From: a virus
Lineage: Duplodnaviria; Heunggongvirae; Uroviricota; Caudoviricetes
Virus record (IMG/VR): IMGVR_UViG_3300029456_000117
Strand: one strand, 5' to 3'
DNA length: 64,000 nucleotides
Part shown: positions 1 to 64,000 of the stretch, piece by piece
Position numbering within the stretch: position 1 is the first letter of the stretch
Layout: each line of letters opens with the position of its first letter
Translations under genes and position numbers: made by a program
Notes under the pieces: model-generated
The model's database searches: none
What the model was told of the DNA's origin: nothing
What the model saw: only the letters and a program-made list of their open reading frames with translations

Positions 1-266
1 TAAGTCTGTCGCAACATCATTTCCACCAAGTATGTGATAAGGTTCATACATCCTTGTGGCGTTCTCTCGTGCGTATATGGGGCAGTAACCCCTCTCAGAC
101 CACTTATTGTATGTCTGAACGATACCATTTCTTAAAAGAGCTTCTACACCCTTGTCAATGGCTTTGTTTTTTAAGTGCTGATTGTACATCAGCTTCGCCA
201 TCACGCCCATTCCGCTGATTATCAATCCAAAAAGAAACTCGATCCAATATTTCACGATAAAATCTA
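1..266 (-). CDS. hypothetical membrane protein, 3' part truncated by window edge
   Basis: Minus-strand ORF starting with ATG at 266 (MIDFIVKYWIEFLFGLIISGMGVMAKLMYNQ...) and running off the window. The N-terminus is hydrophobic. Confidence 0.3.
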
Positions 267-479
267 TCATTCTTCACGCTCCCGTCTGTATGCTCTCAAA
301 TCATACTCAATTAAATCCATCTTCTGATCCACGTCGTTTTTCATATCATCGAGTTCCTTATGCAGCTCATCCGATATTCTGCACTGCTCAATGATTTCTT
401 CCTGTTTTCGGATGATTTCAAGCATTTGTGTGGTTGCCTCACACAGCCTATCTACAATGACATAACTTCCATCACGCAT
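267..479 (-). CDS. small hypothetical protein downstream of DGR RT
   Basis: 70-aa ORF with a charged, coiled-coil-like sequence. Its start overlaps the RT stop. Confidence 0.3.
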   Translation of the reverse strand: MRDGSYVIVDRLCEATTQMLEIIRKQEEIIEQCRISDELHKELDDMKNDVDQKMDLIEYDLRAYRREREE

Positions 480-1500
480 GACTTTCCTTTAACTCCTTTG
501 CTTCGCAGGTGATCTTCTCCACCAGATTATAGGTATCGGCGTGTTTGATTGAACCAATTCTGCTCGTGAGAGACTTGTCGAAAAATTCTTCTGTGATTGT
601 TCCATTCTTAAAGTTTTTCATAAGACGCTTCAATCTTCGCATAGCATCTTTTCTGATTTTCTTCGTGGAGTTCCAATGCCTATATCCTACAAAATCAACG
701 CCGTTCTTCGCATATACGATTGTTGTCTTTGGATTTAACTGCAATTTCAGAACTTCCGCAAGGAATGTCTCTATCTGTTTCTTCCACCGTTTTAACTGTT
801 CGAGATCATCTGATATAATCAGAAAATCGTCCATATATCTCATGTAATACTTCGCATGAAGAGTATGTTTTACGAACATATCTAAGCGGTGTAAGTATAC
901 ATTAGCAAATAACTGGCTTGTAAGATTTCCAACCGGTATGCCGACACCGTCCGGGAATATCCCATTATGGTCTATTATCCGGTCAAGGATTACGAGTAAG
1001 TCCTTGTCTTTAATGTAGGTTCTAATTTCTCTTTTCAGAACCTTGTGGTCTATGCTCTGGAAGTAATGGTGTATGTCGGCTTTCAACACATAAACTGATT
1101 TGCCTTGCACGACTTCCAGATTATATAACCACCTTGTCAACTGCTTGCTGGCTCTGTGAGCACCTTTCCCCTTTCTGCAAGCGTAGGAATGGTATATGAA
1201 CTGATGCTCAAATATCGGCTCTATATAATTGACAATCATGTGTTGGATAACCCTATCGTAGAACGGCAATGCCATAATTATCCGTTCCTTTGGTTCCCAC
1301 ACTTTGAAAACTTTGTACTTCCCAGGAGTGTATGTCAAACTCTTTAATTCCCGGCGGGCTTTGCTGAGATATTCTTCTCTGTTTGCTTCAAACTCCAAAA
1401 CCTCCGGTCTGTACCTTTTGCACCGCCTCGCCTTTCTGTATGCAAGTAAGGCATTGCTCATGGTACAGATGTTTTTCATAAGACCTGTTATTCTCTTCAT
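472..1500 (-). CDS. diversity-generating retroelement (DGR) reverse transcriptase
   Basis: 342 aa with an RT fold. It has the DGR-specific motif-4 signature IPVGNLTSQ (I/LGxxxSQ, replacing the QGxxxSP of group II introns) and the YMDD catalytic box (YMRYMDDFLI). It lies immediately downstream of a TR/VR pair. Confidence 0.9.
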   Translation of the reverse strand: MKRITGLMKNICTMSNALLAYRKARRCKRYRPEVLEFEANREEYLSKARRELKSLTYTPGKYKVFKVWEPKERIIMALPFYDRVIQHMIVNYIEPIFEHQFIYHSYACRKGKGAHRASKQLTRWLYNLEVVQGKSVYVLKADIHHYFQSIDHKVLKREIRTYIKDKDLLVILDRIIDHNGIFPDGVGIPVGNLTSQLFANVYLHRLDMFVKHTLHAKYYMRYMDDFLIISDDLEQLKRWKKQIETFLAEVLKLQLNPKTTIVYAKNGVDFVGYRHWNSTKKIRKDAMRRLKRLMKNFKNGTITEEFFDKSLTSRIGSIKHADTYNLVEKITCEAKELKESHA

Positions 1501-1667
1501 ATAATCGCTTACGTCACACTTCCTTCGCTTACGCTACTATTTGACTCCGCTGTTTTAAATTTGCCCGATTCGCACGGGACGGGATAGCCGTCTGACTATT
1601 CAATAATGATTATCAAATAATCCTTGTTGGCAAGCCGTAGCTCCACCAATCTGAAAGTTTCTAAATA

Positions 1668-1793
1668 GTCACAGACGCACCAGACGCCAATGTTCGTGTT
1701 CACGTTCCACGGATAATTGTTGCAATTCACAGTCCGCGAACCATCGTGAACCCCGTTGTTCCAGTTGCCACCGCCAATGAGCGCGTGCAAACC
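1668..1793 (-). repeat. DGR template repeat (TR), about 126 bp
   Basis: Near-identical to 2301-2426 (VR). All 12 mismatches sit at TR positions that are T on the plus strand, which is A on the coding (minus) strand. The ORF 1596-1790 is just the TR read in frame, not a gene. Confidence 0.85.
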
Positions 1794-1835
1794 TCGGAGC
1801 GACAGTGCGAATTAACAGCTACCCCAAATAGTTGC

Positions 1836-2234
1836 TTATTTTCGTTTCTCTGCTTGTGCTTTATTTATCAGACCTCCGATGCACGCTCCCATAATTCCTA
1901 TCTGCTCTGCACAATATTCGTAAACTCTATTGTTCATCGCAGAATATCCAAGATCGTGCGCCAATCGGATTTTTCTTACCAATTTTCCTTTCAGCCTGTC
2001 GGCTGTATAAAGATGGCTGATTGTCTTTGACCTCTCGTATGCTTCTATCTCATCCATGATTCCGTCTATACATTCTCGTATATCCTTTTGGAGAGTGAAT
2101 TTCTCATAATGTGGCATTTCTCTCACTTTCTTATGGAGATATACCGATAGGTCGTAGGCCATCTGGTGTGCTTCGGTATGAATGTAATCCATCTTGGTTG
2201 TGGTCTGATTTTCGTATTTGCTCTTGTATGCCAT
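1836..2234 (-). CDS. avd: Avd-like accessory variability determinant (predicted four-helix-bundle protein)
   Basis: 132-aa basic protein sitting exactly between the VR-containing target gene and TR/RT, as in the Bordetella phage BPP-1 cassette. Size and predicted helical character match bAvd and the 23S-rRNA-IVS protein family. Confidence 0.7.
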   Translation of the reverse strand: MAYKSKYENQTTTKMDYIHTEAHQMAYDLSVYLHKKVREMPHYEKFTLQKDIRECIDGIMDEIEAYERSKTISHLYTADRLKGKLVRKIRLAHDLGYSAMNNRVYEYCAEQIGIMGACIGGLINKAQAEKRK

Positions 2235-2261
2235 CTATTACACCCAACCTTTCAACCGCAA

Positions 2262-2285
2262 GGGACTCGGCTTTCGCCGGTCCCC
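2262..2285 (-). other. GC-rich stem-loop immediately 3' of VR (candidate DGR homing hairpin/cruciform)
   Basis: The sequence gggac-tcgg-ctttcg-ccg-gtccc forms an imperfect inverted repeat 16-39 nt downstream of the VR 3' end. The analogous hairpin in BPP-1 enhances mutagenic homing. Confidence 0.45.
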
Positions 2286-2291
2286 ATCAGC

Positions 2292-3395
2292 TTACAGCGA
2301 GTCACAGACGCACCAGACGCCAACGTTCGTGTCCACGTGCCACGGATAATCGCCGCAATACACAGTCCGCGAACCAGCGTGAACCCCGTCGTTCCAGAAG
2401 CCACCGCCAATGAGCGCGAGCAAACCAGTGTTGCTGGCCATGTAAAGCTGGCCAACTTTCTGTCCGCTCATAACGTCATACCAGTTCCATGCTGATCCGG
2501 TAGGGTCGTGAATGAACTCATCAAGCCACTTCCATACGTTTCCAACAAGGTCGCGAACATTCGTTGCGGAAACTGCGTTCTTTACATTTCCGCAGGCGGT
2601 TCTTGCCGTATTGGAAGTTGCGGACCATGCGTAGGTGTTGTTACCATCTTCGCCCTGTGGAGAACCGTATGCGCCTTTGCAGAACTCAGCGTAGGTTGGA
2701 AGTCTCTTTCCTACTCTCATAGCTCTTTCATTGGCGATATACCAGTTTAATCCCTCTGTTCCAGTAATCGGCACAACACCCTTTTTGCTCTGCAAACCAC
2801 TGGCACCATTGTCGGATGAAAGATAGATGTCTCCCCAGAACGGTCCGATATAAACCATTCCGGTAGGATCACAAGTAGGTCTATGGAGAAGAGTCCATAC
2901 AGAGTTAGGAACAATCCCCTCTGTTACGTTTGTTTCCCATCCGCTTCCGAGTGCTGCCCCGGATGCGCTGATCGGAATACCGGAACTATTTGTTTTTCTG
3001 ACTACACCGTAATGGAAGCCACCGATTTTTCTTGATGTAACTGCTGTATAACCGTTTGGATATGTCGTATTAAGGGAAATACGATACTGTTCGGATGCAA
3101 AGTTGGTTGCGTCTCCGCCGGTGGGATCGCAGATATAAATGCAGTAATCTTTTCCGACTTCAAATTTTGAAGCCGTTCCGTCCAGATTGCTTGCTGTGAG
3201 TGTGGTCTTTTCTGTCTTGAAAACAGAATTTCCTACTGCAATCAGAACTCCGGCGATTACAGTAAGTGTTCCGCTCTCCATGCGGATGAATTTCTTATCT
3301 GATGCCACCACATCAGACATGAGGGCAAGTTTGGGAGTGGTTATCTTTGCAATATCATTCTCCATTGCCTCATCATAACCGTAGAATTTACTCAT
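2292..3395 (-). CDS. DGR variable target protein, putative receptor-binding tail fibre with a C-terminal C-type-lectin/FGE-like fold
   Basis: 367 aa. The C-terminal roughly 42 aa are encoded by the VR. The sequence GNVWKWLDEF...GGGFWNDGVHAGSRTVYCGDYPW resembles the FGE-sulfatase/CLec domain (GNVWEW motif) typical of DGR targets. It is the last gene of the tail module. Confidence 0.85.
   Translation of the reverse strand: MSKFYGYDEAMENDIAKITTPKLALMSDVVASDKKFIRMESGTLTVIAGVLIAVGNSVFKTEKTTLTASNLDGTASKFEVGKDYCIYICDPTGGDATNFASEQYRISLNTTYPNGYTAVTSRKIGGFHYGVVRKTNSSGIPISASGAALGSGWETNVTEGIVPNSVWTLLHRPTCDPTGMVYIGPFWGDIYLSSDNGASGLQSKKGVVPITGTEGLNWYIANERAMRVGKRLPTYAEFCKGAYGSPQGEDGNNTYAWSATSNTARTACGNVKNAVSATNVRDLVGNVWKWLDEFIHDPTGSAWNWYDVMSGQKVGQLYMASNTGLLALIGGGFWNDGVHAGSRTVYCGDYPWHVDTNVGVWCVCDSL
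2301..2426 (-). repeat. DGR variable repeat (VR) at the 3' end of the target gene
   Basis: 126 bp, with 114/126 identity to TR. All 12 differences correspond to TR adenines on the coding strand (TR N codons AAC/AAT become F, D, H, Y, V and others in VR). The 21 nt at the 3' end are identical to TR (candidate IMH). Confidence 0.85.
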
Positions 3396-3831
3396 TAGCC
3401 AATTCCTCCTTGATCTGATTCAGTTCTTCGGCTGTCATGCCGAGACTGTCATAAATTGTGTAAGGTGCGGTAACTGCAATTTCCGTGGCTTCGGTAGAAA
3501 CCATAGCGGAAGTGGAGATAATGGTTGTTTCCAACTGGGTATCTCCAGTGTGCTCATCCGGTTCTCCCTCTTCGTGTGTAACATTCGTGATGTTCACAGT
3601 CTTGTTGCCAACGATTGCCTTTGTTCCGGCCTTTGCCTCTGCACAATAGTTGATAGTTACTGTTTTCTTATCCTCTCCTACCGCAAGGATAGGGCAGTGA
3701 AGATAATTCATGTTTTCGAGATCTTCGATGGCTTCTAACAGATCCTTTGCCGCAAATGCGCCATCGTCTACGAGGGTTTTACAGTTTCTAATGTCCTCGG
3801 CGGTTGCAAGTCTCTTAGGGAAATCTCTCAT
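3388..3831 (-). CDS. hypothetical tail-associated protein
   Basis: 147-aa ORF placed between the tail-fibre genes and the DGR target. Confidence 0.4.
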   Translation of the reverse strand: MRDFPKRLATAEDIRNCKTLVDDGAFAAKDLLEAIEDLENMNYLHCPILAVGEDKKTVTINYCAEAKAGTKAIVGNKTVNITNVTHEEGEPDEHTGDTQLETTIISTSAMVSTEATEIAVTAPYTIYDSLGMTAEELNQIKEELANE

Positions 3832-3845
3832 TGTGTCTACCTCCG

Positions 3846-4634
3846 TTATTTATTTACATAGGCTCCTACAAAACCATCGACAAACGCCAATCCGTTGCCG
3901 TCTATGATTCTGAAAGTCTTATGTGTCATAAGATCCGCATTGCTGATAGAAAATGTTTTCGGGGCAACCATATAGTTGTCGTTCGCAATGCTTATTGTGT
4001 ACTCTCCTGCCTCTGTGAGATACAAAGGCTGAGTATAATCTGTAACAGTATATTTGTTACCGGATGTTACATTTTGAACAGTTATTGCAGCAGCAGTTCC
4101 AACGGTATCGTTGAAATGTATCTTCACTGCAAGGTTTCTAATGTGGGTTTCCACATCGTTGATTTCATTCTGCAATTTTCCGGCTGCATCCGCTGACAAC
4201 TGATCTTTAATCATTGAAAACCATTGATTAAACAATATTTCCTGATTGTTCTCAAACGTTGTCATTTCAGATGTGTAGTCTTTCTTTAACTGCACAACAT
4301 CCGCATTTGCCGTTGCTTGCAAATTGTCGAGAAAGATATTGAATGAGTCGAGATCCAGATTTGCTCTCTTGTCAAACTCAACTTTCTGGTTCTCAAAAAA
4401 CTCTGTGAATACCTCATACAAATCTGTTCCGTTTTCCAATGCTGCCATGATTGCATTGACGGCTGTATTGATGCGGTTGGCATCATACGCACCGAAAAAC
4501 GATTCATCATACACCGTATACTGGGTCACATCTTTTACGGAATAACTGCCGTCCCCATTATCAATAGGTATGAACTTCCGCAGACCGGACCATACGGCAT
4601 CCTTGTAGTCTGTCTTTAATCGTTCCCACGCCAC
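3846..4634 (-). CDS. hypothetical tail fibre/structural protein
   Basis: 262-aa ORF in the tail module. Confidence 0.4.
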   Translation of the reverse strand: MAWERLKTDYKDAVWSGLRKFIPIDNGDGSYSVKDVTQYTVYDESFFGAYDANRINTAVNAIMAALENGTDLYEVFTEFFENQKVEFDKRANLDLDSFNIFLDNLQATANADVVQLKKDYTSEMTTFENNQEILFNQWFSMIKDQLSADAAGKLQNEINDVETHIRNLAVKIHFNDTVGTAAAITVQNVTSGNKYTVTDYTQPLYLTEAGEYTISIANDNYMVAPKTFSISNADLMTHKTFRIIDGNGLAFVDGFVGAYVNK

Positions 4635-5252
4635 TTAGAACGCCTCCCTCCTTATGCCAAAGTTAAAGGTAAGCATCTGCCGACCTCTGTATTGGTTTAA
4701 TAACTGATTGAATAAATCCAAAATCAGGCTTTCAATGCGGTTGAGTTCGTTGAAATCAAAAATCTTTCCATTTGCTGTGTATAAGGGGTTCTCCCCTATG
4801 TCCGGCTTAAATGTGTTTTCAGCTATGAGCTTAATGTTTTCTTCCAACTGATTTATCTCATCCGCATAAAAATACTGGTCTTTGCTCCTATCGTCTCCCA
4901 GATCATTTATGGAAAACTCCTGGTACATTGCCACGGCTATCTCTCTGAGATATGCAAGGTTGTTCTTTATCCGGTTGAAATCCTCCGTGTTGAACCGGTC
5001 TCCGTGATAAATCCCATCATCGTCTGTGTAACCGTACCAATCTGTTTTTGGAGTGGTCCAGGAACCCGAGATAGAAATAACCATTGTTTCCGTTGTACTA
5101 TTCCCGGCAGAATCCGTTGCCGTCAATACGGCTACATGATCCTTTTCCGAACCATCTATGCTTGCGGAGGCTTTATATACGGTTCCGATAGAGTGCTGAA
5201 AATTCAGTTCTTTATCGTCAAGTGTTCCTGTGACATTTGCTATATCAGCCAT
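4635..5252 (-). CDS. hypothetical structural protein
   Basis: 205-aa ORF, contiguous with neighbours on the same strand. Confidence 0.4.
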   Translation of the reverse strand: MADIANVTGTLDDKELNFQHSIGTVYKASASIDGSEKDHVAVLTATDSAGNSTTETMVISISGSWTTPKTDWYGYTDDDGIYHGDRFNTEDFNRIKNNLAYLREIAVAMYQEFSINDLGDDRSKDQYFYADEINQLEENIKLIAENTFKPDIGENPLYTANGKIFDFNELNRIESLILDLFNQLLNQYRGRQMLTFNFGIRREAF

Positions 5253-5265
5253 TATTCATCGCCTC

Positions 5266-5472
5266 CTATCCTTTGGTGTAATTGCCAACGTATGCCAGTG
5301 GCAATTTATCAGGAATTTCCTTGTCTGATATATTGACATAGGAGCCAACATAATTGCCGACAAATGCAACGCCTTTCAGTTCCTCAATGGAAACTGAGAT
5401 TGTGTATTTCCCCTTTGCCTGCACGGGGTTCGGACTTATCGTAACGTCCCTTACCAATATGTTAGCTGCCAT
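5266..5472 (-). CDS. small Ig-like repeat protein
   Basis: 68 aa. The repeat SPNPVQAKGKYTISVSI matches the C-terminal repeat of the upstream Ig-like protein (APNPADVGATYVISVSV). Confidence 0.3.
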   Translation of the reverse strand: MAANILVRDVTISPNPVQAKGKYTISVSIEELKGVAFVGNYVGSYVNISDKEIPDKLPLAYVGNYTKG

Positions 5473-5482
5473 GCCGCACCGC

Positions 5483-6370
5483 CTAATCTGTTACCGAAAC
5501 AGAAATTACATAGGTTGCTCCGACATCCGCCGGGTTCGGTGCCAATGAAACATCTGAGATAACCGGTGCTTTTGTATCGAGGGTTACTGTTCTTGTGACG
5601 GTCGTGGTTCTTCCGGCTCCGTCCTTTGCTACAACGGTAATGGTGTTTGAGCCATCTTTCAGGGTTATATCTTTTGAGAAAGTGCCATCGTCATATACAG
5701 TTACTGCGCTGCCGTTGATTGTCAGCGTAACCGGACTTGATGTTGCATCGTTGGTAGTTCCGGCTACCGTTACTGTGGTTTTATTCGTGACGAGTTTGTT
5801 TACCGGACTTGTAACTGATAACTCAGGCGGTACAGTATCGATCTTGAATGAAACACTCTTTTGAGTAGCTGCATTGCCGTCATAGTCGGATGCTTTTACA
5901 ACAACGGTGTGTGAACCGTCTGAAAGTGCTGTGGACGGTTTATAACTGCATGAATAACCGGACGTTGTCTTTGTCTTTGTGATTCCAGATATTTCAGAAC
6001 CATCAATAAGCAGTTTGATTGTCCCTGGATTGACACCAGAATCATCATCTGTGACTGTGAATGAAATTGTCGGTTGATTGCTCGTAAGTAACTGTGATGC
6101 TGTCGGAGAAGAGATTGTGATAACCGGTGCGGTTTTCTCTTTTACCGTAAGCCTCAGCTTGCTTCCGAGTGTGGCATCCGACTGGTTTACAGTAGTCGTG
6201 TTGCCGGCCTCATCCTTGGCGATGATCTGTACTCCGTAATAATGTCCTGACTGATTGTATGAGGACTTTGCCGGAGCTGTAAGCGTAGCCTTGTAAGTCT
6301 TTGATTTGCTGTCGTATGTGAGTGTGGTAGTCACGCCATTTACGATAGCCTGTACGGATTTAATAGCCAT
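5483..6370 (-). CDS. Ig-like (BIG-type) domain tail/decoration protein
   Basis: 295 aa, Thr/Ser/Val-rich, with repeated beta-sandwich-like segments (VTxxAxDxxGNxxT). Confidence 0.5.
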   Translation of the reverse strand: MAIKSVQAIVNGVTTTLTYDSKSKTYKATLTAPAKSSYNQSGHYYGVQIIAKDEAGNTTTVNQSDATLGSKLRLTVKEKTAPVITISSPTASQLLTSNQPTISFTVTDDDSGVNPGTIKLLIDGSEISGITKTKTTSGYSCSYKPSTALSDGSHTVVVKASDYDGNAATQKSVSFKIDTVPPELSVTSPVNKLVTNKTTVTVAGTTNDATSSPVTLTINGSAVTVYDDGTFSKDITLKDGSNTITVVAKDGAGRTTTVTRTVTLDTKAPVISDVSLAPNPADVGATYVISVSVTD

Positions 6371-6394
6371 TCATTTTCCTCTTCCTTTCTGTTC

Positions 6395-8641
6395 TTATTT
6401 TTCTGATACCCTACGGGCAATTACCTTTCCAGATAAGCTCTGTGAGAAATTAACAATGTGGCGGTAGATATTTACCTTTAATCCGGGGCGGTATGCGTTC
6501 TCTTGATAAACAATGTCGTTCGCATCAATCTCTGGATTTCCACGGGTATTGTATTCGTACTCAATACCGGCGTTGTAATAATCCCCAAGCCAGTCTGCCA
6601 AGTGGTTTGCTGTTTCCATATCGCTTACCAGAGGATTTTTCCATGTTATGGTCTTTCCTCTGCTATTGAGCGTTTTTACGGCATACTGCTCAACAATGTT
6701 GTATCTGTGTCCTATAATTTCAAACTGGTACTTGCCAGTAATCAGAAACTTAACTGTCACATAATAATCTCCGCTTTCTACAATGCTGACGTTTGATGCT
6801 GAGGAATTGAACGTAGCTCTGCATCCATAAGTCGGATCTCCGAGATAATACGTCTGAATATCTCCCTTTACTGCCTCAGTCTCTTCACTGATAAGAGTTT
6901 CTTCCGCAGTTCCTTTCTGGTAGGAATAGCATGGCACTCTGACAGCCTTGACAAGCTCCTGTTTGATTGATTTTGGAGAAGAGGTCATATCCTGCCTTTC
7001 CATCGTAAAATCCGTTATATCGCCAAATGAGAAGTAATCAACGACTATGCGGTTGAATGGTTCTTTTGTCTTTGTGAACTCAATCTCCATCAAATCAAAA
7101 TCATCAAAATCGTGCTGCACTATCAGCCTCTTTGTAATGTCCGAATTTACCTCATACTCATCCACCTTTTTGCCGTCATTGAAAGTCCTGAATATAATTC
7201 CGTCCGGCAGTGTAGAACCGAACATTAACTGCAAACCATAGTACATGCAGGCGGTTTCCTGAGTGATGTAGATAATCGGATTTTCTTCAAACAGGCAATC
7301 CTTATTGGACTGCTGTAATGAAATATATCCGGTGTACTTATCTGCCTTACTCTGGTTCTCCGGGAGATAATACATTTCTGCATTTACAGTGGTGTAGTTG
7401 TGTGCAAATGAAGCGTACTCCTGTTTTGCAGTCTCACTCTTTATATTCCGAACATGGGAATACTCTGTCTCTCCGTTGCACGTTATGTCGTACTCCGGTG
7501 CGAATGAGGATTTAATTTGTGGTCTGCCGTACCGGTTCTGTGAAAGAACACATCTGCAGGCATTAGCGATAATCTGTAAGGCCTCTTTGTGTTTAACTCT
7601 CGGTATGGGGTTTTTTGTGGTTGACTTTTTGAGGTACGGATCAATGTAGTATTCCTCAATTCCGGCATCCTGGAAAACCAACTCTGCTGCATGGTAATAT
7701 GTGATTCCTGCCGGAGCATAGCAGCCTTTGTAATATTCCTCGTCCATGTTTCTGAAAAGATCCTGACACCTTATCGTTGCCGAGTAATCATCGCTTTCCC
7801 ATGCACTACACTGTAACTTTGCCCCTCTTATCCATTCGATAGTGTCTGAGTTCGGCAACTGATAACCGTACCAGACATACATCTCCTGCCCTGTCTCCAA
7901 GAAGTTGATTGCTGAGTTTGGATTGTCTACATTGAAATACTGATCGTAGTTCTGTAGTTTAACCATGAAATCTATCTGTGGAACATCCTCGCAAATCGGG
8001 GATATGTAGCTGTCTAATTTAGAATCCATAATGTCCTCGTTGTAGTACACAAGGCCATAGCCTAACTGAATTGAATAAATCCTCAGTCGGGAATATGGAT
8101 TTTTCATCTTATAGAAGATGAATTTTATATATGTGGTATTCTCTAACACCTGTTCTGTACTGAACTCTGACTGATCGTTGTCAACAATCTCTATCCTCTG
8201 TCCGCTACTCGTGAGTATGTCGAACCGAGTAGGATAAACCTCTCCAAAATTGATAGTCAGTCCTTTAATGTCCGTTGCTACAACATTCAGTTCGATAAGC
8301 AGCTCATATCCGCTTGCCGGAATCAGAGGTTTGCTTACCAAACCGGTGTCGTAGTAATTCCCGGAAGTATTCTCTCTTGGTAGAAAATACATAGAGCCAT
8401 CTACCTTTGTGAAATCCTGCTCCAATGTGGCATATACGGTTGTCTCTTTTCGCTGACCGAATAAACCGGTCTGCTTTGAATAGTAGGCAAAGTTGTTACC
8501 CATGACGGTTGCATTGGCCTGTGCTTCCTGATTTACCAGACCGAATGAAATCATCATATATGATCGCTCTCTCAGAGAGCTTTTCATGCTTGCCTTGTAT
8601 TCATTTGATACTTTCTGCATACCATCACTCTCCGCAATCAA
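6395..8641 (-). CDS. phage tail protein (Tal-like tail tip or tail-associated protein)
   Basis: 748-aa ORF two genes downstream of the tape measure. Position is conserved in siphovirus tail modules. Confidence 0.55.
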   Translation of the reverse strand: MIAESDGMQKVSNEYKASMKSSLRERSYMMISFGLVNQEAQANATVMGNNFAYYSKQTGLFGQRKETTVYATLEQDFTKVDGSMYFLPRENTSGNYYDTGLVSKPLIPASGYELLIELNVVATDIKGLTINFGEVYPTRFDILTSSGQRIEIVDNDQSEFSTEQVLENTTYIKFIFYKMKNPYSRLRIYSIQLGYGLVYYNEDIMDSKLDSYISPICEDVPQIDFMVKLQNYDQYFNVDNPNSAINFLETGQEMYVWYGYQLPNSDTIEWIRGAKLQCSAWESDDYSATIRCQDLFRNMDEEYYKGCYAPAGITYYHAAELVFQDAGIEEYYIDPYLKKSTTKNPIPRVKHKEALQIIANACRCVLSQNRYGRPQIKSSFAPEYDITCNGETEYSHVRNIKSETAKQEYASFAHNYTTVNAEMYYLPENQSKADKYTGYISLQQSNKDCLFEENPIIYITQETACMYYGLQLMFGSTLPDGIIFRTFNDGKKVDEYEVNSDITKRLIVQHDFDDFDLMEIEFTKTKEPFNRIVVDYFSFGDITDFTMERQDMTSSPKSIKQELVKAVRVPCYSYQKGTAEETLISEETEAVKGDIQTYYLGDPTYGCRATFNSSASNVSIVESGDYYVTVKFLITGKYQFEIIGHRYNIVEQYAVKTLNSRGKTITWKNPLVSDMETANHLADWLGDYYNAGIEYEYNTRGNPEIDANDIVYQENAYRPGLKVNIYRHIVNFSQSLSGKVIARRVSEK

Positions 8642-8996
8642 TAAGGTTTACTTTGCAACTCTGATAGGTAATTGGATTTCCGTCTGAATCTATCCAGTAC
8701 GGTTCCGCCGTTCTATCTCCTGGGTACATCTTAATCGTGATTTTCTTCATTGTTACCGGATCCGGGAACGTGACATATACGAAAAATGCACTCAGCACCG
8801 TAAGCATCCGGCTCCATTCTGCTGCTGTAAGCCACGGCCATTCGAGGGTGTCGAGTTTGTATTGATCCCGACCAACCCTCTGCCCTACGACCGTGCCGTT
8901 GGCATTTCTTCCGGCATCCACCATGGTAGATACTGTTGGTTTTGCCCCACGCTTCGGAGGTGGGAAGTCATAACCATTAACTGATATATAAGCCAT
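8625..8996 (-). CDS. putative distal tail protein
   Basis: 123-aa ORF directly downstream of the tape measure gene. Confidence 0.35.
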   Translation of the reverse strand: MAYISVNGYDFPPPKRGAKPTVSTMVDAGRNANGTVVGQRVGRDQYKLDTLEWPWLTAAEWSRMLTVLSAFFVYVTFPDPVTMKKITIKMYPGDRTAEPYWIDSDGNPITYQSCKVNLIDCGE

Positions 8997-9010
8997 TCCC
9001 TATCCCTCCT

Positions 9011-12000
9011 TTACGCTCCTTGGAAGCTGTAACCGTTCGCATTACGCTGTGTGGTTACTGCATCCGTTACTGTCTTGCCGCCAATCTCAACAATCGTCTG
9101 TTCTTTCTTGTCGGCCTGTGTCTTTGTGTTTCTTGAAATATCATTCACAGCGGTTGTGATACCCAGATCATCTAGGGCCTCTTTTATAGCGTCTTTCAGG
9201 CCGCCGCCGGAATTGAGGGTAGCCTGTACAGTTCCTCGTGTGGAAACCTCTCTCGTAACTCTCTGCACAATGGCTTCATTCGTGAAATCACTGCCGTAGT
9301 TGTTCTGGTAATCTTTCAATGCAGCATTGTCGATTTTCAGACGTGTGCCGAGGTTCACTTCCATGTTTGAGAACGAATCCGTCCAGGATGTTACAAATCC
9401 TTTTGTTTTCGCTCCCTCTTTTTCGATTCCCTCGTTATATCCCTCTACGGAATACACACCTAACTGCCGGAATACCCTTGACGGAGAGTTTATATCCAAC
9501 TTGTCCTTGAACCATGAGATAATACTGCTGCCCCATGATTCAATGTTGTTCTTGCAGGTGGAATACAGATTTCCTATACCGTTCTTAAAACCATCTACCA
9601 CATTTTTTGCAATGTCATACCACTTGTCATAAGAACAGGTATTTGTGAACCACGTTTTTACATTAGAAGCCCATGTTGTAATGTTGCTCTTACAAGTCGT
9701 ATAGCTGTTTCCGATTTTCGTTTTGAAGCCGGAAATAATATTCTCTGCATAGGTGCTCCACTTAGAGCTATTGATGCCTCCAAAACCACTATCAGAGAAC
9801 CATGTTTTGAGGTTTGACGCCCATGTTGTGATATTACTTTTCGTATCTGTGTATGACAGTCCGATTTTGTTTCTGAAACCAGTTATGATATTTCCTGCAT
9901 AAGTGGTCCATGTGGCATTGTTGATATTTCCGAATGAAGATCCAGAAAACCAATCTTTCAGGCTACTCGCCCAAGTAGTAATGTTGTTCTTTGTGGTGGT
10001 ATAGGTGTTTCCAACCTTTTCCCGGAAGCCGGAAATGATATTGTTTGCGTAGGTCTGCCAAGTATTGCTATTGATGTTTCCAAAGCCGCTGCTCGTATAC
10101 CATTCCTTAACTTTGCTCGCCCAGGTTGTGATGTTATCTTTTGTGGTGGTGTATGTGTTACCCACCTTTGTTTTGAAACCAGTGATAATATCATTTGCGT
10201 AGGTGGTCCATGTACCGTTATTCACTCCGCCGAATGAAGAACTATTAAACCATTCCTTTGCCTTTGAGGCCCATGTGGTAATGTTGTCCTTGGTCTGTGT
10301 ATAGGCATTTCCCACCTTTGTCTTGAAACCGGAGATAATGTCATTTGCATATCCGGTCCATGTTTCCATGTTGACTCCACCAAATGATGAATTGTTGAAC
10401 CACTCTTTGGCCTTAGTAGCCCAAGTCGTGATGCTGTCTTTTGTGGTGGTGTAAGCATTGCCTATCTTGTCCTTGAAGCCGGTTATGATGTTCTGACCGT
10501 GAGTCTCCCAAGTCTCTTTGCAAATCTTTCCAAAGTTCGTACCTGAGAACCAGTCATTGATCTTTTCAGCCCACTCCGTAACTTTTGCTTGACAGTCTGA
10601 GAATTTCTTCCCGATGCCTCCATTGAAAGCAGTGACAAGATTGCTTCCAAGTGTGCTGAATACGGTTGAATCGGATGAACCACCTATGCCAAATATTCCT
10701 TTGACAACATCCGTCACATTTCCGAAACAACTCAACGCTGTCTGCAATGGTGCTGGCAAAAGGGATTTAGATATTCCACCAAGCAAACCACTGACTATTT
10801 TCTCTCCGACAGTATTTATTTCTCCATCATCAGACCCAATTCCGAACTTCTTTGATATTCCCTCAACAACGCTTGTTTTCAGTTCGTTCCAAATGGCGGT
10901 CCATGATACCCATTTGAACAAATTCTTGAACGTCCACTTGGCTGCAAATACCTTAAATACTGTTTTGAGAATTGTGTCCCAGTCAATCTCGGACATTGCC
11001 GTTCCTACGCCCTTTAGAAGTTCGTACCAATCTACCTCATCTATCAAAGTGTTAATCAGTGTGCATACACCAGTGATGAGGGAATTGATTGTACCTCCTG
11101 CATCTTTCCAGTTGATGGTTTTTACGGCTTTGTTAATTGCACTCGCAAAGTCACTACCGATTTTCTTGAAATCAATCTTTGCAAGGAATTTTCCAATACC
11201 ACTGAAAAGTGTCTTGATACTGTTTCCGAGCGTCGTTCCGACAAGTTCCCAGTCAATGTTTGTGATTGCCGTATTGAGGTTTGAACCAAGTCCAGAACAG
11301 AAACTATCGAAGCCGTCCTTAACTGTTTTCCAGTCGATGTTTTTCAGTGCCGTATTGACACCGCTTGCAAAGTTCTTTGCGATGTCCGTCCACGGAAATG
11401 TCTTTGAGAAATTCAGTACGGCGGTAAATACCCCATTCACGAAACCGGCAAATGTTTCTCCGATTCCGTCATAATCAATTCCGGCGATCGCATTGCCGAG
11501 AAGATTTCCGATTGCAGTTCCAAGTGAAGCCCAGTCCAACCCTTTGACAAATGTTTTTGCAAAAGTGATTGCTGAGTTTATCGTATTGGAAATTGCAGTG
11601 CCGATTTTCTTCCAAAGGTCCTCTGTCTGCAGGGCAGCGTTGATTGCATCAACAATGCCTTGTGCCAACCCCTTTGCAGTCTTATTTATCAGAGTCCAAT
11701 CCAGAGTATCTAATGCGCCTATGATAAGGTTTGCAATGGCTGTTCCAAGACTGCTCCAGTGGAAGTTCTCAACGAATGAATCAACAAACTCAAACGCTGA
11801 GTTGATTGCCTGCGCTATGGTTACTCCGATTTCTGTAAATAATCCCGGGGTTTCAAGGAAACCATTCAGGAATGTGGCGATACTCTTGGCGATCTTTCTC
11901 AGTGTTGCCTTAATTCCATCCCACGGAATGTTTTCGAGAGCTTCTTTTAGCTTCTCTCCGAACATTCTTCCTATCTCTGTGAAATCAGCATCCGCCCATG

Positions 12001-13696
12001 CGTCCTTAACCATTTCCGCAAGGTCTTTGTACTTATCAGCTACCGCATCTGTCTCATATCCGCTTCCATCAGCTCCGCTGTTGCTGCCGCTGCCGCTTTT
12101 ATCGTCACTCAGGATATTAAGCTCATCTATGCCGGTGGTAAGGTTCTTTGCCGCCTTTGCTGCGCTATTTAAGGAATCTGTATAATCTTTGTTCTGTCGT
12201 ATTGCCTTGGTGTAGAACTTCTTGCCTGTAAGTGCTGAGAAGAACTGTGCCAACGCGTTTGTTGCTGCAACGAGCTTCTGAATCAGATAATCCAGAATTG
12301 GAGTAACCACATTCAGGATTGGTTCAAATGCAGTTGTCAGTGATGCTCCAAGCTGACGTAAATCGTTATAAAGAAGATTTACGTTTTTGTGAAACTCTGT
12401 TCCGGCTCTTTTTGAATAAATAACAAGGTTGTCGAATCCTGTTTTTACGAGTTCAAATAGGTGTGTAAACATTGAGCGCAGTAACATGAATGTTCCAAGT
12501 CGGAGGATGGAACCCAGTTTCTTTGCAAACGCTCCACTCTGTTTTTCAGAAAAACCAAGACTCTCTCTGACACGCTTTTTGAGTTCCTTGAATTTGTTTA
12601 TAATTGCAGCAATCCCAGAACGGATTTTATTCACTACCGTTTTCACGGCAGAAATTATTTTTTGCACCTCATTCTTTACGGCATTTGCTACCTGTCTTAC
12701 GGCATTGATAATGGCAGTGAGTATTGTCAGTATGATACCGATAATAGGAATTGCCGACTGTACTGCTTCCAATCCAACTGCCATAGACTGGAATCCGGCA
12801 TTTGCCGCCATGCCCCCGGTTTCAATAGCTGGAAGAATTGATGCAATTCCACTTAATATAGAAGAAAAAGTTCCAAGTCCGCATTTCTGTGCGGCATCCC
12901 CTATGGACTTAATGGACTTTGCCACATCCTCCATATTCTTAGGAGACTGTGAAACTGTTTCCTTGAACTGCTTAAACTGTTCCTGAGCCTGTCTGAGACC
13001 ATTCACAGCTTCCTCATACTGACCGGTATCAAACCGTATCTTCCCACTCTCCATACCGCTAACAGTGGCTTTGTACTTATTGATCTGGTCTATGAGTTCC
13101 TGAATACGTCTATTAGCCGGATTTGTGTTTGCCTGATTGAGACTTTCGTTTAAGTTTGTCTGTCCGGCTGCTGCACTCTGCCCGGCGGTTCCGAGGTTAT
13201 TTTCCTCCTGCGCCAACTGACTTGCCGCTGATGCAGCACTGTTCATTGCTGCCTGTGCCTCTTCTGATGCAGTCGCAACGCTTTCTGTGGCTGCTGCTGC
13301 TTGCTGACCGTTCTCCAAAGGCTGTACACGTCTCTGTGCGCCCTCAGAATCAATTCTGATGCTGACACGGTTATTTGATCCGAGGTTTCCAAGTGCTGTG
13401 CTGACTTCCTTTACGGTAGCCGCAACCTCTTTCAGTTTTGCCGTATCAACTCCTGCCAGAGACTTAATGGATGATGCAATGCTTCTCATACCACTTCCGG
13501 CATTTTTAAGATCATCTCCAACGCCGGAGAAACCACGCATTACATCAAGAATCTGTTTTAACTTTTCTGTATCTAATCCCTCAGTGATTTTCTTCATTGA
13601 GGCAAGAGCTTTTGTTACTTTATCAATACCACCGTCTGCCTTATCAGTGGTGGCTTCTATTTCCAATAAAATGCTATCTACTCTGTTATCAGGCAT
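9011..13696 (-). CDS. tail tape measure protein
   Basis: 1561 aa with N-terminal coiled coil, hydrophobic segments and a tandem repeat block. It lies downstream of the G/GT chaperone pair and the major tail protein. Confidence 0.85.
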   Translation of the reverse strand: MPDNRVDSILLEIEATTDKADGGIDKVTKALASMKKITEGLDTEKLKQILDVMRGFSGVGDDLKNAGSGMRSIASSIKSLAGVDTAKLKEVAATVKEVSTALGNLGSNNRVSIRIDSEGAQRRVQPLENGQQAAAATESVATASEEAQAAMNSAASAASQLAQEENNLGTAGQSAAAGQTNLNESLNQANTNPANRRIQELIDQINKYKATVSGMESGKIRFDTGQYEEAVNGLRQAQEQFKQFKETVSQSPKNMEDVAKSIKSIGDAAQKCGLGTFSSILSGIASILPAIETGGMAANAGFQSMAVGLEAVQSAIPIIGIILTILTAIINAVRQVANAVKNEVQKIISAVKTVVNKIRSGIAAIINKFKELKKRVRESLGFSEKQSGAFAKKLGSILRLGTFMLLRSMFTHLFELVKTGFDNLVIYSKRAGTEFHKNVNLLYNDLRQLGASLTTAFEPILNVVTPILDYLIQKLVAATNALAQFFSALTGKKFYTKAIRQNKDYTDSLNSAAKAAKNLTTGIDELNILSDDKSGSGSNSGADGSGYETDAVADKYKDLAEMVKDAWADADFTEIGRMFGEKLKEALENIPWDGIKATLRKIAKSIATFLNGFLETPGLFTEIGVTIAQAINSAFEFVDSFVENFHWSSLGTAIANLIIGALDTLDWTLINKTAKGLAQGIVDAINAALQTEDLWKKIGTAISNTINSAITFAKTFVKGLDWASLGTAIGNLLGNAIAGIDYDGIGETFAGFVNGVFTAVLNFSKTFPWTDIAKNFASGVNTALKNIDWKTVKDGFDSFCSGLGSNLNTAITNIDWELVGTTLGNSIKTLFSGIGKFLAKIDFKKIGSDFASAINKAVKTINWKDAGGTINSLITGVCTLINTLIDEVDWYELLKGVGTAMSEIDWDTILKTVFKVFAAKWTFKNLFKWVSWTAIWNELKTSVVEGISKKFGIGSDDGEINTVGEKIVSGLLGGISKSLLPAPLQTALSCFGNVTDVVKGIFGIGGSSDSTVFSTLGSNLVTAFNGGIGKKFSDCQAKVTEWAEKINDWFSGTNFGKICKETWETHGQNIITGFKDKIGNAYTTTKDSITTWATKAKEWFNNSSFGGVNMETWTGYANDIISGFKTKVGNAYTQTKDNITTWASKAKEWFNSSSFGGVNNGTWTTYANDIITGFKTKVGNTYTTTKDNITTWASKVKEWYTSSGFGNINSNTWQTYANNIISGFREKVGNTYTTTKNNITTWASSLKDWFSGSSFGNINNATWTTYAGNIITGFRNKIGLSYTDTKSNITTWASNLKTWFSDSGFGGINSSKWSTYAENIISGFKTKIGNSYTTCKSNITTWASNVKTWFTNTCSYDKWYDIAKNVVDGFKNGIGNLYSTCKNNIESWGSSIISWFKDKLDINSPSRVFRQLGVYSVEGYNEGIEKEGAKTKGFVTSWTDSFSNMEVNLGTRLKIDNAALKDYQNNYGSDFTNEAIVQRVTREVSTRGTVQATLNSGGGLKDAIKEALDDLGITTAVNDISRNTKTQADKKEQTIVEIGGKTVTDAVTTQRNANGYSFQGA
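9520..10720 (-). repeat. about 7-8 tandem 150-bp (50-aa) repeats within the tape measure gene
   Basis: Repeated protein unit ITTWASKAKEWFNSSSFGGVNNGTWTTYANDIITGFKTKVGNTYTTTKDN with a matching periodic DNA pattern (cccaNgtNgtRatgYtg...). Coordinates are approximate. Confidence 0.6.
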
Positions 13697-13821
13697 TTTG
13701 CCACCTCACTTCGTAAAACCCTGTCCGTGGGTGGTATTGTTTGTCCGTAAAATAAGAAAACATGGGGAACTGCGCCGGACTTGCGCTGTTTCGGTTCGTC
13801 AACCTATCCCCATGTAATCAG

Positions 13822-14230
13822 CTACTTTTCTCTTCGCTGTCTCAATCGCTTATTATGTTCTGCGGCAAAGGCAGCGAATCTGTCTGCATCCGTCATTTTT
13901 GCTCCCGGCGGTGCGTCCTCTGTGCTGTTCATGCTTCTTGGTTGGCTTGGGTATGCCGGAGCATTTCTGCCAAGGAAGATTGCCATGGCATCTACGACAT
14001 ACGAACCAACGGACCACGCCAACGTATCTAAGGCTGTGGCCTGTTCTTTCGCTTCCATTTCTCTCTTCTTTTGGAATGGCTCTAATTTCGTAGGGTTTAA
14101 TGTCCAAAAGGTCTCATAGGAAACTCCATAAAGGAGAGCGTTGGGAAGCCAAACTTTATTGATAATCTCTGTAAATGTTTTGTATTTACTGAGATCTATT
14201 TCCTCTACTCTGTTGCCGCCTTGGTTTTCT
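13822..14230 (-). CDS. T-extension ORF of the tail assembly chaperone (-1 frame relative to G)
   Basis: The frame is open continuously from about 14230 to the stop at 13822. It overlaps the end of the G ORF in the -1 frame. The candidate slippery region is GGAGGAAAGAAAACC at about 14210-14225. Confidence 0.4.
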
Positions 14231-14558
14231 TTCCTCCGCTCTTCGGAGGTTCCTCGGCTTCCTCGCCAAAACCCGCGGTTTTCATTGCCTCCGTAAAGGC
14301 TTCCATGACTTCATCCATGGAACCACCGTACTTCAAATGTTCGCTCAGTATCTTTCCGGCTTTTGTGAGATCCTTTGTGCCGGTAAGGACTGCGATGATC
14401 GCTCTGATTGTCTTAAAAATCTTCATGTTCTCTCTGGTATCATCATCCAGAAGTCCCATTACATCTACATCGTGATCTTCCAGATCACACATAAGGTTTG
14501 TAAAATCGAGATCTGCTACTTTAATCTCTTTAGGTCCATTCGCTGTCTGTAAAATCAT
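14205..14558 (-). CDS. tail assembly chaperone (gpG-like)
   Basis: 117-aa acidic protein immediately upstream of the tape measure, followed by a -1 frame ORF. This is the conserved G/GT arrangement. Confidence 0.55.
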   Translation of the reverse strand: MILQTANGPKEIKVADLDFTNLMCDLEDHDVDVMGLLDDDTRENMKIFKTIRAIIAVLTGTKDLTKAGKILSEHLKYGGSMDEVMEAFTEAMKTAGFGEEAEEPPKSGGKKTKAATE

Positions 14559-14634
14559 ACTTATTAACCGTCCTTTCGTTAATCTGTCCTATTTGTACGG
14601 CAGAGGATTATTCCCCTGCCGCTGCTTCACTTTT

Positions 14635-15054
14635 TCACGCTGTTACATAACGAAGAGCCTCTTCGCCCTCATCAGTAATGGAGAATGACATTTCTCTCGC
14701 ATTGTTGGAAGATCCGCTTGTCGGATATACTGCCATAACACCGGCCCACTCCCATTTGCCGTCAACACCCTCTTCTCCAAACCATAACTGGTATTTATCA
14801 ACTTTTCCTGCTTCCTGCAGATCCAAGAGTTTCTTGTAATCAGCTTTCTCATACCATGCTTTGAAAGCAAGATCCCCTGTGTCCTCGATACCGTTAATGG
14901 TTCTTTTCTTCGTATCGGAAAGTGTTGTAACATCGAGTTTTTCCTTTTCTCCACCGAGATCCGGGTACTCAGTAATATCGATCAACTTCTCAAATGTTCC
15001 GGGAGCATCTGCTTTCTCGTGCATGAGATATGTCACATTTGTACATTTTGCCAT
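14635..15054 (-). CDS. major tail protein
   Basis: The likely start is the internal Met (MAKCTNVTYLMHEK). About 139 aa, positioned upstream of the chaperones. Confidence 0.55.
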   Translation of the reverse strand: MAKCTNVTYLMHEKADAPGTFEKLIDITEYPDLGGEKEKLDVTTLSDTKKRTINGIEDTGDLAFKAWYEKADYKKLLDLQEAGKVDKYQLWFGEEGVDGKWEWAGVMAVYPTSGSSNNAREMSFSITDEGEEALRYVTA

Positions 15055-15172
15055 CTTCGTTCTACCTCCTTGTGTTTTCCTTTGCCTAAGAGGTAAAGCC
15101 TTGAATTTATTAAAACCACCGGCAGACACCAGGCGAGTGCTTTTCGGGAGCGACCCTAGCCGATGGAGTTAA

Positions 15173-15541
15173 TCATGTTTCCAGTTTTGAGAATCGGGTA
15201 AGGAATTGTGAAATGGAAGTATCGCTTACATTCTCCACAGGGGAGAAGTAGTCGCAATGAAATCCAATCCCTACCATATATTCCCTTGCGGAATTTGCTA
15301 ACTTCCGCACTTCTGAGGCGGATTTGTTTGAATAGAATTTGACTTCCAATCCAAGATTGATACCGTCCTCTGTATTTGAAAGTGTGGATAACGCTCCGTC
15401 TCCGCCTATCTGTTTGAAATACATATAGGGGAATGACGGTGGTGTAGCTTTATACACCTGTCCTCCTTTCAAACTGCTGTATTGTTTCTGCAAGTCTTTC
15501 AGGAGGTTCGTAAAATACAAATTCACATTGTCCTTAACCAT
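15173..15541 (-). CDS. tail completion or head-tail joining protein
   Basis: 122-aa ORF in the connector region. Confidence 0.35.
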   Translation of the reverse strand: MVKDNVNLYFTNLLKDLQKQYSSLKGGQVYKATPPSFPYMYFKQIGGDGALSTLSNTEDGINLGLEVKFYSNKSASEVRKLANSAREYMVGIGFHCDYFSPVENVSDTSISQFLTRFSKLET

Positions 15542-16046
15542 CCTTGAATACCTCGCTTGCTATTTTTTGTGCTTCTTTCCTCAGATATTGTGCCGTCTCA
15601 TACATGAATGGTCTTGACGGCATACCCTCTGTAAATCGCCATGTGCCATCATCAGCCGGATAATACCAACCCTCTCTGCCGTCTTTCGTGGTAAAGATTG
15701 TTGCACCGGAATTGTACGCCCAGTTCATTATTGCCTTGTACTCTTCGCTTGGGTGGGAACTGTCCCTACCCTTTACTCCAGTACCGAACTCAATGTACTT
15801 GCAATACCCTCCGGCACTTATGATTCCAACTCCCTCTGCCTCATCCAGATAACCGATAATGGAAGATCTTGCTGTACCGGTATCAACCGGAACTAGCTCC
15901 TGTGCCTTTTCAACTCCAAGGTCTGTAAGTCTCTGTATAAGTTTCTCTGCGCATTTGTGTATACGCTCTTTCCGCTTTTCCAGTTTCTTAATGGCCTCAT
16001 CTATGCTGTCCGGGTCAAAGGGATTGATCGTTATTTTGTCCTGCAT
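15534..16046 (-). CDS. HK97 gp10-like tail component
   Basis: Likely start at the internal Met (MQDKITINPFDP...). The longer ORF 15534-16169 overlaps the upstream gene. Confidence 0.4.
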   Translation of the reverse strand: MQDKITINPFDPDSIDEAIKKLEKRKERIHKCAEKLIQRLTDLGVEKAQELVPVDTGTARSSIIGYLDEAEGVGIISAGGYCKYIEFGTGVKGRDSSHPSEEYKAIMNWAYNSGATIFTTKDGREGWYYPADDGTWRFTEGMPSRPFMYETAQYLRKEAQKIASEVFKDG

Positions 16047-16446
16047 GGATATTCCCCTTAATCTTCCGTATCGCCCATAGATTCTGTTGCAAATCATGTT
16101 TCGGGCAGACACATATATAATCTGGTTCCGTGTCCGTGGACCCGTCCTCATTGAGAACAGGAACCACATCTATGAAGAGTTTTGAGTATTCATCAATCGG
16201 CAATTTCTGTACGGTTGATATGGTCTTGTCATAGACAATATCTTTACCAAACGGAGAATCCTCTGCATTTCCTGAGTTCGGACTTACTCTCGCAAGCACA
16301 CGAACCGGATTTGAATACTTCGGTATGCTCTCCCCAGTAAGGTTGCCATCCTCATCCACTTCGTCTACCGTTCCGTCATAGGTCTGGTAATAAAAGGGGA
16401 CTTGGTTCAATCTGAGGTCTTTAAGTCTCAGCTTAGGCATTGCCAT
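16015..16446 (-). CDS. head closure/connector protein
   Basis: 143-aa ORF in the head-tail connector cluster. Confidence 0.4.
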   Translation of the reverse strand: MAMPKLRLKDLRLNQVPFYYQTYDGTVDEVDEDGNLTGESIPKYSNPVRVLARVSPNSGNAEDSPFGKDIVYDKTISTVQKLPIDEYSKLFIDVVPVLNEDGSTDTEPDYICVCPKHDLQQNLWAIRKIKGNIHAGQNNDQSL

Positions 16447-16786
16447 CCCTCCTTAACAGACCGACATAGGTTTTGGGTGGAATCTTCGCCAAGGCCAACT
16501 CAATATCTTTCTTACCTGTCTGTCCCCAGTTCCTGGTAACTCCAAGTTCTGTGTGAGATACAAGTCCACCCCTCGCATCGTCAGAGTTTATGGCTTTTGC
16601 CAAATCATAGATTTCAAACTCATACCGGTTATAAAACCTCTCCAACTCTGCCTCTGTCGGAATATCATCATCCGCCCAAAAGTGTTGATTTGCAGCCTGT
16701 TTCTGAGCTTTCACAAGGAGGACGGCAATCTGTTCGTCAGTGAGAGTTTCATCATCTAAGATGACTTTCAACAATTTAGCGTCCAT
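16433..16786 (-). CDS. head-tail adaptor (gp6-like)
   Basis: 117-aa acidic protein immediately downstream of the capsid gene. Confidence 0.4.
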   Translation of the reverse strand: MDAKLLKVILDDETLTDEQIAVLLVKAQKQAANQHFWADDDIPTEAELERFYNRYEFEIYDLAKAINSDDARGGLVSHTELGVTRNWGQTGKKDIELALAKIPPKTYVGLLRRDGNA

Positions 16787-17036
16787 AATCCGTCCTCACT
16801 TTCTTACCCTTGCTGAGTTAAAAACTCTGCGATCAGCTTTGCTTTTACGGTTTCTTTCATGTCATACCCACGTTCCGTTGCGATAGCCTTAATCTGTGCC
16901 ACTGTCAGAGCATTAAGTTCTTCCTCTGTATACTTCTTTGTGACATCAGTAACCGTCTCTTCTGTGCTCGCATCTGATGATGTGGAAACAGAAGAATCGG
17001 CTACGATACGGGAACCACCGTCAAGGGTATGACCTG

Positions 17037-18020
17037 TTATTCCCCCGGTTTTGTGGTTGCTGTCAGTTTGCTCGGAAGATCTGTGGAAATATTTGTGAAC
17101 TTAGCACTCATCCACTCAGGACCGTGATCCAAACCAATCTGTCCGAAAATCTGATATGTTTCTCCTGCACCAGTCTTTGCAAGCTGCTCCAGGAAGAAAT
17201 TGCCCTTGCCAGGAACCATCTGATGAACCGGAGCCATGATGGACGGATCGAACAGAACGGCTGTGCCGGTAGGCATAGTATCAAACAAAGCAACTGCCAC
17301 TTCTCCAAGAGGGGTAACTACTGTCTGTAATTTGATACCGTTCACTTCTCTTCCAAGGGGAACGATTGTAAGGTTGTTCTGCTGCGCATCAAGGTTAAGC
17401 TGCAACATTGTAGTTGCATCAACTCCGAGAACAATGTTGTCTGTCTTTGCGCCCTGATCGTGGATGGACTTTAATCCCTCTGCTACAAGCCAGTATGTGA
17501 GAGGCTTTTTAGCAAGATCAAGTACGTTGGTTGTGATAGCTGTCAGAAGTCCTCTTGTTTTATTGGCCTCTGCATCAGTAGTTGCCTTTGCGTACTTTCC
17601 GTTGATGAATGTGTACTCAATATCCTGTGCGATCTTTGCCATTCTACGAGAAACCTGAAATGCAAGCTCGTCCATAGGGTTTGCCTGCTGACCGGCCACA
17701 TTGATACCCTGCAGTGTACCCATGTTACTCTGCTTTCCGTAAGAAATCGCAACGGATTTCTGGAAGATCTGAGTTACATTGGTAAGCTGGCTTCTAGTTA
17801 CCATTTCCGGCTGTGGTGCAGTAAGGGATGCTGTTTCAGAAATCTCCGGCTGTTCGCCTGTTTCTGTGTTGTACTCCTGACCGCAAGTAAACTCTACATG
17901 ATTGGTTACAAGAGGTCTTGCGCCAATCATAGTAGAGAACGGTGTTGCTGTCTGTCCTTTAGCGAATAACATTCCGCTAAAATTAGGAACAGCGAATGAT
18001 GTTGCTGTGCCCTGTGCCAT
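17037..18020 (-). CDS. major capsid protein (HK97 fold, separate scaffold)
   Basis: 327 aa, preceded by a scaffold gene and Mu-F/portal genes. Composition and position are typical of an MCP. Confidence 0.75.
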   Translation of the reverse strand: MAQGTATSFAVPNFSGMLFAKGQTATPFSTMIGARPLVTNHVEFTCGQEYNTETGEQPEISETASLTAPQPEMVTRSQLTNVTQIFQKSVAISYGKQSNMGTLQGINVAGQQANPMDELAFQVSRRMAKIAQDIEYTFINGKYAKATTDAEANKTRGLLTAITTNVLDLAKKPLTYWLVAEGLKSIHDQGAKTDNIVLGVDATTMLQLNLDAQQNNLTIVPLGREVNGIKLQTVVTPLGEVAVALFDTMPTGTAVLFDPSIMAPVHQMVPGKGNFFLEQLAKTGAGETYQIFGQIGLDHGPEWMSAKFTNISTDLPSKLTATTKPGE

Positions 18021-18041
18021 AATTCATTACCTCCTTTAGAT

Positions 18042-18716
18042 TTATGCCTGCTGATTGTTAGCGGCACTTTGACTTAATATTGCAAGAATCGCAGCCTGTG
18101 AATCGCCTGCGTCCATTGCCTGTTTAATCTGTGCTGAATAGTCAACCTGACCTACGTTTCCAGACTGTGGCGTAGGCATCTGAGCCAAATACTGAGCGCG
18201 GATTTCCGACTCTTTCTGTTTGTCTCTTTCCGCCATAAACTTAGTGATGTTTCCGGTAACAACATCCATGCTTCCCTCATACTCTGCTGTTGCCGTAGCC
18301 TTTGCCATTTCGGCCGGCATACCCATTCCTAAGTAACGCTCCGATGATTCCGCTACCGCTTTGAATTTTTCCAGTTCCTTGACATAAGCATCTCTCTGAG
18401 CCTGCTGTTCCGCTTTTGCCTCTGCCTCCTGCTCTTCGGCTGTCTGCTTAGCTCTAAGCTGTTTGCGAAGATTTCCCTCGGATGTACAAAGTTTGTCGTT
18501 ATCGGATTTCAGTTTCGCATTTGCCGCTTTCTCCTGTGCAAGCTGTGCCATAAGGCTCTCAACGGTTACTTCTCCGCCGGAGTTGTTTTCCTCATGCTTA
18601 TCTGTCTGAGGCTGTTGCTGTGTACCGGATGCCTGAGTGGGCTGATTCTGCGGTGCTGTCTGAGACTGCTGCTGTGTCTGGTTCTGAGTTGTTGTGCTGT
18701 TTACATCTGCCATAAT
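18042..18716 (-). CDS. scaffolding protein
   Basis: Q/T-rich low-complexity N-terminus followed by a long coiled coil (AKLKSDNDKL...), located between the MCP and minor head protein. The start is taken at MADVNSTTT within ORF 18042-18788. Confidence 0.55.
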   Translation of the reverse strand: MMADVNSTTTQNQTQQQSQTAPQNQPTQASGTQQQPQTDKHEENNSGGEVTVESLMAQLAQEKAANAKLKSDNDKLCTSEGNLRKQLRAKQTAEEQEAEAKAEQQAQRDAYVKELEKFKAVAESSERYLGMGMPAEMAKATATAEYEGSMDVVTGNITKFMAERDKQKESEIRAQYLAQMPTPQSGNVGQVDYSAQIKQAMDAGDSQAAILAILSQSAANNQQA

Positions 18717-18918
18717 TGACCTCCTGCGTTTGAACGGTTCTCTCCGTGTGAATTTCTGCGTTTTTTTACTTGCGTCTCTGCAAGACAATAGTTGTATGCG
18801 TTTGATGAGGGTTTTCTCTAACCCGTTATCTGAAAGGAATTACTCCCTCTGTAACCGAAAAAATGAGCCGGACACGATTTTCCATCACATCCGGCTCATA
18901 GGCTCTAACTGTATTCAG

Positions 18919-19113
18919 TTAGTTTTTCTTTGCTGCCTTTTTGGCAGTTGTTTTCTTGGTAGCAGTTTTCTTTGCTGTGGACTTCTTTGCTGCCGCTTTC
19001 TTATTGGCAGTTTTCTTGGCAGTATCTTTCTTTGAAACGGATTTCTTTGAAGCTGCTTTCTTCTTATCGTCCATCTTTTTCTTGTCTGCTGCTGTCTTTT
19101 TTGCAGTTGCCAT
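18919..19113 (-). CDS. lysine/alanine-rich histone-H1-like small basic protein
   Basis: 64 aa made almost entirely of KKTAAKK-type repeats (MATAKKTAADKKKMDDKKKAASKK...). Confidence 0.45.
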   Translation of the reverse strand: MATAKKTAADKKKMDDKKKAASKKSVSKKDTAKKTANKKAAAKKSTAKKTATKKTTAKKAAKKN

Positions 19114-19132
19114 TGGTTTTCTACCTCCTGAT

Positions 19133-19795
19133 TTATAATTCTACGCACCGGCAGTTGATGATCTCATCTATCGGTGCGCCCATACTATCATCGAGCGGGA
19201 ACATCATTTTGTACCCATTGATGATAAAAGGCTCGTTAATAGGAACTGTTTGGCCGTCCGCCTCCCAGTGGCTAACCCGGACACGTTCATCCCTCATGCT
19301 TACCCATGTGTGGGTATTCTGTTTCTTATCCACAAGGTTCTGATGATTTATCCAGTTATATATCCAGTTTGTCTCATTTAGGGCAATCTCTGTAGCTCTG
19401 ACATCAGAGAACATTCTTTTCACACTTTTGGGAACATCCTCTTCATTCATCATGCCACCGGTCATACGAGATATTTTATATTTATCGTTGCCGTTGGCAT
19501 TTGCAACTGCCCTCTCTGTGGCTTCCTGAATATACTTTGCAAATCTGTATGCCTTTTCCCTTACTTCTGTGTCGTACTGATATTCAGGCATCATGGCAAA
19601 ATAGAGATCCATGAGTTCATTTTCATAATCAGCACTCGTCTTTTCGTAAAGGAAAATGCCGGAAATAAGATTGAGGAACTGTGCTTCAAAGAAGTCTACA
19701 AGTGCATTTATAAACTCCTTGGCGGTTTTCTTCCGGCGGAGCTTATCGTCTTTGAGAATGTTCATTTCGTCAAAGTATTCAACCGGATTATACAT
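19133..19795 (-). CDS. minor head protein (Mu F / SPP1 gp7 family)
   Basis: 220 aa, with WVSMRDERVRVSHWEADGQTVPINEPF matching the Phage_Mu_F signature. It lies downstream of the portal. Confidence 0.7.
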   Translation of the reverse strand: MYNPVEYFDEMNILKDDKLRRKKTAKEFINALVDFFEAQFLNLISGIFLYEKTSADYENELMDLYFAMMPEYQYDTEVREKAYRFAKYIQEATERAVANANGNDKYKISRMTGGMMNEEDVPKSVKRMFSDVRATEIALNETNWIYNWINHQNLVDKKQNTHTWVSMRDERVRVSHWEADGQTVPINEPFIINGYKMMFPLDDSMGAPIDEIINCRCVEL

Positions 19796-19807
19796 AGTTC
19801 ACACCGC

Positions 19808-21424
19808 CTATTCTTCTACCATTGCAGTCTTACTTGGCTGCTTAGATTCCTCTGTCTTATCTTTTTCCGTGTTGTTCTCCCCACCGTTCCCCTCTTCATC
19901 CTTGTATGCGTTAGGGTTCGGTTGCTGTGTATTTTCCTCCTTGGAGGCAAGTTTCTTCTGTATGCCATCAATAATAGGCTTACTATCAACCCATGCCTGT
20001 TGTGGATCTGTGAACAGTCCAACAGTGTTAAACGATGTAAGACCGTCTACTCCGGCATTAAGCAATGCCACAAGGGAATTGGTCTTAGACACCAAATCAT
20101 AGGTTTTTGTACGGCAGAAACGGATTTCAACATCTGCTGTCTCTATATCTTTCAGACCGTCATACGGTCTCTGATCTGTCTTAATGATTTCGATTGCCAA
20201 ATCAATGAGCTGCATTTCCGGCTCAGTGAATAACTGTTCAACCGTCTTAGCGGAAATCTCCAAACACTGCCATCCATTGGATAACTGCATCGCACCGGTG
20301 GTTGAACCGCCACTTGCCTCCTGCCATGATGGTGTAGAGGTAATCTGCTCCAACTGAGAATTGAGATGATCCACAAGTTTCTGAACCTCACTCTCATTCA
20401 ATGTCTGATTGAGGTAAGTGATCTTTGCTTCCTTGCCGTCCCCGGTACTCTTTGTCATAATGACTCCATCGCCGTCTACGAGGTTTTTCTTGCCCTCTTC
20501 GTTTACCTGGCAGTTGTGCATCCAGAGTAAACTCTGAACGTGTTGCAGAATATCATTGATACGGTCAGAATCCACAAGATTCATTGCATCCATCAGTGGG
20601 ATAACCTTTTCAAAAATACCCATGCGGTCATTCAGATAAAATTCAACGACCGGTATTCTTCGGAGTGGGTTTGGTGCGATATTCTCTTTCAGATGATAGT
20701 CTGTCGTGTTCAACTCATGCTCAATGGTATAGCAGAAATTCTTTGAGTATGCCGTAAGAGTAATTGTTCCATCATCATGTACGGAATAGGTGCATCCTAG
20801 CACCGGTTCTCTATATGCGTCATTTGAGTACACCACAAAGGTTGTAAGTGGACTTGGAACCAATAGCTCAAATGGAGAATATCTGCTCTTATTTCTGTTC
20901 GGCAGCATCATCTGGTAGCCGACACCACAGATAAATAGGTTTCTTCCAAGGGCAATATCTTTTGCCGCTTTGCTCTGCTCCTGCATCATTTTATTGAGCA
21001 TGGCGATCTTCAAATCGTCAATATTCTCTCCATCGTCCTCATCCTTTTTTCTCAAAAATCCGAATAAGGCTTTCTTCTGTTTCTTTGTCGGTTCTATCTT
21101 TGCTCTCTGCACGAAAGTGATCGGGTTGGAAAAACAATATCCCAGATGCACGTCCACAATCTTTGAAGCATTGTTTTCTACGACTGTGGCATTGAGATCC
21201 GGTCTGATTTTCTTTTCACGGTTAAGAATTGGCTGATTGCCTTTCTCGTACTCAAAAAGAAAAACTTCCTGTGCCACATTCTCCTGGTGTTCCATAAACG
21301 CCTTAGATACAACCGATATGATATTGTCTTTCGTAATTTCCCTCTCATCAGTCATTAACATTCGTCTACCGAGAGTTGGACGGTTGCTTGCGTACATGAA
21401 GTTTCCCCTTTCTGAATAAAACAA
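19808..21424 (-). CDS. portal protein
   Basis: 538 aa with an acidic C-terminal tail. It is the first gene of the head module, next to the Mu-F-like gene. Confidence 0.8.
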   Translation of the reverse strand: MFYSERGNFMYASNRPTLGRRMLMTDEREITKDNIISVVSKAFMEHQENVAQEVFLFEYEKGNQPILNREKKIRPDLNATVVENNASKIVDVHLGYCFSNPITFVQRAKIEPTKKQKKALFGFLRKKDEDDGENIDDLKIAMLNKMMQEQSKAAKDIALGRNLFICGVGYQMMLPNRNKSRYSPFELLVPSPLTTFVVYSNDAYREPVLGCTYSVHDDGTITLTAYSKNFCYTIEHELNTTDYHLKENIAPNPLRRIPVVEFYLNDRMGIFEKVIPLMDAMNLVDSDRINDILQHVQSLLWMHNCQVNEEGKKNLVDGDGVIMTKSTGDGKEAKITYLNQTLNESEVQKLVDHLNSQLEQITSTPSWQEASGGSTTGAMQLSNGWQCLEISAKTVEQLFTEPEMQLIDLAIEIIKTDQRPYDGLKDIETADVEIRFCRTKTYDLVSKTNSLVALLNAGVDGLTSFNTVGLFTDPQQAWVDSKPIIDGIQKKLASKEENTQQPNPNAYKDEEGNGGENNTEKDKTEESKQPSKTAMVEE

Positions 21425-21645
21425 AAGAACCGATCAAGTCTACTTATGACTTAACCGGCTCAAAGGCTCTTTGCTTAATTCTATTTTTATTACTTCCTTA
21501 CATCCACGGCAGTTTATAAAAATCGTGCCGGATGCTCCGGGTGCTTTCTTGAAAAGAAGTTTTTCACGGTTTGCCCGCGCCTTACATACAGGGCAGTATA
21601 CGTTTTCCGTTTCCAATATAGCTGCTCCTTTCTGTATGTGGATAG

Positions 21646-21719
21646 TTGCGTGGATGGGATTTGAACCCACGACCGTCTGATTAAAAGTCAGATGCGCTAC
21701 CGAACTGCGCCACCACACA
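21646..21719 (-). tRNA. tRNA-Lys (anticodon UUU)
   Basis: Cloverleaf is TGTGTGG-TG-GCGC/AGTTCGGTA/GCGC-A-TCTGA/CTTTTAA/TCAGA-CGGTC-GTGGG/TTCAAAT/CCCAT-CCACGCA-A. Confidence 0.75.
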
Positions 21720-21789
21720 TTACTGGGCGGCTCACCACCGCCCTATCCTACAATAATGGAGGAACCCATGGCCTCTCGAAAGAGGCAAG

Positions 21790-21862
21790 AGCCGAGAGTG
21801 GGAATCGAACCCACAACCTTTTGATTACAAATCAAATGCTCTGCCAGTTGAGCTATCCGGGC
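21790..21862 (-). tRNA. tRNA-Thr (anticodon UGU)
   Basis: D arm is GCTC/AACTGGCA/GAGC, anticodon arm is TTTGA/TTTGTAA/TCAAA, T arm is GTGGG/TTCGATT/CCCAC. The acceptor has one mismatch. Confidence 0.65.
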
Positions 21863-21864
21863 TT

Positions 21865-22004
21865 ACCAATATGGAGTAGCGTTCACTACTCCATATCAAG
21901 AAAGGGATAATCCACCAACGTCTATACCAAGACACCATCATTTTAACAAAAAAGGAACAACCACGCATTAGAATATCGGTGAAACCGATATTCTAATGCA
22001 GTCA
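21865..22004. terminator. two strong hairpins (candidate bidirectional terminators) between the tRNA pair and accessory genes
   Basis: First hairpin is atatggagtag-cgttca-ctactccatat at about 21866-21893. Second is gcattagaatatcggt-gaa-accgatattctaatgc at about 21968-22004. Confidence 0.4.
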
Positions 22005-22024
22005 TTCCTCGTTAAATGATAAAA

Positions 22025-22249
22025 TTAAAATTTTATGATGTAATTGAGTTCGTTATTATATGTCTTTTGGTTCGTAGTCGATGCAGTAATCATCCCAGGA
22101 TGTGACCGCTCCATAGCAATCACTTTCCTCATTGGCGCATATCCAATCCGTTGTCCCATTAAAATTATCATGCCAAGCACATGATCCGCAATTTCCGTTA
22201 CATTCCATTCTGCATCTCCATCAATCTCTGTGCCTCTTCCGGGCTGCAT
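22025..22249 (-). CDS. hypothetical protein
   Basis: 74-aa ORF. Confidence 0.3.
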   Translation of the reverse strand: MQPGRGTEIDGDAEWNVTEIADHVLGMIILMGQRIGYAPMRKVIAMERSHPGMITASTTNQKTYNNELNYIIKF

Positions 22250-22530
22250 ACCGTCACTCCGGTTTCTTCCTCACACTTCTTTACCATACCGGCTCCGTCC
22301 CCAGCATAGCTTTCCCAAATGTGCTGTGATTCTACGAACACATCATTGATACGCTTATATCCGAATCCATAGGTTCTGTGAAGTGCTATGGCAATCGCAG
22401 CATATATCTGTGGAACCATCTGGTCTGCCGCAGTAGCAACGTTCTGTGAGCGGTTTCTTCTGGCGATTTCATTCAGGGAATTTATCAGTTTGTTATTCTT
22501 CGCCATATCTTTCCTCCAGTGCATCCTCAA
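22198..22530 (-). CDS. hypothetical protein
   Basis: 110-aa ORF. Confidence 0.35.
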   Translation of the reverse strand: MRMHWRKDMAKNNKLINSLNEIARRNRSQNVATAADQMVPQIYAAIAIALHRTYGFGYKRINDVFVESQHIWESYAGDGAGMVKKCEEETGVTVCSPEEAQRLMEMQNGM

Positions 22531-23236
22531 TAATAGAGTCCGTGTAAAGAAATTCTTTCATATCTGCTCCGTAGCAAGACGGCTCGATAGGTTCTCCACC
22601 ATAACAAGCCATTCCATGAGGACATTCAGCGTTTTCAGGACAATATTTGCAATAATCCTCTCCGTCATGTGTTTTCAGCCATTCATCAAGGATTTGTTCG
22701 TCTCGATGCTTTTCAAATACCGCTATTGCATCTGCCAGAAAGTCGGTCTGGGCAAACCATTTCAGATCGTCAATCACTTTCCACGGGTTATCGCCAGATA
22801 CATTCATACAAACTTCATGTAACCTTTCCATTTGATCGCAGTCTTTATATTTTTCCTCTATTTCTGCGATAGGAGATTTTAATGCGTGATAATTGCGAAT
22901 GTGAACATAATTGAAGTATGCCGAGGAATATTCCCCTACTTCATACTCTCCGGGTTCAAATGTGTGGTTTTGCATCACGATCTGCAAAGCAACTGGAAGC
23001 TCGATAATGAGCATTTCGGCTTTTTCAATATCCTCAGCAGCGTATTCTCCACTTTCTTCATCGCAGTGCCATCCCATGATTTCACACACATTCGTTGTGG
23101 GACCGCTGTTCCCGAATGGTCTTTTAACATCTATTACCGGTCTATATCTATCCTTAGAATCTATTAAAATGGAGATTCTAAAATTAAGGTCTGTCATAAT
23201 CTTTATGTGCTCCGGTTTTAATTTAAAACTTGGCAT
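22493..23236 (-). CDS. hypothetical protein (Cys/His-rich)
   Basis: 247-aa ORF. Confidence 0.45.
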   Translation of the reverse strand: MPSFKLKPEHIKIMTDLNFRISILIDSKDRYRPVIDVKRPFGNSGPTTNVCEIMGWHCDEESGEYAAEDIEKAEMLIIELPVALQIVMQNHTFEPGEYEVGEYSSAYFNYVHIRNYHALKSPIAEIEEKYKDCDQMERLHEVCMNVSGDNPWKVIDDLKWFAQTDFLADAIAVFEKHRDEQILDEWLKTHDGEDYCKYCPENAECPHGMACYGGEPIEPSCYGADMKEFLYTDSIIEDALEERYGEE

Positions 23237-23242
23237 ATCAAC

Positions 23243-23557
23243 CTACCTCCGTTTCATTCCTCTGACTGTATGTTTCCTTTTGTTTCCCATAAATCTGCCA
23301 CTTCCCTTTGAACCGCCAAATATGAAAGCGGACATATTTCCGCCGGACGGTTTCTGTGTAGGTGGTGTTTCTGACGGTGCCGGTTTATACTTGGGTCTCC
23401 ATACCATGACAATTTTATTGTCTTTGGGATCCACAAATCCAATACCATTTTCAAAGATAGTAAGATTAAGTCCATGCCGGATGCAGGCCTCTTCGATCTC
23501 TTTCTGCACCTCAACCGCTTTTTTCTGTGCTTCTGTCATTATATCTTCTCCTTTCAT
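23243..23557 (-). CDS. hypothetical protein
   Basis: 104-aa ORF. Confidence 0.4.
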   Translation of the reverse strand: MKGEDIMTEAQKKAVEVQKEIEEACIRHGLNLTIFENGIGFVDPKDNKIVMVWRPKYKPAPSETPPTQKPSGGNMSAFIFGGSKGSGRFMGNKRKHTVRGMKRR

Positions 23558-23581
23558 CGGTCAATCTCACACCTCATCATC

Positions 23582-23896
23582 CTAAACTTTCAGTTTTTCA
23601 ATTTCTTCAAGGACCGTGGTATACTCGGCATTTATAATCTCAATCAGTTTATCTCTGGAATTTTTAATGTTGGCAGCATAGGTTTCCAATATCAATGCCA
23701 TTGTCTTATTTGCCTCTTCCTGACTGAGTAAGGTTGCTGTATCTCTGCCTCCATCTGCGTGAATATAGAGTTTGGCCTGTCCTTGCTGATCCGCATTGTA
23801 TGCTTTCATGCTTTGAATTAACGTAGTTGCCTCTGTACTCACGGAATCTATTGTTCCAAGGTATGATCTGCACATTTCATAATTTGTAGTGTTCAT
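23582..23896 (-). CDS. hypothetical protein
   Basis: 104-aa ORF. Confidence 0.4.
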   Translation of the reverse strand: MNTTNYEMCRSYLGTIDSVSTEATTLIQSMKAYNADQQGQAKLYIHADGGRDTATLLSQEEANKTMALILETYAANIKNSRDKLIEIINAEYTTVLEEIEKLKV

Positions 23897-23932
23897 ATTT
23901 CTGTAAACCTCTTTCCGTCTGCATATCGTCTG

Positions 23933-24136
23933 TCAATAATCGTTTTTTATAAAACCTTTTCGTTGAGCGCAACTCATGCAGTAATTGTATCTGCCGTAAA
24001 TGATTCCTCCGCATCCCCTGCATTTATGTCCTCGCTCTATTGCTTTCCCATACGGTTGTCCTAATGCGTAATAGCATTTCCTGCAGTATGTGTAATGATC
24101 CTGACAATAGCCTCCGCATCTTTGACAAAATGCCAT
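23933..24136 (-). CDS. Cys-rich zinc-ribbon-like small protein
   Basis: 67 aa with several CxxC pairs. Confidence 0.4.
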   Translation of the reverse strand: MAFCQRCGGYCQDHYTYCRKCYYALGQPYGKAIERGHKCRGCGGIIYGRYNYCMSCAQRKGFIKNDY

Positions 24137-24295
24137 TTTTAATTACCATCCTTTCTATCCATCAAACACTGGAAGAATTTTTCAATTTCGTCTTTGAGTT
24201 CTTTTGAATCTGTTTCAAACACAACCTTGTATTCTTTCTTTCTGCTTCCGTCTTTCAGTTCTATATCATCACTATTTGAATACCACGATTTCATA

Positions 24296-24562
24296 TCAGT
24301 TTTCCTCCGAGTATCTAACGCGTTCTGGATTCACTTTCATGGCACACTCCCGGCATATAAATTGATTGGAATGGTTCTTGATAAGGCCAAGATACGGTTT
24401 TTCCTCAGAACCGAATTTATATCCGCACGCAAAGCACTTATCTAATCCTCTATTCTTAACTCCGAGTGACTGTCGGAACATTAGTGTTTCTCCGATTGTA
24501 CTCTGCCACTTGGCGCAATCATAGATTTCATAATTCCTTACGGTTGTTTTTGATATTTTCAT
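24296..24562 (-). CDS. zinc-ribbon small protein
   Basis: 88 aa with CFACGY...CRECAMK. Confidence 0.4.
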   Translation of the reverse strand: MKISKTTVRNYEIYDCAKWQSTIGETLMFRQSLGVKNRGLDKCFACGYKFGSEEKPYLGLIKNHSNQFICRECAMKVNPERVRYSEEN

Positions 24563-24772
24563 CTACCGTCCTAACCTTTCCTGAATGATTTTCTGTCCAT
24601 CTTCACTCTCATAAAACCTTTGAATTGTTCCGAAACAAAACCTCACTCCATCAGGGATCGGCATATAAGTAAGCAGCTCTCCGGTTTCTAATCGCATTTC
24701 GCAGGATTTAATTCCGAAAATCTTTGATTTACACGTCAACTGAAACTTGTGTTTACAGGTCTGTTCTGCCAT
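24563..24772 (-). CDS. hypothetical protein
   Basis: 69-aa ORF. Confidence 0.35.
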   Translation of the reverse strand: MAEQTCKHKFQLTCKSKIFGIKSCEMRLETGELLTYMPIPDGVRFCFGTIQRFYESEDGQKIIQERLGR

Positions 24773-25448
24773 CGTCCTCTCCGATCTCCGAGAACTTCGT
24801 GTATATCCTGTTCTCAGCGTAGTAGATGTTATAATCTTTCTGCCGGATGTAATGCCACAATCCTTTTTCGTGACCGGCTTTCAGAAAATCATGGTTGTAA
24901 TACTCCGTCTCGTACCGCTCATTAACCATCTGCCGGAAACTGAGTTCATCTATCTGGTCTGAGGAATGAACAAAGTCTGAGATCTTGGTAATATCCTCTT
25001 TCGATAATTTCTCTGTTGCCACGAACACAACTCTTACGATTTCCGTTCCGTGTCTCTCCACATATTCCAAATCCTCAACGGATTGCAGATGATACACCAC
25101 TCTTTTGCAGAAATGGTACGGAAACTCCGACTCTGTGTAGCTCGTGTGCATTTCCATTGGAATACCGGCTTTAATGCAGATACCCATAACCATGCCGAGA
25201 TACATAGGCACAAGAGGATTGTCACTATACCGGTAAAGCGGATCTCCACCGCCGGAGATAGATACGATATTCGCTCCGGTCAATGTAATGGCATCCTCCA
25301 ATTTATCCAGACCGTCCACCGTGGATTTCGGCACTTTAATTCCATTCTCCCGGACTATGCAGTAAGGGCATCTGCCGTGGCAACCAAAGTTTGTTATTAC
25401 ACTCAGGTATTTATCCATTGATTGAATCCTCCCATAATTTATCCACAA
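24753..25448 (-). CDS. radical SAM enzyme (NrdG/QueE-like activating enzyme)
   Basis: 231 aa with a CxxxCxxC cluster (GCHGRCPYCIV) and a glycine-rich SAM motif (ISGGGDP). Confidence 0.55.
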   Translation of the reverse strand: MWINYGRIQSMDKYLSVITNFGCHGRCPYCIVRENGIKVPKSTVDGLDKLEDAITLTGANIVSISGGGDPLYRYSDNPLVPMYLGMVMGICIKAGIPMEMHTSYTESEFPYHFCKRVVYHLQSVEDLEYVERHGTEIVRVVFVATEKLSKEDITKISDFVHSSDQIDELSFRQMVNERYETEYYNHDFLKAGHEKGLWHYIRQKDYNIYYAENRIYTKFSEIGEDDGRTDL

Positions 25449-25818
25449 AGGTCTCTTCTATCCTTGCCAGAACCTTATCAGCTTTCACATCACTTTCAGG
25501 AACTTCGTGATAGATATATGTCTGCATGATTGCATTTGAGCCAAAAGTACCCATGACAAAGGAAATGGGATTCCCAAACCTCTTGCAAAGGAAATACTCT
25601 ATGAACTGATCGTGATGCTTATTCGCATGAACATACACATATCCATCATCTTCATATCCTCTGCCCTCATTCAAATCTGGATTGTAGTACACCTTATAGA
25701 CCTTGATTGATTCTCGTATGACCTTTTCATCGTGTTCTTTCGCTTCTTTCTCATTATCAAACTCTTTTCCGTCTGATGTTGTGTAGATAGTCCTTTTCTT
25801 TACCATTCTAACCTCCAA
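25411..25818 (-). CDS. hypothetical protein
   Basis: 135-aa ORF. Confidence 0.4.
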   Translation of the reverse strand: MEVRMVKKRTIYTTSDGKEFDNEKEAKEHDEKVIRESIKVYKVYYNPDLNEGRGYEDDGYVYVHANKHHDQFIEYFLCKRFGNPISFVMGTFGSNAIMQTYIYHEVPESDVKADKVLARIEETFVDKLWEDSING

Positions 25819-25900
25819 ATTCTAATTTTGATTGTTCATTTTCAATTCTCCATAAAAAATAGGTGGTAGTCATTCCGACCGCCACCTACTGTTACACACT

Positions 25901-27352
25901 CTATTCAACTGTGATGCAATCATATCTCTCAGAATTGATTGTGTTCTCCATTGCCTCAACCGGGTTGTAACCAAGGTTCTGCAGAATCTGTTTGAATACC
26001 GTCACGGACTGTCCGCTTGCAAGCTGCACGCCCTTGCGGTTGTGATCTGCATGGAATACATCGTGTCTGCTATTCACATTCCAGAAGATAATGTTCGGGA
26101 TTACATAACCAGCCTTGCGGAACTTATTTGCCATCTTGTCATAGAAAGACCACTCACGGTTTCCACAACAGTCAATTTCCATGTCTGATATGACAACGAT
26201 TGCTTTCGGCATTTCCTCCTGCGGAGTATTGTGTTTTTCCGCAATTTCAAGAACCCTCTCAAAAGCAGCTTTAAGGTCTGTGTTATTATCCCAATTTGCT
26301 CTGCTTACGTTGTGGATCTTCTGTTCAATGGTTTCTCCCCTCAGAATAACCGTCTCTGGTCTGTCAGAGAATGTCATAAACAGATTGTGGTATGCACCCA
26401 CATTTCTCTCTGCAAAATAGATTGCAAGACCGATTGATGTTGCCATAGGTCTGCCTCTCATGGAACCGGACACATCCGCCATAACTAAAGCGTTTGTTCC
26501 TTTCTCCACATAATCCGGCAAGGCTTTCCACTGGGCTTCAAGTACCTTGTTGCTCTCTCTGCCGTAAAGGATCTTCTCAACAATATCGTAAGGGAATAGT
26601 GTTGAGGCATTGATCTTTACCTCTCCCTTTTCTGCTTTGCTGATAAACTCTCCAAATCTCTCAGCATCATGTTTCATAAATGCCTTGCGGTAAATCATCA
26701 TCGCACGGCTCGGAACTTCCGGGTATTTGATTTCATCCCATCTTCCGGCTGACATAAGACTTTCAACGACACCGATCTGTTTTCTCATGCTACGGACGAT
26801 TCTCTTGAAATTGTAGACTGGATAGCCTAATTTCTGCGCCGTAAGGATTCCGAGTTTTCTTGTGGCAGAGCTGCTTGCATCTGCGGTCTTAATCCACTTT
26901 GCAAGTAAGGAAATTGCATTTCCGGCATTGAGGTTCTGTAAATCTTCCTCAAACTGTTTCTTCATTGCAGCCCACATATCGTCCTCCAACGGAGTGCCGA
27001 TAAGCTCATACAGATCATCATATCTTCCGAACACACCGACCAGATCAAGGTTCGGTCTGAGTGCTTCCGGGTGTTTCTCTGCCATATAACGAATAATGGT
27101 TCTGAAAGTCTTTCTCTCTCCAAGACCGCCGCGAATGTCTCTTGCATAGAACGCAATCTTTGTAGCAAAGAGTTTGTCCTGTGCGTATGCCTCCGCAAAC
27201 AGAGTGGTAATTCTGTTCTCATCAGCCTCTCTCAGCGATCCGATTGTACCAAACAGATCCAATCTGGCATCGCCAGAAGTATTCAGTGCCACCGCACCAT
27301 TTTCAGTCCGGGTAAATCTACCCTCTTCTCTCATTGCATCTGCAAAGCTCAT
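25901..27352 (-). CDS. rsr: Ro60/Rsr-like RNA-binding protein (TROVE domain plus C-terminal vWA/MIDAS)
   Basis: 483 aa. The C-terminal vWA domain carries MIDAS motif DVSGSM (VMADVSGSMRGRPMATSIGLAIYFAERN). The N-terminal roughly 350 aa are helical-repeat TROVE-like. Size and architecture match bacterial Rsr. Confidence 0.7.
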   Translation of the reverse strand: MSFADAMREEGRFTRTENGAVALNTSGDARLDLFGTIGSLREADENRITTLFAEAYAQDKLFATKIAFYARDIRGGLGERKTFRTIIRYMAEKHPEALRPNLDLVGVFGRYDDLYELIGTPLEDDMWAAMKKQFEEDLQNLNAGNAISLLAKWIKTADASSSATRKLGILTAQKLGYPVYNFKRIVRSMRKQIGVVESLMSAGRWDEIKYPEVPSRAMMIYRKAFMKHDAERFGEFISKAEKGEVKINASTLFPYDIVEKILYGRESNKVLEAQWKALPDYVEKGTNALVMADVSGSMRGRPMATSIGLAIYFAERNVGAYHNLFMTFSDRPETVILRGETIEQKIHNVSRANWDNNTDLKAAFERVLEIAEKHNTPQEEMPKAIVVISDMEIDCCGNREWSFYDKMANKFRKAGYVIPNIIFWNVNSRHDVFHADHNRKGVQLASGQSVTVFKQILQNLGYNPVEAMENTINSERYDCITVE

Positions 27353-27369
27353 GTTTTCCTACCTTTCCA

Positions 27370-27465
27370 GGACTCTCATTTACGGAATTGAACCGTTTCA
27401 CATTGTTTTTTAGACATTTGCTTTAACCATTGTGATTGCTGTAGGAGTCCCTATAAAATTGTTTA
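27370..27465 (-). ncRNA. tRNA-like/Y-RNA-like element next to rsr (acceptor-like terminal stem, internal T-loop GGTTCAATTCC, conserved GTGAC..ACAGCAATC motif)
   Basis: 5' GGGACTC pairs with 3' GAGTCCT. An internal T-loop-like CGG/TTCAATT/CCG is present. Motif copy 1. No anticodon arm. Confidence 0.3.
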
Positions 27466-27475
27466 CTGTTTCATT

Positions 27476-27560
27476 GTCAGGACACTATTGGGGTTTATGA
27501 TTAACAGTCATATCCAAAAGGGTTGCTGTAAGTGTCCCATGTAAAGTTTTATGCCTATCT
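27476..27560 (-). ncRNA. armless tRNA-like element (acceptor stem plus Asn-like anticodon arm TATGA/CTGTTAA/TCATA, no T arm)
   Basis: 5' GGGACAC pairs with 3' GTGTCCT. Motif copy 2 occupies the D-arm position. Confidence 0.3.
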
Positions 27561-27803
27561 GGCTAACTTTTTAAGTTCATACCGCCTGTTATGTATCGCT
27601 CCGACAGAACGACCAATTTTCTCAGACAATTCAGAATCGGTAATCTCATGCTTGATTACCAGTGTATCTTCCTCCGCAGTCCACGGATGAGACGGATATA
27701 GAAATGAAGTTTTGCTGTAATATCGCCTATGCTGTCTCTGACACGCCTTATGATACTTTTCCATATCCCTATAATCTTCTTTTCGGTTCATAGGCAACCT
27801 CAT
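27555..27803 (-). CDS. small Myb/HTH-like DNA-binding protein
   Basis: 82 aa. WTAEEDTLV...LSEKIGRSVGAIHNRRYEL resembles a Myb/SANT or sigma-region-4-like HTH. Confidence 0.4.
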   Translation of the reverse strand: MRLPMNRKEDYRDMEKYHKACQRQHRRYYSKTSFLYPSHPWTAEEDTLVIKHEITDSELSEKIGRSVGAIHNRRYELKKLAR

Positions 27804-27886
27804 TTCTTTACATGACGCTGTTTCAAACGGGAAAATATTGTCAATGGAATTTTCTGTTTTGAAAGATTGCTGTAAGCGTCACTTAA

Positions 27887-27987
27887 TTGCCCCGACAGGA
27901 CTTGAACCCGTATGCTCGATTGCTGTGCGGAACACAAGCGTTATCGCAGTCATGTTCCCTCCGGTTTACCATAACCGGCAATCGGGG
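27887..27987 (-). ncRNA. YrlA-like tRNA mimic 1 (101 nt; acceptor, D and T arms intact; anticodon stem-loop replaced by a long bulged helix)
   Basis: Acceptor stem is GCCCCGA/TCGGGGC. D arm is CCGG/TTATGGTAAA/CCGG. T arm is CGGG/TTCAAGT/CCTG. The middle section is GGAAC-ATGACT-GCG-ATAA-CGC-TTGT-GTTCC plus motif copy 4. Confidence 0.45.
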
Positions 27988-27989
27988 CA

Positions 27990-28108
27990 GAGACGAGGGA
28001 CGGAATCGAACCGCCGACACATGCCTTGGATTGGAATGAGATTGCTGCTGAGATCACTAACATGATCTGCGTATTCATATCATTGCTCTACCATCTGAGC
28101 TACCTCGC
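27990..28108 (-). ncRNA. YrlA-like tRNA mimic 2 (119 nt)
   Basis: Acceptor stem is GGCGAGG/CCTCGTC. D arm is GCTC/AGATGGT/AGAGC. T arm is GGCGG/TTCGATT/CCGTC. About 65 nt of extra structured sequence, containing motif copy 5, replaces the anticodon/variable region. Confidence 0.45.
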
Positions 28109-28158
28109 CATGTGGCACGTCTTATTGATTTGTAAGGACGTTTGTGCCATCGCCTTGA

Positions 28159-28278
28159 TTGGAGAGAGTTGGATTTGAACCAACAATGAAGCAGGCCCCA
28201 AGCTGTAAGATTTGCTGTCAGCATCACAAACATGATGTATTGTACATAACTGCCGCGTCTACCGTTCCGCCATCTCTC
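28159..28278 (-). ncRNA. YrlA-like tRNA mimic 3 (120 nt)
   Basis: Perfect acceptor stem GGAGAGA/TCTCTCC. T arm is GTTGG/TTCAAAT/CCAAC. The body has multiple small hairpins and motif copy 6, with no 7-nt anticodon loop. Confidence 0.45.
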
Positions 28279-28310
28279 CATATTCAGTTTTAATACGGAA
28301 ATCCGTATCA

Positions 28311-28431
28311 GTTGCGTGGGAGGGAATCGAACCCCCATCTCTTCGTTACCATCGAAAAAAGAATTATTGCTGTCCGTGTCACATGGAGCATGACAACCGC
28401 TCATAATGTTCTCTCCATTGAACTACCACGC
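28311..28431 (-). ncRNA. YrlA-like tRNA mimic 4 (121 nt; retains a possible GGU anticodon arm after a 47-nt insertion)
   Basis: Acceptor stem is TGCGTGG/CCACGCA. D arm is GTTC/AATGGAGA/GAAC. T arm is GGGGG/TTCGATT/CCCTC. There is a 47-nt insert containing motif copy 7, then TTTCG/ATGGTAA/CGAAG. Confidence 0.45.
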
Positions 28432-28434
28432 AAG

Positions 28435-28506
28435 ATTGCGGAGACAGGATTTGAACCTGTGACCTCCGGGGCATGAACCCGACAAGCTACCACTGCTCCA
28501 CTCCGC
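28435..28506 (-). tRNA. tRNA-Met (CAU), initiator-like
   Basis: GGCGGAG-TG-GAGC/AGTGGTA/GCTT-G-TCGGG/TTCATGC/CCCGG-AGGTC-ACAGG/TTCAAAT/CCTGT-CTCCGCA-A. It has a 1:72 mismatch and GGG:CCC in the anticodon stem, as in initiator tRNAs. Confidence 0.6.
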
Positions 28507-28721
28507 CATGATGTAACCTCGCCCCTAGGCTACCTTGTAAGTTCCGCTATGTCGTTCCTTGCGTCCCTCACTTAACCGGTGCTAACTACGACAGTATGTG
28601 ACCGGCGGACTTGATTAAATATTTCCGTACACCCGCTTAATGCCCCTCATTGGCGGTTCTGCCGAGACCAATGGCAATGCCGATAGAAAATATCTTTCGG
28701 GAAATCTCTCTAACCCAACTG

Positions 28722-28752
28722 GTTTAGCGTCCGAAGTCAGGACGGCTTTTTA
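28722..28752 (+). terminator. plus-strand rho-independent terminator-like hairpin with U-tract
   Basis: The sequence is gcgtcc-gaagtca-ggacgg-ctttttat. The U-tract is only on the plus strand. The only plus-strand ORF ending here is a weak 64-aa ORF. Confidence 0.4.
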
Positions 28753-29115
28753 TAATACTCTGGATATTGTCTTTCCAGAATTGTTCAGAATAAATACAAC
28801 CTTGTCCTCACAACCAATTCTGCTAAATACATAGCTTTCATCATCAGTTGTTACGACTACGAGATTATCGTTTTCTTCTAACGCAGGATCTCCGAGGTAC
28901 CAAGTAATGTTGTCTCTGCAAAAGCCGGCCTTTTTAATCTCATTCTCAACGCGGTTATAATTCTCTTTTCTCGCGTAAAGTTCTTCGTCAGCATCTTTGC
29001 AATTCTTTGTGTCAATCAACTTTGACTTCAAATCTCCTACTGAAAAACTTTCGATAATTCTTGATTCCATAAGGATTAAATTGTCTGAACCTTTCTTGCC
29101 TATCTGTAATATCAT
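28750..29115 (-). CDS. hypothetical protein embedded in the tRNA array
   Basis: 121-aa ORF with balanced composition. Confidence 0.45.
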   Translation of the reverse strand: MILQIGKKGSDNLILMESRIIESFSVGDLKSKLIDTKNCKDADEELYARKENYNRVENEIKKAGFCRDNITWYLGDPALEENDNLVVVTTDDESYVFSRIGCEDKVVFILNNSGKTISRVL

Positions 29116-29241
29116 TTCGTTTCTTCCTTTCTGTCTGAGCCTTTCGGCTTTATTTTCTCCGTTCCGGACCGGATATTGGATAGGTAAGGGATCGAACCTT
29201 ACACTGGAATATTACGATAGTCGCAGATTACCTCATGTGTT

Positions 29242-29345
29242 TGGTGCGTACGGATTTTTGAACCTATCGTATCAAAGGTGGATGGCTGCCATTCCTGCTT
29301 ATTCCAATCACTGCACTTTGCGCTGTTGCCACATCGGGACGCACC
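29242..29345 (-). ncRNA. tRNA-like element (104 nt) with perfect acceptor stem GGTGCGT/ACGCACC and a T-loop-like GGTTCAAAA
   Basis: A 7-bp terminal stem encloses structured sequence. There is no canonical anticodon arm. Confidence 0.35.
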
Positions 29346-29436
29346 TTTTCCTCAACCGTACTAATATTGCAGTTACCCTTTACTGCCTACTATCCAATTC
29401 TGAAACCTCCTCCACCGGTGGAATACGGTTTCATAG

Positions 29437-29519
29437 CGGTGCATATAGGAATCGAACCTATACGGCATTTCTGCCGGATGGCTTAGCAAGCCACTCCGCT
29501 ACCATTACGGCAATGCACC
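29437..29519 (-). tRNA. tRNA-Ser (anticodon GCU), class II
   Basis: Acceptor stem is GGTGCAT/ATGCACC. Anticodon arm is GTGGC/TTGCTAA/GCCAT. Long variable arm is CGGCA-GAAA-TGCCG. T arm is ATAGG/TTCGATT/CCTAT. Confidence 0.6.
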
Positions 29520-29523
29520 ATAA

Positions 29524-29595
29524 CGACTCTATTGGGAATCGAACCCAAATTTTCCGATAGACAGTCGGGCGTAATAACCTTTATACCATAGAGCC
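29524..29595 (-). tRNA. tRNA-Asp (anticodon GUC)
   Basis: GGCTCTA-T-GGTA...TACG-CCGA/CTGTCTA/TCGG-AAAAT-TTGGG/TTCGATT/CCCAA-TAGAGTC-G. Confidence 0.65.
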
Positions 29596-29719
29596 AAAAC
29601 CACAAAGTAAAATGCGACCTCACACCGCGGAATCGAACCGTTCCTTTCTCTATTGGTTTTTGGATAGAGAATGTGCAACCCATACACCTACGAATCGAAC
29701 GTATCCTTTACTTTGCCAC

Positions 29720-29802
29720 GCCGTGTTAGGGATTTGAACCCCAGAGACTTTTACATCCAGACGGTTTTCAAGACCGCACCCTCGACCAACCGGACACACG
29801 GC
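29720..29802 (-). tRNA. tRNA-Ser (anticodon UGA), class II
   Basis: Acceptor stem is GCCGTGT/ACACGGC. Anticodon arm is GCGGT/CTTGAAA/ACCGT. A long variable arm is present. T arm is TGGGG/TTCAAAT/CCCTA. Confidence 0.7.
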
Positions 29803-29916
29803 AGAGTAGTTTTCCCTTGGTAACGTACAAGTCGGAGATCCTCTTCCGCCGGTCGTAAACGCCCTTTCGTAACCTTTTTATGGAGTGCTTTGAAAGAGTA
29901 AGTCAAGTGTCTCCAA

Positions 29917-29988
29917 CTGGCAAGGTGGGGATCGAACCCACGACATTCTGATTAACAGTCAGACGCTCTACCACTGAGCTACAAGCCA
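29917..29988 (-). tRNA. tRNA-Asn (anticodon GUU) with two U-U mismatches in the acceptor stem
   Basis: TGGCTTG-TA-GCTC/AGTGGTA/GAGC-G-TCTGA/CTGTTAA/TCAGA-ATGTC-GTGGG/TTCGATC/CCCAC-CTTGCCA-G. Confidence 0.55.
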
Positions 29989-29991
29989 TTA

Positions 29992-30066
29992 TTGGAGTAA
30001 CAGGACTCGAACCTGCGCTAACCAACATCCGTAGTGTTGTGCTCTATCCATCTGAGCTATACTCCA
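29992..30066 (-). tRNA. tRNA-Arg (anticodon ACG)
   Basis: TGGAGTA-TA-GCTC/AGATGGAT/AGAGC-A-CAACA/CTACGGA/TGTTG-GTTAG-CGCAG/GTTCGAGT/CCTGT-TACTCCA-A. Confidence 0.7.
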
Positions 30067-30069
30067 ATG

Positions 30070-30833
30070 CAGTCCGGCGGCAGCTTGGATGGTTGCCACT
30101 ACCGAACCGATGCAACGTGTAAGACAGTTGCCAACAAAGGTATTTCATTTTTTAATGTGGTTCTCGGACCTTGCACCCCTCCACATGGTTCTCATAATCC
30201 ACCGACTACATACTCAAAGAACCTTTGACGAGTCCAACTCTTTATCGCCTTACCTCGGATGTACGTTGTTATCGCAGTTCTCCGCCTCTACTACATTCCT
30301 CTGCGCCTGACTAAGCATGACGGCTCGATTGGTTACGGCTCACGCACATCTATAATCAGGTCTTTCTCGGAAGTTTCCACCGCCGCTTAAATCGCTGTAA
30401 CGCTCATGCACTCTAAGCAGTAAATTTTCCGCACCGGAGTTTTTCTTAAAAACTCTTGGTAATGAAAAAGCACTTGGTGATCACCGGAACCTCGCCACCG
30501 CCAATTTTCTTTCCTGTTAAAGCCGGACTAAGAAAATCAGTTAAGAAATCCGCTCGTCCTACGGTGGGGAGTTGAACCCCACTTTCCCCGGCATGGTGTC
30601 CGTGGCATTTCCAGTTATGCTATCGTAGGCACCGTTGCAACAGTGGTCTTTAGCGTGACTTACGCAAGCTCTCCAATTTTAAGTCCTGTCGGCTTTCCCA
30701 GACTACTCACATAAGCCTCTCAGTGAGCATTGCAATCTCCCTATTTAATGATTGCTTACCACGGCTTTCGCCAATACTTTTCAGCCGGAACACTAAACCA
30801 ACTATAAACAGTCAGCGTTATTCTCAGTTGAAA
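30070..30833 (-). other. about 760-nt ORF-free region inside the tRNA array, with a tRNA-like fragment at about 30566-30631 and repeated ccaccgcc elements
   Basis: There is no minus-strand ORF of 60 aa or more. The fragment has a T arm TGGGG/TTCAACT/CCCCA and acceptor-like pairing. The strand and extent of any RNA are unknown. Confidence 0.2.
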
Positions 30834-30905
30834 TGTTCGATGGGAGAATCGAACTCCCGTCCCCACCGTGAAAAGGTGGTGTCTTGACCGTTTGACTAAT
30901 CGAAC
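30834..30905 (-). tRNA. tRNA-Glu (anticodon UUC)
   Basis: GTTCGAT-TA-GTC/AAACGGTCAA/GAC-A-CCACC/TTTTCAC/GGTGG-GGAC-GGGAG/TTCGATT/CTCCC-ATCGAAC-A. Confidence 0.65.
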
Positions 30906-31013
30906 AGAGGAGCGTTCCTTTTTACCGAAAGGCAATTAACCGCACAAGCGTAAACGGGTTCCTGATATTGATTTTTTCTTGCAAGATTACTTTCTCGGCT
31001 CATTACACCGAAA

Positions 31014-31103
31014 TGGGCGAAAGAGGAATTGAACCTCCAATGTTTACCACGAGGGAACGGATTTACAGTCCGCCGCAACACCACCAATCGTTGCCGTTCG
31101 CCC
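31014..31103 (-). tRNA. tRNA-Tyr (anticodon GUA), class II
   Basis: Acceptor stem is GGGCGAA/TTCGCCC. Anticodon arm is GCGGA/CTGTAAA/TCCGT. The variable region is 18 nt. T arm is GGAGG/TTCAATT/CCTCT. Confidence 0.6.
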
Positions 31104-31221
31104 GGAATTTTCTTTGTATCGCCAAGAACATTAGGAAAGAAGCGGTGGGAATCTTGATCGCTAGAGCTGCACCCACAGGTGGAATCGAACCACCACACTA
31201 CACCAAGTTCGCTCCGATCAT

Positions 31222-31497
31222 TTAGCGATTCACTTCATCTTTCAGTGCTTTACCGGCTTTGAACTTAGGTGCTTTGCAAGCCGGAATGGAAATCTCTTTT
31301 CCGTTCTGAGGGTTCTTGCCAACTCTGGCAGCGCGCTCAGTCACTTCAAATGTTCCGAAACCTACCAACTGCACTTTTCCACCCTTTCCAAGTTCTCCGC
31401 CTACGATCTCAACAAATGCGTTGAGTGCTTTTTCAGCGTCACTTTTGGAAAGTCCGGCATCGTCAGCCATAGCCTGTACTAATTCAGCTTTATTCAT
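31222..31497 (-). CDS. hup: HU family DNA-binding protein
   Basis: MNKAELVQAMADDAGLSKSDAEKALNAFVEIV...VQLVGFGTFEVTERAARVGKNPQNGKEISIPA is a canonical HU/IHF signature. Start is taken at the internal Met of ORF 31222-31533. Confidence 0.8.
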   Translation of the reverse strand: MNKAELVQAMADDAGLSKSDAEKALNAFVEIVGGELGKGGKVQLVGFGTFEVTERAARVGKNPQNGKEISIPACKAPKFKAGKALKDEVNR

Positions 31498-32467
31498 TGC
31501 CCTGTACCTCCGTTGTTGATGAAAGATCTCCAATGTCTACGATTGTGTCCGTGCCGTCAGATAGTGATACTTTCGGCAGTGCGCCGTCCCACTTCTCCAA
31601 ATACATCTGCTGCAAAATCTTATTCGTCAGTGAATCATTCAACAGTTTATTGGCGTCCGCTTCCCCCTGCGCTTTAATAACGGCAGCATCAGCTTCGCCC
31701 TGCGCCTGAGTAGTTTTTACCTTGGCATCTGCCTCAGCGGCCTCGATTTTTTTCTTATTTTCGATCTGCTGCTGTTCATAAGCCAACTGTGCGGTCTGTT
31801 TTTCAGCGATTGCCTGATTGTAACTGTCCTCAAAATCAGTATTGGCAATTACTACCTTGTTGATGATTACTACGTCCTCTCCATATTTCTCATTGAGGGC
31901 TTTCTGAATGTTCTGCATGGAAAGAGGTTCTACGATTCCTCTATTCGTTGCATCTGTTGAGGCCAAGGACTTGCTGCTTGTCTTGATTGCGGAAGCCACA
32001 AGTGTCTGCGTTACAAGGTTCTCCTTATAGTTGCTGACGTTTGCATAAATCCATGCGGACATTTCCGGGTTGATCTGGTATGTAACTGTAATGCCGTCAT
32101 AATACAGTGACGTTCTTTCCGATGTTTCAGACCAAATCTGTCCGTCAAAAACAATGTCCTGCTGCTTGTTGTTGACTTTCTCAATCTTCTGGATGAATGG
32201 GATCTTCCAGTTTGCGCCGTTCTGTATTGTTGTCTCATCAATCTGTCCGAATGTGCTTTTAACTCCGGTATATCCGGTCGGTATAATCACGAGTGAATTA
32301 CCTACTCCGAATACAATCAGACCAACAAGTGCCACAACAACAAAACCTTTTGGGAATTTTGCTTTCTCATTTCCCTTTTCCTCGATTTCATACTGTTTTA
32401 ACAAACACCCTGCAATGATGCCGCCGAAGAAAAGTATGATTCCGATGATCGTCAAAATGATACTCAT
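31490..32467 (-). CDS. SPFH/band-7 (HflK/C, stomatin-like) membrane protein
   Basis: 325 aa with an N-terminal TM helix, an SPFH core and a C-terminal AEA/Q-rich coiled coil (QAQGEADAAVIKAQGEADA). Confidence 0.65.
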   Translation of the reverse strand: MSIILTIIGIILFFGGIIAGCLLKQYEIEEKGNEKAKFPKGFVVVALVGLIVFGVGNSLVIIPTGYTGVKSTFGQIDETTIQNGANWKIPFIQKIEKVNNKQQDIVFDGQIWSETSERTSLYYDGITVTYQINPEMSAWIYANVSNYKENLVTQTLVASAIKTSSKSLASTDATNRGIVEPLSMQNIQKALNEKYGEDVVIINKVVIANTDFEDSYNQAIAEKQTAQLAYEQQQIENKKKIEAAEADAKVKTTQAQGEADAAVIKAQGEADANKLLNDSLTNKILQQMYLEKWDGALPKVSLSDGTDTIVDIGDLSSTTEVQGNE

Positions 32468-32629
32468 TCCGTTCTCCTTTTCCGTTTGTATTGCTACCTC
32501 TGGTAGCCGTCACGGTCATGCGCTGGACATTCCGTTTCTGTTCTGCATCGGCGCACTCAACCACCTTACTTCGTCTGGTCTATCTTGGTGTAGCTTCCAT
32601 TTACCCGGGAAATGCCAGATCGCCATGCG

Positions 32630-32704
32630 TGGACCATCAGGGACTTGAACCCCAGACCATCCGGTTATGAGCCGGACGCTCTAACCAACTGAGCTAATGG
32701 TCCA
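32630..32704 (-). tRNA. tRNA-Met or tRNA-Ile2 (anticodon CAU), elongator type
   Basis: GGACCAT-TA-GCTC/AGTTGGTTA/GAGC-G-TCCGG/CTCATAA/CCGGA-TGGTC-TGGGG/TTCAAGT/CCCTG-ATGGTCC-A. Confidence 0.65.
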
Positions 32705-32803
32705 TACCTCACACTCAGGGAGATTTGATGTGAGGTTTCGGAGGATTATCATAAGTGGGAACCCTCCGATGTAGGATTGCTGTCGGGGAACAGTAATCCC
32801 GAG

Positions 32804-32876
32804 TGGGAAGTGTTGGTGTCGAACCAACTCCTATGGATTTTCAGTCCATCGCTTCTACCGAGTTAGCTTACTTCCC
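32804..32876 (-). tRNA. tRNA-Phe (anticodon GAA)
   Basis: GGGAAGT-A-AGCT...GAAGC-G-ATGGA/CTGAAAA/TCCAT-AGGAG-TTGG/TTCGACA/CCAAC-ACTTCCC-A. Confidence 0.7.
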
Positions 32877-33029
32877 ATATTACGGCACTGTTACTGTGCC
32901 GTAATGGTTAGGAGAAACTTTAATGCCAAATACCTTGTGTTCACTCCGCTTAACTTATGTCCGTGTCACTTGGTATGGTCGTAGTATAGCCTACTGAACA
33001 TTGTTTGTCAAGTGGAATAAACAATATTT

Positions 33030-33284
33030 TCAAAAAAATTTGTTTTTCTGTGTGCAGTCGGCTTTACAACCGTTTTTCTGAACATCAGAAATCAACTTGC
33101 TTACAGGGATTTTGAGAAAATTTGCTATATCGTATATCTTGTCGATTGACGGATAACTTTTGCATTGTTCCCAATCGCTCACGGTATTCTGCGCCACATG
33201 AACGCCCGTTGCAAGTTCGTGTTGTGTAATTCCCCTATTCGTTCTTTCTTTTTTCAAGTTGGTGGCGAAACTATATTGTCCCAT
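33030..33284 (-). CDS. XRE-family HTH transcriptional regulator (Cro/CI-like)
   Basis: LKKERTNRGITQHELATGVHVAQNTVSDWEQCKSYPSIDKIYDIANFLKIPVSKL is a classic HTH_3 pattern. Confidence 0.7.
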   Translation of the reverse strand: MGQYSFATNLKKERTNRGITQHELATGVHVAQNTVSDWEQCKSYPSIDKIYDIANFLKIPVSKLISDVQKNGCKADCTQKNKFF

Positions 33285-33295
33285 GCTATCCCTTT

Positions 33296-34948
33296 CTATA
33301 TTCCTAAGTCACTTCTCTTTACTACCTGTCCCTCTCCGCCAAGAAGAGCATCTACAAACTGGGCGAACATTGCCAGAGTGTCCGGCGCATCATCATGTTT
33401 ATTCTTTCCGAGCTGTGTATAACTGCAAAGGAATGACATCATCACACCGTAATCACTCTTAGGCTCATATTCTGTAATATCCTTGAATATGACGTGTTCC
33501 TTAACCCATGAAGAATTGACGATGATCTTGGTCTCTTTGTTCTGAGTAGTGTATTTCTTCGTGATATGGCATCTGCCGCCTTTTGCTTTGACAAGTCTCT
33601 CAACTTCATTTGCGGTTCTGCTACCCTCTTTGTTGCTCTCGAACTGTGCCTGCTGTACATGATGCTTAACAAGCATATCTGAGTTGAGTTCGTCCAAGGT
33701 CCCAGGGTCGATGTTTTTGAATACCAGATCTTCCAGATAGTATCTGTCTCCGTACTGATAGAAAACTCCGAGGAAATTGTAATCTGTACCGGTGTCCTTG
33801 GTATCGCAGATTGCCAATATAGAATCCGGTTCTCTGTCCGGCAGTCCTCCGATATATCTCTGCAATTCTGTTGGATGATACAGAATACCCTCTCTCTCAA
33901 TCGGATCGCTCTTATACAGGCAGCGATATGAAACATCATCCATCGACATTTCCATATCGTGGAAGTATTTCTCATCGAATCCAACATCATAATCGTAATC
34001 AAAGTTGCTTTTTCCGGTCTGAGGATCAATGTCTGGAACAGCAATGAACTCTGCCCTCGGATTGCCCTCATACATTCTTTCAAGCCGACCAATAACATCA
34101 TGCACACTCCATCTGGTTGCAATGTGGATCTCTTTTGCTTTCTTCTTTTTACGAGATTTAAGGTCTGTGGTGTACTCTCCGTACAACTTATCCAGACGAT
34201 CAATAGACAGAGCCTCTTCGATACCGGAAACCAAATCATCCACATACAGAAATCCCTCACAACGGGTAACACCGGTAAGGGAACCTCTAATTGGTCTGCA
34301 GGTCAGTGTCTTAAACGGTTGCCATCTTCCAAGGTTTATTGTCTCTTCTTTTGCGTTATTTCCCTCAAATACAATGTCCGGGAACACATCGCTCCAACAA
34401 TATTCATTGCTGGTAATTATGTTGAGAACGGCATCATAGAACATTCTCGTCATAAATCCAGAATGGGAGGACATAAGGTTTGGCGTGTTTGGGTAATGCC
34501 CCATTACAAACGATATGAAAAACTCTCCCAGTGTGGTCTTGCCGGTGCCAGGAGGCATTGATATTGATAGAATATCCAACTCATCATCAATAAGCCTCTG
34601 CATCTTCTGTACAAGCCAATAAATCTTATTTCTTCGTGGCTGATAGTATCTGTCCTCTGGATCTCTGTTCTTTTCCACATAAAGCAGATAAGAGTCAAAA
34701 TCCTTATGTTCCTGTGCCAAGAACAAAAGAGCCTTATTGTACAAATCGTAATATTTAATATCTCCTGTCGCACATAGTCTCAGTGCAAGGAATCTGACCT
34801 TATTCGCTAATTTCCGTGAAAGTTCTTTATCTTCCCGAATAACCTCATTTGCCATTCCGAGTAAGGACAGAAGATTGTCATAGTCACTCAGATCGCTTTT
34901 CAGAAGCCTTACGATAATCTCTTTATTCGATAGTTCGTGTTGAGCCAT
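33296..34948 (-). CDS. terminase large subunit
   Basis: 550 aa. Walker A is MPPGTGKT. The C-terminal nuclease motif is KHDDAPD. The length is typical. Confidence 0.8.
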   Translation of the reverse strand: MAQHELSNKEIIVRLLKSDLSDYDNLLSLLGMANEVIREDKELSRKLANKVRFLALRLCATGDIKYYDLYNKALLFLAQEHKDFDSYLLYVEKNRDPEDRYYQPRRNKIYWLVQKMQRLIDDELDILSISMPPGTGKTTLGEFFISFVMGHYPNTPNLMSSHSGFMTRMFYDAVLNIITSNEYCWSDVFPDIVFEGNNAKEETINLGRWQPFKTLTCRPIRGSLTGVTRCEGFLYVDDLVSGIEEALSIDRLDKLYGEYTTDLKSRKKKKAKEIHIATRWSVHDVIGRLERMYEGNPRAEFIAVPDIDPQTGKSNFDYDYDVGFDEKYFHDMEMSMDDVSYRCLYKSDPIEREGILYHPTELQRYIGGLPDREPDSILAICDTKDTGTDYNFLGVFYQYGDRYYLEDLVFKNIDPGTLDELNSDMLVKHHVQQAQFESNKEGSRTANEVERLVKAKGGRCHITKKYTTQNKETKIIVNSSWVKEHVIFKDITEYEPKSDYGVMMSFLCSYTQLGKNKHDDAPDTLAMFAQFVDALLGGEGQVVKRSDLGI

Positions 34949-34993
34949 GAAAATTCATCCTTTCTCACGGCTCTACACGGCTCTGTAATATAC

Positions 34994-35362
34994 CTACGGC
35001 ATAACGATTTTAACTTTCGCATCCACAATAATTCCACATTTCATAGGATCATCATATGTTTCAAACTGAATTGCGCCATTTTCTTTAAGTGCTCTGCCAA
35101 TTTCAACTGCCATTCTGTCTTTTATGATTTCTCCCATATTGTCACTTCCTGCTTCAAATATTGTGAGTATTTTGCGTTCTCCAAATGTTCTAATCTCTTT
35201 TCTGCCATACACCGATTGCCAACCTTTTAATCGGCGGTTTTCTTCTAAGATTGTGTTATACGCCGCTTTCAGGCGTTTCCTTTTCAGGCGTGTCTCTTTC
35301 CGTTGCTTTTTCACGTTTTTCCTCCTGGTCTTTTCTATCTCGTACACTCTTACTGCAAACAC
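34994..35362 (-). CDS. hypothetical basic protein immediately upstream of the large terminase (possible small terminase)
   Basis: 122 aa with an Arg/Lys-rich N-terminus, in the position normally occupied by TerS. Confidence 0.3.
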   Translation of the reverse strand: MFAVRVYEIEKTRRKNVKKQRKETRLKRKRLKAAYNTILEENRRLKGWQSVYGRKEIRTFGERKILTIFEAGSDNMGEIIKDRMAVEIGRALKENGAIQFETYDDPMKCGIIVDAKVKIVMP

Positions 35363-35615
35363 TCAGAATAACCATATTGAGATGCTTATTCTGTTCTTTG
35401 AGCTGAGAGTTCTGTTCCAACAGCAGCTCATTCATCTGTGTAATTTCTTTCTTCACTTCATTGTTGGACTTTGCATCTTTCCAACCAACAACAATGTAAA
35501 GCGCCAATATTGCAATCCAAATGATTGCTAAAATAACATCTACCATTCTTTTATTCCTCCGGCATATAATAAACTCCGCAGCTATACGCTGTAACATCTG
35601 CTTGTCCGTTGCCAC
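35256..35615 (-). CDS. membrane protein with coiled coil
   Basis: The TM helix VILAIIWIAILALYIVVGW is followed by a coiled coil. It overlaps neighbouring ORFs in other frames. Confidence 0.35.
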   Translation of the reverse strand: MATDKQMLQRIAAEFIICRRNKRMVDVILAIIWIAILALYIVVGWKDAKSNNEVKKEITQMNELLLEQNSQLKEQNKHLNMVILSVCSKSVRDRKDQEEKREKATERDTPEKETPESGV

Positions 35616-35886
35616 GAACCATAATAATGCTATGATCCATTGCTAGGTCCTTTGCGGCATCCTCGGATATGTTGCAATTCTTGGCTACTATCATATCAGG
35701 AGGAAAAGCATTCCCAAGTAACTGTTCAAATACTTCTTTCCCCCTCTGTTCTGTATCGTAAGCCGCAAGTGTGTAATTATCGGCGGTAATTCTTTTTCCG
35801 TTGAGTGCAATGCTTTTAACGTTGCCGATATTAACTACGTTGCTGCGGTCCTGATCTACAATATACATCTCTAATACTCCAACCAC
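35551..35886 (-). CDS. hypothetical protein
   Basis: 111-aa ORF. Confidence 0.35.
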   Translation of the reverse strand: MVGVLEMYIVDQDRSNVVNIGNVKSIALNGKRITADNYTLAAYDTEQRGKEVFEQLLGNAFPPDMIVAKNCNISEDAAKDLAMDHSIIMVRGNGQADVTAYSCGVYYMPEE

Positions 35887-36665
35887 TTATTGTCAAAATA
35901 GCAGAATCCGAACACGGCCGCTCCTATCAGAATTACCCATACAACCCAGAAAATTACCAACCCGGCAGTTCCGTTTGAAACCATATAGTCCACCGCTTCA
36001 TCTATCGTATCTGCCTGAATGAACGGTGTTCCGTCCTCTATGGTATTATCTTTGAGATTGGCATAGATAACTCCGCTGTATTCCGTGTTGATAACATAGT
36101 ACAAATACCTCACATGGGACGATTGCTTAATCGTGTCATACAGGTAAGACCCCGGCATCTGGATTTTTCCATACGGAAACTCCACACCAAGGAATGACAC
36201 CGTTTGACTATGGTTTTCCCAACTATCGTAATAATCCCACGAATAATATACCTCCGTGGTGTAATAAGTCTGTGTTTTCCCATTTACCGTCCGTGTATGT
36301 GCCACCTGTCTCGTATGTTGATTGTAGTGTTGTTCCTCAACCTTTATGTAGGCAGCTGGCACTCCACCTATGCCCGGATCTGTAACAGGATCTACTGCCA
36401 CCAGATTTCCTTTCACAAACGCATTTCCTACATCAGTTCGCATACCGTACTGAAACAGTTCTGCATTTCCATCAATCTGCATGGCTTGATAGTATTCCTG
36501 ATTCTGTTCGTCATTGTGTGAAGCTATCTTTTCACTAATGAAAAATCCACCCATAAGCATGATAAGGATAATGACGATGCTAAACATCAGTTCACGCACC
36601 GTCATATCCCAACCGTTGCCAGAGTAGATTATCTTACTCCATTTCCTCATAGGCTTATTCTCCAA
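35871..36665 (-). CDS. membrane protein
   Basis: 264 aa with N- and C-terminal TM helices. Confidence 0.45.
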   Translation of the reverse strand: MENKPMRKWSKIIYSGNGWDMTVRELMFSIVIILIMLMGGFFISEKIASHNDEQNQEYYQAMQIDGNAELFQYGMRTDVGNAFVKGNLVAVDPVTDPGIGGVPAAYIKVEEQHYNQHTRQVAHTRTVNGKTQTYYTTEVYYSWDYYDSWENHSQTVSFLGVEFPYGKIQMPGSYLYDTIKQSSHVRYLYYVINTEYSGVIYANLKDNTIEDGTPFIQADTIDEAVDYMVSNGTAGLVIFWVVWVILIGAAVFGFCYFDNKWLEY

Positions 36666-37206
36666 ACAGATTGCTTACCGGCTGTCTGTCCTCTTCGCTG
36701 TATTCCAGATAGTCATAATTGATAACCTCATATCCCATAACTCCCAAGATCTGCTTATGTGGAAATTTACGCACATATTTCTTATACGCTCTTACCTCAT
36801 TATTGTAGGCAGTGCGGTACTGCAGGATCATATTCTCTGTGGTTGAAAGTTCATTCATCAGTTCCTTGTAATTCTCGTTGGATTTTAATTCCGGGTATGC
36901 TTCGGCAACCGCAGCTATGGAAGTTGTCACATTCTCAATATCTGTGGTGCTGCCATTGTTTCCTCTTGCTTCTACGACATTAAGAAGAGTCTCTGCCTCA
37001 TGCTTATCGTACTCCTTGACGCAATCTGCCAGATTGTAGATAAGATCCGTTCTGCGTTTCTCCTGTGCCTGAATATCAGAGTCAGCCGTAAAGACCTGTT
37101 CCTCCAACGAAACCGCTCTGTTGTTGGTACTTACAAAAATTCCTGCTATCAGTAATACAAATGCGGCTACAATGCCGACAATAATCCATGTTCCTTTATT
37201 TTTCAT
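36655..37206 (-). CDS. LemA family protein
   Basis: 183 aa with an N-terminal TM helix and conserved LemA core (EEQV...YNNEVRAYKKYVRKFP). Confidence 0.7.
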   Translation of the reverse strand: MKNKGTWIIVGIVAAFVLLIAGIFVSTNNRAVSLEEQVFTADSDIQAQEKRRTDLIYNLADCVKEYDKHEAETLLNVVEARGNNGSTTDIENVTTSIAAVAEAYPELKSNENYKELMNELSTTENMILQYRTAYNNEVRAYKKYVRKFPHKQILGVMGYEVINYDYLEYSEEDRQPVSNLFGE

Positions 37207-37414
37207 TGTTGTTGCCCTCCATCTTTATCATAAATTTGTTTTCTGCCAATACGATTCCTCCGGGAGTTTCCGTGAATATTGGCTCTGTTCCGTTGTAAAT
37301 CTGAAATTCCACATCATTCCGGCAGACGGCATCTCCGCCGTCCATCGGAATAGCTGCCAGAACTTCTTTTGTATCGGTCTTATAGACCACCACCGTTGTC
37401 ATATTGCACCTCAC
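37196..37414 (-). CDS. hypothetical protein
   Basis: 72-aa ORF. Confidence 0.3.
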   Translation of the reverse strand: MRCNMTTVVVYKTDTKEVLAAIPMDGGDAVCRNDVEFQIYNGTEPIFTETPGGIVLAENKFMIKMEGNNNEK

Positions 37415-38178
37415 ATGAAGTAATCATAACCGACACCATATTTTGCCATGATAAGACTCTTTGCCATTTCCTCTAGCTTCTGGTGTTCGGTCGCATCCAG
37501 ATACACGCCCTCATAGGTTCCACCCTGGCATCCCATCCAATCGTACTTGCAATGTAAAAGTTCATGCACAAGATCCTTTTCCATGCAGTGTTTGAACAAT
37601 GTATTGTTCTCTTTGTAAGATTCATCGCTGAGTAACTGGATGTTTGCCTGACTGGATTCAAATATGAATGTGTTATATCCGGCAGCGTCAATTACCTCTT
37701 CTCCATTAGGGTTCATAATCTTATCCTTAACGTGTGCCAGTATTAGCCACCCATCAAGGAATAATCTGTGTTGCCACTCTCTCAGGCACTCTTCTAACTG
37801 CTCTTGGTTTTTGAATATGTCTATCGGTTTTTCTTTCCCGTCTCTCTTTTCAAGAGTTCCACAAGTATTGTTCTCGAAAGCCGTACCGTCTGCAACAGAA
37901 AAGCACCATTTGTCTCCATATCTGCGTCCGCACACATAATCCCCTATCTTTACCGGTATTTCGCATCTGCACTGATTTCCTACGTTGGTAATGAGTACCA
38001 GCCCACCTTTTACGGTGCTATGGTCTATGAAAAAGTTCTCTCCGCTGGCAGTCATATAATCATCAATTTTCTTGCCGCAAGTAAGCAGATCGAACATTTC
38101 ACGCTGATTTTCCCCAGTCCACATCATGGTTTTTACTTCATCCGGGGACTTCGGTTTCAAGTTCAAATTATCCATCAT
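37411..38178 (-). CDS. hypothetical protein
   Basis: 255-aa ORF. Confidence 0.45.
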   Translation of the reverse strand: MMDNLNLKPKSPDEVKTMMWTGENQREMFDLLTCGKKIDDYMTASGENFFIDHSTVKGGLVLITNVGNQCRCEIPVKIGDYVCGRRYGDKWCFSVADGTAFENNTCGTLEKRDGKEKPIDIFKNQEQLEECLREWQHRLFLDGWLILAHVKDKIMNPNGEEVIDAAGYNTFIFESSQANIQLLSDESYKENNTLFKHCMEKDLVHELLHCKYDWMGCQGGTYEGVYLDATEHQKLEEMAKSLIMAKYGVGYDYFM

Positions 38179-38405
38179 TCGCTCTCCTTTACTTTCTTGG
38201 CAGATTTTACCTTGATTTTCTTTCTACCGAACTGCTGATATACCAGAGCAGACGCATGAACACTGTCCGTGCTACATACGGTAACAGTTCTGCGGATTGG
38301 TTTTCTCTCAATGGTTTCAAACACTACTTTGTACCACCGTTGTTTCATTGGTTCTGCCCTCCTGTATTCTTCCGTATATTCTTTCGCACTTTTCGGCGTG
38401 TTCAC
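38175..38405 (-). CDS. hypothetical protein
   Basis: 76-aa basic ORF. Confidence 0.3.
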   Translation of the reverse strand: MNTPKSAKEYTEEYRRAEPMKQRWYKVVFETIERKPIRRTVTVCSTDSVHASALVYQQFGRKKIKVKSAKKVKESE

Positions 38406-38527
38406 ATCTGATTGTGGTTAATACCTTTTGGGTCTGATCCGCTAATACAGTAATATCAACCTTATCAACGTCAGCTTCAAAATCAGGGCAGAAAGCACAA
38501 TAATCTTTCACTCTGAGTTCCATTCCA

Positions 38528-39145
38528 TTATCCATGACAGCCCACCGCCTTTAACATACTGATTTTCTCTACCAGAACATCAACCGTTGCGTTGAGCTTG
38601 CTGTTCTTAATGCAAACTTCCTGATAATCCTCATATAATTTTCCACCATTCAGCATTTCAGTCTGTTCCTTGACTGTGGCATTCAGCTCTGCATTGAAAC
38701 TTTCAAGCTGTTCAATCTGTTTCCTCAGATTATCATTCTCTTTTTCTACTTTCGCATTTCTTTCTTCCAGAGATTTCTTGTTTGCTTTCAGTTTTTCAAC
38801 CTCGCTCGTAAGTTCTCCGAGTTTCTTTATCATTTCCTGCTCAGACATGGTTCCCTTTTCCTCCGTCTCTTCTACTCCGAGAAGTACCTTAATCTGTTTC
38901 TTTGAAATGTGATATGTCATTGCAAGGGCGGCTATGGATTCCCCGGAAGAATACTTTTGCTCAATCTCTGTTTTCTTCACGGAAATATCCACACCATTCG
39001 TATTGAACATACGCTTGTAACCGCCCTCTTCCAGAATTTCTACTATTGTCTGCGTGTCGCACACATTCAAGTCCGCAAGAATGGGTATCTGTCTCTTATG
39101 GTTCTTCGCCAAGCGGTAATCCATTAAGATTTGTCCCTTATCCAT
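38528..39145 (-). CDS. DNA-binding/coiled-coil protein
   Basis: 205 aa with an N-terminal HTH-like segment and a long coiled coil. Confidence 0.4.
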   Translation of the reverse strand: MDKGQILMDYRLAKNHKRQIPILADLNVCDTQTIVEILEEGGYKRMFNTNGVDISVKKTEIEQKYSSGESIAALAMTYHISKKQIKVLLGVEETEEKGTMSEQEMIKKLGELTSEVEKLKANKKSLEERNAKVEKENDNLRKQIEQLESFNAELNATVKEQTEMLNGGKLYEDYQEVCIKNSKLNATVDVLVEKISMLKAVGCHG

Positions 39146-39746
39146 TCTTACCTCCCTGTTTTACCCCCCCCCCCACGGAGAAAAAGTCCTCATATATCGC
39201 TTTGATAACTTCCGCATCGTAGAGTGCATTGTGTTTTTGACCTTTCGGCAAATCAATTCCTCTGTCTGTAAGGAGCTGTTCTCTCGAAATGTCAAAAGCC
39301 GCCTTTTCTGAAATATCCAGAATCATTGAAATGTCCTGGCAGAGATCGTGGCAAAACGGATTGATGTACTCCGGCAGCAACATAGCTCCGTCTGCAATCA
39401 GTTCGCATAATAAAACCATATCGTAATGGCACACATCAGAGACAAACTGAATATCATCTCCGAAACCATCAAGCCAATTAAGCAATTCTGTTCTCACATC
39501 GTCCCTGTTGCCGATTACTCTTGTTGTAAGCTCATCCTCTTCCAGTTCCTTTTCCAGCTCCGTGTTGCCGCTCAGGAGCAGATGATCCAGCACATTCTTG
39601 GTAATCCAATCATCGCACTGCGTCTCATCGTAATCGGTCAGCTCCGCATAAAATCTTTCGCCCTCATCAGAAACCAGTCCGATACTTATGAGTGTTGTGT
39701 TCTGATGCAGACCGGTAAACTCTGTGTCAAAAAATATCTTTCTCAT
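39138..39746 (-). CDS. DnaQ-like 3'-5' exonuclease (DEDDh)
   Basis: ExoI motif FFDTEFTGL at the N-terminus and H-x4-D near the C-terminus. An 11-G tract lies 10 codons before the stop. Confidence 0.65.
   Translation of the reverse strand: MRKIFFDTEFTGLHQNTTLISIGLVSDEGERFYAELTDYDETQCDDWITKNVLDHLLLSGNTELEKELEEDELTTRVIGNRDDVRTELLNWLDGFGDDIQFVSDVCHYDMVLLCELIADGAMLLPEYINPFCHDLCQDISMILDISEKAAFDISREQLLTDRGIDLPKGQKHNALYDAEVIKAIYEDFFSVGGGVKQGGKNG
39164..39174 (-). repeat. poly-G (11) tract near the 3' end of the exonuclease gene
   Basis: Homopolymer on the coding strand (plus strand poly-C). Confidence 0.9.
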
Positions 39747-39988
39747 TCAGTTCCCTCCATTTCGTTTGGGATCTCCGGCACAGCTTCAAAATTCACTCTC
39801 AGATACCGTTCAAACAGTGAAGCGCAAACCATTGTGTAGCTGTATACTTCTTTGTCAAGAACCTCATCCTTGATAGAATCCGTAATCCGAGTCATCATAA
39901 TTGCTGTCGGAGTTGTTGATTTCTCATTCTCAAATGCTTTCAGCATAATGTTACCGTCATATCCCTTGGCAAATTCCCTCAGTGTCAT
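39743..39988 (-). CDS. hypothetical protein
   Basis: 81-aa ORF. Confidence 0.35.
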   Translation of the reverse strand: MTLREFAKGYDGNIMLKAFENEKSTTPTAIMMTRITDSIKDEVLDKEVYSYTMVCASLFERYLRVNFEAVPEIPNEMEGTE

Positions 39989-39991
39989 GGA

Positions 39992-40918
39992 TTATTCCTC
40001 CGATTTCTGCGCCTTTTTAGCTTTCTTTGCGGCTTTCTTTGCCTCTTTCTCAGCCTGTGCCATCTCAGGAATGAACTCACGGAAAATGTTGTTGTAATTT
40101 CCGTTGTTGCCGGCCCATTTCTTCACGATAGCCATAGCCAGACCGGCTTCCTCGGAATAGGTATCAGCCTTTTTAGGCTTACGAATGGTTACTTCCTTGC
40201 CATCAACAACCTTTTTCTTGATTTCCACATTATCCATGCAGTTTACAACCGTCTTTGTTCCGTCAGACCAGAACACGATTGTTGCCGGATTCTGGAACAG
40301 GACTTTCTCGATACCGTATGCTCCAATAGGCTTGTCCTCAACCATTGCTTCTACACAAAGTTTATCCCAACGATACGGGCTACCACATACATGATTGATC
40401 TTTCCAGCGTAAGTCGTGCCGTCCTCGCACTCGATAGTTACTTTCTTAAATTTCTTGTCTGCTAAACTTCTATCCATATTGTCCTCCTTAATACCTAACT
40501 GGTTAAAAATGTCTCCAAACAATGTTTCTCCCGGAATAGTGCATGATGCTATTACCTGATCTCTTAATAATCCGATTGTGGCATTTTGACATTTCTGTGA
40601 AAAATCCTCTGCGATACTCGCAACCGGTATATCATCAAAATCCGGCCATGGTTCTCCGAGGCAACGCGCTCTTTCGATGCTCACTCTCCGCCACTGTTCT
40701 TCCGATGATGCTGTTGCCGTTACCTGTCTTGCATTTTCCCACCATCGGTTTTCGGTAAATGCCGAGTGTTGCATCACTCTGTCAAATGTTTGTAATGGTG
40801 GTATCAGCCGTTCTTTCGGTAATCCAAAGCGTTCAAAACCCTGCATGGCAAACGCTATCGGATCGGGTAACTGTGCCGCTTCTGGCGGTCTCCACGGTTT
40901 CTTTTCTTTCTCTTCCAT
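39992..40918 (-). CDS. hypothetical protein with a lysine-rich C-terminal tail
   Basis: 308-aa ORF. Confidence 0.45.
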   Translation of the reverse strand: MEEKEKKPWRPPEAAQLPDPIAFAMQGFERFGLPKERLIPPLQTFDRVMQHSAFTENRWWENARQVTATASSEEQWRRVSIERARCLGEPWPDFDDIPVASIAEDFSQKCQNATIGLLRDQVIASCTIPGETLFGDIFNQLGIKEDNMDRSLADKKFKKVTIECEDGTTYAGKINHVCGSPYRWDKLCVEAMVEDKPIGAYGIEKVLFQNPATIVFWSDGTKTVVNCMDNVEIKKKVVDGKEVTIRKPKKADTYSEEAGLAMAIVKKWAGNNGNYNNIFREFIPEMAQAEKEAKKAAKKAKKAQKSEE

Positions 40919-40942
40919 TGGTGTCCTCCTTGTGATTTATTA

Positions 40943-41269
40943 TCAAGGGTGGTATGCCCTTAATCTCATGTTGAAATTGTTCTCGATTTTCGCCACAACG
41001 CAGTCCTTTTTCAGTATGCACTTAGCACATTTTTCGAGATTTCTGTAAGGTTCTCTGCCAAAACACGGTTGAAACAGCTTGTTTATGGCAGATTTCTTCA
41101 TTTTCACTTCAAAAGGTATTTCAAATCCATCTCTCAGACGAGCAATATCCGGCATATCATACTCTTCATCCAGTGTAGTCTCGGATATTTCCTTAATTTC
41201 CGCAAGCGGTATGGGATCTCCGAGCCGTTCATCCATGATAAAGAGCTGTGGTCTGGTCTCATTTTCCAT
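40943..41269 (-). CDS. hypothetical protein
   Basis: 108-aa ORF. Confidence 0.4.
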   Translation of the reverse strand: MENETRPQLFIMDERLGDPIPLAEIKEISETTLDEEYDMPDIARLRDGFEIPFEVKMKKSAINKLFQPCFGREPYRNLEKCAKCILKKDCVVAKIENNFNMRLRAYHP

Positions 41270-41280
41270 CCATATTCCTC

Positions 41281-41544
41281 CTATGCCTCTATCAGTGTGA
41301 ATACACGTTTATACACATCCTTATCCGGCAGACACCGCAATTTATTCAGTGTTGTGTTTCCAAGATAAACATTATATGTGCAATCCCCTATGGTTAATGT
41401 TCCTATGCTGCCAGGATCTTTCATTTCCACCTGTACGCTATTGCTTTTATTCAGCATCGCCCGTATGGTCTTGCACACTTCCTCATTTTCTTTTTCTGAT
41501 GCAAGGCAATCAAAACACGGATTTTTATTCTTTGATGATCTCAT
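41281..41544 (-). CDS. hypothetical protein
   Basis: 87-aa ORF. Confidence 0.4.
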   Translation of the reverse strand: MRSSKNKNPCFDCLASEKENEEVCKTIRAMLNKSNSVQVEMKDPGSIGTLTIGDCTYNVYLGNTTLNKLRCLPDKDVYKRVFTLIEA

Positions 41545-41712
41545 AATATTCGCCCTCGCACTCTTTCGGAGCCATAGTTCCCCATCCGTCAGCCTTTCTC
41601 ATCTCATAATGGGTTCCTCTGTCGATGGCAAAGAGTTCTTCGCCCTTATCAATATTCATTTCCATATTCTTCTCAATGTCATTTACGACAATATTCTGTA
41701 AGAAACGTGCTA

Positions 41713-42009
41713 TCATGTCTCTTTCTCCTTTATCACTTCGGCAAACGCCGGATTCTCATGCAGCTTTTCAGTAGACCATCCTATGTGATGATACAGTTTT
41801 TCCATAAATTCAAGGCACTCTGCCTTGTCATATGCCAGTAGGAAACACAGTAATTGTTCTCTGTTATACATCACTGACGGTCCGGCTCCCATTTTGATAT
41901 AATCGTAATCTGGGTAACGTACCTGAAACTCATTCTGTGTTGCTACCAGTATCTCAAATTTCACTGCTGATCCGTGCGGTTCCCTTATGCAATGTCTGAA
42001 TGGTATCAT
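41713..42009 (-). CDS. hypothetical protein
   Basis: 98-aa ORF. Confidence 0.4.
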   Translation of the reverse strand: MIPFRHCIREPHGSAVKFEILVATQNEFQVRYPDYDYIKMGAGPSVMYNREQLLCFLLAYDKAECLEFMEKLYHHIGWSTEKLHENPAFAEVIKEKET

Positions 42010-42275
42010 TCTCTATCCCTCACTCTTTTCTCCCATCTCTCATGTTTTCGTGCCATCTGTTCCTCATCAACCGTAAGTGAAAGTTCTCCGGCACACTGCA
42101 CGACATCTGTGTATTCCTCTCTGATATTGGCAATGGCTTCTTTCTCAGTAACCGGTGTCGGATTCTCTTTGCGGATAATCCTTGCCATTTTGAGAGCCGC
42201 CTTTGCCAGTTCAGTACATTCCTCGGCAAGCTGTTCCAACATTGCAGCTTCGCCAATTTCTTCAATAATTTTCAT
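42006..42275 (-). CDS. MazG-like nucleotide pyrophosphohydrolase (small)
   Basis: 89 aa with an EExxEL-type helical pattern (IEEIGEAAMLEQLAEECTELAKAA). Confidence 0.4.
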   Translation of the reverse strand: MKIIEEIGEAAMLEQLAEECTELAKAALKMARIIRKENPTPVTEKEAIANIREEYTDVVQCAGELSLTVDEEQMARKHERWEKRVRDRE

Positions 42276-42532
42276 TATCTCTCCCTCTTTGTGATAACTT
42301 TAAGTCTATCCAGTGGATATATCTCCACTTTGCCATTTTCCAGAATGACAACCGCTTTTGTGCCAAGCAGGCTCGTGATTGTATCTATCCATGTTCCTTT
42401 TTTGATTTTGCAGTGAGCACAATCTGGTATCTCATTACACATATCAGCAATATCATTACAGAATTTGCACTCTGAGTAGCTTCTTGTGATTTCTACCGGT
42501 CTATCCATTACGCACATCCTCCGATACGTCAA
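42275..42532 (-). CDS. hypothetical Cys-rich protein
   Basis: 85-aa ORF. Confidence 0.4.
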   Translation of the reverse strand: MTYRRMCVMDRPVEITRSYSECKFCNDIADMCNEIPDCAHCKIKKGTWIDTITSLLGTKAVVILENGKVEIYPLDRLKVITKRER

Positions 42533-42538
42533 AATTCT

Positions 42539-42856
42539 CTAAATGCTCATATTCGATAGTTTCTTGTCTGATTTCAATTTGATTTTCGCTATGCGTTTCT
42601 GTTCCCTATCCATCTTTTTGATGCACTTATCCAACTGCCTTGCGTATGGACTGCTATTCGGGTCTGAGCACTCCATGATAAAAGCCTCTCTGTGTGGAGA
42701 CTGATAAGGGCTTTTGTATCTGTATTTTTCGTATTCTCTTCTCTCTGCCACTATCAGAATCGCAATTTTCAATACAAACCACGCTGTATTGAGCAAAACT
42801 AACCCTACGATAACCGCGACAACCGTCTTTACCATCTCTCTACCTCCACATTTCAC
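42539..42856 (-). CDS. hypothetical membrane protein
   Basis: 105 aa with an N-terminal TM helix. Confidence 0.4.
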   Translation of the reverse strand: MKCGGREMVKTVVAVIVGLVLLNTAWFVLKIAILIVAERREYEKYRYKSPYQSPHREAFIMECSDPNSSPYARQLDKCIKKMDREQKRIAKIKLKSDKKLSNMSI

Positions 42857-43098
42857 ACTAAAAAATTCTCAATTCTTATCTCTCCGCATTTCTTACACCC
42901 GCATTTGCATACCTCGTACTTAAATCCGCCGTAATCAGGTAGCGTCCAGAGGACTTCCAACACTTCCCACTCATGCTTGCACGGAAGAAAATACGATACC
43001 AAAATCTTGTCGAACAACCTTTTATACCACGGTTCCTTGTGCCAAGACCTCTTTTTATTTTCCGGGGAATTTTTGGAATTGCTGTTTTCATTGCTCAT
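42853..43098 (-). CDS. hypothetical protein
   Basis: 81-aa ORF. Confidence 0.4.
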   Translation of the reverse strand: MSNENSNSKNSPENKKRSWHKEPWYKRLFDKILVSYFLPCKHEWEVLEVLWTLPDYGGFKYEVCKCGCKKCGEIRIENFLV

Positions 43099-43138
43099 CC
43101 GGTTTTACCTCCTGTGAGGCGTAAGCCTCCGCCGATTT

Positions 43139-43441
43139 TTAATTTTTACCACTTATCATCTCCACGAGTAACCGTGACGGCATCCTCATTATGAGGTCAT
43201 TACACATTTGATTCAGACGATGGTTTTCATCCGCAAGCGTATTTACCATGAGGTACAATCCCTCTTCTCTGGTAAGTTCTCCGCGCTCTATCATCTGCCA
43301 TACTCGGAATACCGTTGCATTGTTTCTGATATGCGTTTCAGAGATCCCTACGGTGTATGCCTCTGTCATGCAGTCCGGTTGAACTTCCGCAGTGTGTCCT
43401 CTTTCCATTTGTCCCATGCGGTCTGTTTCTTCTCTCTGCAT
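43139..43441 (-). CDS. hypothetical protein
   Basis: 100-aa ORF. Confidence 0.4.
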   Translation of the reverse strand: MQREETDRMGQMERGHTAEVQPDCMTEAYTVGISETHIRNNATVFRVWQMIERGELTREEGLYLMVNTLADENHRLNQMCNDLIMRMPSRLLVEMISGKN

Positions 43442-43840
43442 ACTTCCGCCTCTCTCTGCTTATTCTGTGTTGCTGTTTCTTTGTTTTGTTCCATATTTCT
43501 CTCTTTCTATGCCGGTAGGCATCCGCCGATTTTAGATTTTGTGGTTTTGTAAACCTTTCGCTTTCCATCTGTTATCTGGATGCCGTATCTGTACTTACAT
43601 TGTAAATTGGGTGGTTTACGGTAATAGGGTTCTTTGCCATTTTACGATTGGGGTGGTTTTGGGCTTTTTTAATTTTTCGGGAACTCAGAGGGGTGAGCTG
43701 CCCCTGATCCGCTCCGCTCTACACCCCCGCCCCAGGGCGCAAGCTGCCGGACCTGTCCCCAGATCGCCACACCAGAGCCGCCGGAAACGTGCCGGAGTTC
43801 GTAAAAGTAAAAGAAAACGAACCGCAAAACCGCATAAACT

Positions 43841-44479
43841 CTATATATTTATATCTCCGTCCGTGTCTGCCGGATCTTTTCCGCTCATTTCCACCGGTAA
43901 ACGCTGCGCGATCTCTGCCGCCGTTGGCAGTTCTGCCGCCTGTTTGCCTACGTTTAAATCTATCTTTTGCGCCGCCTGCGTGTAACCGTGGTTGTTGTTC
44001 ATATCCGTAGCAAATACGATCGGCGGGATCTTGCCAGCAAAGGCGAGTTGTTTCTTAAATGCTGCTATACTTGTTTTCAATCTTTTTATTGTGTCAGAAT
44101 ACGCACCCGGGCGGGCTGTTTCCCAATTATTAAGCGTTTCCCTAGAAATACCGGCAAAACTACAAAATCCCTCTACATCAGGCACCAAACGCACACCCTC
44201 CGCCGCTCTATCCTTAATATATAAAATGTACTTTTCCGCTACCTCTGTAAATTCTTCTACAGTTTCCAACTTCCTAGGCCGTCCGCCTTTGTTCTGTACC
44301 TCTCCGCCCTCCGGCGTTTCCTCTGTCTGTAAGAATCCAGTTAAAAAGGCATCACATAAAGCCGCCGTTGTTTCTGCGTCCGTTGGCTCATAGTCGCGTC
44401 CCTCCTTAAAACGTTTATAGCTCTGTTTCCTTACTCCGTTTTCGTCTCTCTGTGCCGTTTCTTTCTTCTCTGTTGCCAT
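43841..44479 (-). CDS. terminase-small-subunit-like DNA-binding protein (uncertain)
   Basis: 212 aa with KGGRPRK...ETVEEF resembling TerS N-terminal motifs. It lies about 9 kb from TerL, inside a GC-rich island. Confidence 0.35.
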   Translation of the reverse strand: MATEKKETAQRDENGVRKQSYKRFKEGRDYEPTDAETTAALCDAFLTGFLQTEETPEGGEVQNKGGRPRKLETVEEFTEVAEKYILYIKDRAAEGVRLVPDVEGFCSFAGISRETLNNWETARPGAYSDTIKRLKTSIAAFKKQLAFAGKIPPIVFATDMNNNHGYTQAAQKIDLNVGKQAAELPTAAEIAQRLPVEMSGKDPADTDGDINI

Positions 44480-44614
44480 CTCTGCGCCCTCCTTTCCTCT
44501 GTGCCCTCTGTGGCGGTCCTACACTGTCACACGGGCAAAATAAAAAGGACACCGGGAAAAGCTGCTTTCTGCTTCTCTCTGTGCCCTACGTTCTACTTTT
44601 TCGGCTATCCTTAT

Positions 44615-44821
44615 TTATTTTATATGTGGATCTGCTCCGCCCTCCGGCGGCTCTGTTATTTCTATCTCTATACCGCAACCAATGGCGGCGGCGTATTTCT
44701 CCATATCGTCAAGTGTGAACTTGTCGGCGTTTAGTCTCTGGTTTACGTTCTGCCGGGACACGCCCAGACGATCCGCCACCTCTTGCACCGATACCCCGCG
44801 CCGTTTCATCATAACGCGCAT
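44615..44821 (-). CDS. HTH transcriptional regulator (repressor-like)
   Basis: HTH GVSVQEVADRLGVSRQNVNQRL. The start is taken at internal MRVMMKRRG. The longer ORF 44615-44977 would overlap operator sites. Confidence 0.55.
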   Translation of the reverse strand: MRVMMKRRGVSVQEVADRLGVSRQNVNQRLNADKFTLDDMEKYAAAIGCGIEIEITEPPEGGADPHIK

Positions 44822-44939
44822 TTTTTCGCCAAAACTCAACCGCACCGGCTCCGCCCTCCTTTCTCTCTGTACCCCTTTAATATATAGGAATCTGCGCCGC
44901 CTGTCAAGTCTGCCGTTTACATGGTAAAGACTGCGCCGG

Positions 44940-45075
44940 GGTTTTTCTGCACTTTGTAAAGTGTACAATTTACACAATAAACCGCCGTTGTTTTGTTTAG
45001 TCGGCTATACACTTTTCACAAACTCAAAAAAATGTAAAGTTTTTGCTTGACTTTGTAAAGCGTGCGGTTTACAAT
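44940..45075. promoter_or_regulatory. divergent regulatory region with two copies of a roughly 24-bp palindromic operator (TTTGTAAAG-N8-TTTACAAT)
   Basis: Copy 1 is ctttgtaaagtgtacaatttacacaat. Copy 2 is ctttgtaaagcgtgcggtttacaatac. Each has inverted half-sites TGTAAA/TTTACA. Between them is ttgcttgac. Confidence 0.5.
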
Positions 45076-45766
45076 ACAGACATAAAGAACGAACCGCAAC
45101 GGACAACAACGAACCGTCGGACGTTCAGCAAAACAAACAATCAAGGCAGGCGGGGCGCACGGTGTACCCCAAAAGATCAACAGCTTTCAGACCGGACCAA
45201 GGGCAACAGCCCGGACCAAGGCAACAGAAAGCCGGCACTTATTAAGATGAGACCGAACACACGCCCACCGCCTCCGGCTTGTATCTCCTGTGAGGGCTGC
45301 CCCTGTGGTAATGAGTGCATATATCAGGCAAAAGGAAAATTGTAAACCTGTGCTAGGGTGTACCAATTCACACCGCACATATAAAAAAGATAATTAAGTT
45401 ATTGGAAGTATGAAAGCACTTTGAAACTTTCAGAACCGCACGAGATCGGGAAAGCGGTATAAAACCGGCCCGGCATCGAGTGAAAGCAGTTAGCACTCTA
45501 ACAATGATTAACGCCCCCGACGTTCCCAGGGGAAAGCGGGAACCGCTCCGGAACTATTGAGCCGGGGCGATGGCTGGAACGAGTTGCCTATATACACGCA
45601 GCATAAAAGGGAATAGGACAGGCGAACCCCTGCAAGCCGCCGTCTGCAAGTCTGACGTAAACGACTTTGAAACAAAATAAAAAAGGGCGATCCGCTACAC
45701 CTACCAAGCGACACGGACCGCCGCCACCCCTCCGGGCTTGTCTCCTATTATAACAGGCTTTCCCGG

Positions 45767-46198
45767 ATGGAACAACAGAAAAGAGAGGGAAAGACCATGA
45801 CAGCAGAAAAAATTATTGATTCTTTGAGATTCACAGCAACAGAGGCAGACGAACAAAAGGACCTTTTTACACCGTCCCACGTTCTCTATAAATGCCGCAT
45901 TGTCAACCCGGCAAATAATCGCCGCTACACTTTTGATTATCAATGCAACCCAAGCGCAACGCATGAGCCAACAAAAGAAGATTGTTTATATTGTCTCTTG
46001 TCTGATGCTTCTTGTGCTGATAGCTGCACAGATGAGGCGGACTTTTTAACAGAGTTTGGATATATTGACGGCGGAGCGGATCAGGTTCGCAAAGGCTTAA
46101 AGGCCTATAAGGCTTGCAAGCGTACCGCGGCAGCTATTGACCGTATTTTTACAGAGGACGAAAAAACCGCCCTTAATGAATATTACGAAAATTACTAA
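45767..46198 (+). CDS. hypothetical protein
   Basis: 143-aa ORF with an upstream RBS. Confidence 0.4.
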   Translation: MEQQKREGKTMTAEKIIDSLRFTATEADEQKDLFTPSHVLYKCRIVNPANNRRYTFDYQCNPSATHEPTKEDCLYCLLSDASCADSCTDEADFLTEFGYIDGGADQVRKGLKAYKACKRTAAAIDRIFTEDEKTALNEYYENY

Positions 46199-46263
46199 TT
46201 GACAGAAACGAGGCGCGCGCCCTCCGGGGCGCTCCCTCTCAAAATATAGGAGGCTTATATATT

Positions 46264-46536
46264 ATGATGACATTATCAGAGGCGAAAGCCATTTATAGAA
46301 CCGGAAAAGGCCACTTTTTCGACCGTGAAACGTTCAAATATTGGGGATCTCGTATAGAATCCGCTTTGTATAAAAACCGCTGTTTTGTTACCAGTGAAAA
46401 CAATTTTGACGGCAGCCGCAGAGCTTACACCGTGCGCCGTTTCTCTCCTGACTTTCTCCACGTTGAGACGGTCGGAGAGTTCCAGGAACACGCTACAAAA
46501 TGGGGCGCAAGAGAAGCAGCAAAGGAGGTTGTATAG
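46264..46536 (+). CDS. hypothetical protein
   Basis: 90-aa ORF. Confidence 0.4.
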   Translation: MMTLSEAKAIYRTGKGHFFDRETFKYWGSRIESALYKNRCFVTSENNFDGSRRAYTVRRFSPDFLHVETVGEFQEHATKWGAREAAKEVV

Positions 46537-46540
46537 AGTT

Positions 46541-46939
46541 ATGAAAGAATTTATGTATGTTTTCCAGATTTCAAAATTGATCACTTTTGAAGTAAATTTT
46601 TACACCCTCGGCACCAACTCCGCGCCGTACTTCTCAACCTCTGCGAATGAGTTCTGCAGAAGTAAACTAGACTACACCAGAGGCGGACAGGCTCAGCGGG
46701 ATCTGTTGCCGAAGTTCTCCCCGGCTCGCCGTTTCTTTGAAAAGTGGGATCATTGCCATTTACACGACTTGACCCCGGCAGAATATGAGGAAATAGCCGC
46801 AGATATTGAGGAATTGAAAACACGATACAATTATATTGAGGACATCCGCGACACTTTCCGCGGTTCCCGCTCCTCTATTCCATTTTATGATATTGTGAAA
46901 CTCTCCAAGATGGAGCCCAAAAAGAAAGGGGGCGCATAG
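46541..46939 (+). CDS. hypothetical protein
   Basis: ATG at 46541 is preceded by aaaggagg. 132 aa (MKEFMYVFQ...). Confidence 0.4.
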   Translation: MKEFMYVFQISKLITFEVNFYTLGTNSAPYFSTSANEFCRSKLDYTRGGQAQRDLLPKFSPARRFFEKWDHCHLHDLTPAEYEEIAADIEELKTRYNYIEDIRDTFRGSRSSIPFYDIVKLSKMEPKKKGGA

Positions 46940-46940
46940 T

Positions 46941-47321
46941 ATGAAAATCGACATTGAAAGACTTATTGACGCAGTAGCCGCAGAAAATGAGGCCTACAAC
47001 GAATATTGTTATAGCTCTAAAACCTTATACCGTGGTCCCTTTGAGGAAATCACAACCCGAAAAAATCATGTTAATTATGCGCGAGAGGTTCACGACAGGG
47101 AACAAAACGCCGTTGATACATTGGCGGAGGTTTTCCAAATGGACACAGAGACACGCAACCGGCTTTATATTGCAACTAGAGCCGTGAACCGATGGCGGAA
47201 CGCTACACAGTGGGCGCGGCTTATCCCGGACACCATGCAAGACCAGATCCGCCGGTTTATCTTCGGAGAACCCGAAGCACCTAATAGCACTTGTAAATAT
47301 TGCGGAGTATGGCAGGCATAG
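46941..47321 (+). CDS. hypothetical protein
   Basis: 126-aa ORF. Confidence 0.4.
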   Translation: MKIDIERLIDAVAAENEAYNEYCYSSKTLYRGPFEEITTRKNHVNYAREVHDREQNAVDTLAEVFQMDTETRNRLYIATRAVNRWRNATQWARLIPDTMQDQIRRFIFGEPEAPNSTCKYCGVWQA

Positions 47322-47385
47322 ACGGACGGCGGCGGATCATCCGCCCCGGCTCTGCCGGATATATTAAAAGATCGGAGGCTTTAGG

Positions 47386-47682
47386 ATGGCTTATAAATGC
47401 CTGAACCGTTCCGCAGTATTGGAACATCTGCAAGAGGGGCAAACCGTAAATATTGATGAGTATATAGAGAAAATGCAGTTTTTCAAGAAATACGGAAACA
47501 ACCAGGGAATCTATATAACAGACAGCCGCTATATTGAGTATAGAGAAATCGGCTTGCACTATTTCAAGTATGATACATTGATAAAATTCTTTGAGGATTT
47601 CAAACAGAGGAACCACGCAAAACGTATATTGATAACATTCAGTAAAAACCACCGCTTACAATGTGAGCCGGTGCAGGATTAA
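47386..47682 (+). CDS. hypothetical protein
   Basis: 98-aa ORF. Confidence 0.4.
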   Translation: MAYKCLNRSAVLEHLQEGQTVNIDEYIEKMQFFKKYGNNQGIYITDSRYIEYREIGLHYFKYDTLIKFFEDFKQRNHAKRILITFSKNHRLQCEPVQD

Positions 47683-47697
47683 GGAGGCCTTTATATT

Positions 47698-48273
47698 ATG
47701 GGATGGGATTATACACACGCTACACACTACACCAGAACCGGAGCTATTGACCGGAAAGCAGAAATTGACGAGCTTTACACATGGCAGAACGACACCAGAA
47801 AAGCCGAGGTTGTGCGCTCCGCAATGGTAGGCGGTACATATTACGCCGCTGTTAAAGTAACCATATTGAGCACCGGAGGGGCTGAGACATTCGCCGCCGT
47901 TGTATTGACGCACACCAACAGCCGGGATTATTTCAACTTTGGAGTTAAGACGATGGGAGAAAGTTCTGGACCATGTGAAGATCATTGCCCGGCTTCTATT
48001 CTCTCTCTTCTCTCCCCTACTGATTCAGAATATGCCAATAACTGGCGCGAGAGATGCAGAAAGAACATTGAAGTAAAGAAAGATCCGCACGCATTGAAAA
48101 ATTTACCTGTCGGCGCAGTGATCCGCTTTACTCTCCACACTGGGGAAAGCATCGAACTATTGAAACACGCCGCGTCGTATCAGTTCAAACGCCCTTTCTG
48201 GTTCTGCCAATCATCCGGCCGTTATATGCCAGCAACCAGGATCCCGGCAAATTATGAAGTAGTCACAGCATAA
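47698..48273 (+). CDS. hypothetical protein
   Basis: 191-aa ORF. Confidence 0.4.
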   Translation: MGWDYTHATHYTRTGAIDRKAEIDELYTWQNDTRKAEVVRSAMVGGTYYAAVKVTILSTGGAETFAAVVLTHTNSRDYFNFGVKTMGESSGPCEDHCPASILSLLSPTDSEYANNWRERCRKNIEVKKDPHALKNLPVGAVIRFTLHTGESIELLKHAASYQFKRPFWFCQSSGRYMPATRIPANYEVVTA

Positions 48274-48301
48274 CATATTGAGTTTAGGAGGATAAGAAAC
48301 C

Positions 48302-48667
48302 ATGAATAATACAGCATTGAGAATTGAGAACGGTATGAGCAGTTTTGAGTTACTGCAGGCCAAGGTGTCAAGCCTTGAAGCAACAGAAAAGCGCATGAGC
48401 ATTGAAGAGGATCGCCGCATGGCTGCCATTGATGCAATGGATCGCACCTATAACAACCCATCCACACCGCGCCGCACACGCTTTGAGCTTTCTATTGAGC
48501 TTCCTATTCAGCGTGAGGCGTTGAAAAATTACCACAATGAGCGCAGTCGGGTATCTGCCGAGCTTCGAGGATTGAGAACGGCTATTGACCTGATTCTAAC
48601 CGTTTCCAACTACGGCGGAGAGGTTACACCCGGAAACCGCCGATTGATTGAGAGTATTTTGATCTAA
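48302..48667 (+). CDS. hypothetical protein
   Basis: 121-aa ORF. Confidence 0.4.
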   Translation: MNNTALRIENGMSSFELLQAKVSSLEATEKRMSIEEDRRMAAIDAMDRTYNNPSTPRRTRFELSIELPIQREALKNYHNERSRVSAELRGLRTAIDLILTVSNYGGEVTPGNRRLIESILI

Positions 48668-48719
48668 TCCGTTACATTGTAACGATATGTAACACGTTGT
48701 AATATGGAGGTAACACAAA

Positions 48720-48959
48720 ATGTTAGAAATGTCATTCTATAAAGGTACCTTGGACAGAGCCAAGGCAAGGGAAGTTGTTGAGGCATCCGAAAAGCCTTTG
48801 ATGTTCCGATATGGCTTCGCTTTTAGAGGCGCAGAGAAAAGACCTATAACCAAAGAAAAAGCATTGAGTATTATTGATGATTCCGGCAACTATCTGGATA
48901 TAACAGAAACCGACAATGAGATCCTTTTGAATACTTTTTCAAGTAATGATATGTGGTAG
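48720..48959 (+). CDS. hypothetical protein
   Basis: 79-aa ORF. Confidence 0.35.
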   Translation: MLEMSFYKGTLDRAKAREVVEASEKPLMFRYGFAFRGAEKRPITKEKALSIIDDSGNYLDITETDNEILLNTFSSNDMW

Positions 48960-49156
48960 GAGGTATGAACGTGGTAGTTATTTCATTGACAGATAGAGAA
49001 CAGACATTATTGAGTGACAGTGTATTGACGATGATAGAGAACGCAGGGCAGGCGCAACGCCTTGTATGTGACACTGAATCGCAGAAAGCTATTGACATAC
49101 ACATCAAAGAATTACAGGCATTAAACAGAAAGTTGTGTACTACCGGCATCCGGTAA
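48953..49156 (+). CDS. hypothetical protein
   Basis: 67-aa ORF. Confidence 0.3.
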   Translation: MVGGMNVVVISLTDREQTLLSDSVLTMIENAGQAQRLVCDTESQKAIDIHIKELQALNRKLCTTGIR

Positions 49157-50421
49157 AGAAAGGATTGAGAACCATGAGAAAGAAAAGCGTATTTATTAAC
49201 TGTATGGAGACATTGACCGCAAATAGAAAACACAGCGAGGCCCGCACACTTCTCAATGCAGGACTGAAAGAGTCCGCAGAGAGACAGACCGCTGCCACCG
49301 CTCCGGCGTATGAACTTACAAAGCCGTATATCTTCCCTGCCGTTGATGGCAATATGACTTATCACACCTCATGGGGATCTCATGGAGTAAAGAACGAAGC
49401 CGAAACCATATTGAGTGTATTGAACTCTTTCCGCCTCCGCTCCACCCTTGCAAAAATCAATCAAGGACCACGCCTTACACAGTATGTTATTGAACCGGCT
49501 CCCGGAACTCAGGTGCAAGCCATTTTGAGACATGAAAAGGAATTTCAGGCAGCTTTACATTGCAACGCCTCTTTGAGATTTGATAATGGCTATGTGTATA
49601 TTGAGGTTCCGACCGGTACAGAAACCGTGTTCCTGGGCGATATGCTCATTGATAATGAGTATCAGTCCTCCAGTGGTTTCACAATGGCGATCGGCATGGC
49701 GGTTGACGGTTCCAAGCATTACATTGATATTGCCAAGGCTTGCCATATCCTCATTTCTGGTATGACAGGATCTGGTAAATCAATCGTTCTGCATAACCTC
49801 ATCTTGTCTCTATTGATGAAAAAGAATCCGGCACAGATGCACTTATATATCATTGACCCAAAAGCAACAGAGTTTGAGTATTACAAGAACCTTGCAGCGT
49901 GTACGGTTGTATCTGAGGTAAATGGTGCGGTTGAACTATTGAAGAACCTTTGTATTGAGATGGATCGCCGCTACTCCATTCTTGCCTCTACCGGCTGCCG
50001 TGACATTGACAGCTATAATACAAAGTTCGCAGATGCTCCTATGAGGCGTGACATAGTTTTCATTGATGAGTTATCCGACCTTATGAGCATGGGTGGAAAA
50101 TCCGTTGAGGGACATATTGTAAGAATTGCACAGAAAGCCCGTGCCTGTGGCATCCACCTTGTAATCGCTACACAGTACCCGGTTGCAAAGGTTGTTACTG
50201 GATTGATTAAGGCAAATATGCCTACAAAGATCTGTCTCCGTGTTGGTACAGTCACAAACTCTATGGTCGCATTGGATATGGCCGGCGGCGAAAAGCTCAT
50301 GGGTCATGGCGATATGCTTTTTCTCCCTAACGGTTCTCTTTCCCCGGTAAGGTTGCAAGGTGGGTTTGTATCTGAGACGGCAATCAACAATGTCGTTGCC
50401 GGTTTGATGAAAAATCAGTAA
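49135..50421 (+). CDS. FtsK/SpoIIIE-family DNA translocase ATPase
   Basis: 428 aa. Walker A is SGMTGSGKS. The Walker B region is IVFIDELSDLM. An FtsK-like TQYP...R motif is present. Confidence 0.75.
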   Translation: MYYRHPVKKGLRTMRKKSVFINCMETLTANRKHSEARTLLNAGLKESAERQTAATAPAYELTKPYIFPAVDGNMTYHTSWGSHGVKNEAETILSVLNSFRLRSTLAKINQGPRLTQYVIEPAPGTQVQAILRHEKEFQAALHCNASLRFDNGYVYIEVPTGTETVFLGDMLIDNEYQSSSGFTMAIGMAVDGSKHYIDIAKACHILISGMTGSGKSIVLHNLILSLLMKKNPAQMHLYIIDPKATEFEYYKNLAACTVVSEVNGAVELLKNLCIEMDRRYSILASTGCRDIDSYNTKFADAPMRRDIVFIDELSDLMSMGGKSVEGHIVRIAQKARACGIHLVIATQYPVAKVVTGLIKANMPTKICLRVGTVTNSMVALDMAGGEKLMGHGDMLFLPNGSLSPVRLQGGFVSETAINNVVAGLMKNQ

Positions 50422-50429
50422 GTAGGAGG

Positions 50430-51026
50430 ATGGTTAGAATGGCAGGAAAGACAACAACGGCTTGTACGCATGAACAGTACGAGACTATCATAAAAACTTT
50501 ATATGAGGGCATTGGAGACTGCATACAGCCTAATCCCCGGATTGCTACGATCCTCGTTATTGAGGCGAATGTAGGATTGCGTATTGGAGACACACTCTCC
50601 CTCCGGCGTTCCTCTTTCATCAAGACACCATCCGGCCACGCTTTCAATATCGTTGAGCATAAGACCGGAAAGGTTCGCCGTTTCAAGGTCCAGGAACAGG
50701 TCTACAACTTCCTCCTTGAATATGCGGACTCTGAGGGCATTGAGGGCGATGATCTGATATTCCCTATCGGTGTCCGGGCAGTGCAAAAGCATCTGAAAAA
50801 GGTTTGCGACTGGCTCGGTCCTGAATATGAGGATATATCCACCCATTCGTTCCGTAAATACTTCGGAACAGAGATTTACTACAAGAATGGAAAGGACATT
50901 GAACTGGTCCGCCGCCTGTATCAGCACAGTTCCGCCGCCGTTACGGCTCGTTACTTGGGTGTTACGGACGAAAAGATTGAACAGGCATTAGATTCCCACG
51001 TTGATATTATTTACCGCCCCAAATGA
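50430..51026 (+). CDS. small tyrosine recombinase/integrase (catalytic domain only)
   Basis: 198 aa. The catalytic residues are R (LRIGD), HxxR (HSFRKYF), H (YQHSS) and Y (ARYLGV). Confidence 0.6.
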   Translation: MVRMAGKTTTACTHEQYETIIKTLYEGIGDCIQPNPRIATILVIEANVGLRIGDTLSLRRSSFIKTPSGHAFNIVEHKTGKVRRFKVQEQVYNFLLEYADSEGIEGDDLIFPIGVRAVQKHLKKVCDWLGPEYEDISTHSFRKYFGTEIYYKNGKDIELVRRLYQHSSAAVTARYLGVTDEKIEQALDSHVDIIYRPK

Positions 51027-51301
51027 GGCGCATATATAGTAATGGTTCCTTATAAGATTTGTCTATTTGAGTGTCGTGTAACAGGTTTCTGGCAGTTTTT
51101 AATGTGAAAACTGCTGCCGGTATGAGGGTTGATAACGGCATACACCATCCCTTTGTTGGTTGACAGGTTTTCCGGCTTTAATGCGAAACCGGATAAGGAT
51201 AGTGGGATCTCCTGACATTCGCGTATCTCCGGCGGAGCGCACGATGCCGCTTGATAAGAACGTGTCCAAATAGACAAATGCTATAAGGAGCCATTGAAGA
51301 A

Positions 51302-51994
51302 ATGGAGGTCTTAGGCATGATTGATATTACAAACTGCAATAAAATCATCATTGATACAAACGAAAAGGTTGAAAAGATCATTGATTGGTACGAACAAAAT
51401 AAAGATTGGTTGGATGCCGAAGAGTTCCGCATCCCTATCCCCTCCGCTCTCGTTGAGCTGCCGGAGGAAGATATAAAATTCTATTATGAATCTGAGGGTG
51501 TGTTTGCGCGGTTGCACCTGTATATGGCCGGTGTGTATGTCTGTAATTACAGATATGATCCGAAGTCTCAGAAGATAGGCGAACTCATTTTCCCGGTTAC
51601 TTTAAGTAAGGAAAAACGCAAGGCAGCTCAGATGATATTGGCTGCCGACAGAACGCCGTACAAAGAGGCATTGAAGTTCCACTCTCTCATGTGCTTTGCC
51701 ACTCATTACCGCAACTGCATTGAGACAGCGGATCAGAAAGAGAAACATATCTCCAGTAGCCATAAGAAACGCATACAGCGTTCCGGCGGTACAACTCCGC
51801 TCATCACAACGTATCGCATTGATAACCGTCCCATTCCGGCACATCCGGGAGCAAAACGGCAATATACAAAGCCTACGGAACAGGTAAGTGTGAGAGGCTT
51901 CTACCGAACCACTAAAACAGGCAAACGTGTATGGGTTCGCCCATTCACAAAATACAACGGAAACTCTGAAAATCATAAAACATACAAAGTATAG
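51302..51994 (+). CDS. hypothetical protein
   Basis: 230-aa ORF. Confidence 0.4.
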   Translation: MEVLGMIDITNCNKIIIDTNEKVEKIIDWYEQNKDWLDAEEFRIPIPSALVELPEEDIKFYYESEGVFARLHLYMAGVYVCNYRYDPKSQKIGELIFPVTLSKEKRKAAQMILAADRTPYKEALKFHSLMCFATHYRNCIETADQKEKHISSSHKKRIQRSGGTTPLITTYRIDNRPIPAHPGAKRQYTKPTEQVSVRGFYRTTKTGKRVWVRPFTKYNGNSENHKTYKV

Positions 51995-52003
51995 GAGGAC
52001 ACT

Positions 52004-53209
52004 ATGAGCAATTTGAAAGTATACGCAAAAACCATTGAAGATGAAGCACTTGAACAGATCAACACTCTTCTGTCTCAGGATGCCTTTAAGGACTGCAAGG
52101 TTCGCATTATGCCGGATGTTCATGCCGGTAAAGGCTGTGTAATCGGATTTACGGCAGACCTGGGAGAAAAGGTTATCCCGAACATTGTCGGAGTAGATAT
52201 TGGCTGTGGTATGCTCTGCGTGAGCATCGGACACGGAGATATTGATTTTGAAAAATTGGATAATGTCATTCGTACCTATGTCCCTAGTGGAAGAAATGTG
52301 CATGACGGTAGAGTTATGCGTTTTGGCGAATTACAAGACCTCTACTGTTACCGCGAATTGAGAGACACCAAGCGTATTGAGCGTTCTATCGGAACTCTCG
52401 GCGGCGGGAACCATTTCATTGAGGTTGATGTTGCTGAGGATGGATATAAGTATCTGGTTATTCATACCGGTAGCCGTAACCTCGGAAAACAGGTGGCGGA
52501 TTATTACCAGAATCTTGCCTACGAATTGATGTGTGGCAAGGACGATTTGTATGAGCGTCAGGATAAGCTCATTGAGGAATACAAGGCTGCCGGAAGAAAG
52601 TCTGAGATTGAGGCTGCCTTAAAAGAATTGCGTGAGAATTTCCGTGCCACCACTCCGAAGCTGCCAAAGGATCTGTGCTACTTGGATGGAAAGTACCGGG
52701 AGCAGTATTTACATGATATGCGTATCTGCCAGAAGTTTGCATATTTCAACCGTGTGATGATCGCGCAAATCATCTGCAATCACATGGGATGGGGAGTTGA
52801 TGCTGATATGCCGGATTACTTTGAGTGCATCCACAACTATATAGACCACGATTCTAATATTGTCCGCAAGGGTGCTATCTCTGCAAAACTCGGAGAAAAG
52901 GTACTTATCCCTATCAATATGCGTGACGGCTGTATTCTCGGAACCGGAAAGGGCAATGATGATTGGAACTGTTCTGCGCCGCATGGAGCTGGCCGGCTTA
53001 TGTCCCGGAGCAAAGCAAAGGAAACTCTCTCTTTGAGCGATTATTCTGCTTCTATGTCCGGCATCTACACCACTTCCGTATCTGAGGAAACCATAGATGA
53101 AGCTCCGATGGCATACAAACCGATTGAGGAAATCATGGACTGTATCAAAGATACCGTTGATATTCTCGCAGTATTGAAGCCGGTCTATAATTTCAAGGCG
53201 AGCGAATAA
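52004..53209 (+). CDS. rtcB: RtcB-family RNA 3'-phosphate/2',3'-cyclic-phosphate ligase
   Basis: 401 aa. It has the RtcB signatures MPDVHAGKGCVIGF, GGGNHFIEV, HTGSRNLG and the C-terminal HNY...GAGR metal/GTP-binding residues. Confidence 0.85.
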   Translation: MSNLKVYAKTIEDEALEQINTLLSQDAFKDCKVRIMPDVHAGKGCVIGFTADLGEKVIPNIVGVDIGCGMLCVSIGHGDIDFEKLDNVIRTYVPSGRNVHDGRVMRFGELQDLYCYRELRDTKRIERSIGTLGGGNHFIEVDVAEDGYKYLVIHTGSRNLGKQVADYYQNLAYELMCGKDDLYERQDKLIEEYKAAGRKSEIEAALKELRENFRATTPKLPKDLCYLDGKYREQYLHDMRICQKFAYFNRVMIAQIICNHMGWGVDADMPDYFECIHNYIDHDSNIVRKGAISAKLGEKVLIPINMRDGCILGTGKGNDDWNCSAPHGAGRLMSRSKAKETLSLSDYSASMSGIYTTSVSEETIDEAPMAYKPIEEIMDCIKDTVDILAVLKPVYNFKASE

Positions 53210-53271
53210 AGTAGCGTTATTTTATACATTGATGTATAATGTACTAAACATTGAACATGGAGGATATGCCT

Positions 53272-53946
53272 ATGAAAATGAGATATTTAGCTGTGTTGCT
53301 GTTATCTGCCGTCCTATTGGTCGGATGCGGAAACAGCACCGCAACAAAGAGTGGAAATACCGCAGTTGATACCACCGCCGAAACCGAACAAAAAGAGAAC
53401 CTTGCTGATATGATGGAAACCAAGGAATACTCATGTACGGTTGATGATTCATTCATGTATTACGTTATGTATGTTACGAACAATTCCGATAAGGTTGTCA
53501 GCATTGATTTGAACGTGACCGCACTCGATTCTTCCGGCGGTATGGTTGGTTCTTCCAGTGACGGCACAAAGGCTGTTGCTCCCGGTCAGACTGCCGGGAT
53601 ATGGACCACATTCGATGAATGGGATAAAATAAGCAGCTTCGATTATACGATGTCCGTAAATGAGGAAAAGGACTTCTCTCCGGTATATGATGATCTTTCG
53701 ATTGATTACAACACGACCGATGCAGGCATTGTTGCATCTGTCACGAACAACGGGGACTCTCCTGCGGATTTCGTGTGGATGGATGTAGTGTATCTAAAAG
53801 ATGGGGAGATGGTAAATTTCAGTGAATTGTCTTTCATGGACGATAACCAGGAATTGCAGCCGGGAACAACGCTCTCTGATGAGGGGACTTGCTACTCCGA
53901 TTCTGGTTTTGATGATGTAGTGATTGCCATAAATGGCAGAAAATGA
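53272..53946 (+). CDS. lipoprotein
   Basis: Signal peptide with lipobox (MKMRYLAVLLLSAVLLVGCG). A bidirectional terminator hairpin follows. Confidence 0.55.
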   Translation: MKMRYLAVLLLSAVLLVGCGNSTATKSGNTAVDTTAETEQKENLADMMETKEYSCTVDDSFMYYVMYVTNNSDKVVSIDLNVTALDSSGGMVGSSSDGTKAVAPGQTAGIWTTFDEWDKISSFDYTMSVNEEKDFSPVYDDLSIDYNTTDAGIVASVTNNGDSPADFVWMDVVYLKDGEMVNFSELSFMDDNQELQPGTTLSDEGTCYSDSGFDDVVIAINGRK

Positions 53947-53961
53947 TTTAAGGCAGAGGTT

Positions 53962-54621
53962 TTATTCCTCTGCCTTTTCTATGAGCTCCCATGCCTTTTC
54001 ATCGCCAAATTCTTTCCTTACGGCTTTCCATAATCTGAGGTACTTCTTGGATTCTCTGTCTCTTTCAGTCCTTGCCTTATCAATCTGACTTCTGAGACGG
54101 CTTATATACTGCTCATCCTCCGTCTGTATCAGCTTATCAGAATCCCGATACAACGAACGAATCATGCTCTCTTTGAGCATATCTACCCACAGAGTAGATA
54201 CCTCTGTACTGCGTCCATTGACTGAACGGCGCATTTTATACTCTCTGCCGGATAAATCCTGTTTCTTTGCTTTCTTAGCGCAGTAATCTCCGATATAGAC
54301 ACCAATCCAGTCCGGTATCTCTTCCTTGACCTGATTGTATAATTCCCTTGTGAGAACATAATAGTTGTAATGGCCTACAAAGGATTTTGCAGCAGCACTA
54401 TGGAAGTCCGCTTTCGACACCTTAATTTCATAGCACCGGAACACTCCCTTGGTGTCATAGGTCATGTAATCAACTCTTTCTCTTCCGCAAAATCCGATTG
54501 TTACCTCATAGCAGCCAAATACACCGGTCTTTCTTGTGGCCAGTCTGATTGCTTTTTCCAGTGCTACAGTTTCAGCGGTTTTCATTTCAGATCCTCGATT
54601 GAGAATACAAGACCTACACAA
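53962..54621 (-). CDS. PD-(D/E)XK-like nuclease fold protein (tentative)
   Basis: 219 aa. VDYMTYDTKGVFRCYEIKVSKADF fits D...E-x-K. Confidence 0.3.
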   Translation of the reverse strand: MCRSCILNRGSEMKTAETVALEKAIRLATRKTGVFGCYEVTIGFCGRERVDYMTYDTKGVFRCYEIKVSKADFHSAAAKSFVGHYNYYVLTRELYNQVKEEIPDWIGVYIGDYCAKKAKKQDLSGREYKMRRSVNGRSTEVSTLWVDMLKESMIRSLYRDSDKLIQTEDEQYISRLRSQIDKARTERDRESKKYLRLWKAVRKEFGDEKAWELIEKAEE

Positions 54622-54968
54622 TAAATCTCCCCATCTTCCCAGATGTCAAAGTGTTCGCAAGGAATGTCTGTTTTGTAAGTCCATGCTGCCGGAAGTCCGT
54701 CCCTGTTCATGCCATCACACCAGACAGCATCTATCCAGTTTGCACGTTCTTCTCCCTCCTGATCCACACCGTTTCTGTCAAAGTATACTCTTCCTCCATC
54801 GAAGCAACCGCCCTCATCATAGATTGCCCCATCAAACTCCATGAGATCATCAGATGCACCGTAAACAATAACCAGACCGCTTTCCTTTGCTTCCTGCTTC
54901 ACATCGTCAAAACTATCTCCGTATGCTCTCCCATTGAGCTTTTCTGCCAATTCTTTTGATGTAATCAT
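54582..54968 (-). CDS. hypothetical protein
   Basis: 128-aa ORF. Confidence 0.35.
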   Translation of the reverse strand: MITSKELAEKLNGRAYGDSFDDVKQEAKESGLVIVYGASDDLMEFDGAIYDEGGCFDGGRVYFDRNGVDQEGEERANWIDAVWCDGMNRDGLPAAWTYKTDIPCEHFDIWEDGEIYCVGLVFSIEDLK

Positions 54969-54980
54969 CGCATATCCTCC

Positions 54981-55316
54981 TTAATCTGTATATACTACTA
55001 TTCTCTGTCCCTCCATTCTGTAACCAAAACAGAGGTTTCCACCGTCTGCTATGATTGCACAGTCATGGTCAGACAGATTATTCACGTTTCCGATAATCTC
55101 ATAATATTTACAGGCATATCCGCTTTCTCCGCTCATAATAACGGTTTTCTTAGAAAGAATCTTATTCCGCTGTTTCTCTGACATACAATCCCATTCATAC
55201 GGATATACCACAACTGCCTTGTCCTTGATCTTTTCGTACTCCTTGAACCATGTTTTAATCATCGGCTGACTCCTTTCTTGCATATTTGCACCCTGAGAAG
55301 TTGGTTCCGACATCAA
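54981..55316 (-). CDS. hypothetical protein
   Basis: 111-aa ORF. Confidence 0.35.
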   Translation of the reverse strand: MMSEPTSQGANMQERSQPMIKTWFKEYEKIKDKAVVVYPYEWDCMSEKQRNKILSKKTVIMSGESGYACKYYEIIGNVNNLSDHDCAIIADGGNLCFGYRMEGQRIVVYTD

Positions 55317-55453
55317 GAAACATATCCAGAATGATTTTCTCGCTCTCTCCGCAGAAATTTATATGTCCTGTCTTTGTGTGTTTAACTATCAGCTTTTCGC
55401 AGTTAAGGCAGCACGCCTTTTCGTTCCGTTCCTCGAACCTCTGCAAAGCCGTC

Positions 55454-55732
55454 TTATTCATTCTGGTTTCCTGCCTTTCTGAAATGATCCGCAATTTTGC
55501 AGATTGTAGCATCTCCGACTCCTTTGATTGAGGAAATCTCTTTGAGAAATTTGTTAATATCCGCTCCGCCGGAGGACTTTTTACCCTGATTAAAACCCTC
55601 ACTTCTGGCTTTCTCCACTCTGTCCTCAACATAATGTACCAACTGCTCATCTGTCATTTTCCGCATCTTTACGGCTTTTTCGTGAATCTTATCCTCGTCC
55701 GCAGTTCTGCGGCAACTTCTTTTCTTTGCCAT
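55454..55732 (-). CDS. hypothetical protein
   Basis: 92-aa ORF. The alternative overlapping ORF 55255-55650 is equally possible. Confidence 0.3.
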   Translation of the reverse strand: MAKKRSCRRTADEDKIHEKAVKMRKMTDEQLVHYVEDRVEKARSEGFNQGKKSSGGADINKFLKEISSIKGVGDATICKIADHFRKAGNQNE

Positions 55733-55742
55733 TGTGATCCTC

Positions 55743-56054
55743 CTATCTCATGTATGTTTCAACAATGCACGCATCGTCCTCCGGTGTCCTTGGGAACTTA
55801 AAAATAAATCCGGCTGACATTACATCATCTTCGCATCTTTTAAGGTTTTCATATTCGCAGTAAACATTCGTTGGCCGATTCTTCTCTCCGTCCCATACTC
55901 TTGCCACCACTTTTCCCGGAAAGTCTTTCGGGCTGTCATATATCACTACTAGCGGCACTTTTATATCTGAATAGTCCACCAGATTAAGTGTCGGTACTCT
56001 CTTATACAACGGCGTGTTCTGTTTTGCTAATTTCTTCTGTTTGTTCACTCCCAT
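55743..56054 (-). CDS. hypothetical protein
   Basis: 103-aa ORF. Confidence 0.35.
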   Translation of the reverse strand: MGVNKQKKLAKQNTPLYKRVPTLNLVDYSDIKVPLVVIYDSPKDFPGKVVARVWDGEKNRPTNVYCEYENLKRCEDDVMSAGFIFKFPRTPEDDACIVETYMR

Positions 56055-56677
56055 ACCTCCTGTAATTCCACATGGAATGATTTCAATAGTTCATCGTCCA
56101 TATTTGACATAAATGTTCTGTACGATATATCAGGTTTATTTTCCATAAACCACTCTACCGCCTTTTGATTTCTGGCTGTTCTGGCAGATAGATTTCTCCA
56201 ATTATCCTGATACCGAACCCTTTTCAATTCTCCGTACCATACAAGAAATCGTTCTCTCGTGCCGTTCCGGTCAATCCTCATAGGCACATACGGATCAATA
56301 ATCTTATAGTCTATCCGGCAGACTGCTGTTGGAACTGCCATAACCCACATTTCTCCTGTGGCAACGGCATCCGGCACTTTATCCGCTATTTGCTCCGGCA
56401 TGAGGATAGCATCACTCTCTATGTAATACGCATGGATAACAACCGGTACACCAATCCTCGCCATGTTGTACACTACTGTTCCGCCTTGCGGCATCGCTTG
56501 GATTGCACTTAATACATTCGGTGCTGCGCATATTCTCGGAGTGGTGTTGTCCTCATTGGGGCAAATCTGTTTCGGTATTCTCGGTATGAACTTTTCCACT
56601 TCATCAAATGAAACGTGAACCAATTTACTGTTGTTTCTTTTTCCTCTTTGCTTCATCCTTTTTCCGTTGGCGTTCAT
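56045..56677 (-). CDS. hypothetical protein
   Basis: 210-aa ORF. Confidence 0.4.
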   Translation of the reverse strand: MNANGKRMKQRGKRNNSKLVHVSFDEVEKFIPRIPKQICPNEDNTTPRICAAPNVLSAIQAMPQGGTVVYNMARIGVPVVIHAYYIESDAILMPEQIADKVPDAVATGEMWVMAVPTAVCRIDYKIIDPYVPMRIDRNGTRERFLVWYGELKRVRYQDNWRNLSARTARNQKAVEWFMENKPDISYRTFMSNMDDELLKSFHVELQEVWE

Positions 56678-56829
56678 CCCAGTAGGGATGTTCCAACCTT
56701 TCTAGTCCAGTGCATCCTATCTGCAGGCACTTATGGACTTTCATTTGCTTCGTTGATAGATACCCTTTATGTGTTTTGCAGTACGCTACCGGCGATTTAA
56801 CCATATTTTTATCAATGCTCCGAAATAAA

Positions 56830-57645
56830 TCAGGCATGGATAAGAGCTTTCGGGAACTCTTGAATGAGTTCTTCGCCCCAAATGTCCGTGAGGCTTGGTT
56901 TCATAAATACCGGTATGTTGTACTTTCTGCACTGTTCAACAATATTTTCTATCCATTCTCGTCTTGGTATGACTTTATCTTTTCTGCTGCCAGTCTCCGC
57001 TCCTACGATGATCCACTCCGGGATGTATGATTTCTCACTCAGCTCTCCAAAGTCTGCCAGTATAGGCTCTACTGACAAAAACGTATGGAACTCATAGTGT
57101 CCGTCCTGTCCCATATACTCCGTATCTGGATCTGTGACTGTCGTTCCGTACCACATATTATCTCTGAGTGGTAATTCTCCGTAATGATGCAGCTCAATAT
57201 ATCTTCCGGGATTCTTCGTGAGGAAGAGGTAATTATGCTGCGGAGCTTTCTCACAAGCATTAAACACTTCCCTGATCCATCTATCAGGAACCCACTCTCC
57301 AAACACATCCGACATTGATCCGACAAAGATATTTCTCTGCCTCTTTTTGTCTCTGTATTCTCCCATGCGGTATCTGTGTATTGTCGGTACAAATCCGTGT
57401 GGATAAGCACATCTGTACTGTTTCCCGGTCTCATCGTCCACATAATACGGCTGCTCATTGATTTCGTAGACTTTTGAGCCATCATCTCTCGTAAGTTTGT
57501 ACGTTTCCGGCTCTACCAGATGGCAGCCTTTTCTTGATACAAACCGGTTAGCAATACCTCTTGCATAACAATAAGGGCATTTGTGACGGCAACCTGTTAT
57601 GGGATTCCATGTGCTGTCAGCCCATTCTATCTTTGTTTTATCCAT
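56830..57645 (-). CDS. phage Gp37/Gp68 family protein (DUF5131)
   Basis: The N-terminus MDKTKIEWADSTWNPITGCRHKCPYCYA matches the family's TxIEWTDxTWNPxxGC signature. Confidence 0.6.
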   Translation of the reverse strand: MDKTKIEWADSTWNPITGCRHKCPYCYARGIANRFVSRKGCHLVEPETYKLTRDDGSKVYEINEQPYYVDDETGKQYRCAYPHGFVPTIHRYRMGEYRDKKRQRNIFVGSMSDVFGEWVPDRWIREVFNACEKAPQHNYLFLTKNPGRYIELHHYGELPLRDNMWYGTTVTDPDTEYMGQDGHYEFHTFLSVEPILADFGELSEKSYIPEWIIVGAETGSRKDKVIPRREWIENIVEQCRKYNIPVFMKPSLTDIWGEELIQEFPKALIHA

Positions 57646-57874
57646 TGCGTTTCCTCCTGACGTACTTCCCTACATGATTGACGTAGCCGCAATAACAACA
57701 TCTCACATCATCTCTGAGGCGGCTCTTATAAATCTGATTCCCGCAGCATCCACAGTCAAATTCTTTCGGGTTTACTTTATTTTTCTTCATTCTCCTATCG
57801 CTCCTTTGGAAATAATTTGCCGTCAAACCATTCCGGTTCCCGGCGGACTTTGAAATACTTGTACTTCGGATCAT
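57638..57874 (-). CDS. zinc-ribbon protein
   Basis: 78 aa with CGCCGN...CCYCG. Confidence 0.35.
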   Translation of the reverse strand: MIRSTSISKSAGNRNGLTANYFQRSDRRMKKNKVNPKEFDCGCCGNQIYKSRLRDDVRCCYCGYVNHVGKYVRRKRNG

Positions 57875-58355
57875 CGCTTATACTCACAGCCAAAATCCAG
57901 TTGTCGATCATGCTCATTTTTTTAATCCAAACAGGTATCTCGAATCCATCGCATTTCAATATCCACTCGCTGCCAACTGGGTATTTAATAACTGTGTCAT
58001 TCGCAAGATCCGGTTCTGCAAAATAAGGAATACCATAGTCCTCTCTGTTTCCTGCATTATCATCAATGTAACAGGTGGCACATATTTTTCTGGTATTGTT
58101 TCCAAACTTTTCTACCAACTCAGGCAGATTGTCATTGACTGCATCAAACTCTAATCCGTACTGTTTGCACCACTCCACTGCTTTCTGCGTCTGTTCCTCA
58201 TTCCGGCACGTCCAGAGGATGAGTTTTGTTCCGTTTTCTCTTTTGCGAATAAGGTAGCTTATCAATTTCTTATTCGGTGGTCCTATTTCCGGCCATCTGT
58301 TCTCGCAGAGTGTTCCGTCAAAATCTACCGCATATATCTCTGTCGAACTGCTCAT
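57795..58355 (-). CDS. HAD-superfamily phosphatase/nucleotidase
   Basis: DxDGT motif (AVDFDGTL) near the N-terminus. 186 aa. Confidence 0.5.
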   Translation of the reverse strand: MSSSTEIYAVDFDGTLCENRWPEIGPPNKKLISYLIRKRENGTKLILWTCRNEEQTQKAVEWCKQYGLEFDAVNDNLPELVEKFGNNTRKICATCYIDDNAGNREDYGIPYFAEPDLANDTVIKYPVGSEWILKCDGFEIPVWIKKMSMIDNWILAVSISDDPKYKYFKVRREPEWFDGKLFPKER

Positions 58356-58358
58356 CAG

Positions 58359-58670
58359 CTAAATAACCTCCCATCTTCGTAAAAATCTTTTTCTTGCAAC
58401 AACAGTTTCGCAATTATCGGTCGCTCTTAATACCCCCTCTTCATATCCTTGAAATGTCTCTGGATTGAATGTAATTGTTGCGCCTGGGATGAGCATTTTG
58501 CTTAATCTTTCAGCTTTCGGTATCTTTTCTCCCAAAATAGTTCCGCAATTACATATCTCCACAATTCCGTTGGGGTACATTTTTTGACAAGTTTTGCATC
58601 TGCAAACCTTTTTTACCCTCATGTTTCTCCTCCTTTTATCTGTTATCGTTCCTTTCCATTCCCAAATCAA
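58359..58670 (-). CDS. hypothetical Cys-rich protein
   Basis: 103-aa ORF. Confidence 0.35.
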   Translation of the reverse strand: MIWEWKGTITDKRRRNMRVKKVCRCKTCQKMYPNGIVEICNCGTILGEKIPKAERLSKMLIPGATITFNPETFQGYEEGVLRATDNCETVVARKRFLRRWEVI

Positions 58671-59341
58671 ATAGTGATAATTGTGCTCTTTCTCTTTCTA
58701 ACCTTGTATTTGAGGCCTCATACATCTCGGTATCTATCTCAAACCCTACAAACTTCACACCGTTTCTATGGTATGCTATGAGGCTTGACGCGGATCCTAC
58801 GTGGGTGTCAAGCACCACCCCCCCCCCCCGATAGCTTAAAAACACCTACGAGGTATTCGTACAATGCTATCGGTTTCTGGGTTGGATGGATGCGCTTCTC
58901 TGAATTTGTTCCGCCAGTGTTTGAGTATCTGAACAGTTTTGCCGGGAGATTGTAAGAAGTCCACGCAATCTCCGCTTGTGAAAAGGCATCCCACGGCTGC
59001 ACCTTATCCCATACAACAAAACACTTTGTTGGTGGCAGATTGAAATAATTTCCGCCCCATATAATCTGATTTTTCGATACGCGGAACAATTCTTTGAAGT
59101 ATTCCTCCGTTGGCGGTTTGCTATCCCATTCCTTTACCTGTCCACTCCGTTTCAATCTGCTTGCAGTGCTTTCGGCTGGATAACCGTTCTTCGTCCGGCT
59201 CTTATTGGTTCCCATCGCCATGTTCGGCGCATTGATTCCGTATGGTGGGTCTACGATTGCCACATCAAAGTATTTATCAGGGAAAAGTTTCATGCCGGCC
59301 ATACAGTCCATGTTGTAGTAACCAAAATCTAATTTATCCAC
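58636..59341 (-). pseudogene. N6-adenine DNA methyltransferase (DPPY motif) split by a 12-G homopolymer tract. As sequenced it is out of frame (OFF state)
   Basis: The N-terminal ORF 58808-59341 (IVDPPYGINAP) ends GGGGGA-stop inside the tract at 58818-58829. The C-terminal ORF 58636-58845 (VVLDTHVGSASS..., AdoMet motif) continues in another frame. One extra G (or two fewer) fuses them. Confidence 0.6.
58818..58829 (-). repeat. poly-G (12) tract inside methyltransferase 1
   Basis: Homopolymer at the frameshift point. Confidence 0.9.
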
Positions 59342-59998
59342 TTAATAATGCTCACTCCCTTATAACCTTTTTGAAACTCATACCACGCATACGCAACTGC
59401 ACTTCCGCCTCCGGCTTTCATTTCCTCAAACATTCCATTTTTGGCGCACAGAATACGGCTGCGTGACACATATACATATCTCGGAGGGTATTTCTTAAAC
59501 AGCTCGCCTCTTGCCTTTCCCTCCAAGAACTGTAATTTAAGGAACATGAACACCTTTCTCCCGTCCGGTATGATCGTCATTGCGTGTTCAATGAACTCTT
59601 TTGCGTACTTGTACGGAGGATTGGTAAGAATATCGCCATCCCACATTTCTGTTGTCTGCAAGAAGTCTATTCCTCCCTCTCCATACCCTCTGTCGATAAG
59701 GTCCGTACTGCGTACCTCGTACCCAAGTTCTATGAGACGTTCTGATAAGTGTCCTTGTCCTGCAGAGCACTCCCAAATCTTATGATTCAGCTCTGCCCCC
59801 CCCCTGTAACAATGCGTCTACTGCGATAGGGTCTGTCGCATAGTAGTCGTTAATCTCTCTTTCTTTCTCTGTGTGGTTGGATGCACCAAGAGTTGTAAAA
59901 ATGCTCTTGCCATTTCCGGTCCAATCTTTTCCCATTTCTGATCTCCTTATAAATATCCAAATCTGTAACCATATATGGATTCTAGTTCTCCGCGGCAT
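59329..59998 (-). pseudogene. second DNA methyltransferase (NPPY motif) split at a 9-G homopolymer tract
   Basis: The N-terminal ORF 59780-59998 ends at the G-tract 59796-59804. The C-terminal ORF 59329-59661 carries TNPPY. The frames differ across the tract. Confidence 0.5.
59796..59804 (-). repeat. poly-G (9) tract inside methyltransferase 2
   Basis: Homopolymer at the frameshift point. Followed by TGT on the plus strand. Confidence 0.9.
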
Positions 59999-60519
59999 AC
60001 CTTACCGACCGAGTTCGGCGGTAGATTGTACAGTCGTTCCGCCTCACGACATGAGAAAAAGATTTCTTCCTCATCGCCTATGCAGATAACCATGCGATGT
60101 TTCCCCGGCTTGTCCCTGCGGTTTCCGCACTGTACTCTTTTATCAGCCCATCTCAGGTTGTATATGCTGTTGTCGAACCTCTCTCTGTTGTTTATATGGT
60201 CTACTGTGTCATACCGCCGTCTGTTACCCATGTAGAACGTCTGCATAACTATCTGGTGTCTCTTAAATCGCACTTGGTTTCCGTCTGTATCTGTGAACAT
60301 ACTGGAAATATCGTATTTATCTCCGTATGCCATATTGCATAGGATCCCATTCCGTATGAGTCTGCCAAATGATGATATGTAGCACTCCATGTTGAAGTCA
60401 TGCACACTCTTTACTTCCAAATTCTCATCAAACTTAACAAGCCGTGTGACTTTTCTCCATGTTTCTTCCTTGTCCGGGTACTTCCGGCGGATATACTCAA
60501 AAGTTTCTGTTTCTCTCAT
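59947..60519 (-). CDS. HNH homing-type endonuclease
   Basis: VDHINNRERFDNSIYNLRWAD is an HNH (H-N-N) motif. 190 aa. Confidence 0.6.
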   Translation of the reverse strand: MRETETFEYIRRKYPDKEETWRKVTRLVKFDENLEVKSVHDFNMECYISSFGRLIRNGILCNMAYGDKYDISSMFTDTDGNQVRFKRHQIVMQTFYMGNRRRYDTVDHINNRERFDNSIYNLRWADKRVQCGNRRDKPGKHRMVICIGDEEEIFFSCREAERLYNLPPNSVGKVCRGELESIYGYRFGYL

Positions 60520-60785
60520 ACTCTCTCAAATGTGTAGATTGAATTTCTGGTTGTTACCTCAATGTATTTTCCTCTATCCTCGGTCTTGAATCCGATAACT
60601 GTACTCGTAACAATCATGCCGACATACGGTGTTCCATCCGGCTGAGCCAACCATTCAATCATCATGGCATCTCCGTTTCTTGGAGTGGGTTTCTTGCACA
60701 TTCTCCCTACTCTGAGAGGGTATCTGCCCTCAATTCTCGGATTGCCTTTTCTGTCTGTAATTGATACAACTCTATAAGTTTCCAT
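60516..60785 (-). CDS. hypothetical protein
   Basis: 89-aa ORF. Confidence 0.35.
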   Translation of the reverse strand: METYRVVSITDRKGNPRIEGRYPLRVGRMCKKPTPRNGDAMMIEWLAQPDGTPYVGMIVTSTVIGFKTEDRGKYIEVTTRNSIYTFERV

Positions 60786-60795
60786 GGCAGCCTCC

Positions 60796-61326
60796 TTAAT
60801 AAAGATTCCACAAAAACAGTTCTTCGTTTTCTGCCGGATCGCACTTTTCTTTCCATTCCAGTTTTCTCACTACATCCCATGTTTTCATGCAGATATTAGA
60901 TAAGTCGTACCTGTCGTACACCCTCTTGTCGATAAACAGGCGCATATCCAAGTCCTCATCGTAGAGATTGGAACTCATGTATTTCAGATTACGAATATCC
61001 TCATCTGTGGCTTCTGCATGGACTGTTACTGTGATACCATCCAAGTGTTTTAAAATTACCGGATGATCGTCCATTGTCAGACAAGCCGTATAAAGATAGA
61101 TTTTCTGTCTCTTATTCTGCTTTCTGAGCATTTTAATGACTGTGTAGAGCTGTGCCGGATTTATCATAGGCTCTCCGCCGGTAATCACAACTTCCTCATA
61201 GTCCTTTAATGCCGTGATACCGCCAATCACTTTCGCCAATGATGTGTAGTCCAATTTGCTGTTGCAGCACCCCGGGCACTTCCGGTCGCACTTTGATGTG
61301 ATAATTACTCTCGCTGTCTTTTTCAT
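60796..61326 (-). CDS. small radical SAM enzyme, QueE-like (7-carboxy-7-deazaguanine synthase-like)
   Basis: CxxxCxxC cluster (CDRKCPGC) and ITGGEP motif. 176 aa. Confidence 0.5.
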   Translation of the reverse strand: MKKTARVIITSKCDRKCPGCCNSKLDYTSLAKVIGGITALKDYEEVVITGGEPMINPAQLYTVIKMLRKQNKRQKIYLYTACLTMDDHPVILKHLDGITVTVHAEATDEDIRNLKYMSSNLYDEDLDMRLFIDKRVYDRYDLSNICMKTWDVVRKLEWKEKCDPAENEELFLWNLY

Positions 61327-61335
61327 CTTTCCTCC

Positions 61336-62061
61336 TTAATCCATGCCGTCATAAAGGCTTTCAGATAATTCAACCTGTTCGTCTGTCAAATCCCTAAGTG
61401 CATTGATTATCTTCATCTTTGTTTCTTTGCATGGGAAATATCCGTACTTTGCATATCTCAGCATCCGTTCAAAAGTGCTCATTGGAAACGGAATATCTTT
61501 ATCAATTACAATCCGTTTAAGATGCAGATGTTCAAAAAACGCATCATCCATCAGGATTTTGTACTCAATGTGTGTTTCCGGTATTCCAATTTCCTCTAGG
61601 AAATGCTCATCTTCCAGAGTTTCAAACGGAAGTTCTTGTCTTTTCGCTACCGCACCAGTTTCATCCTCTACTTCCTCTTTGTAATATGCGAACTTCGTGA
61701 TTGTGAAATCGAACTTATTCAGAATTTCTTCCGGTTTTCCAAATATTTTGCAACAAAGTTCAATCACAACACCTGTTTCAATGTGTTTGTATGCCTTTAC
61801 ATTGTCGTTTTCGTAGTGGAAATGATATTTCTCATCTCTTACATCGTCTCCGTCATATCCTGGTGTCTGACTGTCAAAATACTGTACCGCATCATCAAAA
61901 TCGCTTTCATTCTCAAAGAAAATATCAAGGTCCTTTACCTTTTCTTTATTGAATATGTTTTTGAAACATCCTCCACATATAAATCCTTTATGACCGGTCA
62001 TGTACTCATCAAGCCAATTTAATATCCAGAAGTTTTCTCTGTCTCTCTTTATTAGAGCCAT
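61336..62061 (-). CDS. nucleotidyltransferase-fold (pol-beta-like) protein
   Basis: GGCFKNIFNKEKVKDLDIFF fits the GS/GG-x(10-13)-DxD NTase signature. 241 aa. Confidence 0.35.
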   Translation of the reverse strand: MALIKRDRENFWILNWLDEYMTGHKGFICGGCFKNIFNKEKVKDLDIFFENESDFDDAVQYFDSQTPGYDGDDVRDEKYHFHYENDNVKAYKHIETGVVIELCCKIFGKPEEILNKFDFTITKFAYYKEEVEDETGAVAKRQELPFETLEDEHFLEEIGIPETHIEYKILMDDAFFEHLHLKRIVIDKDIPFPMSTFERMLRYAKYGYFPCKETKMKIINALRDLTDEQVELSESLYDGMD

Positions 62062-62069
62062 GTTTCCTC

Positions 62070-62606
62070 CTATCTCCGTGCCATTGCTTCCTCGTATAAT
62101 CGTTTGTATACGTCCCTCTCAGCAGTTATCTTTGCAATTTCCAACTGTGTCTCAATGTCCGGCATCTCCACCTTTTCTGCAATAGGTTCAGGTTCTTTCT
62201 CGTCTGGCTTCACTGCTTCATTTGCAGCTTCCGCCCACTTCTTTACCAGATCATTCGATTTGATGTTAATTCCAATACCGATACTTACCGCCAATGCCGC
62301 ATCAATCTTTTTCATTTCCGCCATAGAACACTGCCCTATGTAGTCTCCAACCTTATCCTTATTTACCGTGTCAATCTGCTCACAAAGCACAGTGGACGGA
62401 TATTTTGAACTGTTAATTTTAACGTGTGTCGGCAACGGTTTCTTTTCCTGGGTGGTAAGGTAAACCACTTCCAATATAGGACCTGCGTTGTTGCCAATAT
62501 CATTGCTTATGATTACCGCAGGTCTACCCCCCCCCTGTACATTTCCGCTATATTCACTCTCGTTGCGGATATAGAAGATTTCCCCTCTATAAAATTCTTT
62601 GTTCAT
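62070..62606 (-). CDS. PemK/MazF-like toxin-fold protein with an acidic C-terminal extension
   Basis: GGGRPAVIISNDIGNNAGPILEVVYLTT matches the MazF/PemK core (RPxlvvs...vvPlT). It contains an in-frame 9-G tract (GGG). Confidence 0.5.
   Translation of the reverse strand: MNKEFYRGEIFYIRNESEYSGNVQGGGRPAVIISNDIGNNAGPILEVVYLTTQEKKPLPTHVKINSSKYPSTVLCEQIDTVNKDKVGDYIGQCSMAEMKKIDAALAVSIGIGINIKSNDLVKKWAEAANEAVKPDEKEPEPIAEKVEMPDIETQLEIAKITAERDVYKRLYEEAMARR
62527..62535 (-). repeat. poly-G (9) tract inside the PemK-like gene (in frame)
   Basis: Homopolymer followed by TGT on the plus strand. Confidence 0.9.
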
Positions 62607-62615
62607 AGTGTCCTC

Positions 62616-62993
62616 CTATTCGATTTCATCCTCCTGCGGCATCTCGAATACTCCAAGTGGTTGATCCGCCACATATTCACATACTAAGTCTCTGGGGTTT
62701 TCATCCTGTCCTCTTTCAAACAGCAAATTCATGGTGTAGCAGTCCATAAGCATCGAAATCGCCATTCTGCATTTTTCTTTCGTAGAGTATCTGCCAATCA
62801 CTACTCTACTTTCTCCTACGAGGGCAGCAACCTTGTACCGCCCATCATATTTGCTGTCCGTGCTGTATTCTGTTACCTTGTCGTTGTTCAGAACTACTGC
62901 TCCATCCTGAGACTTAACAAACATCACGTTTTGCCTCTCTTTCCTTAATTCGCCCCATCTGTCGATTGATTTTGAAATCAATTCGATCCTCAA
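62616..62993 (-). CDS. hypothetical protein
   Basis: 125-aa ORF. Confidence 0.35.
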   Translation of the reverse strand: MRIELISKSIDRWGELRKERQNVMFVKSQDGAVVLNNDKVTEYSTDSKYDGRYKVAALVGESRVVIGRYSTKEKCRMAISMLMDCYTMNLLFERGQDENPRDLVCEYVADQPLGVFEMPQEDEIE

Positions 62994-63228
62994 CCTCCGC
63001 TACGCAGTTAAAAATAATTTCCAACTGTGTGAGCATGATCTGTACATCTGCAATTTCATCTATCACTGCTTCTCTCATTTCCGCTGTTTTCTCATCGCTA
63101 CGGCGGAATTTCAGAATGGCTTTGACGAGTTCCGAACACTCTTCAATAGCCATATCCTCCTGTGCATCGTTTCCATACGTTTCTACGATGGTGTTGAGGT
63201 TTCTCATCTGTTCCTGTGTCAATACCAT
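62914..63228 (-). CDS. MazG-like nucleotide pyrophosphohydrolase
   Basis: EECSELVKAI...DEIADVQIML matches the MazG EExxE / ExxD helices. 104 aa. Confidence 0.55.
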   Translation of the reverse strand: MVLTQEQMRNLNTIVETYGNDAQEDMAIEECSELVKAILKFRRSDEKTAEMREAVIDEIADVQIMLTQLEIIFNCVAEVEDRIDFKINRQMGRIKEREAKRDVC

Positions 63229-63234
63229 TACCTC

Positions 63235-63909
63235 CTAATATCTGATATTTAGATTTCCATGTTCATTGATCCAATCAATAATTTCCTTGAATCCAAGACC
63301 TCCCTCATCCCACGGTTTCATAATGTACTCATACTGTTTGGGATGAGTGAGTTTCATCTTTTCAAATCTTCCTGGGGACTTTTCAAGGTGGCATCCATAG
63401 CCGCAGAACATACAACCAGTACGTTCACATCCGGTCGTTTTGAGAACCGGCCTGCCGAGGTCGAAGATTTCCATATTGCTTACATCAGCTAATGTCATTT
63501 GACCGTGTGCCTCATCCTCTGTCACAACTTTTCCGTATACGGAACAGATTTCAAACCTCTTTGGCTGTTTTTTAATGTATTTTCTGGCTTTTCTTCTTTT
63601 GGTCTTATCTGCCCTGCATCGGACTTCCATGTTGCAAGCTGCTAAGTTCTGGTCGTATTCGTCCTGCAACTGCCGTATGTAGAGAAGTATGTCCTGCTCC
63701 GTCCAAAATGCCATTGGTTGGCTTTGCGGATATTTTAATTCAAACGCATTGCACCCTGTTTTCAGCCACCCTATCGTCCTCTTTTGACTTTCCGATGCAA
63801 GCATCGCAAGTATTGGTCTTTTACCGGTTTCTTTGTAATATTTCTTTGCCGGTCTTTTCTTCATTACAGCGCAGCACGTATCATTCACTTCAAATGGAGC
63901 TTCAAGCAT
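63235..63909 (-). CDS. PAPS-reductase-family (PP-loop) protein, C-terminal part. The gene continues upstream across a 7-G tract and beyond the window
   Basis: The upstream frame (..LIVKNGGS..) is offset by one nt relative to this ORF. An 8-G version of the tract at 63950-63956 would fuse them (..TGGGSKKSRFNCEKWRFMLEAPFEVNDTCC..). Confidence 0.45.
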   Translation of the reverse strand: MLEAPFEVNDTCCAVMKKRPAKKYYKETGKRPILAMLASESQKRTIGWLKTGCNAFELKYPQSQPMAFWTEQDILLYIRQLQDEYDQNLAACNMEVRCRADKTKRRKARKYIKKQPKRFEICSVYGKVVTEDEAHGQMTLADVSNMEIFDLGRPVLKTTGCERTGCMFCGYGCHLEKSPGRFEKMKLTHPKQYEYIMKPWDEGGLGFKEIIDWINEHGNLNIRY

Positions 63910-63949
63910 GAACCGCCATTTTTCACAATTAAATCTTGATTTCTTGCTG

Positions 63950-63956
63950 CCCCCCC
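63950..63956 (-). repeat. poly-G (7) tract inside the PAPS-reductase-like gene
   Basis: Homopolymer followed by TGT on the plus strand. Frames differ on either side. Confidence 0.85.
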
Positions 63957-64000
63957 TGTCGTTACTGCGCCTTGAAGCCGTTTTAATCTTGTTTTAGAAC

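What the first reader, a model, noticed from the sequence alone, without database searches (positions are those of the whole stretch)
472..3395. Complete phage DGR with strict adenine-specific TR-to-VR mutagenesis, diversifying a C-lectin-fold tail fibre
The cassette is in canonical order target(VR)-avd-TR-RT on the minus strand. TR (1668-1793) and VR (2301-2426) are 126 bp with 12 mismatches. Every mismatch is at a TR adenine on the coding strand. For example, TR ..NWNNGVHDGSRTVNCNNYPWNVNTNIGVWCV.. becomes VR ..FWNDGVHAGSRTVYCGDYPWHVDTNVGVWCV... The RT has the DGR-specific IGNLTSQ-type motif and YMDD. The target C-terminus looks like an FGE/CLec ligand-binding fold. This indicates an active tropism-switching system on the last gene of the tail module.
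Basis: partly seen in the sequence, partly recalled or inferred. Interest (0 to 1): 0.8.

Follow-up and report, generated by a model that had tools for sequence, protein, structure and literature searches.

The report
Canonical phage DGR diversifying Mtd-like tail protein
This is a complete and evidently active diversity-generating retroelement of the classic Bordetella-phage type, sitting at the end of the tail genes of a Lachnospiraceae (gut Clostridia) prophage, where it rewrites the receptor-binding tip protein; it is a textbook example, not a new kind of system.

Summary
On the minus strand lie an Mtd-like target gene (2292-3395) with VR 2300-2426, a GC hairpin with a GAAA loop (2262-2284), avd (1836-2234), TR (1667-1793), a 166-nt spacer and the RT (472-1500). 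TR and VR are 127 nt long, one base more than reported. All 12 mismatches fall on the 27 TR adenines (P = 8e-10).

In 32 closely related loci plus the window, TRs are nearly constant (7 variants) and VRs nearly all differ (31 variants). Substitution is 47% at TR-adenine positions and 0.3% elsewhere.

- The RT is a full-length homologue of Bordetella bRT (PDB 8ub7, E = 1e-52).
- The target is a full-length homologue of Mtd in sequence and in predicted fold.
- An Avd profile finds only BPP-1 Avd in the PDB.
- The RNA around TR carries covarying counterparts of the BPP-1 priming and stop elements. These predict a priming adenosine at 1593, which explains why the last TR adenine (1669) never varies.

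A 95% identical copy lies inside a Diplocloster hominis isolate genome, so the phage occurs as a prophage. This is a new member of a well-known kind, of low novelty.

The parts
2292..3395 (-). Target gene, 367 aa: Mtd-like receptor-binding protein (N-terminal adaptor, Mtd second domain, C-type-lectin/FGE-like domain)
   Evidence: Pfam mtd_2nd 1.2e-28 and FGE-sulfatase 5e-6. phrog_11262 tail protein 3.9e-68. phmmer to Mtd 1yu4 at 3.2e-16 over residues 34-367. AlphaFold model pLDDT 91.7, Foldseek to 1yu4 E = 1.5e-23, TM 0.70.
2300..2426 (-). Variable repeat (VR), encoding residues 324-365 at the C-terminus of the target
   Evidence: 127-nt repeat of TR with 12 mismatches, all at TR adenines. 31 different VRs in 33 genomes.
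2262..2284 (-). GC-rich hairpin/cruciform with GAAA loop and one bulged A, 15 nt after the VR: the target-recognition element
   Evidence: Predicted in both the MFE and the centroid fold. The stems differ by compensatory changes in three clades, while the GAAA loop and the bulged A are invariant. It fits the 7-10 bp GC stem, GRNA loop and 4-34 bp distance described in PMC3240598.
1836..2234 (-). avd, accessory variability determinant, 132 aa
   Evidence: Pfam bAvd 2e-9 (38.3 bits, curated cut-off 40). NCBIfam DivGenRetAVD 7.7e-12 (45.5 bits, cut-off 80). phrog_3206 'Avd protein of DGR' 1.1e-11. A family profile hits only BPP-1 Avd in the PDB: 4dwl 6.3e-7 and 8ub7_B 3.9e-6.
1814..1826 (-). Upstream strand of the long-range duplex that brackets TR (counterpart of the BPP-1 avd:Sp 'cPRT Stop' duplex)
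   Evidence: Pairs with 1580-1592 (duplexfold -20.9 kcal/mol). 99.3% of cells are paired and 3 pairs show compensatory changes across clades, against 37-54% paired when slid.
1667..1793 (-). Template repeat (TR), 27 adenines, non-coding in its own context
   Evidence: Only 7 TR variants in 33 genomes.
1627..1649 (-). Stem-loop with UACG tetraloop just downstream of TR (candidate Avd-binding stem-loop)
   Evidence: RNAalifold helix, with 6 pairs keeping pairing through changes on both sides. Position and type are as described for DGR RNAs in 10.1101/2023.10.23.563531.
1593..1599 (-). Spacer segment AUAGUCA complementary to the TR 3' end UGACUAU (1665-1671). Predicted priming adenosine A1593, followed by G1592
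   Evidence: The AGUCAGA motif is invariant in all three clades. The complementarity is read directly from the sequence. It is analogous to BPP-1 Sp A56/G57. It explains the invariance of TR A1669 in VRs.
1580..1592 (-). Spacer strand of the long-range duplex, followed by the stem-loop CCCG-UGCGAAU-CGGG (1564-1578) and an A-rich run (1551-1563)
   Evidence: The layout matches the cPRT Stop of duplex, stem-loop and adenosines.
1501..1666 (-). Spacer (Sp) between TR and the RT gene, part of the DGR RNA
   Evidence: Conserved motifs CAAGG, AGUCAGA, CCCG, AGUA and GCGAA across RT clades of 56-99% identity.
472..1500 (-). DGR reverse transcriptase, 342 aa
   Evidence: RVT_1 7e-23. bRT 8ub7_A E = 1.4e-52 over residues 2-327. 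The bRT motifs LKSDF, RYMDD, EPKPRLISAL and GSLTSQ align to LKADI, RYMDD, EPKERIIMAL and GNLTSQ here, and bRT IPIG aligns to IPVG, so I181 is V by my numbering.

Best explanation
This is a canonical, currently active diversity-generating retroelement (DGR) of the Bordetella phage BPP-1 type, carried by a siphovirus-like prophage of Lachnospiraceae.

The inferred mechanism follows BPP-1.
1. An RNA spanning the avd 3' flank, TR and the spacer is bound by the RT-Avd complex.
2. The spacer folds back so that AUAGUCA (1599-1593) pairs with the TR 3' end.
3. The 2'-OH of A1593 primes cDNA synthesis, starting opposite G1672.
4. The RT copies TR faithfully except at adenines, where it inserts random nucleotides.
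5. Synthesis stops at the duplex formed by 1814-1826 with 1580-1592.
6. The cDNA replaces VR in the target gene, guided by the adenine-free 3' homology block and the GAAA hairpin downstream of VR.

The result is variation at 17 codons (up to about 2.5e15 protein variants by my arithmetic) on the ligand-binding face of an Mtd-like C-type-lectin domain. This lets the phage population keep or change its receptor specificity.

What is shown: the anatomy, the homologies, adenine-specific variation across genomes, and covariation of the DNA hairpin and the RNA duplexes. What is inferred: the chemistry of priming, the homing step and the biological role.
For: - Adenine specificity in the window: 12 of 12 mismatches at TR adenines, P = 8e-10.
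- Population evidence: in 33 genomes of the same phage clade there are 7 TRs and 31 VRs. Over the 31 distinct VRs, 391 of 836 cells at TR-A positions are substituted against 10 of 3101 elsewhere, an odds ratio of 272. The spectrum at TR-A positions is A 53%, G 29%, T 10%, C 8%.
- Protein level: 17 of 18 TR-A codons are multi-allelic, with up to 7 residues in 14 sequences. Only 18 of the other 349 positions vary, mostly with two alleles.
- The two 90%-identity clusters of the target hold 9648 and 3535 distinct sequences.
- The only adenine that never varies (A1669, Asp365) lies 3' of the predicted initiation site (sequence).
- RT matches bRT at E = 1.4e-52. The Avd profile finds BPP-1 Avd only. 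The target matches Mtd by sequence and by fold.
- The hairpin covaries and keeps an invariant GAAA loop, and matches PMC3240598.
- The upstream:spacer duplex is 99.3% paired with 3 compensatory pairs.
- More distant relatives (56-64% RT identity) have the same architecture and adenine-biased TR/VR pairs.
- A 95% identical RT with a 17/17 adenine-specific TR/VR pair lies inside a 355-kb contig of the Diplocloster hominis CSJ-3 isolate genome.
Against: - No read-level or experimental data: activity is inferred from differences between assemblies, not seen within one population.
- Avd scores fall below the curated cut-offs of Pfam and NCBIfam as a single sequence, and it has no phmmer hit in the PDB.
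- 10 of 401 TR/VR mismatches over the distinct VRs are not at adenines. These could be ordinary mutations or assembly errors.
- The spacer RNA as a whole is not more stable than shuffles (z = -0.84), and RNAalifold recovered only part of the structure.
- The priming site is assigned by analogy with BPP-1, and its duplex is invariant, so it has no covariation support.
- For the duplex count, an inserted hairpin was removed by hand from three clade-B rows.
- The receptor and the host-range effect are unknown.
Confidence: 0.93

Rival explanations
1. The DGR is active, but its role is not host-range 'switching'. It continuously tracks variable surface receptors (glycans or proteins) within one host species, or it serves the lysogen while the phage is integrated. 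It would then be a bet-hedging device rather than a switch.
For: Every one of 31 distinct VRs differs, with no recurrent 'states'. PMC8144416 concludes that DGRs mostly maintain high standing diversity rather than being triggered. The element occurs as an integrated prophage.
Against: This is not a rival mechanism, only a different reading of the benefit. The Mtd precedent is tropism switching. No data here discriminate between the two.
Confidence: 0.2
2. The cassette is a decayed relic. The TR/VR differences were laid down in the past and the element no longer mutates its target.
For: The window alone gives only one TR/VR pair. Some relatives do show damage: L034 has a roughly 325-nt insertion in TR and L018 has adenine substitutions in TR itself.
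Against: All ORFs are intact, and the bRT active-site and template-contact motifs align to matching motifs in the RT. VR differs in nearly every genome of a clade whose RT is 94-99% identical and whose TR is nearly constant. All cis elements are conserved with compensatory changes.
Confidence: 0.03
3. The repeat is an ordinary duplication or gene-conversion tract, and the RT belongs to another system (group II intron, retron or an antiviral RT).
For: The best NCBIfam hit of the RT is the group II intron RT/maturase model, followed by Drt and retron models. All of these fall below their cut-offs.
Against: That library returned no DGR RT family. The PDB comparison puts bRT far ahead of group II RTs (181.9 against 69.9 bits). 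The adenine specificity has P = 8e-10 in the window and 4e-284 across genomes. Avd, the GAAA hairpin and the Mtd-like target are all present.
Confidence: 0.01

Closest known systems
Bordetella phage BPP-1 DGR (mtd-avd-TR-brt)
   Same: - Same gene order.
- RT, Avd and target are all homologous to bRT, Avd (Bbp7) and Mtd.
- VR lies at the C-terminus in a C-type-lectin fold.
- TR is rich in AAY codons.
- A GC hairpin with a GAAA loop lies downstream of VR.
- The spacer carries a primer segment ending in A-G, and a duplex between the region upstream of TR and the spacer is followed by a stem-loop and adenosines.
   Different: - The host is a Gram-positive gut Lachnospiraceae rather than Bordetella.
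- The first ~35 residues of the target do not align to Mtd, whose own first ~64 residues are unmatched.
- Avd is very divergent and is found only by a profile.
- The hairpin has a conserved bulged A and starts 15 nt after VR.
- The predicted priming A is at spacer position 74, against Sp A56 in BPP-1.
- The upstream duplex strand lies in the avd-TR intergenic region, not inside avd.
Prophage DGRs of gut Firmicutes (E. rectale prophage in Fig. 5 of PMC3240598; Faecalibacterium prophages, PMC11792537; viral DGR clades with tail-protein targets in PMC8144416)
   Same: Gut Clostridia prophages with DGRs aimed at tail proteins that have C-lectin VR domains. tblastn hits of the RT include 15 Faecalibacterium phage records and Clostridium phage Saumur.
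   Different: No cultured or GenBank phage is closer than 44% (RT) or 47% (terminase), and there is no DNA-level match in 50,697 phage records. Near-identical genomes exist only as IMG/VR contigs and as one prophage in D. hominis.
Other structurally characterised DGR variable proteins (TaqVP 5vf4, TvpA 2y3c) and formylglycine-generating enzymes
   Same: They share the C-type-lectin/FGE fold of the VR-bearing domain.
   Different: They match much more weakly (TM 0.25-0.36 against 0.70 for Mtd). They lack the Mtd second domain and are not phage tail proteins.

Membership tests
Diversity-generating retroelement (DGR) | Reverse transcriptase of the DGR type, with the catalytic YxDD and the [I/V]GxxxSQ motif in place of the group II QGxxxSP | tested here: met
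   bRT (8ub7) E = 1.4e-52 over the full length. VGNLTSQ and YMDD are present. The bRT motifs containing D138, D215/216, R74, I76, F66, K29, G182 and Q187 align to matching motifs here (residue mapping by my own numbering), and I181 aligns to V. Placement within the numbered DGR RT clades was not tested.
Diversity-generating retroelement (DGR) | TR/VR near-repeat whose differences fall at TR adenines | tested here: met
   12/12 in the window, P = 8e-10. 391 of 401 across 31 distinct VRs.
Diversity-generating retroelement (DGR) | VR inside the 3' end of a protein-coding target, in a C-type-lectin-type fold | tested here: met
   VR encodes residues 324-365 of 367. FGE-sulfatase domain found, homology to Mtd, and a fold match at TM 0.70.
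Diversity-generating retroelement (DGR) | Accessory protein (Avd or HRDC) next to TR | tested here: met
   As a single sequence it is below the curated cut-offs (38.3/40 and 45.5/80 bits) and has no PDB phmmer hit. A 15-member family profile hits only BPP-1 Avd (4dwl 6.3e-7), and the PHROG 'Avd protein of DGR' scores 1.1e-11.
Diversity-generating retroelement (DGR) | Target-recognition elements: an A-free GC-rich 3' homology block and a GC hairpin with a GRNA loop downstream of VR | tested here: met
   A 19-nt adenine-free block at the TR/VR 3' end. A hairpin of 9 bp plus a bulge with a GAAA loop, 15 nt from VR, with compensatory stem changes in three clades. Function in homing cannot be tested here.
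Diversity-generating retroelement (DGR) | DGR RNA elements for cis-priming and termination (primer:template duplex, upstream:spacer duplex, Avd-binding stem-loop) | tested here: met
   compared. The primer duplex itself is invariant, so it is supported by conservation and by the invariance of A1669, not by covariation.
Diversity-generating retroelement (DGR) | Ongoing mutagenic retrohoming | not testable with these tools
   Only indirect evidence: 31 VRs against 7 TRs among near-identical genomes, and thousands of distinct sequences in the 90% clusters. This needs reads or an experiment.
Mtd (major tropism determinant) family of phage receptor-binding proteins | Mtd second (beta-sandwich) domain followed by a C-type-lectin domain with the VR at the C-terminus | tested here: met
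   mtd_2nd 1.2e-28 against cut-off 24.6. FGE-sulfatase 26.8 bits against cut-off 23.3. The alignment to 1yu4 covers residues 65-378 of Mtd. Foldseek TM 0.70.
Mtd (major tropism determinant) family of phage receptor-binding proteins | Trimeric protein at the tips of tail fibres that binds the host receptor | not testable with these tools
   Only the gene position supports this. It is the last structural gene after the tape measure, Dit-like, 748-aa and Ig-like proteins, and its start overlaps the end of the upstream 147-aa ORF by 8 nt.

The most novel reading that the evidence does not exclude
Nothing in the window departs from the canonical DGR. The most novel reading the evidence leaves open concerns the lineage.

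In one relative (L034) the TR is interrupted by a roughly 325-nt non-coding insert. The insert is strongly structured (z = -4.4) and has group-I-like boundaries, with the exon ending in U and the insert ending in G. It matches no Rfam family. That locus's VR still shows a 12/13 adenine-specific relation to the re-joined TR. If the insert were a self-splicing element removed from the DGR RNA, it would be an intron living inside a retroelement's template.

A smaller point: the predicted priming adenosine (A1593) and the stop duplex would extend the BPP-1 cis-priming mechanism to Gram-positive gut phages. The isolate D. hominis CSJ-3 carries the prophage and could serve as a test system.
Probability: 0.1. 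Interest if true: 0.55.

Novelty: new member of a known kind. Interest (0 to 1): 0.2.

Why it matters
The finding matters mainly as a clean, well-documented example. It shows that the full BPP-1 toolkit is conserved, with compensatory changes, in prophages of gut Lachnospiraceae. That toolkit comprises the RT, Avd, the Mtd-like target, the GAAA hairpin, the cis-priming spacer and the stop duplex.

The analysis also gives concrete, testable coordinates: priming A1593, first template base G1672, and the stop duplex 1814-1826 with 1580-1592. A near-identical prophage sits in a cultured isolate (Diplocloster hominis CSJ-3), so the system could be studied experimentally in a Gram-positive gut anaerobe.

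It does not open a new question. Tens of thousands of DGRs, many of them in gut phages and aimed at tail proteins, are already catalogued (PMC8144416).

Tried and rejected
- Megablast of the first 6 kb against 50,697 GenBank phage records found no match. The phage is known only from metagenomic contigs and one prophage.
- Rfam at gathering threshold found no family for the DGR region. It reported only tRNAs and an int-alpA hit elsewhere in the window.
- Folding the whole TR-spacer RNA gave z = -0.84, which is not informative. RNAalifold on a MAFFT alignment recovered only two helices. The long-range duplex had to be found with duplexfold and then counted on a hand-anchored alignment.
- phmmer of Avd against the PDB found nothing. 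This was solved with a family profile built from ORFs of the fetched loci.
- A scan for a second, remote VR, using TR with adenines as wildcards on both strands, found none.
- The L034 insert had no Rfam hit at E <= 1 or E <= 10. A 30-nt probe found no other copy in IMG/VR.
- A Ro60 relationship for the 483-aa DUF2828/VWA protein was checked by PDB phmmer and not supported.
- Considered and rejected: group II intron, retron or defence RT; chance repeat; inactive relic.
Full report
**Observation.** I read the minus strand of 1-4200 and compared the two repeat copies base by base. TR is 1667-1793 and VR is 2300-2426. This is also the only long two-copy repeat of its kind in the window (family D3).
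- There are exactly 12 mismatches, and every one is an A in TR. TR has 27 A in 127 nt, so the chance that 12 random mismatches all fall on adenines is 8.1e-10.
- All 27 TR adenines sit at codon positions 1 or 2 in the VR reading frame. Nine codons are AAY, the arrangement that maximises amino-acid diversity without creating stop codons.
- A scan of both strands of the whole window, with TR adenines treated as wildcards, found no further VR.

**The proteins.** All three proteins are homologous to the three proteins of the prototype DGR.
- RT: the 342-aa ORF 472-1500 is a reverse transcriptase (RVT_1, 7e-23). Its best solved relative by far is the Bordetella phage BPP-1 DGR enzyme bRT (8ub7_A, E = 1.4e-52, residues 2-327 against 3-316). 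Group II intron RTs follow at 1.6e-18. The bRT sequence motifs that contain the residues named in the cryo-EM study align to matching motifs here: LKSDF/LKADI, RYMDD/RYMDD, EPKPRLISAL/EPKERIIMAL and GSLTSQ/GNLTSQ. By my numbering from that alignment, D138, D215/D216, R74, I76, F66, K29, G182 and Q187 are conserved and I181 is V.
- Avd: the 132-aa ORF 1836-2234 matches three independent Avd models (Pfam bAvd 2e-9, NCBIfam DivGenRetAVD 7.7e-12, PHROG 'Avd protein of DGR' 1.1e-11). It falls below the two curated cut-offs and has no phmmer hit in the PDB. The only two hits were BPP-1 Avd, 4dwl at 6.3e-7 and 8ub7_B at 3.9e-6, over nearly the whole length.
- Target: the 367-aa ORF 2292-3395 has the Pfam 'Mtd second domain' (1.2e-28) and FGE-sulfatase (5e-6, above the cut-off). 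It aligns to the crystal-structure sequences of Mtd over residues 34-367 (3.2e-16), with its VR lying on Mtd's VR. A model built from 44 homologues (pLDDT 91.7, pTM 0.88) finds the five Mtd structures first (E about 1e-23, TM 0.70). Other DGR variable proteins and formylglycine-generating enzymes follow far behind.

**Context.** The genes upstream of the target on the minus strand are large terminase, portal, major head, neck, major tail, a 1561-aa tape measure, a Dit-like protein, a 748-aa protein, an Ig-like protein and three small ORFs. The Mtd-like gene comes next, followed by the DGR and then small ORFs.

**Test in relatives.**
- A scan of IMG/VR with the RT gave 80 loci. Thirty-two of them, with RT 94-99% identical to the window's, hold a complete TR and VR.
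- Together with the window there are 7 different TRs and 31 different VRs. Twenty-six of the 27 TR-adenine positions are polymorphic in VR, usually with three or four bases.
- Over the 31 distinct VRs, 391 of 836 cells at TR-A positions are substituted (47%), against 10 of 3101 at other positions (0.3%). The odds ratio is 272 and Fisher's P is 4e-284. The cells are not fully independent.
- The spectrum at TR-A positions is A 53%, G 29%, T 10%, C 8%.
- At the protein level, in 14 full-length sequences from an independent collection, 17 of the 18 TR-A codons carry up to seven residues. Only 18 of the other 349 positions vary, mostly with two alleles.
- The two 90%-identity clusters of this protein hold 9648 and 3535 distinct sequences, which is what a hypervariable tip produces.
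- More distant relatives (56-64% RT identity) have the same cassette with adenine-biased TR/VR pairs.

**Cis elements.**
- Hairpin downstream of VR: fifteen nucleotides after VR lies GGGAC-CGGC-GAAA-GCCG-A-GTCCC (2262-2284). In the two more distant clades the stems read GGCGG-CGGC/GCCG-A-CCGCC and CGGC-GGGC/GCCC-A-GCCG. Several pairs have therefore changed on both sides, while the GAAA loop and the bulged A stay fixed. This is the hairpin/cruciform shown to be needed for BPP-1 retrohoming. That element has a 7-10 bp GC stem and a GRNA loop, lies 4-34 bp from VR, and its stem structure matters but its stem sequence does not (PMC3240598).
- Stem-loop after TR: the spacer between TR and the RT gene has invariant motifs (CAAGG, AGUCAGA, CCCG, AGUA, GCGAA) across all clades. 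I compared it with the cryo-EM description of the BPP-1 RNA (10.1101/2023.10.23.563531). A stem-loop with a UACG tetraloop lies just after TR (1627-1649). Six of its pairs keep pairing through double changes, as expected of the Avd-binding stem-loop.
- Priming site: the invariant AUAGUCA (1599-1593) is complementary to UGACUAU (1671-1665) at the TR 3' end, and the next base is G (1592). This mirrors BPP-1 Sp A56/G57. It predicts that A1593 primes and that G1672 is the first template base.
- Check on the priming prediction: the one TR adenine 3' of that point (A1669, in Asp365) should never be mutagenised. It is the only TR adenine that is invariant in all 33 VRs and all 14 proteins.
- Stop duplex: the 13 nt after the primer segment (1592-1580) pair with 1814-1826, just upstream of TR. 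In an alignment of 11 distinct versions, 99.3% of cells pair and three pairs show changes on both sides, while slid registers give 37-54%. An inserted hairpin was removed by hand from the three clade-B rows. A short stem-loop and an A-rich run follow, as in the BPP-1 'cPRT Stop'.
- The priming chemistry itself is inference by analogy.

**Host and distribution.** A scan of one genome per GTDB species found a 95% identical RT inside a 355-kb contig of the isolate Diplocloster hominis CSJ-3. Its TR/VR pair has 17/17 mismatches at adenines. The phage therefore occurs as a prophage of a Lachnospiraceae. The more distant relatives lie overwhelmingly in Lachnospiraceae and other Clostridia genomes and MAGs. 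GenBank phages have nothing close: no DNA match, RT at most 44% identical (Bacillus phage BalMu-1 is the best hit, Clostridium phage Saumur is 41%), and terminase at most 47%.

**Comparison with what is known, and novelty.** Every defining feature of a DGR that could be tested was met. The target is a member of the Mtd family by sequence and by fold.
- Differences from BPP-1 are of degree only: a Gram-positive host, a different N-terminal adaptor on the target, a very divergent Avd, a bulged hairpin, and slightly different positions for the RNA elements.
- DGRs aimed at tail proteins with C-lectin VR domains are well documented and enriched in Firmicutes and the human gut (PMC8144416). Prophage DGRs of gut Clostridia have been described (PMC3240598 Fig. 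5; PMC11792537). Conservation of the RNA elements across 207 DGRs has already been proposed.
- This is therefore a new member of a known kind.

**Unresolved side observations.** Two relatives have odd TRs.
- In L018 the TR copy itself carries nine substitutions, all at adenine positions and partly shared with its VR. This is most simply an assembly chimera or TR/VR recombination.
- In L034 the TR is split by a roughly 325-nt non-coding insert. The insert is strongly structured (z = -4.4), has U|...G| boundaries, and has no Rfam match and no other copy in IMG/VR. The re-joined TR still relates to the VR by 12/13 adenine mismatches. Whether it is a self-splicing element is open.
- Other things seen in the window are listed separately.

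Noticed in passing
L034:5447-5771 (IMGVR_UViG_3300045988_038234): In this relative the TR is interrupted by a roughly 325-nt insert with no ORF. It folds far better than shuffles (z = -4.4). The exon ends in U and the insert ends in G. It has no Rfam hit even at E <= 10 and no other copy in IMG/VR by a 30-nt probe. The re-joined TR differs from the locus's VR at 12/13 adenine positions. It may be an unclassified self-splicing or mobile RNA element inside a DGR template.
   Followed up: partly
L018:5705-5831: The TR copy of this relative has only 18 adenines. Nine positions that are A in the clade's TR are substituted, several identically to its own VR. This is either an assembly chimera of TR and VR reads or TR/VR recombination.
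   Followed up: partly
window 27991-28109, 28160-28279, 28312-28432 (minus strand): Three tandem tRNA-like genes of about 120 nt (Rfam tRNA, 40-44 bits) each carry an extra stretch of about 45 nt in the anticodon region and share motifs. ARAGORN does not call them. They lie next to a 483-aa DUF2828 + DUF7788 + VWA protein (25901-27352; PHROG 'RNA-binding protein'). They could be intron-bearing tRNAs or a Y-RNA/Ro-like module. PDB phmmer gave no Ro60 hit.
   Followed up: partly
window 21645-32876 (minus strand): There is an array of 13 tRNA genes between the terminase and portal regions. One of them, called by ARAGORN at 30556-30629, has a four-base anticodon (acca) and Rfam does not report it. 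It could be a frameshift-suppressor-like tRNA or a false call.
   Followed up: no
window 15099-15166 (minus strand): An Rfam int-alpA sRNA match (43.8 bits, gathering score 35.8) lies just upstream of, and overlaps the start of, the major tail protein ORF 14635-15129.
   Followed up: no
window 9646-10489: Six tandem 150-nt (50-aa) repeats, 61-73% identical to one another, lie inside the 1561-aa tape measure gene 9011-13696.
   Followed up: no
window 44000-54000: GC and AT skew change sign, and the long ORFs switch to the plus strand, between about 45.7 and 54 kb. This is a divergently transcribed module in an otherwise minus-strand genome.
   Followed up: no

What the first reader, a model, noticed from the sequence alone, without database searches (positions are those of the whole stretch)
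25901..28431. Phage-encoded Ro60/Rsr next to a tandem array of Y-RNA-like (YrlA-like) tRNA mimics
The 483-aa TROVE+vWA protein (MIDAS DVSGSM) is Ro60/Rsr-like. Within 1 kb upstream lie at least six tRNA-like RNAs of 85-121 nt on the same strand. Four are tandem (27887-27987, 27990-28108, 28159-28278, 28311-28431). These have perfect 7-bp acceptor stems and canonical D and T arms. In place of the anticodon/variable region they carry 25-65 nt of extra structured sequence with no 7-nt anticodon loop. That is the architecture described for bacterial YrlA Y RNAs, which are tRNA mimics that tether Rsr. Bacterial rsr usually has one or two Y RNAs. An array of four to six inside a phage tRNA island is unusual. 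It suggests a phage system that sequesters or redirects host RNA decay or tRNA-processing enzymes, or decoys anticodon nucleases.
Basis: partly seen in the sequence, partly recalled or inferred. Interest (0 to 1): 0.85.

Follow-up and report, generated by a model that had tools for sequence, protein, structure and literature searches.

The report
Phage Ro-like protein with cognate RNAs
A gut phage encodes a ring-shaped Ro60-like RNA-binding protein preceded by seven small RNAs, four of them built on tRNA bodies, that share one conserved "handle", and the same protein-plus-RNA pairing recurs in many unrelated phages without, as far as I could find, having been described.

Summary

Upstream on the same strand lie four tandem tRNA-like RNAs (E1-E4, 101-121 nt) and three stem-loop RNAs (F5-F7, 66-89 nt). 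All seven share one module: a covarying helix followed by single-stranded (U)ACAGCAAU.

They are not YrlA members. Rfam YrlA fails, there is no GNCGAA motif, and the ends lie in the acceptor stem. They are unlikely to be intron-bearing tRNAs, because E4 and F5-F7 have no anticodon arm.

A covariance model built only from Listeria, Mycobacterium, Bacillus and Salmonella phages and distant metagenomic loci finds exactly F5, F6 and F7 as the top three hits in the 64-kb window. It gives 48 same-strand hits next to DUF2828 genes in 80 bacterial and archaeal genome loci. It gives none (E<0.1) in about 440 kb of viral DNA lacking the gene.

In other phages the same handle encloses permuted tRNA-like domains, which is the YrlA topology.

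Best reading: a Y-RNA-like RNP family with a new protein-binding motif. Binding and function are inferred, not shown.

The parts
25901..27352 (-). Ro60-fold protein gene (483 aa). It belongs to Pfam DUF2828 + DUF7788 (vWA with MIDAS DVSGSM) and phrog_850.
27365..27453 (-). F7, a stem-loop 'handle' RNA. Closing helix GGGACUC/GAGUCCU, then CU-ACAGCAAUC, an inner hairpin and a T-arm-like hairpin ACGG-UUCAAUU-CCGU. Its 3' strand abuts the ribosome-binding region of the Ro-like gene.
   Evidence: R1 hit of 26.3 bits, E 0.004. MFE leaves the motif unpaired. Orthologues keep the helix through compensatory changes.
27475..27540 (-). F6, a stem-loop 'handle' RNA. Closing helix GGGACACU/AGUGUCCU, then U-ACAGCAAC and an inner hairpin.
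   Evidence: R1 hit of 27.3 bits, E 0.002. Positional homologues show GGGACGCU/AGCGUCC, GGAUGCU/AGCAUCC and UGAUGCU/AGCAUCA.
27555..27803 (-). Small ORF (82 aa) lying between F5 and F6. Whether it is a real gene or plays any role is uncertain.
   Evidence: Only a weak phrog_323 hit. No similarity to the small ORF upstream of the Listeria phage homologue.
27808..27884 (-). F5, a stem-loop 'handle' RNA. Closing helix GUGACGCU/AGCGUCAU, then U-ACAGCAAUC and a long inner hairpin.
   Evidence: R1 hit of 27.8 bits, E 0.002. MFE z=-3.2.
27888..27988 (-). E4, a tRNA-like RNA with a 7-bp acceptor stem, a D arm and a T arm. The handle hairpin (GGAACA...UGUUCC) sits where the anticodon arm should be, and GC-ACAGCAAUC sits in the variable-loop position. 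It has no anticodon arm.
   Evidence: Sequence. MFE z=-3.25 and a cloverleaf-like fold. Orthologues in 60+ loci.
27991..28109 (-). E3, a tRNA-like RNA. The handle (AGAUCA-UGUUAG-UGAUCU, CAGC-AGCAAUC) branches from the anticodon stem between positions 29 and 30. The residual arm is AUGCC-AAUCCAA-GGCAU.
   Evidence: Rfam tRNA 41.9 bits. RNAalifold with covariation.
28160..28279 (-). E2, a tRNA-like RNA with a Leu-like D arm. The handle (CAUCA-UGUUUG-UGAUG, CUG-ACAGCAAAUC) is inserted between positions 30 and 31. The residual arm is GCAGG-CUUGGGG-CCUGC (UGG triplet).
   Evidence: Rfam tRNA 40.1 bits. Orthologues show G.U and compensatory changes in the hairpin.
28312..28432 (-). E1, a tRNA-like RNA. 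The handle (GUCA-UGCUCCAUG-UGAC, ACGG-ACAGCAAUA) lies between the D arm and a hairpin UUUCG-AUGGUAA-CGAAG (GGU triplet).
   Evidence: Rfam tRNA 43.7 bits. Orthologues carry GGU, GAU or GGA in the same body.
28434..28508 (-). Ordinary tRNA-Met. It lies directly upstream of E1, so the array continues the phage tRNA island on the same strand.
52004..53209 (+). RtcB RNA ligase gene, a possible functional partner. It is not adjacent to the locus.
   Evidence: Pfam RtcB E 1e-62. RtcB also lies 1.2 kb downstream of the Listeria phage homologue.

Best explanation
This is a phage ribonucleoprotein system of the Ro60/Y-RNA type, built from a divergent protein family and a previously uncatalogued RNA family.

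The protein. It folds into a Ro60-like helical ring plus a vWA/MIDAS domain.

The RNAs. Seven RNAs are encoded head-to-tail on the same strand at the end of the phage tRNA island. Each carries the same 'handle':
- a helix (consensus RGAYNNN / NNNRUCN followed by UG);
- a single-stranded (U)ACAGCAAU;
- a second helix.
I infer that this handle is the binding site of the Ro-like protein. It would play the role that the GNCGAA bulged helix plays for Ro60/Rsr.

Two layouts of the handle.
- In F5-F7 the handle closes a simple stem-loop.
- In E1-E4 the handle is capped by a loop and grafted into, or in place of, the anticodon arm of an otherwise complete tRNA. RNase P, RNase Z and the CCA-adding enzyme would therefore be expected to release and stabilise E1-E4 like tRNAs.

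Inferred mechanism. The tRNA body would act as an adaptor that brings the ring protein to tRNA-recognising host or phage factors. These could be tRNA nucleases, repair enzymes such as the phage RtcB, or exoribonucleases. The last element, F7, touches the ribosome-binding region of the protein's own mRNA, so feedback control is plausible.

What is shown and what is inferred.
- Shown: the fold, the RNA family and its covariation, and the tight same-strand linkage across phyla.
- Inferred: binding, processing and biological role (probably counter-defence or RNA quality control).
For: Protein.
- The MIDAS residues are invariant.
- Homologues are annotated 'Ro-like RNA binding protein' in Mycobacterium phages.

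RNA structure.
- The closing helix in 24 elements from unrelated phages is 90% paired, against 29-40% in slid controls. There are 61 double-change cells against 3-11.
- RNAalifold independently recovers the capped handle hairpin in E-type RNAs, with 6-8 compensatory changes per pair.
- Recurrent U.G pairs argue for RNA on this strand.
- The motif is unpaired in the MFE folds.

Linkage to the gene.
- Model R1, built without any sequence of this phage lineage, finds F5, F6 and F7 as the top three hits of the window.
- R1 gives 66 hits, all on the gene strand, in 204 kb of DUF2828 loci.
- R1 gives 48 hits, all on the gene strand and mostly within 500 nt upstream of the gene, in 36 of 80 genome loci.
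- R1 gives no hit at E<0.1 in about 440 kb of viral loci without the gene.
- Three or four copies flank the gene in Listeria, Mycobacterium, Bacillus and Felix O1-type phages.

tRNA link.
- In Gabriela, FO1a, PBC2 and L213 the handle encloses T-arm then D-arm domains, which is the YrlA topology.
- In PBC2 and L207 it encloses tRNA-like bodies.
- In L205 and L212 the capped form reads ...AUAUCUUG-UU-AAGAUAU-UA-ACAGCAA. This is the two ends of the stem-loop form joined together.

Precedent and expression from the literature.
- Thermus phage Ro60 binds two Y-like RNAs encoded upstream of its gene (PMC12135203).
- Highly transcribed unannotated regions lie upstream of the Listeria CKA15 homologue (PMC12282133).
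- Bas63 gp130, a Ro60-like protein sitting upstream of that phage's tRNAs, counters the ppl defence system (PMC11482910).
Against: - No binding, expression or processing data exist for this phage.
- The protein has no detectable sequence similarity to TROVE, so Ro-like RNA recognition is an extrapolation from fold.
- The handle could instead be recognised by another conserved factor or by an RNase.
- R1 hits in the window are modest (26-28 bits, E about 0.002-0.004).
- The set used for the covariation count was picked with a finder that required pairing, which inflates the percentage paired.
- Only 36 of 80 genome loci gave an R1 hit at E<=0.05.
- E1-E3 keep anticodon-like hairpins. A pure protein-tethering model does not need these.
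Confidence: 0.7

Rival explanations
1. E1-E3 are genuine decoding tRNAs (Thr-GGU, Pro-UGG, Gly-UCC-like) interrupted by short introns. An endonuclease excises the inserts and the phage RtcB joins the halves. The conserved module would be the splicing signal, and the Ro-like protein a splicing or chaperone factor.
For: - Removing the insert leaves a perfect 5-bp stem with a 7-nt loop carrying U33 and a purine at 37 in E1, E2 and the Val-type relatives.
- The window encodes RtcB and a MazF/PemK-like endoribonuclease.
- The triplets do not duplicate those of the ordinary tRNAs of the island.
Against: - E4 has no anticodon arm at all, and F5-F7 have no tRNA body, yet all carry the same module.
- The module occurs in non-tRNA stem-loops next to DUF2828 genes in many phages.
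- The insert position differs between elements: 26/27, 28/29, 29/30, 30/31 or inside the loop.
- By inspection there is no bulge-helix-bulge. The flanking helix P2 lies wholly inside the insert.
- There is no group I intron hit.
- Near-identical E1 bodies carry GGU, GAU or GGA, which is incompatible with a fixed aminoacyl identity.
- A natural 12-nt deletion variant (L035) lost the anticodon-like loop but kept the module.
- E3 has A33.
Confidence: 0.12
2. The handle is an RNA-processing or cis-regulatory signal of the tRNA/Ro operon rather than the core of stable trans-acting RNAs. It could be an RNase entry site that dices the polycistronic transcript, or a 5'-UTR operator controlling translation of the Ro-like gene.
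For: - The elements lie in one co-oriented array with tRNAs, with no terminator-like sites on the minus strand.
- The last element abuts the ribosome-binding region of the Ro-like gene in this lineage and in distant loci.
- In PBC2 and L207 the closing helix brackets tRNA-like bodies.
Against: - Three to eight copies per locus, some downstream of the gene (Gabriela, FO1a, L207), are not what a single operator needs.
- The E-type RNAs have complete acceptor stems that would make them independent, stable RNAs.
- Autoregulation by F7 is compatible with the main model rather than opposed to it.
Confidence: 0.12
3. The repeats act at the DNA level, as promoters, recombination or homing sites, or remnants of a miniature mobile element that inserts into tRNA genes. 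The link to the protein gene would then be incidental.
For: - The array composition varies between close relatives, with elements gained, lost and degenerated.
- The same about 45-nt module appears in different tRNA bodies.
Against: - Helix positions covary while the sequence changes, with recurrent G.U pairs that would be A.C mismatches on the other strand.
- All 114 model hits in DUF2828 loci lie on the gene strand.
- The number of sigma-70-like promoter matches is not above shuffled expectation.
- The motif is conserved across hosts with different promoter types.
Confidence: 0.04

Closest known systems
Ro60/Rsr with YrlA-type Y RNAs (Rfam RF02553; Chen et al. 2014, PMC4201824)
   Same: - The protein is a ring plus a vWA/MIDAS domain.
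- The RNAs are encoded within about 1 kb on the same strand.
- The RNAs are modular: a conserved protein-binding helix or loop plus a tRNA-like domain.
- In related phages the handle encloses T-arm then D-arm domains exactly as in YrlA.
- An RtcB gene lies in the same genome, as in the Salmonella rsr-yrlBA-rtcBA operon.
   Different: - The protein is Pfam DUF2828, not TROVE.
- The conserved motif is (U)ACAGCAAU, not GNCGAAN0-1G.
- The Rfam YrlA model does not match (31 bits against a gathering score of 69, and that hit is an artefact of two adjacent tRNAs).
- In E1-E4 the ends lie in a true 7-bp acceptor stem and the handle is capped by a loop, so the layout is circularly permuted.
- There are seven RNAs per locus rather than one or two.
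Thermus phage phiLo Ro60 with Yrl1/Yrl2 (PMC12135203; PDB 9KOP, 9L5Y)
   Same: - Two Y-like RNAs lie directly upstream of the gene.
- Each is described as a 5'-3' stem flanking an internal bulge that carries the conserved motif.
   Different: - The phiLo protein is a recognisable TROVE protein.
- Its RNAs carry the CGAA motif and have no tRNA scaffold.
- Binding and PNPase recruitment were shown experimentally there, and nothing has been shown here.
Intron-containing tRNAs (archaeal bulge-helix-bulge introns at non-canonical positions; bacterial group I introns in the anticodon loop)
   Same: - Inserts of 45-60 nt lie in or next to the anticodon stem of otherwise canonical tRNA genes.
- An RtcB ligase is present in the genome.
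   Different: - There is no bulge-helix-bulge (by inspection).
- There is no group I core (no Rfam hit).
- The same module occurs without any tRNA (F5-F7) and in a tRNA body with no anticodon arm (E4).
ROOL/GOLLD large phage RNAs found next to tRNA genes
   Same: - They are phage-borne non-coding RNAs embedded in tRNA islands.
- In the Listeria phage a ROOL RNA (89.8 bits) lies between the tRNAs and the Ro-like gene, next to three handle RNAs.
   Different: - ROOL and GOLLD are 500-800 nt RNAs that assemble without protein.
- There is no ROOL or GOLLD match in this window.

Membership tests
Ro60 / TROVE protein family | Sequence match to the TROVE domain (Pfam PF05731) or to solved Ro60 chains | tested here: not met
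   Pfam gives DUF2828, DUF7788 and VWA_2 only. phmmer and a 62-sequence profile against PDB hit only vWA domains.
Ro60 / TROVE protein family | Alpha-helical ring followed by a vWA domain (the Ro60 fold) | tested here: met
   [not shown]
Ro60 / TROVE protein family | MIDAS motif (DxSxS...T...D) in the vWA domain | tested here: met
   D293, S295, S297, T358 and D390 are invariant in alignment A1.
Ro60 / TROVE protein family | Binds Y RNA on the outer ring surface and single-stranded 3' ends in the central hole | not testable with these tools
   Requires biochemistry or a complex structure.
YrlA Y RNA (Rfam RF02553) | Score at or above the Rfam gathering threshold (69 bits) | tested here: not met
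   The best hit is 31.1 bits at 29934-30035, spanning tRNA-Arg and tRNA-Asn. Within E1-E4 the scores are 19-22 bits.
YrlA Y RNA (Rfam RF02553) | GNCGAAN0-1G motif near the 5' end (PMC4201824) | tested here: not met
   The motif is absent. The conserved motif is (U)ACAGCAAU.
YrlA Y RNA (Rfam RF02553) | tRNA-like domain with D and T arms | tested here: met
   E1-E3 score 40-44 bits on Rfam tRNA. The acceptor, D and T stems are recovered with covariation. E4 was judged by inspection and MFE.
YrlA Y RNA (Rfam RF02553) | 5' and 3' ends in the protein-binding stem, with the acceptor-like stem closed by a loop | tested here: not met
   In E1-E4 the ends lie in the acceptor stem and the handle is capped. 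The YrlA layout is seen only in relatives: Gabriela L082 5027-5148, FO1a L084 5924-6048, PBC2 L083 1483-1600 and L213 2673-2775.
YrlA Y RNA (Rfam RF02553) | Encoded within about 4 kb of the Ro gene on the same strand | tested here: met
   All seven RNAs lie within 1.1 kb upstream on the minus strand.
Decoding tRNA (Rfam RF00005 plus a continuous anticodon arm) | Cloverleaf with an uninterrupted 5-bp anticodon stem and 7-nt loop | tested here: not met
   ARAGORN calls none of E1-E4. The Rfam alignments need 57-62-nt insertions. E4 has no anticodon arm.
Intron-containing tRNA | Recognisable splicing signal (bulge-helix-bulge, or a group I core), and the insert absent from non-tRNA contexts | tested here: not met
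   No group I hit. No bulge-helix-bulge by inspection. The same module is present in F5-F7 and in stem-loop RNAs of unrelated phages.
DUF2828-associated 'ACAGCAA handle' RNA (family defined here, model R1) | Covarying closing helix, 1-3 nt, (U)ACAGCAAU, a variable domain, the 3' strand followed by UG, on the strand of a neighbouring DUF2828 gene | tested here: met
   F5, F6 and F7 are the three best R1 hits in the window (26-28 bits). E1-E4 carry the permuted form, judged by sequence comparison with L205 and L212 and by the RNAalifold hairpin. The permutation itself was not scored with a model.

The most novel reading that the evidence does not exclude
The tRNA-scaffolded members (E1-E4) may be bifunctional adaptors. 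The cell's tRNA machinery would process them, possibly add CCA and even charge them, while each carries a Ro-like protein on a side arm. Their rapidly changing anticodon-like loops (GGU, GAU, GGA, UGG, UAC, GCU) would then form a panel of baits. These baits would present the Ro-like ring, and through it RtcB or an exonuclease, to host anticodon nucleases or other tRNA-directed defences. That would make a programmable counter-defence RNP. More broadly, DUF2828 proteins plus handle RNAs would be a major, unrecognised anti-defence module of tRNA-rich phages, including Felix O1, the A511/P100 group and cluster L mycobacteriophages.
Probability: 0.2. Interest if true: 0.9.

Novelty: new variant of a known kind. 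Interest (0 to 1): 0.78.

Why it matters
- Ro60/Y-RNA particles are conserved from bacteria to humans, but their RNA partners are hard to find by homology.
- DUF2828 proteins occur in at least 709 deposited phage genomes. These include model and therapeutic phages such as Felix O1-like phages, Listeria Pecentumvirus, Staphylococcus and Enterococcus phages, and cluster L mycobacteriophages.
- Two recent papers guessed that unidentified 'Y RNAs' accompany this protein (PMC12282133, PMC11482910).
- One of them showed that the Felix O1-like homologue counters a defence system.
- This window leads to a concrete, searchable definition of those RNAs: a helix plus ACAGCAAU.
- It also shows that the handle can be grafted onto tRNAs in at least three topologies.
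- That turns a vague annotation into direct experiments: which RNAs bind, what the tRNA part recruits, and whether the RNAs are needed for counter-defence.

Tried and rejected
- Rfam, at gathering thresholds and at E<=10 over 27300-33000, gave no family other than tRNA for the elements. The YrlA hits are sub-threshold and arise from two adjacent tRNAs mimicking the permuted layout.
- Small self-cleaving ribozymes and group I introns were considered for the inserts. There are no Rfam hits and no recognisable cores.
- A kissing interaction between the hairpin loop UGUUUG and ACAGCAA was considered. At most 3-4 pairs can form, so it was dropped.
- A sigma-70 promoter or terminator explanation was tested. 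Matches do not exceed shuffled expectation for promoters, and there are no minus-strand terminators in the array.
- A literature search for DUF2828 returned only unrelated plant and tardigrade papers. A search for the motif string returned only siRNA sequences.
- An exact-pattern scan of viral contigs (CATGTTNGTG...ACAGCAA) returned many chance hits in coding DNA. It was useful only after filtering.
- The search for related loci with P0122 found nothing.
- The 82-aa ORF between F5 and F6 is not similar to the small ORF upstream of the Listeria homologue.
- A candidate eighth element at 30312-30406 from my loose finder was not supported by model R1.
- The 488-nt spacer 30068-30555 shows no excess folding energy.
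- I did not build a separate model for the capped (E-type) handle. I also did not score in-silico permuted sequences.

Full report
**1. What is at the coordinates**

All features lie on the minus strand, at the downstream end of a phage tRNA island that holds 13 ARAGORN tRNAs.

The ORF at 25901-27352 encodes 483 aa. Pfam assigns DUF2828 (E 3e-42), DUF7788 (E 4e-39) and VWA_2, with no TROVE match. PHROGs assigns phrog_850, 'RNA-binding protein' (E 2e-133).

Upstream of the ORF, the Rfam tRNA model matches three unusually long elements:
- 28312-28432 at 43.7 bits;
- 28160-28279 at 40.1 bits;
- 27991-28109 at 41.9 bits.

Each match needs a 57-62-nt insertion in the anticodon region. ARAGORN does not call them. 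A fourth element, 27888-27988, has a 7-bp acceptor stem, a D arm and a T arm but no anticodon arm.

**2. The protein has the Ro60 fold but is a different sequence family**

phmmer, and a profile of 62 homologues, searched against all PDB sequences find only vWA domains.

An AlphaFold2 model built on a diverse alignment (38-56% identity) is confident, with pLDDT 93.2 and pTM 0.92.
- Foldseek against the PDB ranks Ro60 structures first: Thermus phage phiLo 9l5y and 9kop, and Xenopus 1yvr. E is about 1e-7, the alignments are full-length and TM reaches 0.62.
- The MIDAS residues D293, S295, S297, T358 and D390 are invariant.

Homologues occur in 709 deposited phage genomes. Hosts include Escherichia, Salmonella, Mycobacterium, Listeria, Staphylococcus, Enterococcus, Bacillus, Campylobacter and Vibrio. 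Mycobacterium phages annotate them 'Ro-like RNA binding protein'.

**3. The seven RNAs share one module**

Reading the strand, and collecting all variants from 80 related viral loci, shows that every insert contains two things. The first is a hairpin of the form NNNCA-UGUUUG-UGNNN. The second, 2-4 nt later, is ACAGCAAU(C).

The hairpin stem covaries: GAUCA/UGAUC, GUCA/UGAC, UAUCA/UGAUA, CAUCA/UGAUG, GGAACA/UGUUCC. It also shows a recurrent U.G pair at one position, which argues for RNA structure on this strand. RNAalifold on 15 representatives independently predicts the acceptor, D and T stems and this hairpin, with 6-8 compensatory changes at three hairpin pairs.

The insert sits at different places in different tRNA bodies:
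- between positions 26 and 27 in E1;
- between 30 and 31 in E2;
- between 29 and 30 in E3 and the Val-type relatives;
- between 28 and 29 in a GCU-type relative.

When the insert is set aside, a 5-bp stem with a 7-nt loop remains:
- AUGGUAA in E1;
- CUUGGGG in E2;
- AUUACAA in Val-type relatives;
- AAUCCAA, with A33, in E3.

In E4 the hairpin replaces the anticodon arm and the motif lies where the variable loop would be.

Three more copies of the motif lie between E4 and the start codon, without a tRNA body. In each, a 7-8-bp closing helix is followed by U-ACAGCAAY and an inner hairpin: F5 (GUGACGCU...AGCGUCAU), F6 (GGGACACU...AGUGUCCU) and F7 (GGGACUC...GAGUCCU). F7 also has a T-arm-like hairpin, and its 3' strand runs into the ribosome-binding region of the gene.

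**4. The module follows the protein family far beyond this phage**

Loci around DUF2828 genes that are only about 50% identical again show long tRNA-like hits directly upstream of the gene (L212, L205, L215/L216). They also show tandem stem-loop elements with the same motif.

The pattern repeats in four cultured, unrelated phages:
- Listeria vB_Liva_VAfA18 has three copies just upstream of the gene.
- Mycobacterium phage Gabriela has three copies just downstream.
- Bacillus phage PBC2 has three copies upstream and more inside the tRNA array.
- Salmonella phage FO1a (Felix O1) has four copies in the tRNA island downstream.

The consensus is: 5' RGRYNNN, 1-3 nt, (U/A)ACAGCAAU, a variable domain, NNNRYCY, UG 3'.

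In an alignment of 24 such elements from these other phages, the closing helix is 90% paired, against 29-40% when the partner strand is slid by 1-3 columns. It has 61 double-change cells against 3-11. One caveat applies. The elements were picked with a finder that required pairing, so the percentage paired is inflated. The diversity of pair types is not.

A covariance model (R1) built from that alignment contains no sequence of the window's lineage. Its results are:

| Search set | Size | Result |
|---|---|---|
| The window | 64 kb | F5, F6 and F7 are the three best hits (27.8, 27.3 and 26.3 bits; E 0.002-0.004) |
| DUF2828 loci | 204 kb | 66 hits, all on the gene strand |
| 80 bacterial and archaeal genome loci holding a homologue | 487 kb | 48 hits at E<=0.05, all on the gene strand, in 36 loci, mostly within 500 nt upstream |
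| Viral loci without the gene | about 440 kb | No hit at E<0.1 |

In the last search, the only significant hits were in L182, which does carry the gene.

Rfam 15 reports nothing at these elements.

**5. Relation to tRNA and to YrlA**

The variable domain enclosed by the handle is often tRNA-derived.
- In Gabriela (L082 5027-5148), FO1a (L084 5924-6048), PBC2 (L083 1483-1600) and L213 (2673-2775) it is a T arm, then a closed stem, then a D arm. This is the permuted layout that defines YrlA (PMC4201824).
- In PBC2 (1802-1924) and L207 (6017-6126) it is a tRNA-like body in normal order without an acceptor stem.

The window's E-type RNAs are the converse. There, the tRNA acceptor stem holds the ends and the handle is capped. 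The capped hairpin of L205 reads AUAUCUUG-UU-AAGAUAU-UA-ACAGCAA. That is the 3' consensus (NNNRUCUUG) joined to the 5' consensus (AAGAYNNN-UA-ACAGCAA) of the stem-loop form. I therefore read the E-type as a circular permutation of the stem-loop form. This rests on sequence comparison, and I did not score permuted sequences with a model.

Membership in the Rfam YrlA family fails on three counts:
- the score is 31 bits against a gathering score of 69, and that hit spans tRNA-Arg and tRNA-Asn;
- the motif differs, since there is no GNCGAAN0-1G;
- the topology of E1-E4 differs.

**6. Why not introns**

For the intron reading:
- clean anticodon arms remain after removal of the insert;
- RtcB is encoded at 52004-53209;
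- a MazF/PemK-like endoribonuclease is encoded in the window.

Against it:
- E4 and F5-F7 cannot yield a tRNA, yet they carry the same module.
- The module is conserved in non-tRNA contexts across phyla.
- The insert positions vary.
- There is no bulge-helix-bulge by inspection, because the flanking helix lies inside the insert.
- There is no group I core.
- Near-identical E1 bodies carry GGU, GAU or GGA.
- A 12-nt deletion variant lost the anticodon-like loop but kept the module.

I give the intron rival about 0.12.

**7. Most likely mechanism**

Shown:
- a Ro60-fold protein;
- a structured RNA family with a conserved single-stranded motif flanked by helices;
- strict same-strand linkage of the two across distant phages.

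Inferred by analogy with Ro60/Y RNA, including phage phiLo Ro60, which binds two Y-like RNAs encoded upstream of its gene and recruits PNPase (PMC12135203):
- The handle is the protein's binding site.
- The tRNA-like part recruits tRNA-recognising factors.
- E1-E4 are released and stabilised by RNase P, RNase Z and CCA addition.
- F7 may allow feedback on the protein's mRNA.

Evidence from the literature on homologues:
- Unannotated, highly transcribed regions lie within 2 kb upstream of the Listeria CKA15 homologue, and that protein was detected in virions (PMC12282133).
- Bas63 gp130 is a Ro60-like protein directly upstream of that Felix O1-like phage's tRNA genes. It counters the ppl defence system, and the authors guessed that some 'tRNAs' are Y RNAs (PMC11482910).
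- LeBron gp53 is moderately toxic when overexpressed (PMC13148394).

That Bas63 gp130 is the DUF2828 homologue is my inference. It rests on the 95-100% conservation of FO1a gp42 across Felixounavirus genomes.

A role in counter-defence or RNA repair and quality control is therefore plausible but unproven.

**8. Novelty**

The kind is known: a Ro60-type RNP with tRNA-mimicking RNAs, including in phages. I found the following neither in Rfam 15 nor in the searchable literature:
- the RNA family itself, meaning its motif, its structure and its link to DUF2828;
- its occurrence in several tRNA-related topologies;
- arrays of up to seven or eight copies.

I cannot exclude a description in papers outside the library. 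I rate the finding a new variant of a known kind, with interest 0.78.

Noticed in passing
window 472-1500(-) and neighbouring ORFs up to about 13.7 kb: A diversity-generating retroelement appears to be present. The evidence is a reverse transcriptase (RVT_1, E 7e-23), a bAvd-like protein and an Mtd-like domain among the tail and structural genes.
   Followed up: no
window 15099-15166(-): An int-alpA RNA (Rfam RF02996) scores 43.8 bits, above its gathering score of 35.8.
   Followed up: no
window 30556-30629(-): ARAGORN calls a tRNA of undetermined identity with a four-base anticodon 'acca', which implies an 8-nt loop. Rfam did not list it at gathering thresholds.
   Followed up: no
window 30068-30555(-): A 488-nt ORF-poor spacer lies inside the tRNA island. 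It has no Rfam match and no excess folding energy (z=-0.25). A loose motif finder flagged 30312-30406, but model R1 did not support it.
   Followed up: partly
window 52004-53209(+), and elsewhere in 43.8-63.9 kb and 1-43 kb: The window encodes an RtcB RNA ligase (E 1e-62), a PemK/MazF-like toxin, an Rv2179c-like 3'-5' exoribonuclease, an integrase and an FtsK-like ATPase. The phage therefore carries several RNA-end-making and RNA-end-joining enzymes.
   Followed up: partly
window 24753-25448(-): A radical SAM protein (phrog_17662, E 4e-59) is encoded immediately downstream of the Ro-like gene, after a 135-aa ORF.
   Followed up: no
L081 (Listeria phage vB_Liva_VAfA18) 1960-2511: A ROOL RNA hit (89.8 bits, E 5e-17, just under the gathering score of 99.1) lies between tRNA-Pro and the Ro-like gene, next to three handle RNAs. 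An RtcB gene lies 1.2 kb downstream.
   Followed up: partly
L207 2278-2754: A group-I-intron-like hit (44.7 bits) and tmRNA-like fragments lie upstream of a distant DUF2828 gene. Handle RNAs and tRNAs lie downstream of the same gene.
   Followed up: no
L011/L009 about 2669-2911, L052/L053 about 2792-2924 (orthologues of E1): Near-identical E1 bodies carry different anticodon-like triplets (GGU, GAU, GGA), with compensating changes in the adjacent stem. L035 2952-3061 is a deletion variant that lost the anticodon-like loop but kept the handle.
   Followed up: partly
L221-L264 (genome contigs): The closest cellular homologues (63-79% identity) lie in Lachnospiraceae genomes, including Roseburia hominis An869. 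The host of this temperate phage is therefore probably a Lachnospiraceae member, despite one 'Bacteroidales' label on a close MAG protein.
   Followed up: no
L293 (contig binned as Promethearchaeota archaeon) 1410-1663: The best R1 hit in the genome set (44.3 bits) lies next to a DUF2828 gene on a 6.6-kb contig assigned to an Asgard archaeon MAG. It could be a viral contig that was mis-binned.
   Followed up: no

What the first reader, a model, noticed from the sequence alone, without database searches (positions are those of the whole stretch)
27437..32790. Conserved 18-nt motif GATTGCTGT-N4-(G/A)TCAC repeated eight times, only within the tRNA-like island
Plus-strand occurrences are at about 27437, 27523, 27867, 27919, 28041, 28210, 28364 and 32770. 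In RNA sense on the minus strand the motif reads GUGAY-N4-ACAGCAAUC. It occurs inside the tRNA-like mimics at D-arm, variable-arm or insert positions, once in a 3' trailer (27867), and once in a hairpin between tRNA-Met and tRNA-Phe. Conservation with variable placement suggests a protein-binding or processing signal. Candidates are an Rsr/Ro-binding site, a nuclease site, or a small-ribozyme core that leaves cyclic-phosphate ends for RtcB, rather than a structural tRNA element.
Basis: seen in the sequence. Interest (0 to 1): 0.7.

Follow-up and report, generated by a model that had tools for sequence, protein, structure and literature searches.

The report
RNA partner motif of Ro-like protein
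The repeated motif is the conserved core (a 7-base-pair helix followed by single-stranded ACAGCAA) of a previously undescribed family of tRNA-like phage RNAs that always travels with a Ro60-like RNA-binding protein gene (DUF2828), so it is most likely that protein's RNA binding site, a new counterpart of the Ro60/Y-RNA particle found in hundreds of cultured phages.

Summary
The motif is real. Seven of the eight listed sites (27434-28382, minus strand) belong to one RNA module; the eighth (32775) shares only the 9-mer. In RNA sense the module is a 7-bp helix (strand X pairs with strand Y), then 2 nt, then ACAGCAA(U/A)(C/U), with an unpaired G after Y. It occurs in two topologies. In four tRNA-like genes it is a capped hairpin that replaces the anticodon arm. 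In three units, X...ACAGCAA...body...Y-G closes a tRNA-like body; these lie in a tRNA trailer and in the leaders of two ORFs. The helix covaries strongly (99.8% paired, all 7 pairs with double changes). The gene immediately downstream (25901-27352) is a DUF2828 protein whose AlphaFold model matches Ro60/Rsr structures. The module lies next to DUF2828 genes, on the same strand, in about 80% of 78 distant genome loci and in cultured E. coli, Listeria, Staphylococcus, Campylobacter, Vibrio and Mycobacterium phages. T4 and T5 tRNA clusters lack it. Rfam has no model for it, and YrlA does not match. Best reading: the module is the RNA ligand of a divergent Ro60 family, analogous to Y RNA, and possibly also a translational operator. 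Binding itself is inferred, not shown. Ribozyme and intron readings are not supported.

The parts
28312..28432 (-). tRNA-like gene A. It has an acceptor stem, D arm, long variable hairpin and T arm. The anticodon arm is replaced by a capped module (hairpin plus CGG-ACAGCAAUA) at 28365-28398.
   Evidence: Rfam tRNA 43.7 bits with a 62-nt insert in place of the anticodon stem-loop. Model R1 hit 28365-28398, E 1.4e-5.
28160..28279 (-). tRNA-like gene B with a capped module (CAUCAU-GUUU-GUGAUG-CUG-ACAGCAAAU) at 28210-28240.
   Evidence: Rfam tRNA 40.1 bits with a 55-nt insert. R1 hit E 1.3e-7.
27991..28109 (-). tRNA-like gene C with a capped module (AGAUCAU-GUUA-GUGAUCU-CA-GCAGCAAUC) at 28040-28070.
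   Evidence: Rfam tRNA 41.9 bits with a 57-nt insert. R1 hit E 4e-8. Perfect 7-bp partner followed by G.
27887..27986 (-). tRNA-like element D: acceptor-like stem, D-like hairpin and T arm. Rfam's tRNA model does not call it. It carries a capped module (GGAACAU...GUGUUCC-GC-ACAGCAAUC) at 27918-27960.
   Evidence: RNAfold cloverleaf-like fold. R1 hit E 6e-4. Partner GGAACAUG.
27811..27882 (-). Open unit A. X is GUGACGC (27876-27882), followed by UU-ACAGCAAUC (27865-27873), a body, then Y+G GCGUCAUG (27811-27818). It starts 5 nt after element D and ends about 10 nt before the ribosome-binding site of the small ORF.
   Evidence: Perfect 7-bp X:Y plus G. Model R2 hit E 4.7e-5.
27555..27803 (-). 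Small ORF (82 aa; a likelier start is the ATG at 27791). It has no family match and is flanked by modules.
   Evidence: no Pfam, PHROG or NCBIfam hit.
27478..27538 (-). Open unit B. X is GGGACAC, followed by UU-ACAGCAACC, an anticodon-stem-loop mimic (AUGA-CUGUUAA-UCAU), then Y+G GUGUCCUG.
   Evidence: R2 hit 70.8 bits, E 9e-14. Perfect X:Y. Alignment A4.
27368..27451 (-). Open unit C. X is GGGACUC, followed by CU-ACAGCAAUC, a body with a T-arm-like hairpin (ACGGUUCAAUUCCGU), then Y+G GAGUCCUG. It ends 15 nt before the ATG of the Ro-like gene.
   Evidence: R2 hit E 5e-3. Perfect X:Y. Sequence.
25901..27352 (-). DUF2828 + DUF7788/vWA protein (483 aa) with a Ro60-like fold. This is the presumed reader of the module.
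   Evidence: Pfam. phrog_850 'RNA-binding protein'. AF2 pLDDT 93.9. The top 9 Foldseek PDB hits are all Ro60/Rsr/phage Ro60.
32770..32798 (-). It is a hairpin GGAUUaCUGU-UCCCCG-ACAGcAAUCC between tRNA-Phe and tRNA-Met. It shares only the 9-mer, and membership is doubtful.
   Evidence: Not found by R1 or R2. No X:Y partner.
52004..53209 (+). RtcB RNA ligase gene. It is context only and is not adjacent to the island.
   Evidence: Pfam RtcB 1e-62. RtcB is adjacent to DUF2828 in 18/86 other loci.

Best explanation
The motif is the sequence-conserved part of a structured RNA module. The module is a 7-bp helix of variable, covarying sequence. The 3' end of strand X runs, after 2 (rarely 1-3) nucleotides, into single-stranded ACAGCAA(U/A)(C/U). 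Strand Y is followed by an unpaired G. The module is attached to tRNA-like bodies in two ways. (i) A capped form (Y-G-UUN-X-NN-ACAGCAA) replaces the anticodon arm of otherwise tRNA-shaped RNAs that have their own acceptor, D and T arms. (ii) An open form has X at the 5' end and Y-G at the 3' end, enclosing an anticodon-stem-loop mimic and, in longer units, D- and T-arm-like elements; this is the topology of Y RNAs. I propose that the module is the specific binding site of the Ro60-like DUF2828 protein encoded next to it. The tRNA-like RNAs would then be that protein's Y-RNA equivalents: scaffolds or gates that could present tRNA-like or anticodon-loop-like surfaces to RNA repair or decay enzymes, or to host nucleases. 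The copies abutting the ribosome-binding sites of the DUF2828 gene and the small ORF could also let the protein control its own translation. What is shown: the module, its structure, its tight genomic linkage to DUF2828, and the Ro60-like fold. What is inferred: physical binding, autoregulation and the downstream function.
For: Structure:
- 217 of 263 distinct instances have a perfect 7-bp partner followed by G, against 33 of 263 when X strands are swapped between instances.
- Capped-form alignment: 94.4% paired against 73% in shuffles, 120 double-sided changes, 0/500 shuffles reach this.
- Open-form helix: 99.8% paired over 90 distinct sequences, all 7 pairs with compensatory changes, 0/500.

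Linkage to DUF2828:
- All 80 close IMG/VR relatives carry 1-7 copies upstream, on the gene strand.
- In 78 genome loci whose protein is only 38-86% identical (Lachnospiraceae, Erysipelotrichaceae, Treponema, Paludibacteraceae, Fretibacterium and others), ACAGCAA density is 2.10/kb in the 700 nt upstream on the sense strand, 0.06/kb antisense and 0.11/kb elsewhere.
- 63 of 78 loci have at least one strict module within 1.5 kb upstream.
- All 92 R2 hits in 605 kb are on the gene strand.
- Modules lie next to the gene in Felixounavirus VpaE1, mycobacteriophage Crossroads, Listeria LP-048, Staphylococcus 6ec, Campylobacter F371 and Vibrio KVP40.
- T4 and T5 tRNA regions have none.

Protein:
- AF2 pLDDT 93.9; the top nine PDB matches are Ro60/Rsr/phage Ro60 over the full length, TM about 0.6.
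- PHROG annotation 'RNA-binding protein'; GenBank annotation 'Ro-like RNA binding protein'.

Operator idea:
- The last module ends 13-48 nt before the gene start in 25 of 54 loci.
- In KVP40, strand Y contains the start codon.

Context:
- RtcB is adjacent in 18 of 86 loci.
- The Felixounavirus Bas63 Ro60-like gp130 counters the ppl defence, and its authors guessed that nearby 'tRNAs' might be Y RNAs (PMC11482910).
Against: - There is no binding data of any kind. Linkage could reflect co-transcription or a shared pathway rather than direct contact.
- The canonical Ro-binding element (GNCGAAN0-1G / GGUCCGA bulged helix; PMC4201824) is absent and Rfam YrlA does not match. Any recognition mode must therefore differ from the Ro60/Y RNA mode.
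- 15 of 78 loci show no strict module upstream, although some are truncated.
- In a blind pattern scan of IMG/VR, 25 true modules sat in tRNA arrays with no DUF2828 inside the few kb held. The gene may lie elsewhere on those 50-190-kb contigs, but this was not testable.
- The helix sequence is not conserved, so specificity would rest on only about 8 nucleotides plus shape.
Confidence: 0.66

Rival explanations
1. The modules are tRNA-array punctuation: mimics of a minimal tRNA (7-bp acceptor-like helix plus discriminator-like G) that host tRNA-processing enzymes such as RNase P, RNase Z or the CCA-adding enzyme read in order to cut and stabilise polycistronic tRNA/mRNA transcripts. On this view they act independently of the DUF2828 protein.
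For: The helix is exactly 7 bp and is followed by an unpaired G, like an acceptor stem plus discriminator. Open units often start 3-5 nt (UUU/CUU) after the 3' end of a tRNA(-like) gene and end just 5' of the next tRNA in phage and giant-virus tRNA arrays. Bodies contain anticodon-loop mimics (CUNNNAA) and T-arm-like hairpins.
Against: ACAGCAA is invariant across phages of Actinobacteria, Firmicutes, Proteobacteria, Bacteroidota and Spirochaetes, which points to a reader that travels with the phage. The modules show strict same-strand adjacency to DUF2828. The classical tRNA clusters of T4 and T5 lack the module. Some copies sit downstream of the gene with no tRNAs nearby (Crossroads, Staphylococcus 6ec).
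Confidence: 0.15
2. The modules are purely cis-acting leader elements, riboswitch-like or T-box-like, that sense a ligand or an uncharged or damaged tRNA and control expression of the DUF2828 gene without binding its product.
For: The proximal unit abuts the ribosome-binding site in many loci. In KVP40 the helix includes the start codon. Tandem copies in leaders recall tandem riboswitches.
Against: Modules also lie downstream of the gene, inside independent tRNA-like genes, and between tRNAs far from any ORF. The bodies are highly variable in length and fold, unlike a ligand pocket. No Rfam riboswitch or T-box hit was found.
Confidence: 0.08
3. The module is a small self-cleaving ribozyme, or the target of a specific endonuclease, whose 2',3'-cyclic phosphate products are rejoined or processed by the phage RtcB.
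For: RtcB is encoded in the window and directly next to DUF2828 in 18/86 loci. The conserved unpaired nucleotides flanking a helix are compatible in principle with a catalytic or cleavage site.
Against: No match to any Rfam ribozyme family even at E<=10. Only about 8 nucleotides are conserved. The sequence between X and Y varies from 25 to over 100 nt with unrelated folds. The same core works in two permuted topologies.
Confidence: 0.05
4. The roughly 50-nt insertions are introns of real decoding tRNAs.
For: When forced to allow introns, ARAGORN calls three 'tRNAs' with 28-48-nt introns.
Against: The resulting anticodon loops lack U33 and proper stems. Rfam alignments show that the insert replaces the whole anticodon stem-loop. 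The same holds in distant homologues. There are no group I or bulge-helix-bulge features.
Confidence: 0.01

Closest known systems
Bacterial and phage Y RNAs of the YrlA type with Ro60/Rsr (Rfam RF02553; Chen et al. 2014, PMC4201824)
   Same: The ncRNAs are encoded within a few hundred nt of a ring-shaped TROVE+vWA-fold protein gene on the same strand, often in several copies. A terminal stem carries a short conserved element next to a tRNA-like domain. Several long units here even have the YrlA order T arm, closed acceptor-like hairpin, D arm (VpaE1 6377, Crossroads 4536, L157). There is a recurrent link to RtcB.
   Different: The protein is DUF2828, not Pfam TROVE. The conserved element is ACAGCAA after a 7-bp helix, not GNCGAAN0-1G in a bulged helix. 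The YrlA covariance model does not match (best 19-31 bits against a threshold of 69, and those hits fall on ordinary tRNAs). A capped, permuted form sits inside complete tRNA-shaped RNAs. Minimal units carry only an anticodon-loop mimic.
Thermus phage phiLo Ro60 with Yrl1/Yrl2 (PMC12135203; PDB 9KOP, 9L5Y)
   Same: A phage-encoded Ro60-fold protein with two small RNAs encoded just upstream of its gene. Its structure is among the top structural matches of the model.
   Different: The phiLo RNAs were picked by the canonical CGAA motif and the stem-bulge-stem shape. Binding is shown there; here it is not.
Felixounavirus Bas63 gp130 (PhageMaP preprint, PMC11482910)
   Same: A Ro60-like protein directly upstream of the tRNA array of a FelixO1-like phage. 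By inference it is the orthologue of VpaE1 ORF045, next to which I find four modules. The authors proposed that some annotated tRNAs might be Y RNAs, and showed that the gene counters the ppl defence system.
   Different: That work identified no RNA motif or structure. The orthology of gp130 to DUF2828 was not checked here against the Bas63 sequence itself.
Deinococcus radiodurans Yrn1
   Same: According to Chen et al. 2014, Yrn1's tRNA-like element has the protein-binding stem at the acceptor end and a closed anticodon-like arm. The open units B and C here have the same topology.
   Different: The binding motif differs and there is no sequence relation. The comparison rests on the paper's description only.
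Stable RNAs of unknown function in phage tRNA clusters (T4 species 1/2 RNAs; T5 RNAI, III, IV, RNA1-3)
   Same: Small stable, partly tRNA-like RNAs interspersed among phage tRNA genes.
   Different: They do not contain the module. As far as I know, those phages have no DUF2828 gene.

Membership tests
Y RNA / YrlA (Rfam RF02553, RF00019) | Encoded close to, and on the same strand as, a Ro60 orthologue | tested here: met
   Seven modules lie within 1.1 kb upstream of a protein with a Ro60 fold. The protein is DUF2828, not Pfam TROVE.
Y RNA / YrlA (Rfam RF02553, RF00019) | Conserved Ro-binding element GNCGAAN0-1G / GGUCCGA in a bulged terminal stem; match to the family covariance model | tested here: not met
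   The YrlA model gives only 19-31 bits against a gathering score of 69, and those hits fall on tandem ordinary tRNAs. It gives no hit at E<=1 on the Crossroads or VpaE1 module regions. The conserved element is ACAGCAA.
Y RNA / YrlA (Rfam RF02553, RF00019) | Terminal stem formed by the 5' and 3' ends, enclosing a tRNA-like domain | tested here: met
   Open units have a 7-bp X:Y helix enclosing bodies with anticodon-loop mimics and D- and T-arm-like elements. The capped form in tRNA-like genes is a permutation not described for YrlA.
Y RNA / YrlA (Rfam RF02553, RF00019) | Physical association with the Ro60 protein | not testable with these tools
   Requires EMSA or RIP.
tRNA (RF00005) | Complete cloverleaf including a 5-bp anticodon stem and a 7-nt loop with U33 | tested here: not met
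   Elements A-C score 40-44 bits, but the anticodon stem-loop is replaced by 55-62 nt. Forced intron models give loops without U33. Element D is not called at all.
Self-cleaving ribozymes (hammerhead, twister, pistol, hatchet, HDV-like and others in Rfam 15) | Match to a family model or conserved catalytic core | tested here: not met
   No ribozyme family appears in cmscan at E<=10 over 27300-33000, nor in related loci. Activity itself is not testable here.
Ro60 / Rsr (TROVE + vWA) protein family, for the partner gene | HEAT-repeat ring plus vWA fold | tested here: met
   AF2 model pLDDT 93.9, pTM 0.93. Foldseek top 9 PDB hits are Ro60, Rsr and phage Ro60, E 1e-7 to 2e-4, over about 500-580 aligned columns.
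Ro60 / Rsr (TROVE + vWA) protein family, for the partner gene | Sequence match to Pfam TROVE (PF05731) | tested here: not met
   Only DUF2828, DUF7788 and VWA_2 match, even at E<=10. phmmer against PDB finds no Ro60.

The most novel reading that the evidence does not exclude
The ACAGCAA modules define a large, unrecognised class of phage non-coding RNAs that load a Ro60-like ring (DUF2828) onto tRNA-shaped and anticodon-loop-shaped decoys. On this reading the particle is a mobile counter-defence or RNA-repair device. It would sense, sponge or help repair (with RtcB or PNK/ligase) damage by host tRNA-directed or RNA-directed immunity. It would be present in FelixO1-like, P100/A511-like, Twort-like/6ec-like, KVP40-like, Campylobacter and cluster L mycobacteriophages, in gut Lachnospiraceae phages, and even in giant-virus tRNA arrays.
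Probability: 0.25. Interest if true: 0.9.

Novelty: new variant of a known kind. Interest (0 to 1): 0.78.

Why it matters
DUF2828 'Ro-like' proteins are encoded by more than 700 sequenced cultured phages and by thousands of metagenomic ones (6,608 representative clusters). Their function is essentially unknown. One homologue is toxic when overexpressed (LeBron gp53, PMC13148394) and one counters an anti-phage system (Bas63 gp130, PMC11482910). Nobody has identified their RNA partner. This analysis gives a precise, testable partner: an 8-nucleotide signature on a 7-bp helix, with two covariance models that pick it out with no off-strand hits in 605 kb. It shows that many 'gaps' and odd or pseudo 'tRNAs' in phage tRNA arrays are members of this class. 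It also extends the Ro60/Y-RNA concept to a second, sequence-unrelated protein/RNA pair. Because the system exists in E. coli, Listeria, Staphylococcus and Mycobacterium smegmatis phages, binding, knock-out and defence assays are immediately feasible.

Tried and rejected
1. Literal motif search. It gave only one exact hit. I moved to mismatch and structure-aware definitions.
2. tRNA-with-intron reading. ARAGORN -i forces three calls, but the anticodon loops are not tRNA-like. Rejected.
3. Known RNA families. Rfam at gathering and E-value thresholds on the window, on 20 distant loci and on two cultured phages returned only tRNA hits plus noise.
4. Canonical YrlA. I compared the consensus and found no shared motif. 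My remembered resemblance between the RUC/GAY core and the Y-RNA GUC/GAC helix is not general (Listeria, Campylobacter and Felix helices differ), so I dropped it.
5. ACAGCAA pairing in cis. The 7-nt complement in element D's 5' end (CGAUUGC) is not seen in the other elements, so I treat it as coincidence.
6. Single-sequence MFE folds of the tRNA-like genes were inconsistent. I used comparative analysis instead.
7. Sigma-70 promoter and terminator scan of the island was uninformative.
8. PADLOC and NCBIfam gave no hits for the protein or its neighbours.
9. Supplementary tables of Chen et al. 2014, needed to see which phages they covered, are not held.
10. The blind IMG/VR pattern scan could not decide whether DUF2828-less loci truly lack the gene, because only a few kb per contig are held.
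11. I did not verify the Bas63 gp130 sequence directly.

Full report
**The observation**

The pattern as written (GATTGCTGT-N4-RTCAC, plus strand) matches exactly once, at 27865-27882. Allowing up to 2 mismatches gives 8 hits in 64 kb, against 0.9 expected (maximum 5 in 200 first-order Markov simulations). Seven of these lie on one strand within 950 nt: 27434, 27521, 27865, 27918, 28040, 28210 and 28365.

The other hit (50000-50017) is on the opposite strand inside an FtsK-like ORF and looks like chance. There the 9-mer is the 3' strand of an ordinary hairpin between tRNA-Phe and tRNA-Met. The models built later do not detect it.

**Surroundings**

All features discussed are on the minus strand. 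After a normal tRNA-Met (28434-28508) come three genes of about 120 nt: 28312-28432, 28160-28279 and 27991-28109. Rfam scores each as tRNA (40-44 bits), but only with a 55-62-nt insertion that replaces the whole anticodon stem-loop. A fourth tRNA-like element lies at 27887-27986. Each carries one motif copy.

A fifth copy lies 5 nt behind element D. Two more lie between a small ORF (27555-27803) and a 483-aa ORF (25901-27352). That ORF is DUF2828 + DUF7788/vWA in Pfam and phrog_850 'RNA-binding protein'. An AlphaFold2 model built on a 60-sequence alignment (pLDDT 93.9, pTM 0.93) has Ro60 structures as its nine best PDB matches: Xenopus and human Ro60, Deinococcus Rsr and Thermus phage phiLo Ro60. 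These matches span the full length (E 1e-7 to 2e-4, TM about 0.5-0.6). Pfam TROVE is not matched even at E<=10. The neighbour is therefore a Ro60-fold protein of a sequence family distinct from canonical Ro60.

**What the motif is**

Read as RNA, the 'GUGAY' half is one strand (X) of a 7-bp helix. It is followed by 2 nt and then by single-stranded ACAGCAA(U/A)(C/U). The partner strand Y is followed by an unpaired G.

There are two topologies:
- In the tRNA-like genes, Y lies upstream and the helix is capped by a G-UUN loop. An example is AGAUCAU-GUUA-GUGAUCU-CA-GCAGCAAUC.
- In the other three copies, Y lies 35-60 nt downstream, so that X...ACAGCAA...body...Y-G forms a closed unit:
  - 27882 GUGACGC with 27818 GCGUCAUG
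  - 27538 GGGACAC with 27485 GUGUCCUG
  - 27451 GGGACUC with 27375 GAGUCCUG

Units B and C differ at X6 (A versus U), and their own downstream Y strands compensate (U versus A). This excludes the alternative pairing with the preceding Y.

Across 263 distinct instances from the window and related loci, 217 have a perfect 7-bp partner followed by G. When X strands are swapped between instances, only 33 do. There are 57 different X heptamers.

I built a covariance model of the capped form from 16 sequences of the close phage group. It finds 82 hits in independent genome loci and the window. In those hits 94.4% of cells are paired (shuffled 73%), with 120 double-sided changes and 0 of 500 shuffles as high. 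A model of the short open form finds 92 hits at E<=0.1 in 605 kb. In those hits the X:Y helix is 99.8% paired and all seven pairs show compensatory changes, again with 0 of 500 shuffles as high. In the window the two models recover exactly the 4 + 3 island copies.

**Bodies**

Short open units (55-65 nt) contain a 5-bp stem with a 7-nt loop of the form CUNNNAA, that is, an anticodon-loop mimic. The 'anticodons' vary. Unit B has CUGUUAA, identical to the loop of the phage's own tRNA-Asn.

Longer units add D-loop-like (AAUGGUAAA) and T-arm (GGUUCGAAUCC) elements. Some have the permuted order T arm, closed acceptor-like hairpin, D arm, which is typical of YrlA.

The capped form sits between the D arm and a small hairpin that precedes the T arm, in RNAs that keep a normal acceptor stem. 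The same architecture is found in distant lineages. Removing the insert does not recreate an anticodon arm, so these are not intron-containing tRNAs.

**Linkage to DUF2828**

- All 80 close IMG/VR relatives (84-100% protein identity) carry 1-7 copies on the gene strand; apart from a few weak 2-mismatch hits inside or downstream of the gene, these lie upstream of it.
- In 78 usable loci from a species-representative genome collection, the protein is only 38-86% identical. The hosts include Lachnospiraceae, Erysipelotrichaceae, Christensenellaceae, Treponema, Fretibacterium and Paludibacteraceae, plus one Promethearchaeota MAG.
  - 62 of these loci have the exact heptamer in the 700 nt upstream on the sense strand.
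  - The density there is 2.10 per kb, against 0.06 antisense and 0.11 elsewhere.
  - 63 loci have at least one strict module within 1.5 kb.
- tblastn finds the protein in 709 cultured-phage records, often annotated 'Ro-like RNA binding protein'. I looked at six of them, and each had modules beside the gene (KVP40's single copy pairs imperfectly):
  - E. coli Felixounavirus VpaE1: four modules in unannotated gaps of the tRNA array just downstream.
  - Mycobacterium phage Crossroads: three modules in the 376-nt gap after gp55.
  - Listeria LP-048: three upstream, with an RtcB-like gene 1.3 kb downstream.
  - Staphylococcus 6ec: three downstream.
  - Campylobacter F371: two upstream.
  - Vibrio KVP40: one module, whose 6-of-7-bp Y strand is not followed by the G and contains the start codon.
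- The tRNA regions of T4 (25 kb) and T5 (49 kb), including their classical stable RNAs, contain none.
- A blind IMG/VR scan with AAAGACRCNNACAGCAA gave 123 matches. Of these, 43 are true modules (perfect partner plus G). Eighteen lie in loci where DUF2828 is visible on the same strand. The other 25 lie in tRNA arrays, typically just 5' of a tRNA, on large contigs of which only a few kb are held. Whether those genomes carry the gene could not be tested.

**How it most likely works**

What is shown: a covarying helix with an invariant single-stranded heptamer, its two topologies, its attachment to tRNA-like bodies, its near-obligate linkage to a Ro60-fold protein gene, and the frequent adjacency of RtcB (18 of 86 loci).

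What is inferred: the protein binds the module. Ro60 binds a conserved helix of Y RNAs on its outer surface and single-stranded RNA in its cavity (established knowledge; PMC4201824, PMC12135203). A helix plus a single-stranded heptamer is the kind of target such a ring could read.

The tRNA-like RNAs would then be Y-RNA equivalents. The last module ends 13-48 nt before the start of the gene in 25 of 54 loci. In this window units A and C end just before the ribosome-binding sites of the small ORF and the Ro-like gene. The same contact may therefore repress translation, giving autogenous control.

The downstream role is speculative. Candidates are RNA repair with RtcB, recruitment of decay enzymes, or acting as a decoy for tRNA-directed host nucleases. 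One experimental anchor is that a Felixounavirus Ro60-like gene located directly upstream of the tRNA array counters the ppl defence system (PMC11482910).

**Rivals**

- A role as host-read tRNA-processing punctuation fits the 7-bp-plus-G geometry and the positions behind and in front of tRNAs. It does not explain the invariance of ACAGCAA across very different hosts, the linkage to DUF2828, or the absence from T4 and T5.
- A purely cis-regulatory sensor does not explain copies downstream of the gene, copies inside separate tRNA-like genes, or copies between tRNAs.
- A ribozyme or nuclease-site reading has no positive evidence: no family match, about 8 conserved nucleotides and variable bodies. 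It needs a bench test to exclude.
- The intron reading fails.

**Comparison with what is known**

The system works like Ro60/Y RNA (YrlA, Yrn1, phiLo Yrl1/2), but it fails the sequence-level membership tests of both partners. The protein does not match TROVE. The RNA has no GNCGAA element and does not match the YrlA model. Rfam 15 has no family for it.

Full-text searches found no paper on DUF2828 function or on its RNA. The nearest prior statement is the guess in PMC11482910 that some Bas63 'tRNAs' may be Y RNAs. My literature access is limited to open-access text, so an earlier description elsewhere cannot be excluded.

**Verdict**

This is a real, structured, widely conserved RNA module. 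It is best explained as the cognate RNA of a divergent Ro60-like protein family, with confidence about 0.66. It is a new variant of a known kind of system, and it can be tested directly in model phages.

Noticed in passing
window 30067-30833 (minus strand): An ORF-poor stretch of about 770 nt lies between tRNA-Arg and tRNA-Glu. ARAGORN calls an odd 'tRNA-???' with a 4-nt anticodon (acca) at 30556-30629, which Rfam does not support even at E<=10. It may be another structured non-coding RNA or a degenerate tRNA-like element.
   Followed up: partly
window 15099-15166 (minus strand): Rfam int-alpA RNA (RF02996) hit above the gathering score (43.8 against 35.8 bits).
   Followed up: no
window 32704-32803 (minus strand): Three consecutive stable hairpins (MFE -39.9 kcal/mol for 100 nt) fill the spacer between tRNA-Phe and tRNA-Met. 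In related phages a variant GGAAU-UGUU-GUUCC-CCG-ACAGCAAUCC is conserved and could be a degenerate 5-bp version of the capped module.
   Followed up: partly
window 27478-27538 compared with 29917-29988: The anticodon-loop mimic of unit B (CUGUUAA) is identical to the anticodon loop of the phage's own tRNA-Asn(GUU). In other loci the mimics carry other 'anticodons' (GUC, GAU, UUU, UCU, GUA and more).
   Followed up: partly
window 52004-53209 (+); loci L111, L125, L126, L130, L133, L136, L151, L160, L284 and others: The window encodes RtcB 25 kb from the island. In 18 of 86 other DUF2828 loci an RtcB-like ORF lies within 3 kb, usually directly downstream on the same strand. This echoes the bacterial rsr-yrlA-rtcB arrangement.
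   Followed up: partly
L168 (IMG/VR giant-virus MAG GVMAG-M-3300017963-53), minus strand: 157-173, 409-425, 699-715: Three near-identical open modules (AAGACAC-UA-ACAGCAAUU...GUGUCUUG) each sit immediately 5' of a tRNA-Ser/Leu-like gene in a tandem array. No DUF2828 is visible in the 11 kb held.
   Followed up: no
L281 (E. coli phage vB_EcoM-VpaE1) 5790-5875 and 5945-6035: Unannotated tRNA-like sequences ending in CCA lie between the modules in the FelixO1-type tRNA array. Other Felixounavirus records annotate the same stretch variously as tRNA-Met, tRNA-Asn or 'tRNA-OTHER'.
   Followed up: no
window 24753-25448 and 25411-25818 (minus strand): Immediately downstream of the Ro-like gene lie a radical-SAM protein (phrog_17662, function unknown) and a 135-aa ORF with no clear family.
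   Followed up: no
window 27555-27803 (minus strand): The 82-aa ORF sandwiched between modules has no Pfam, PHROG, NCBIfam or PADLOC hit. The more distant relatives examined (L049, L058-L080) have their modules packed within about 310 nt upstream of the gene, which leaves little room for this ORF there; its presence or absence was not checked directly.
   Followed up: no
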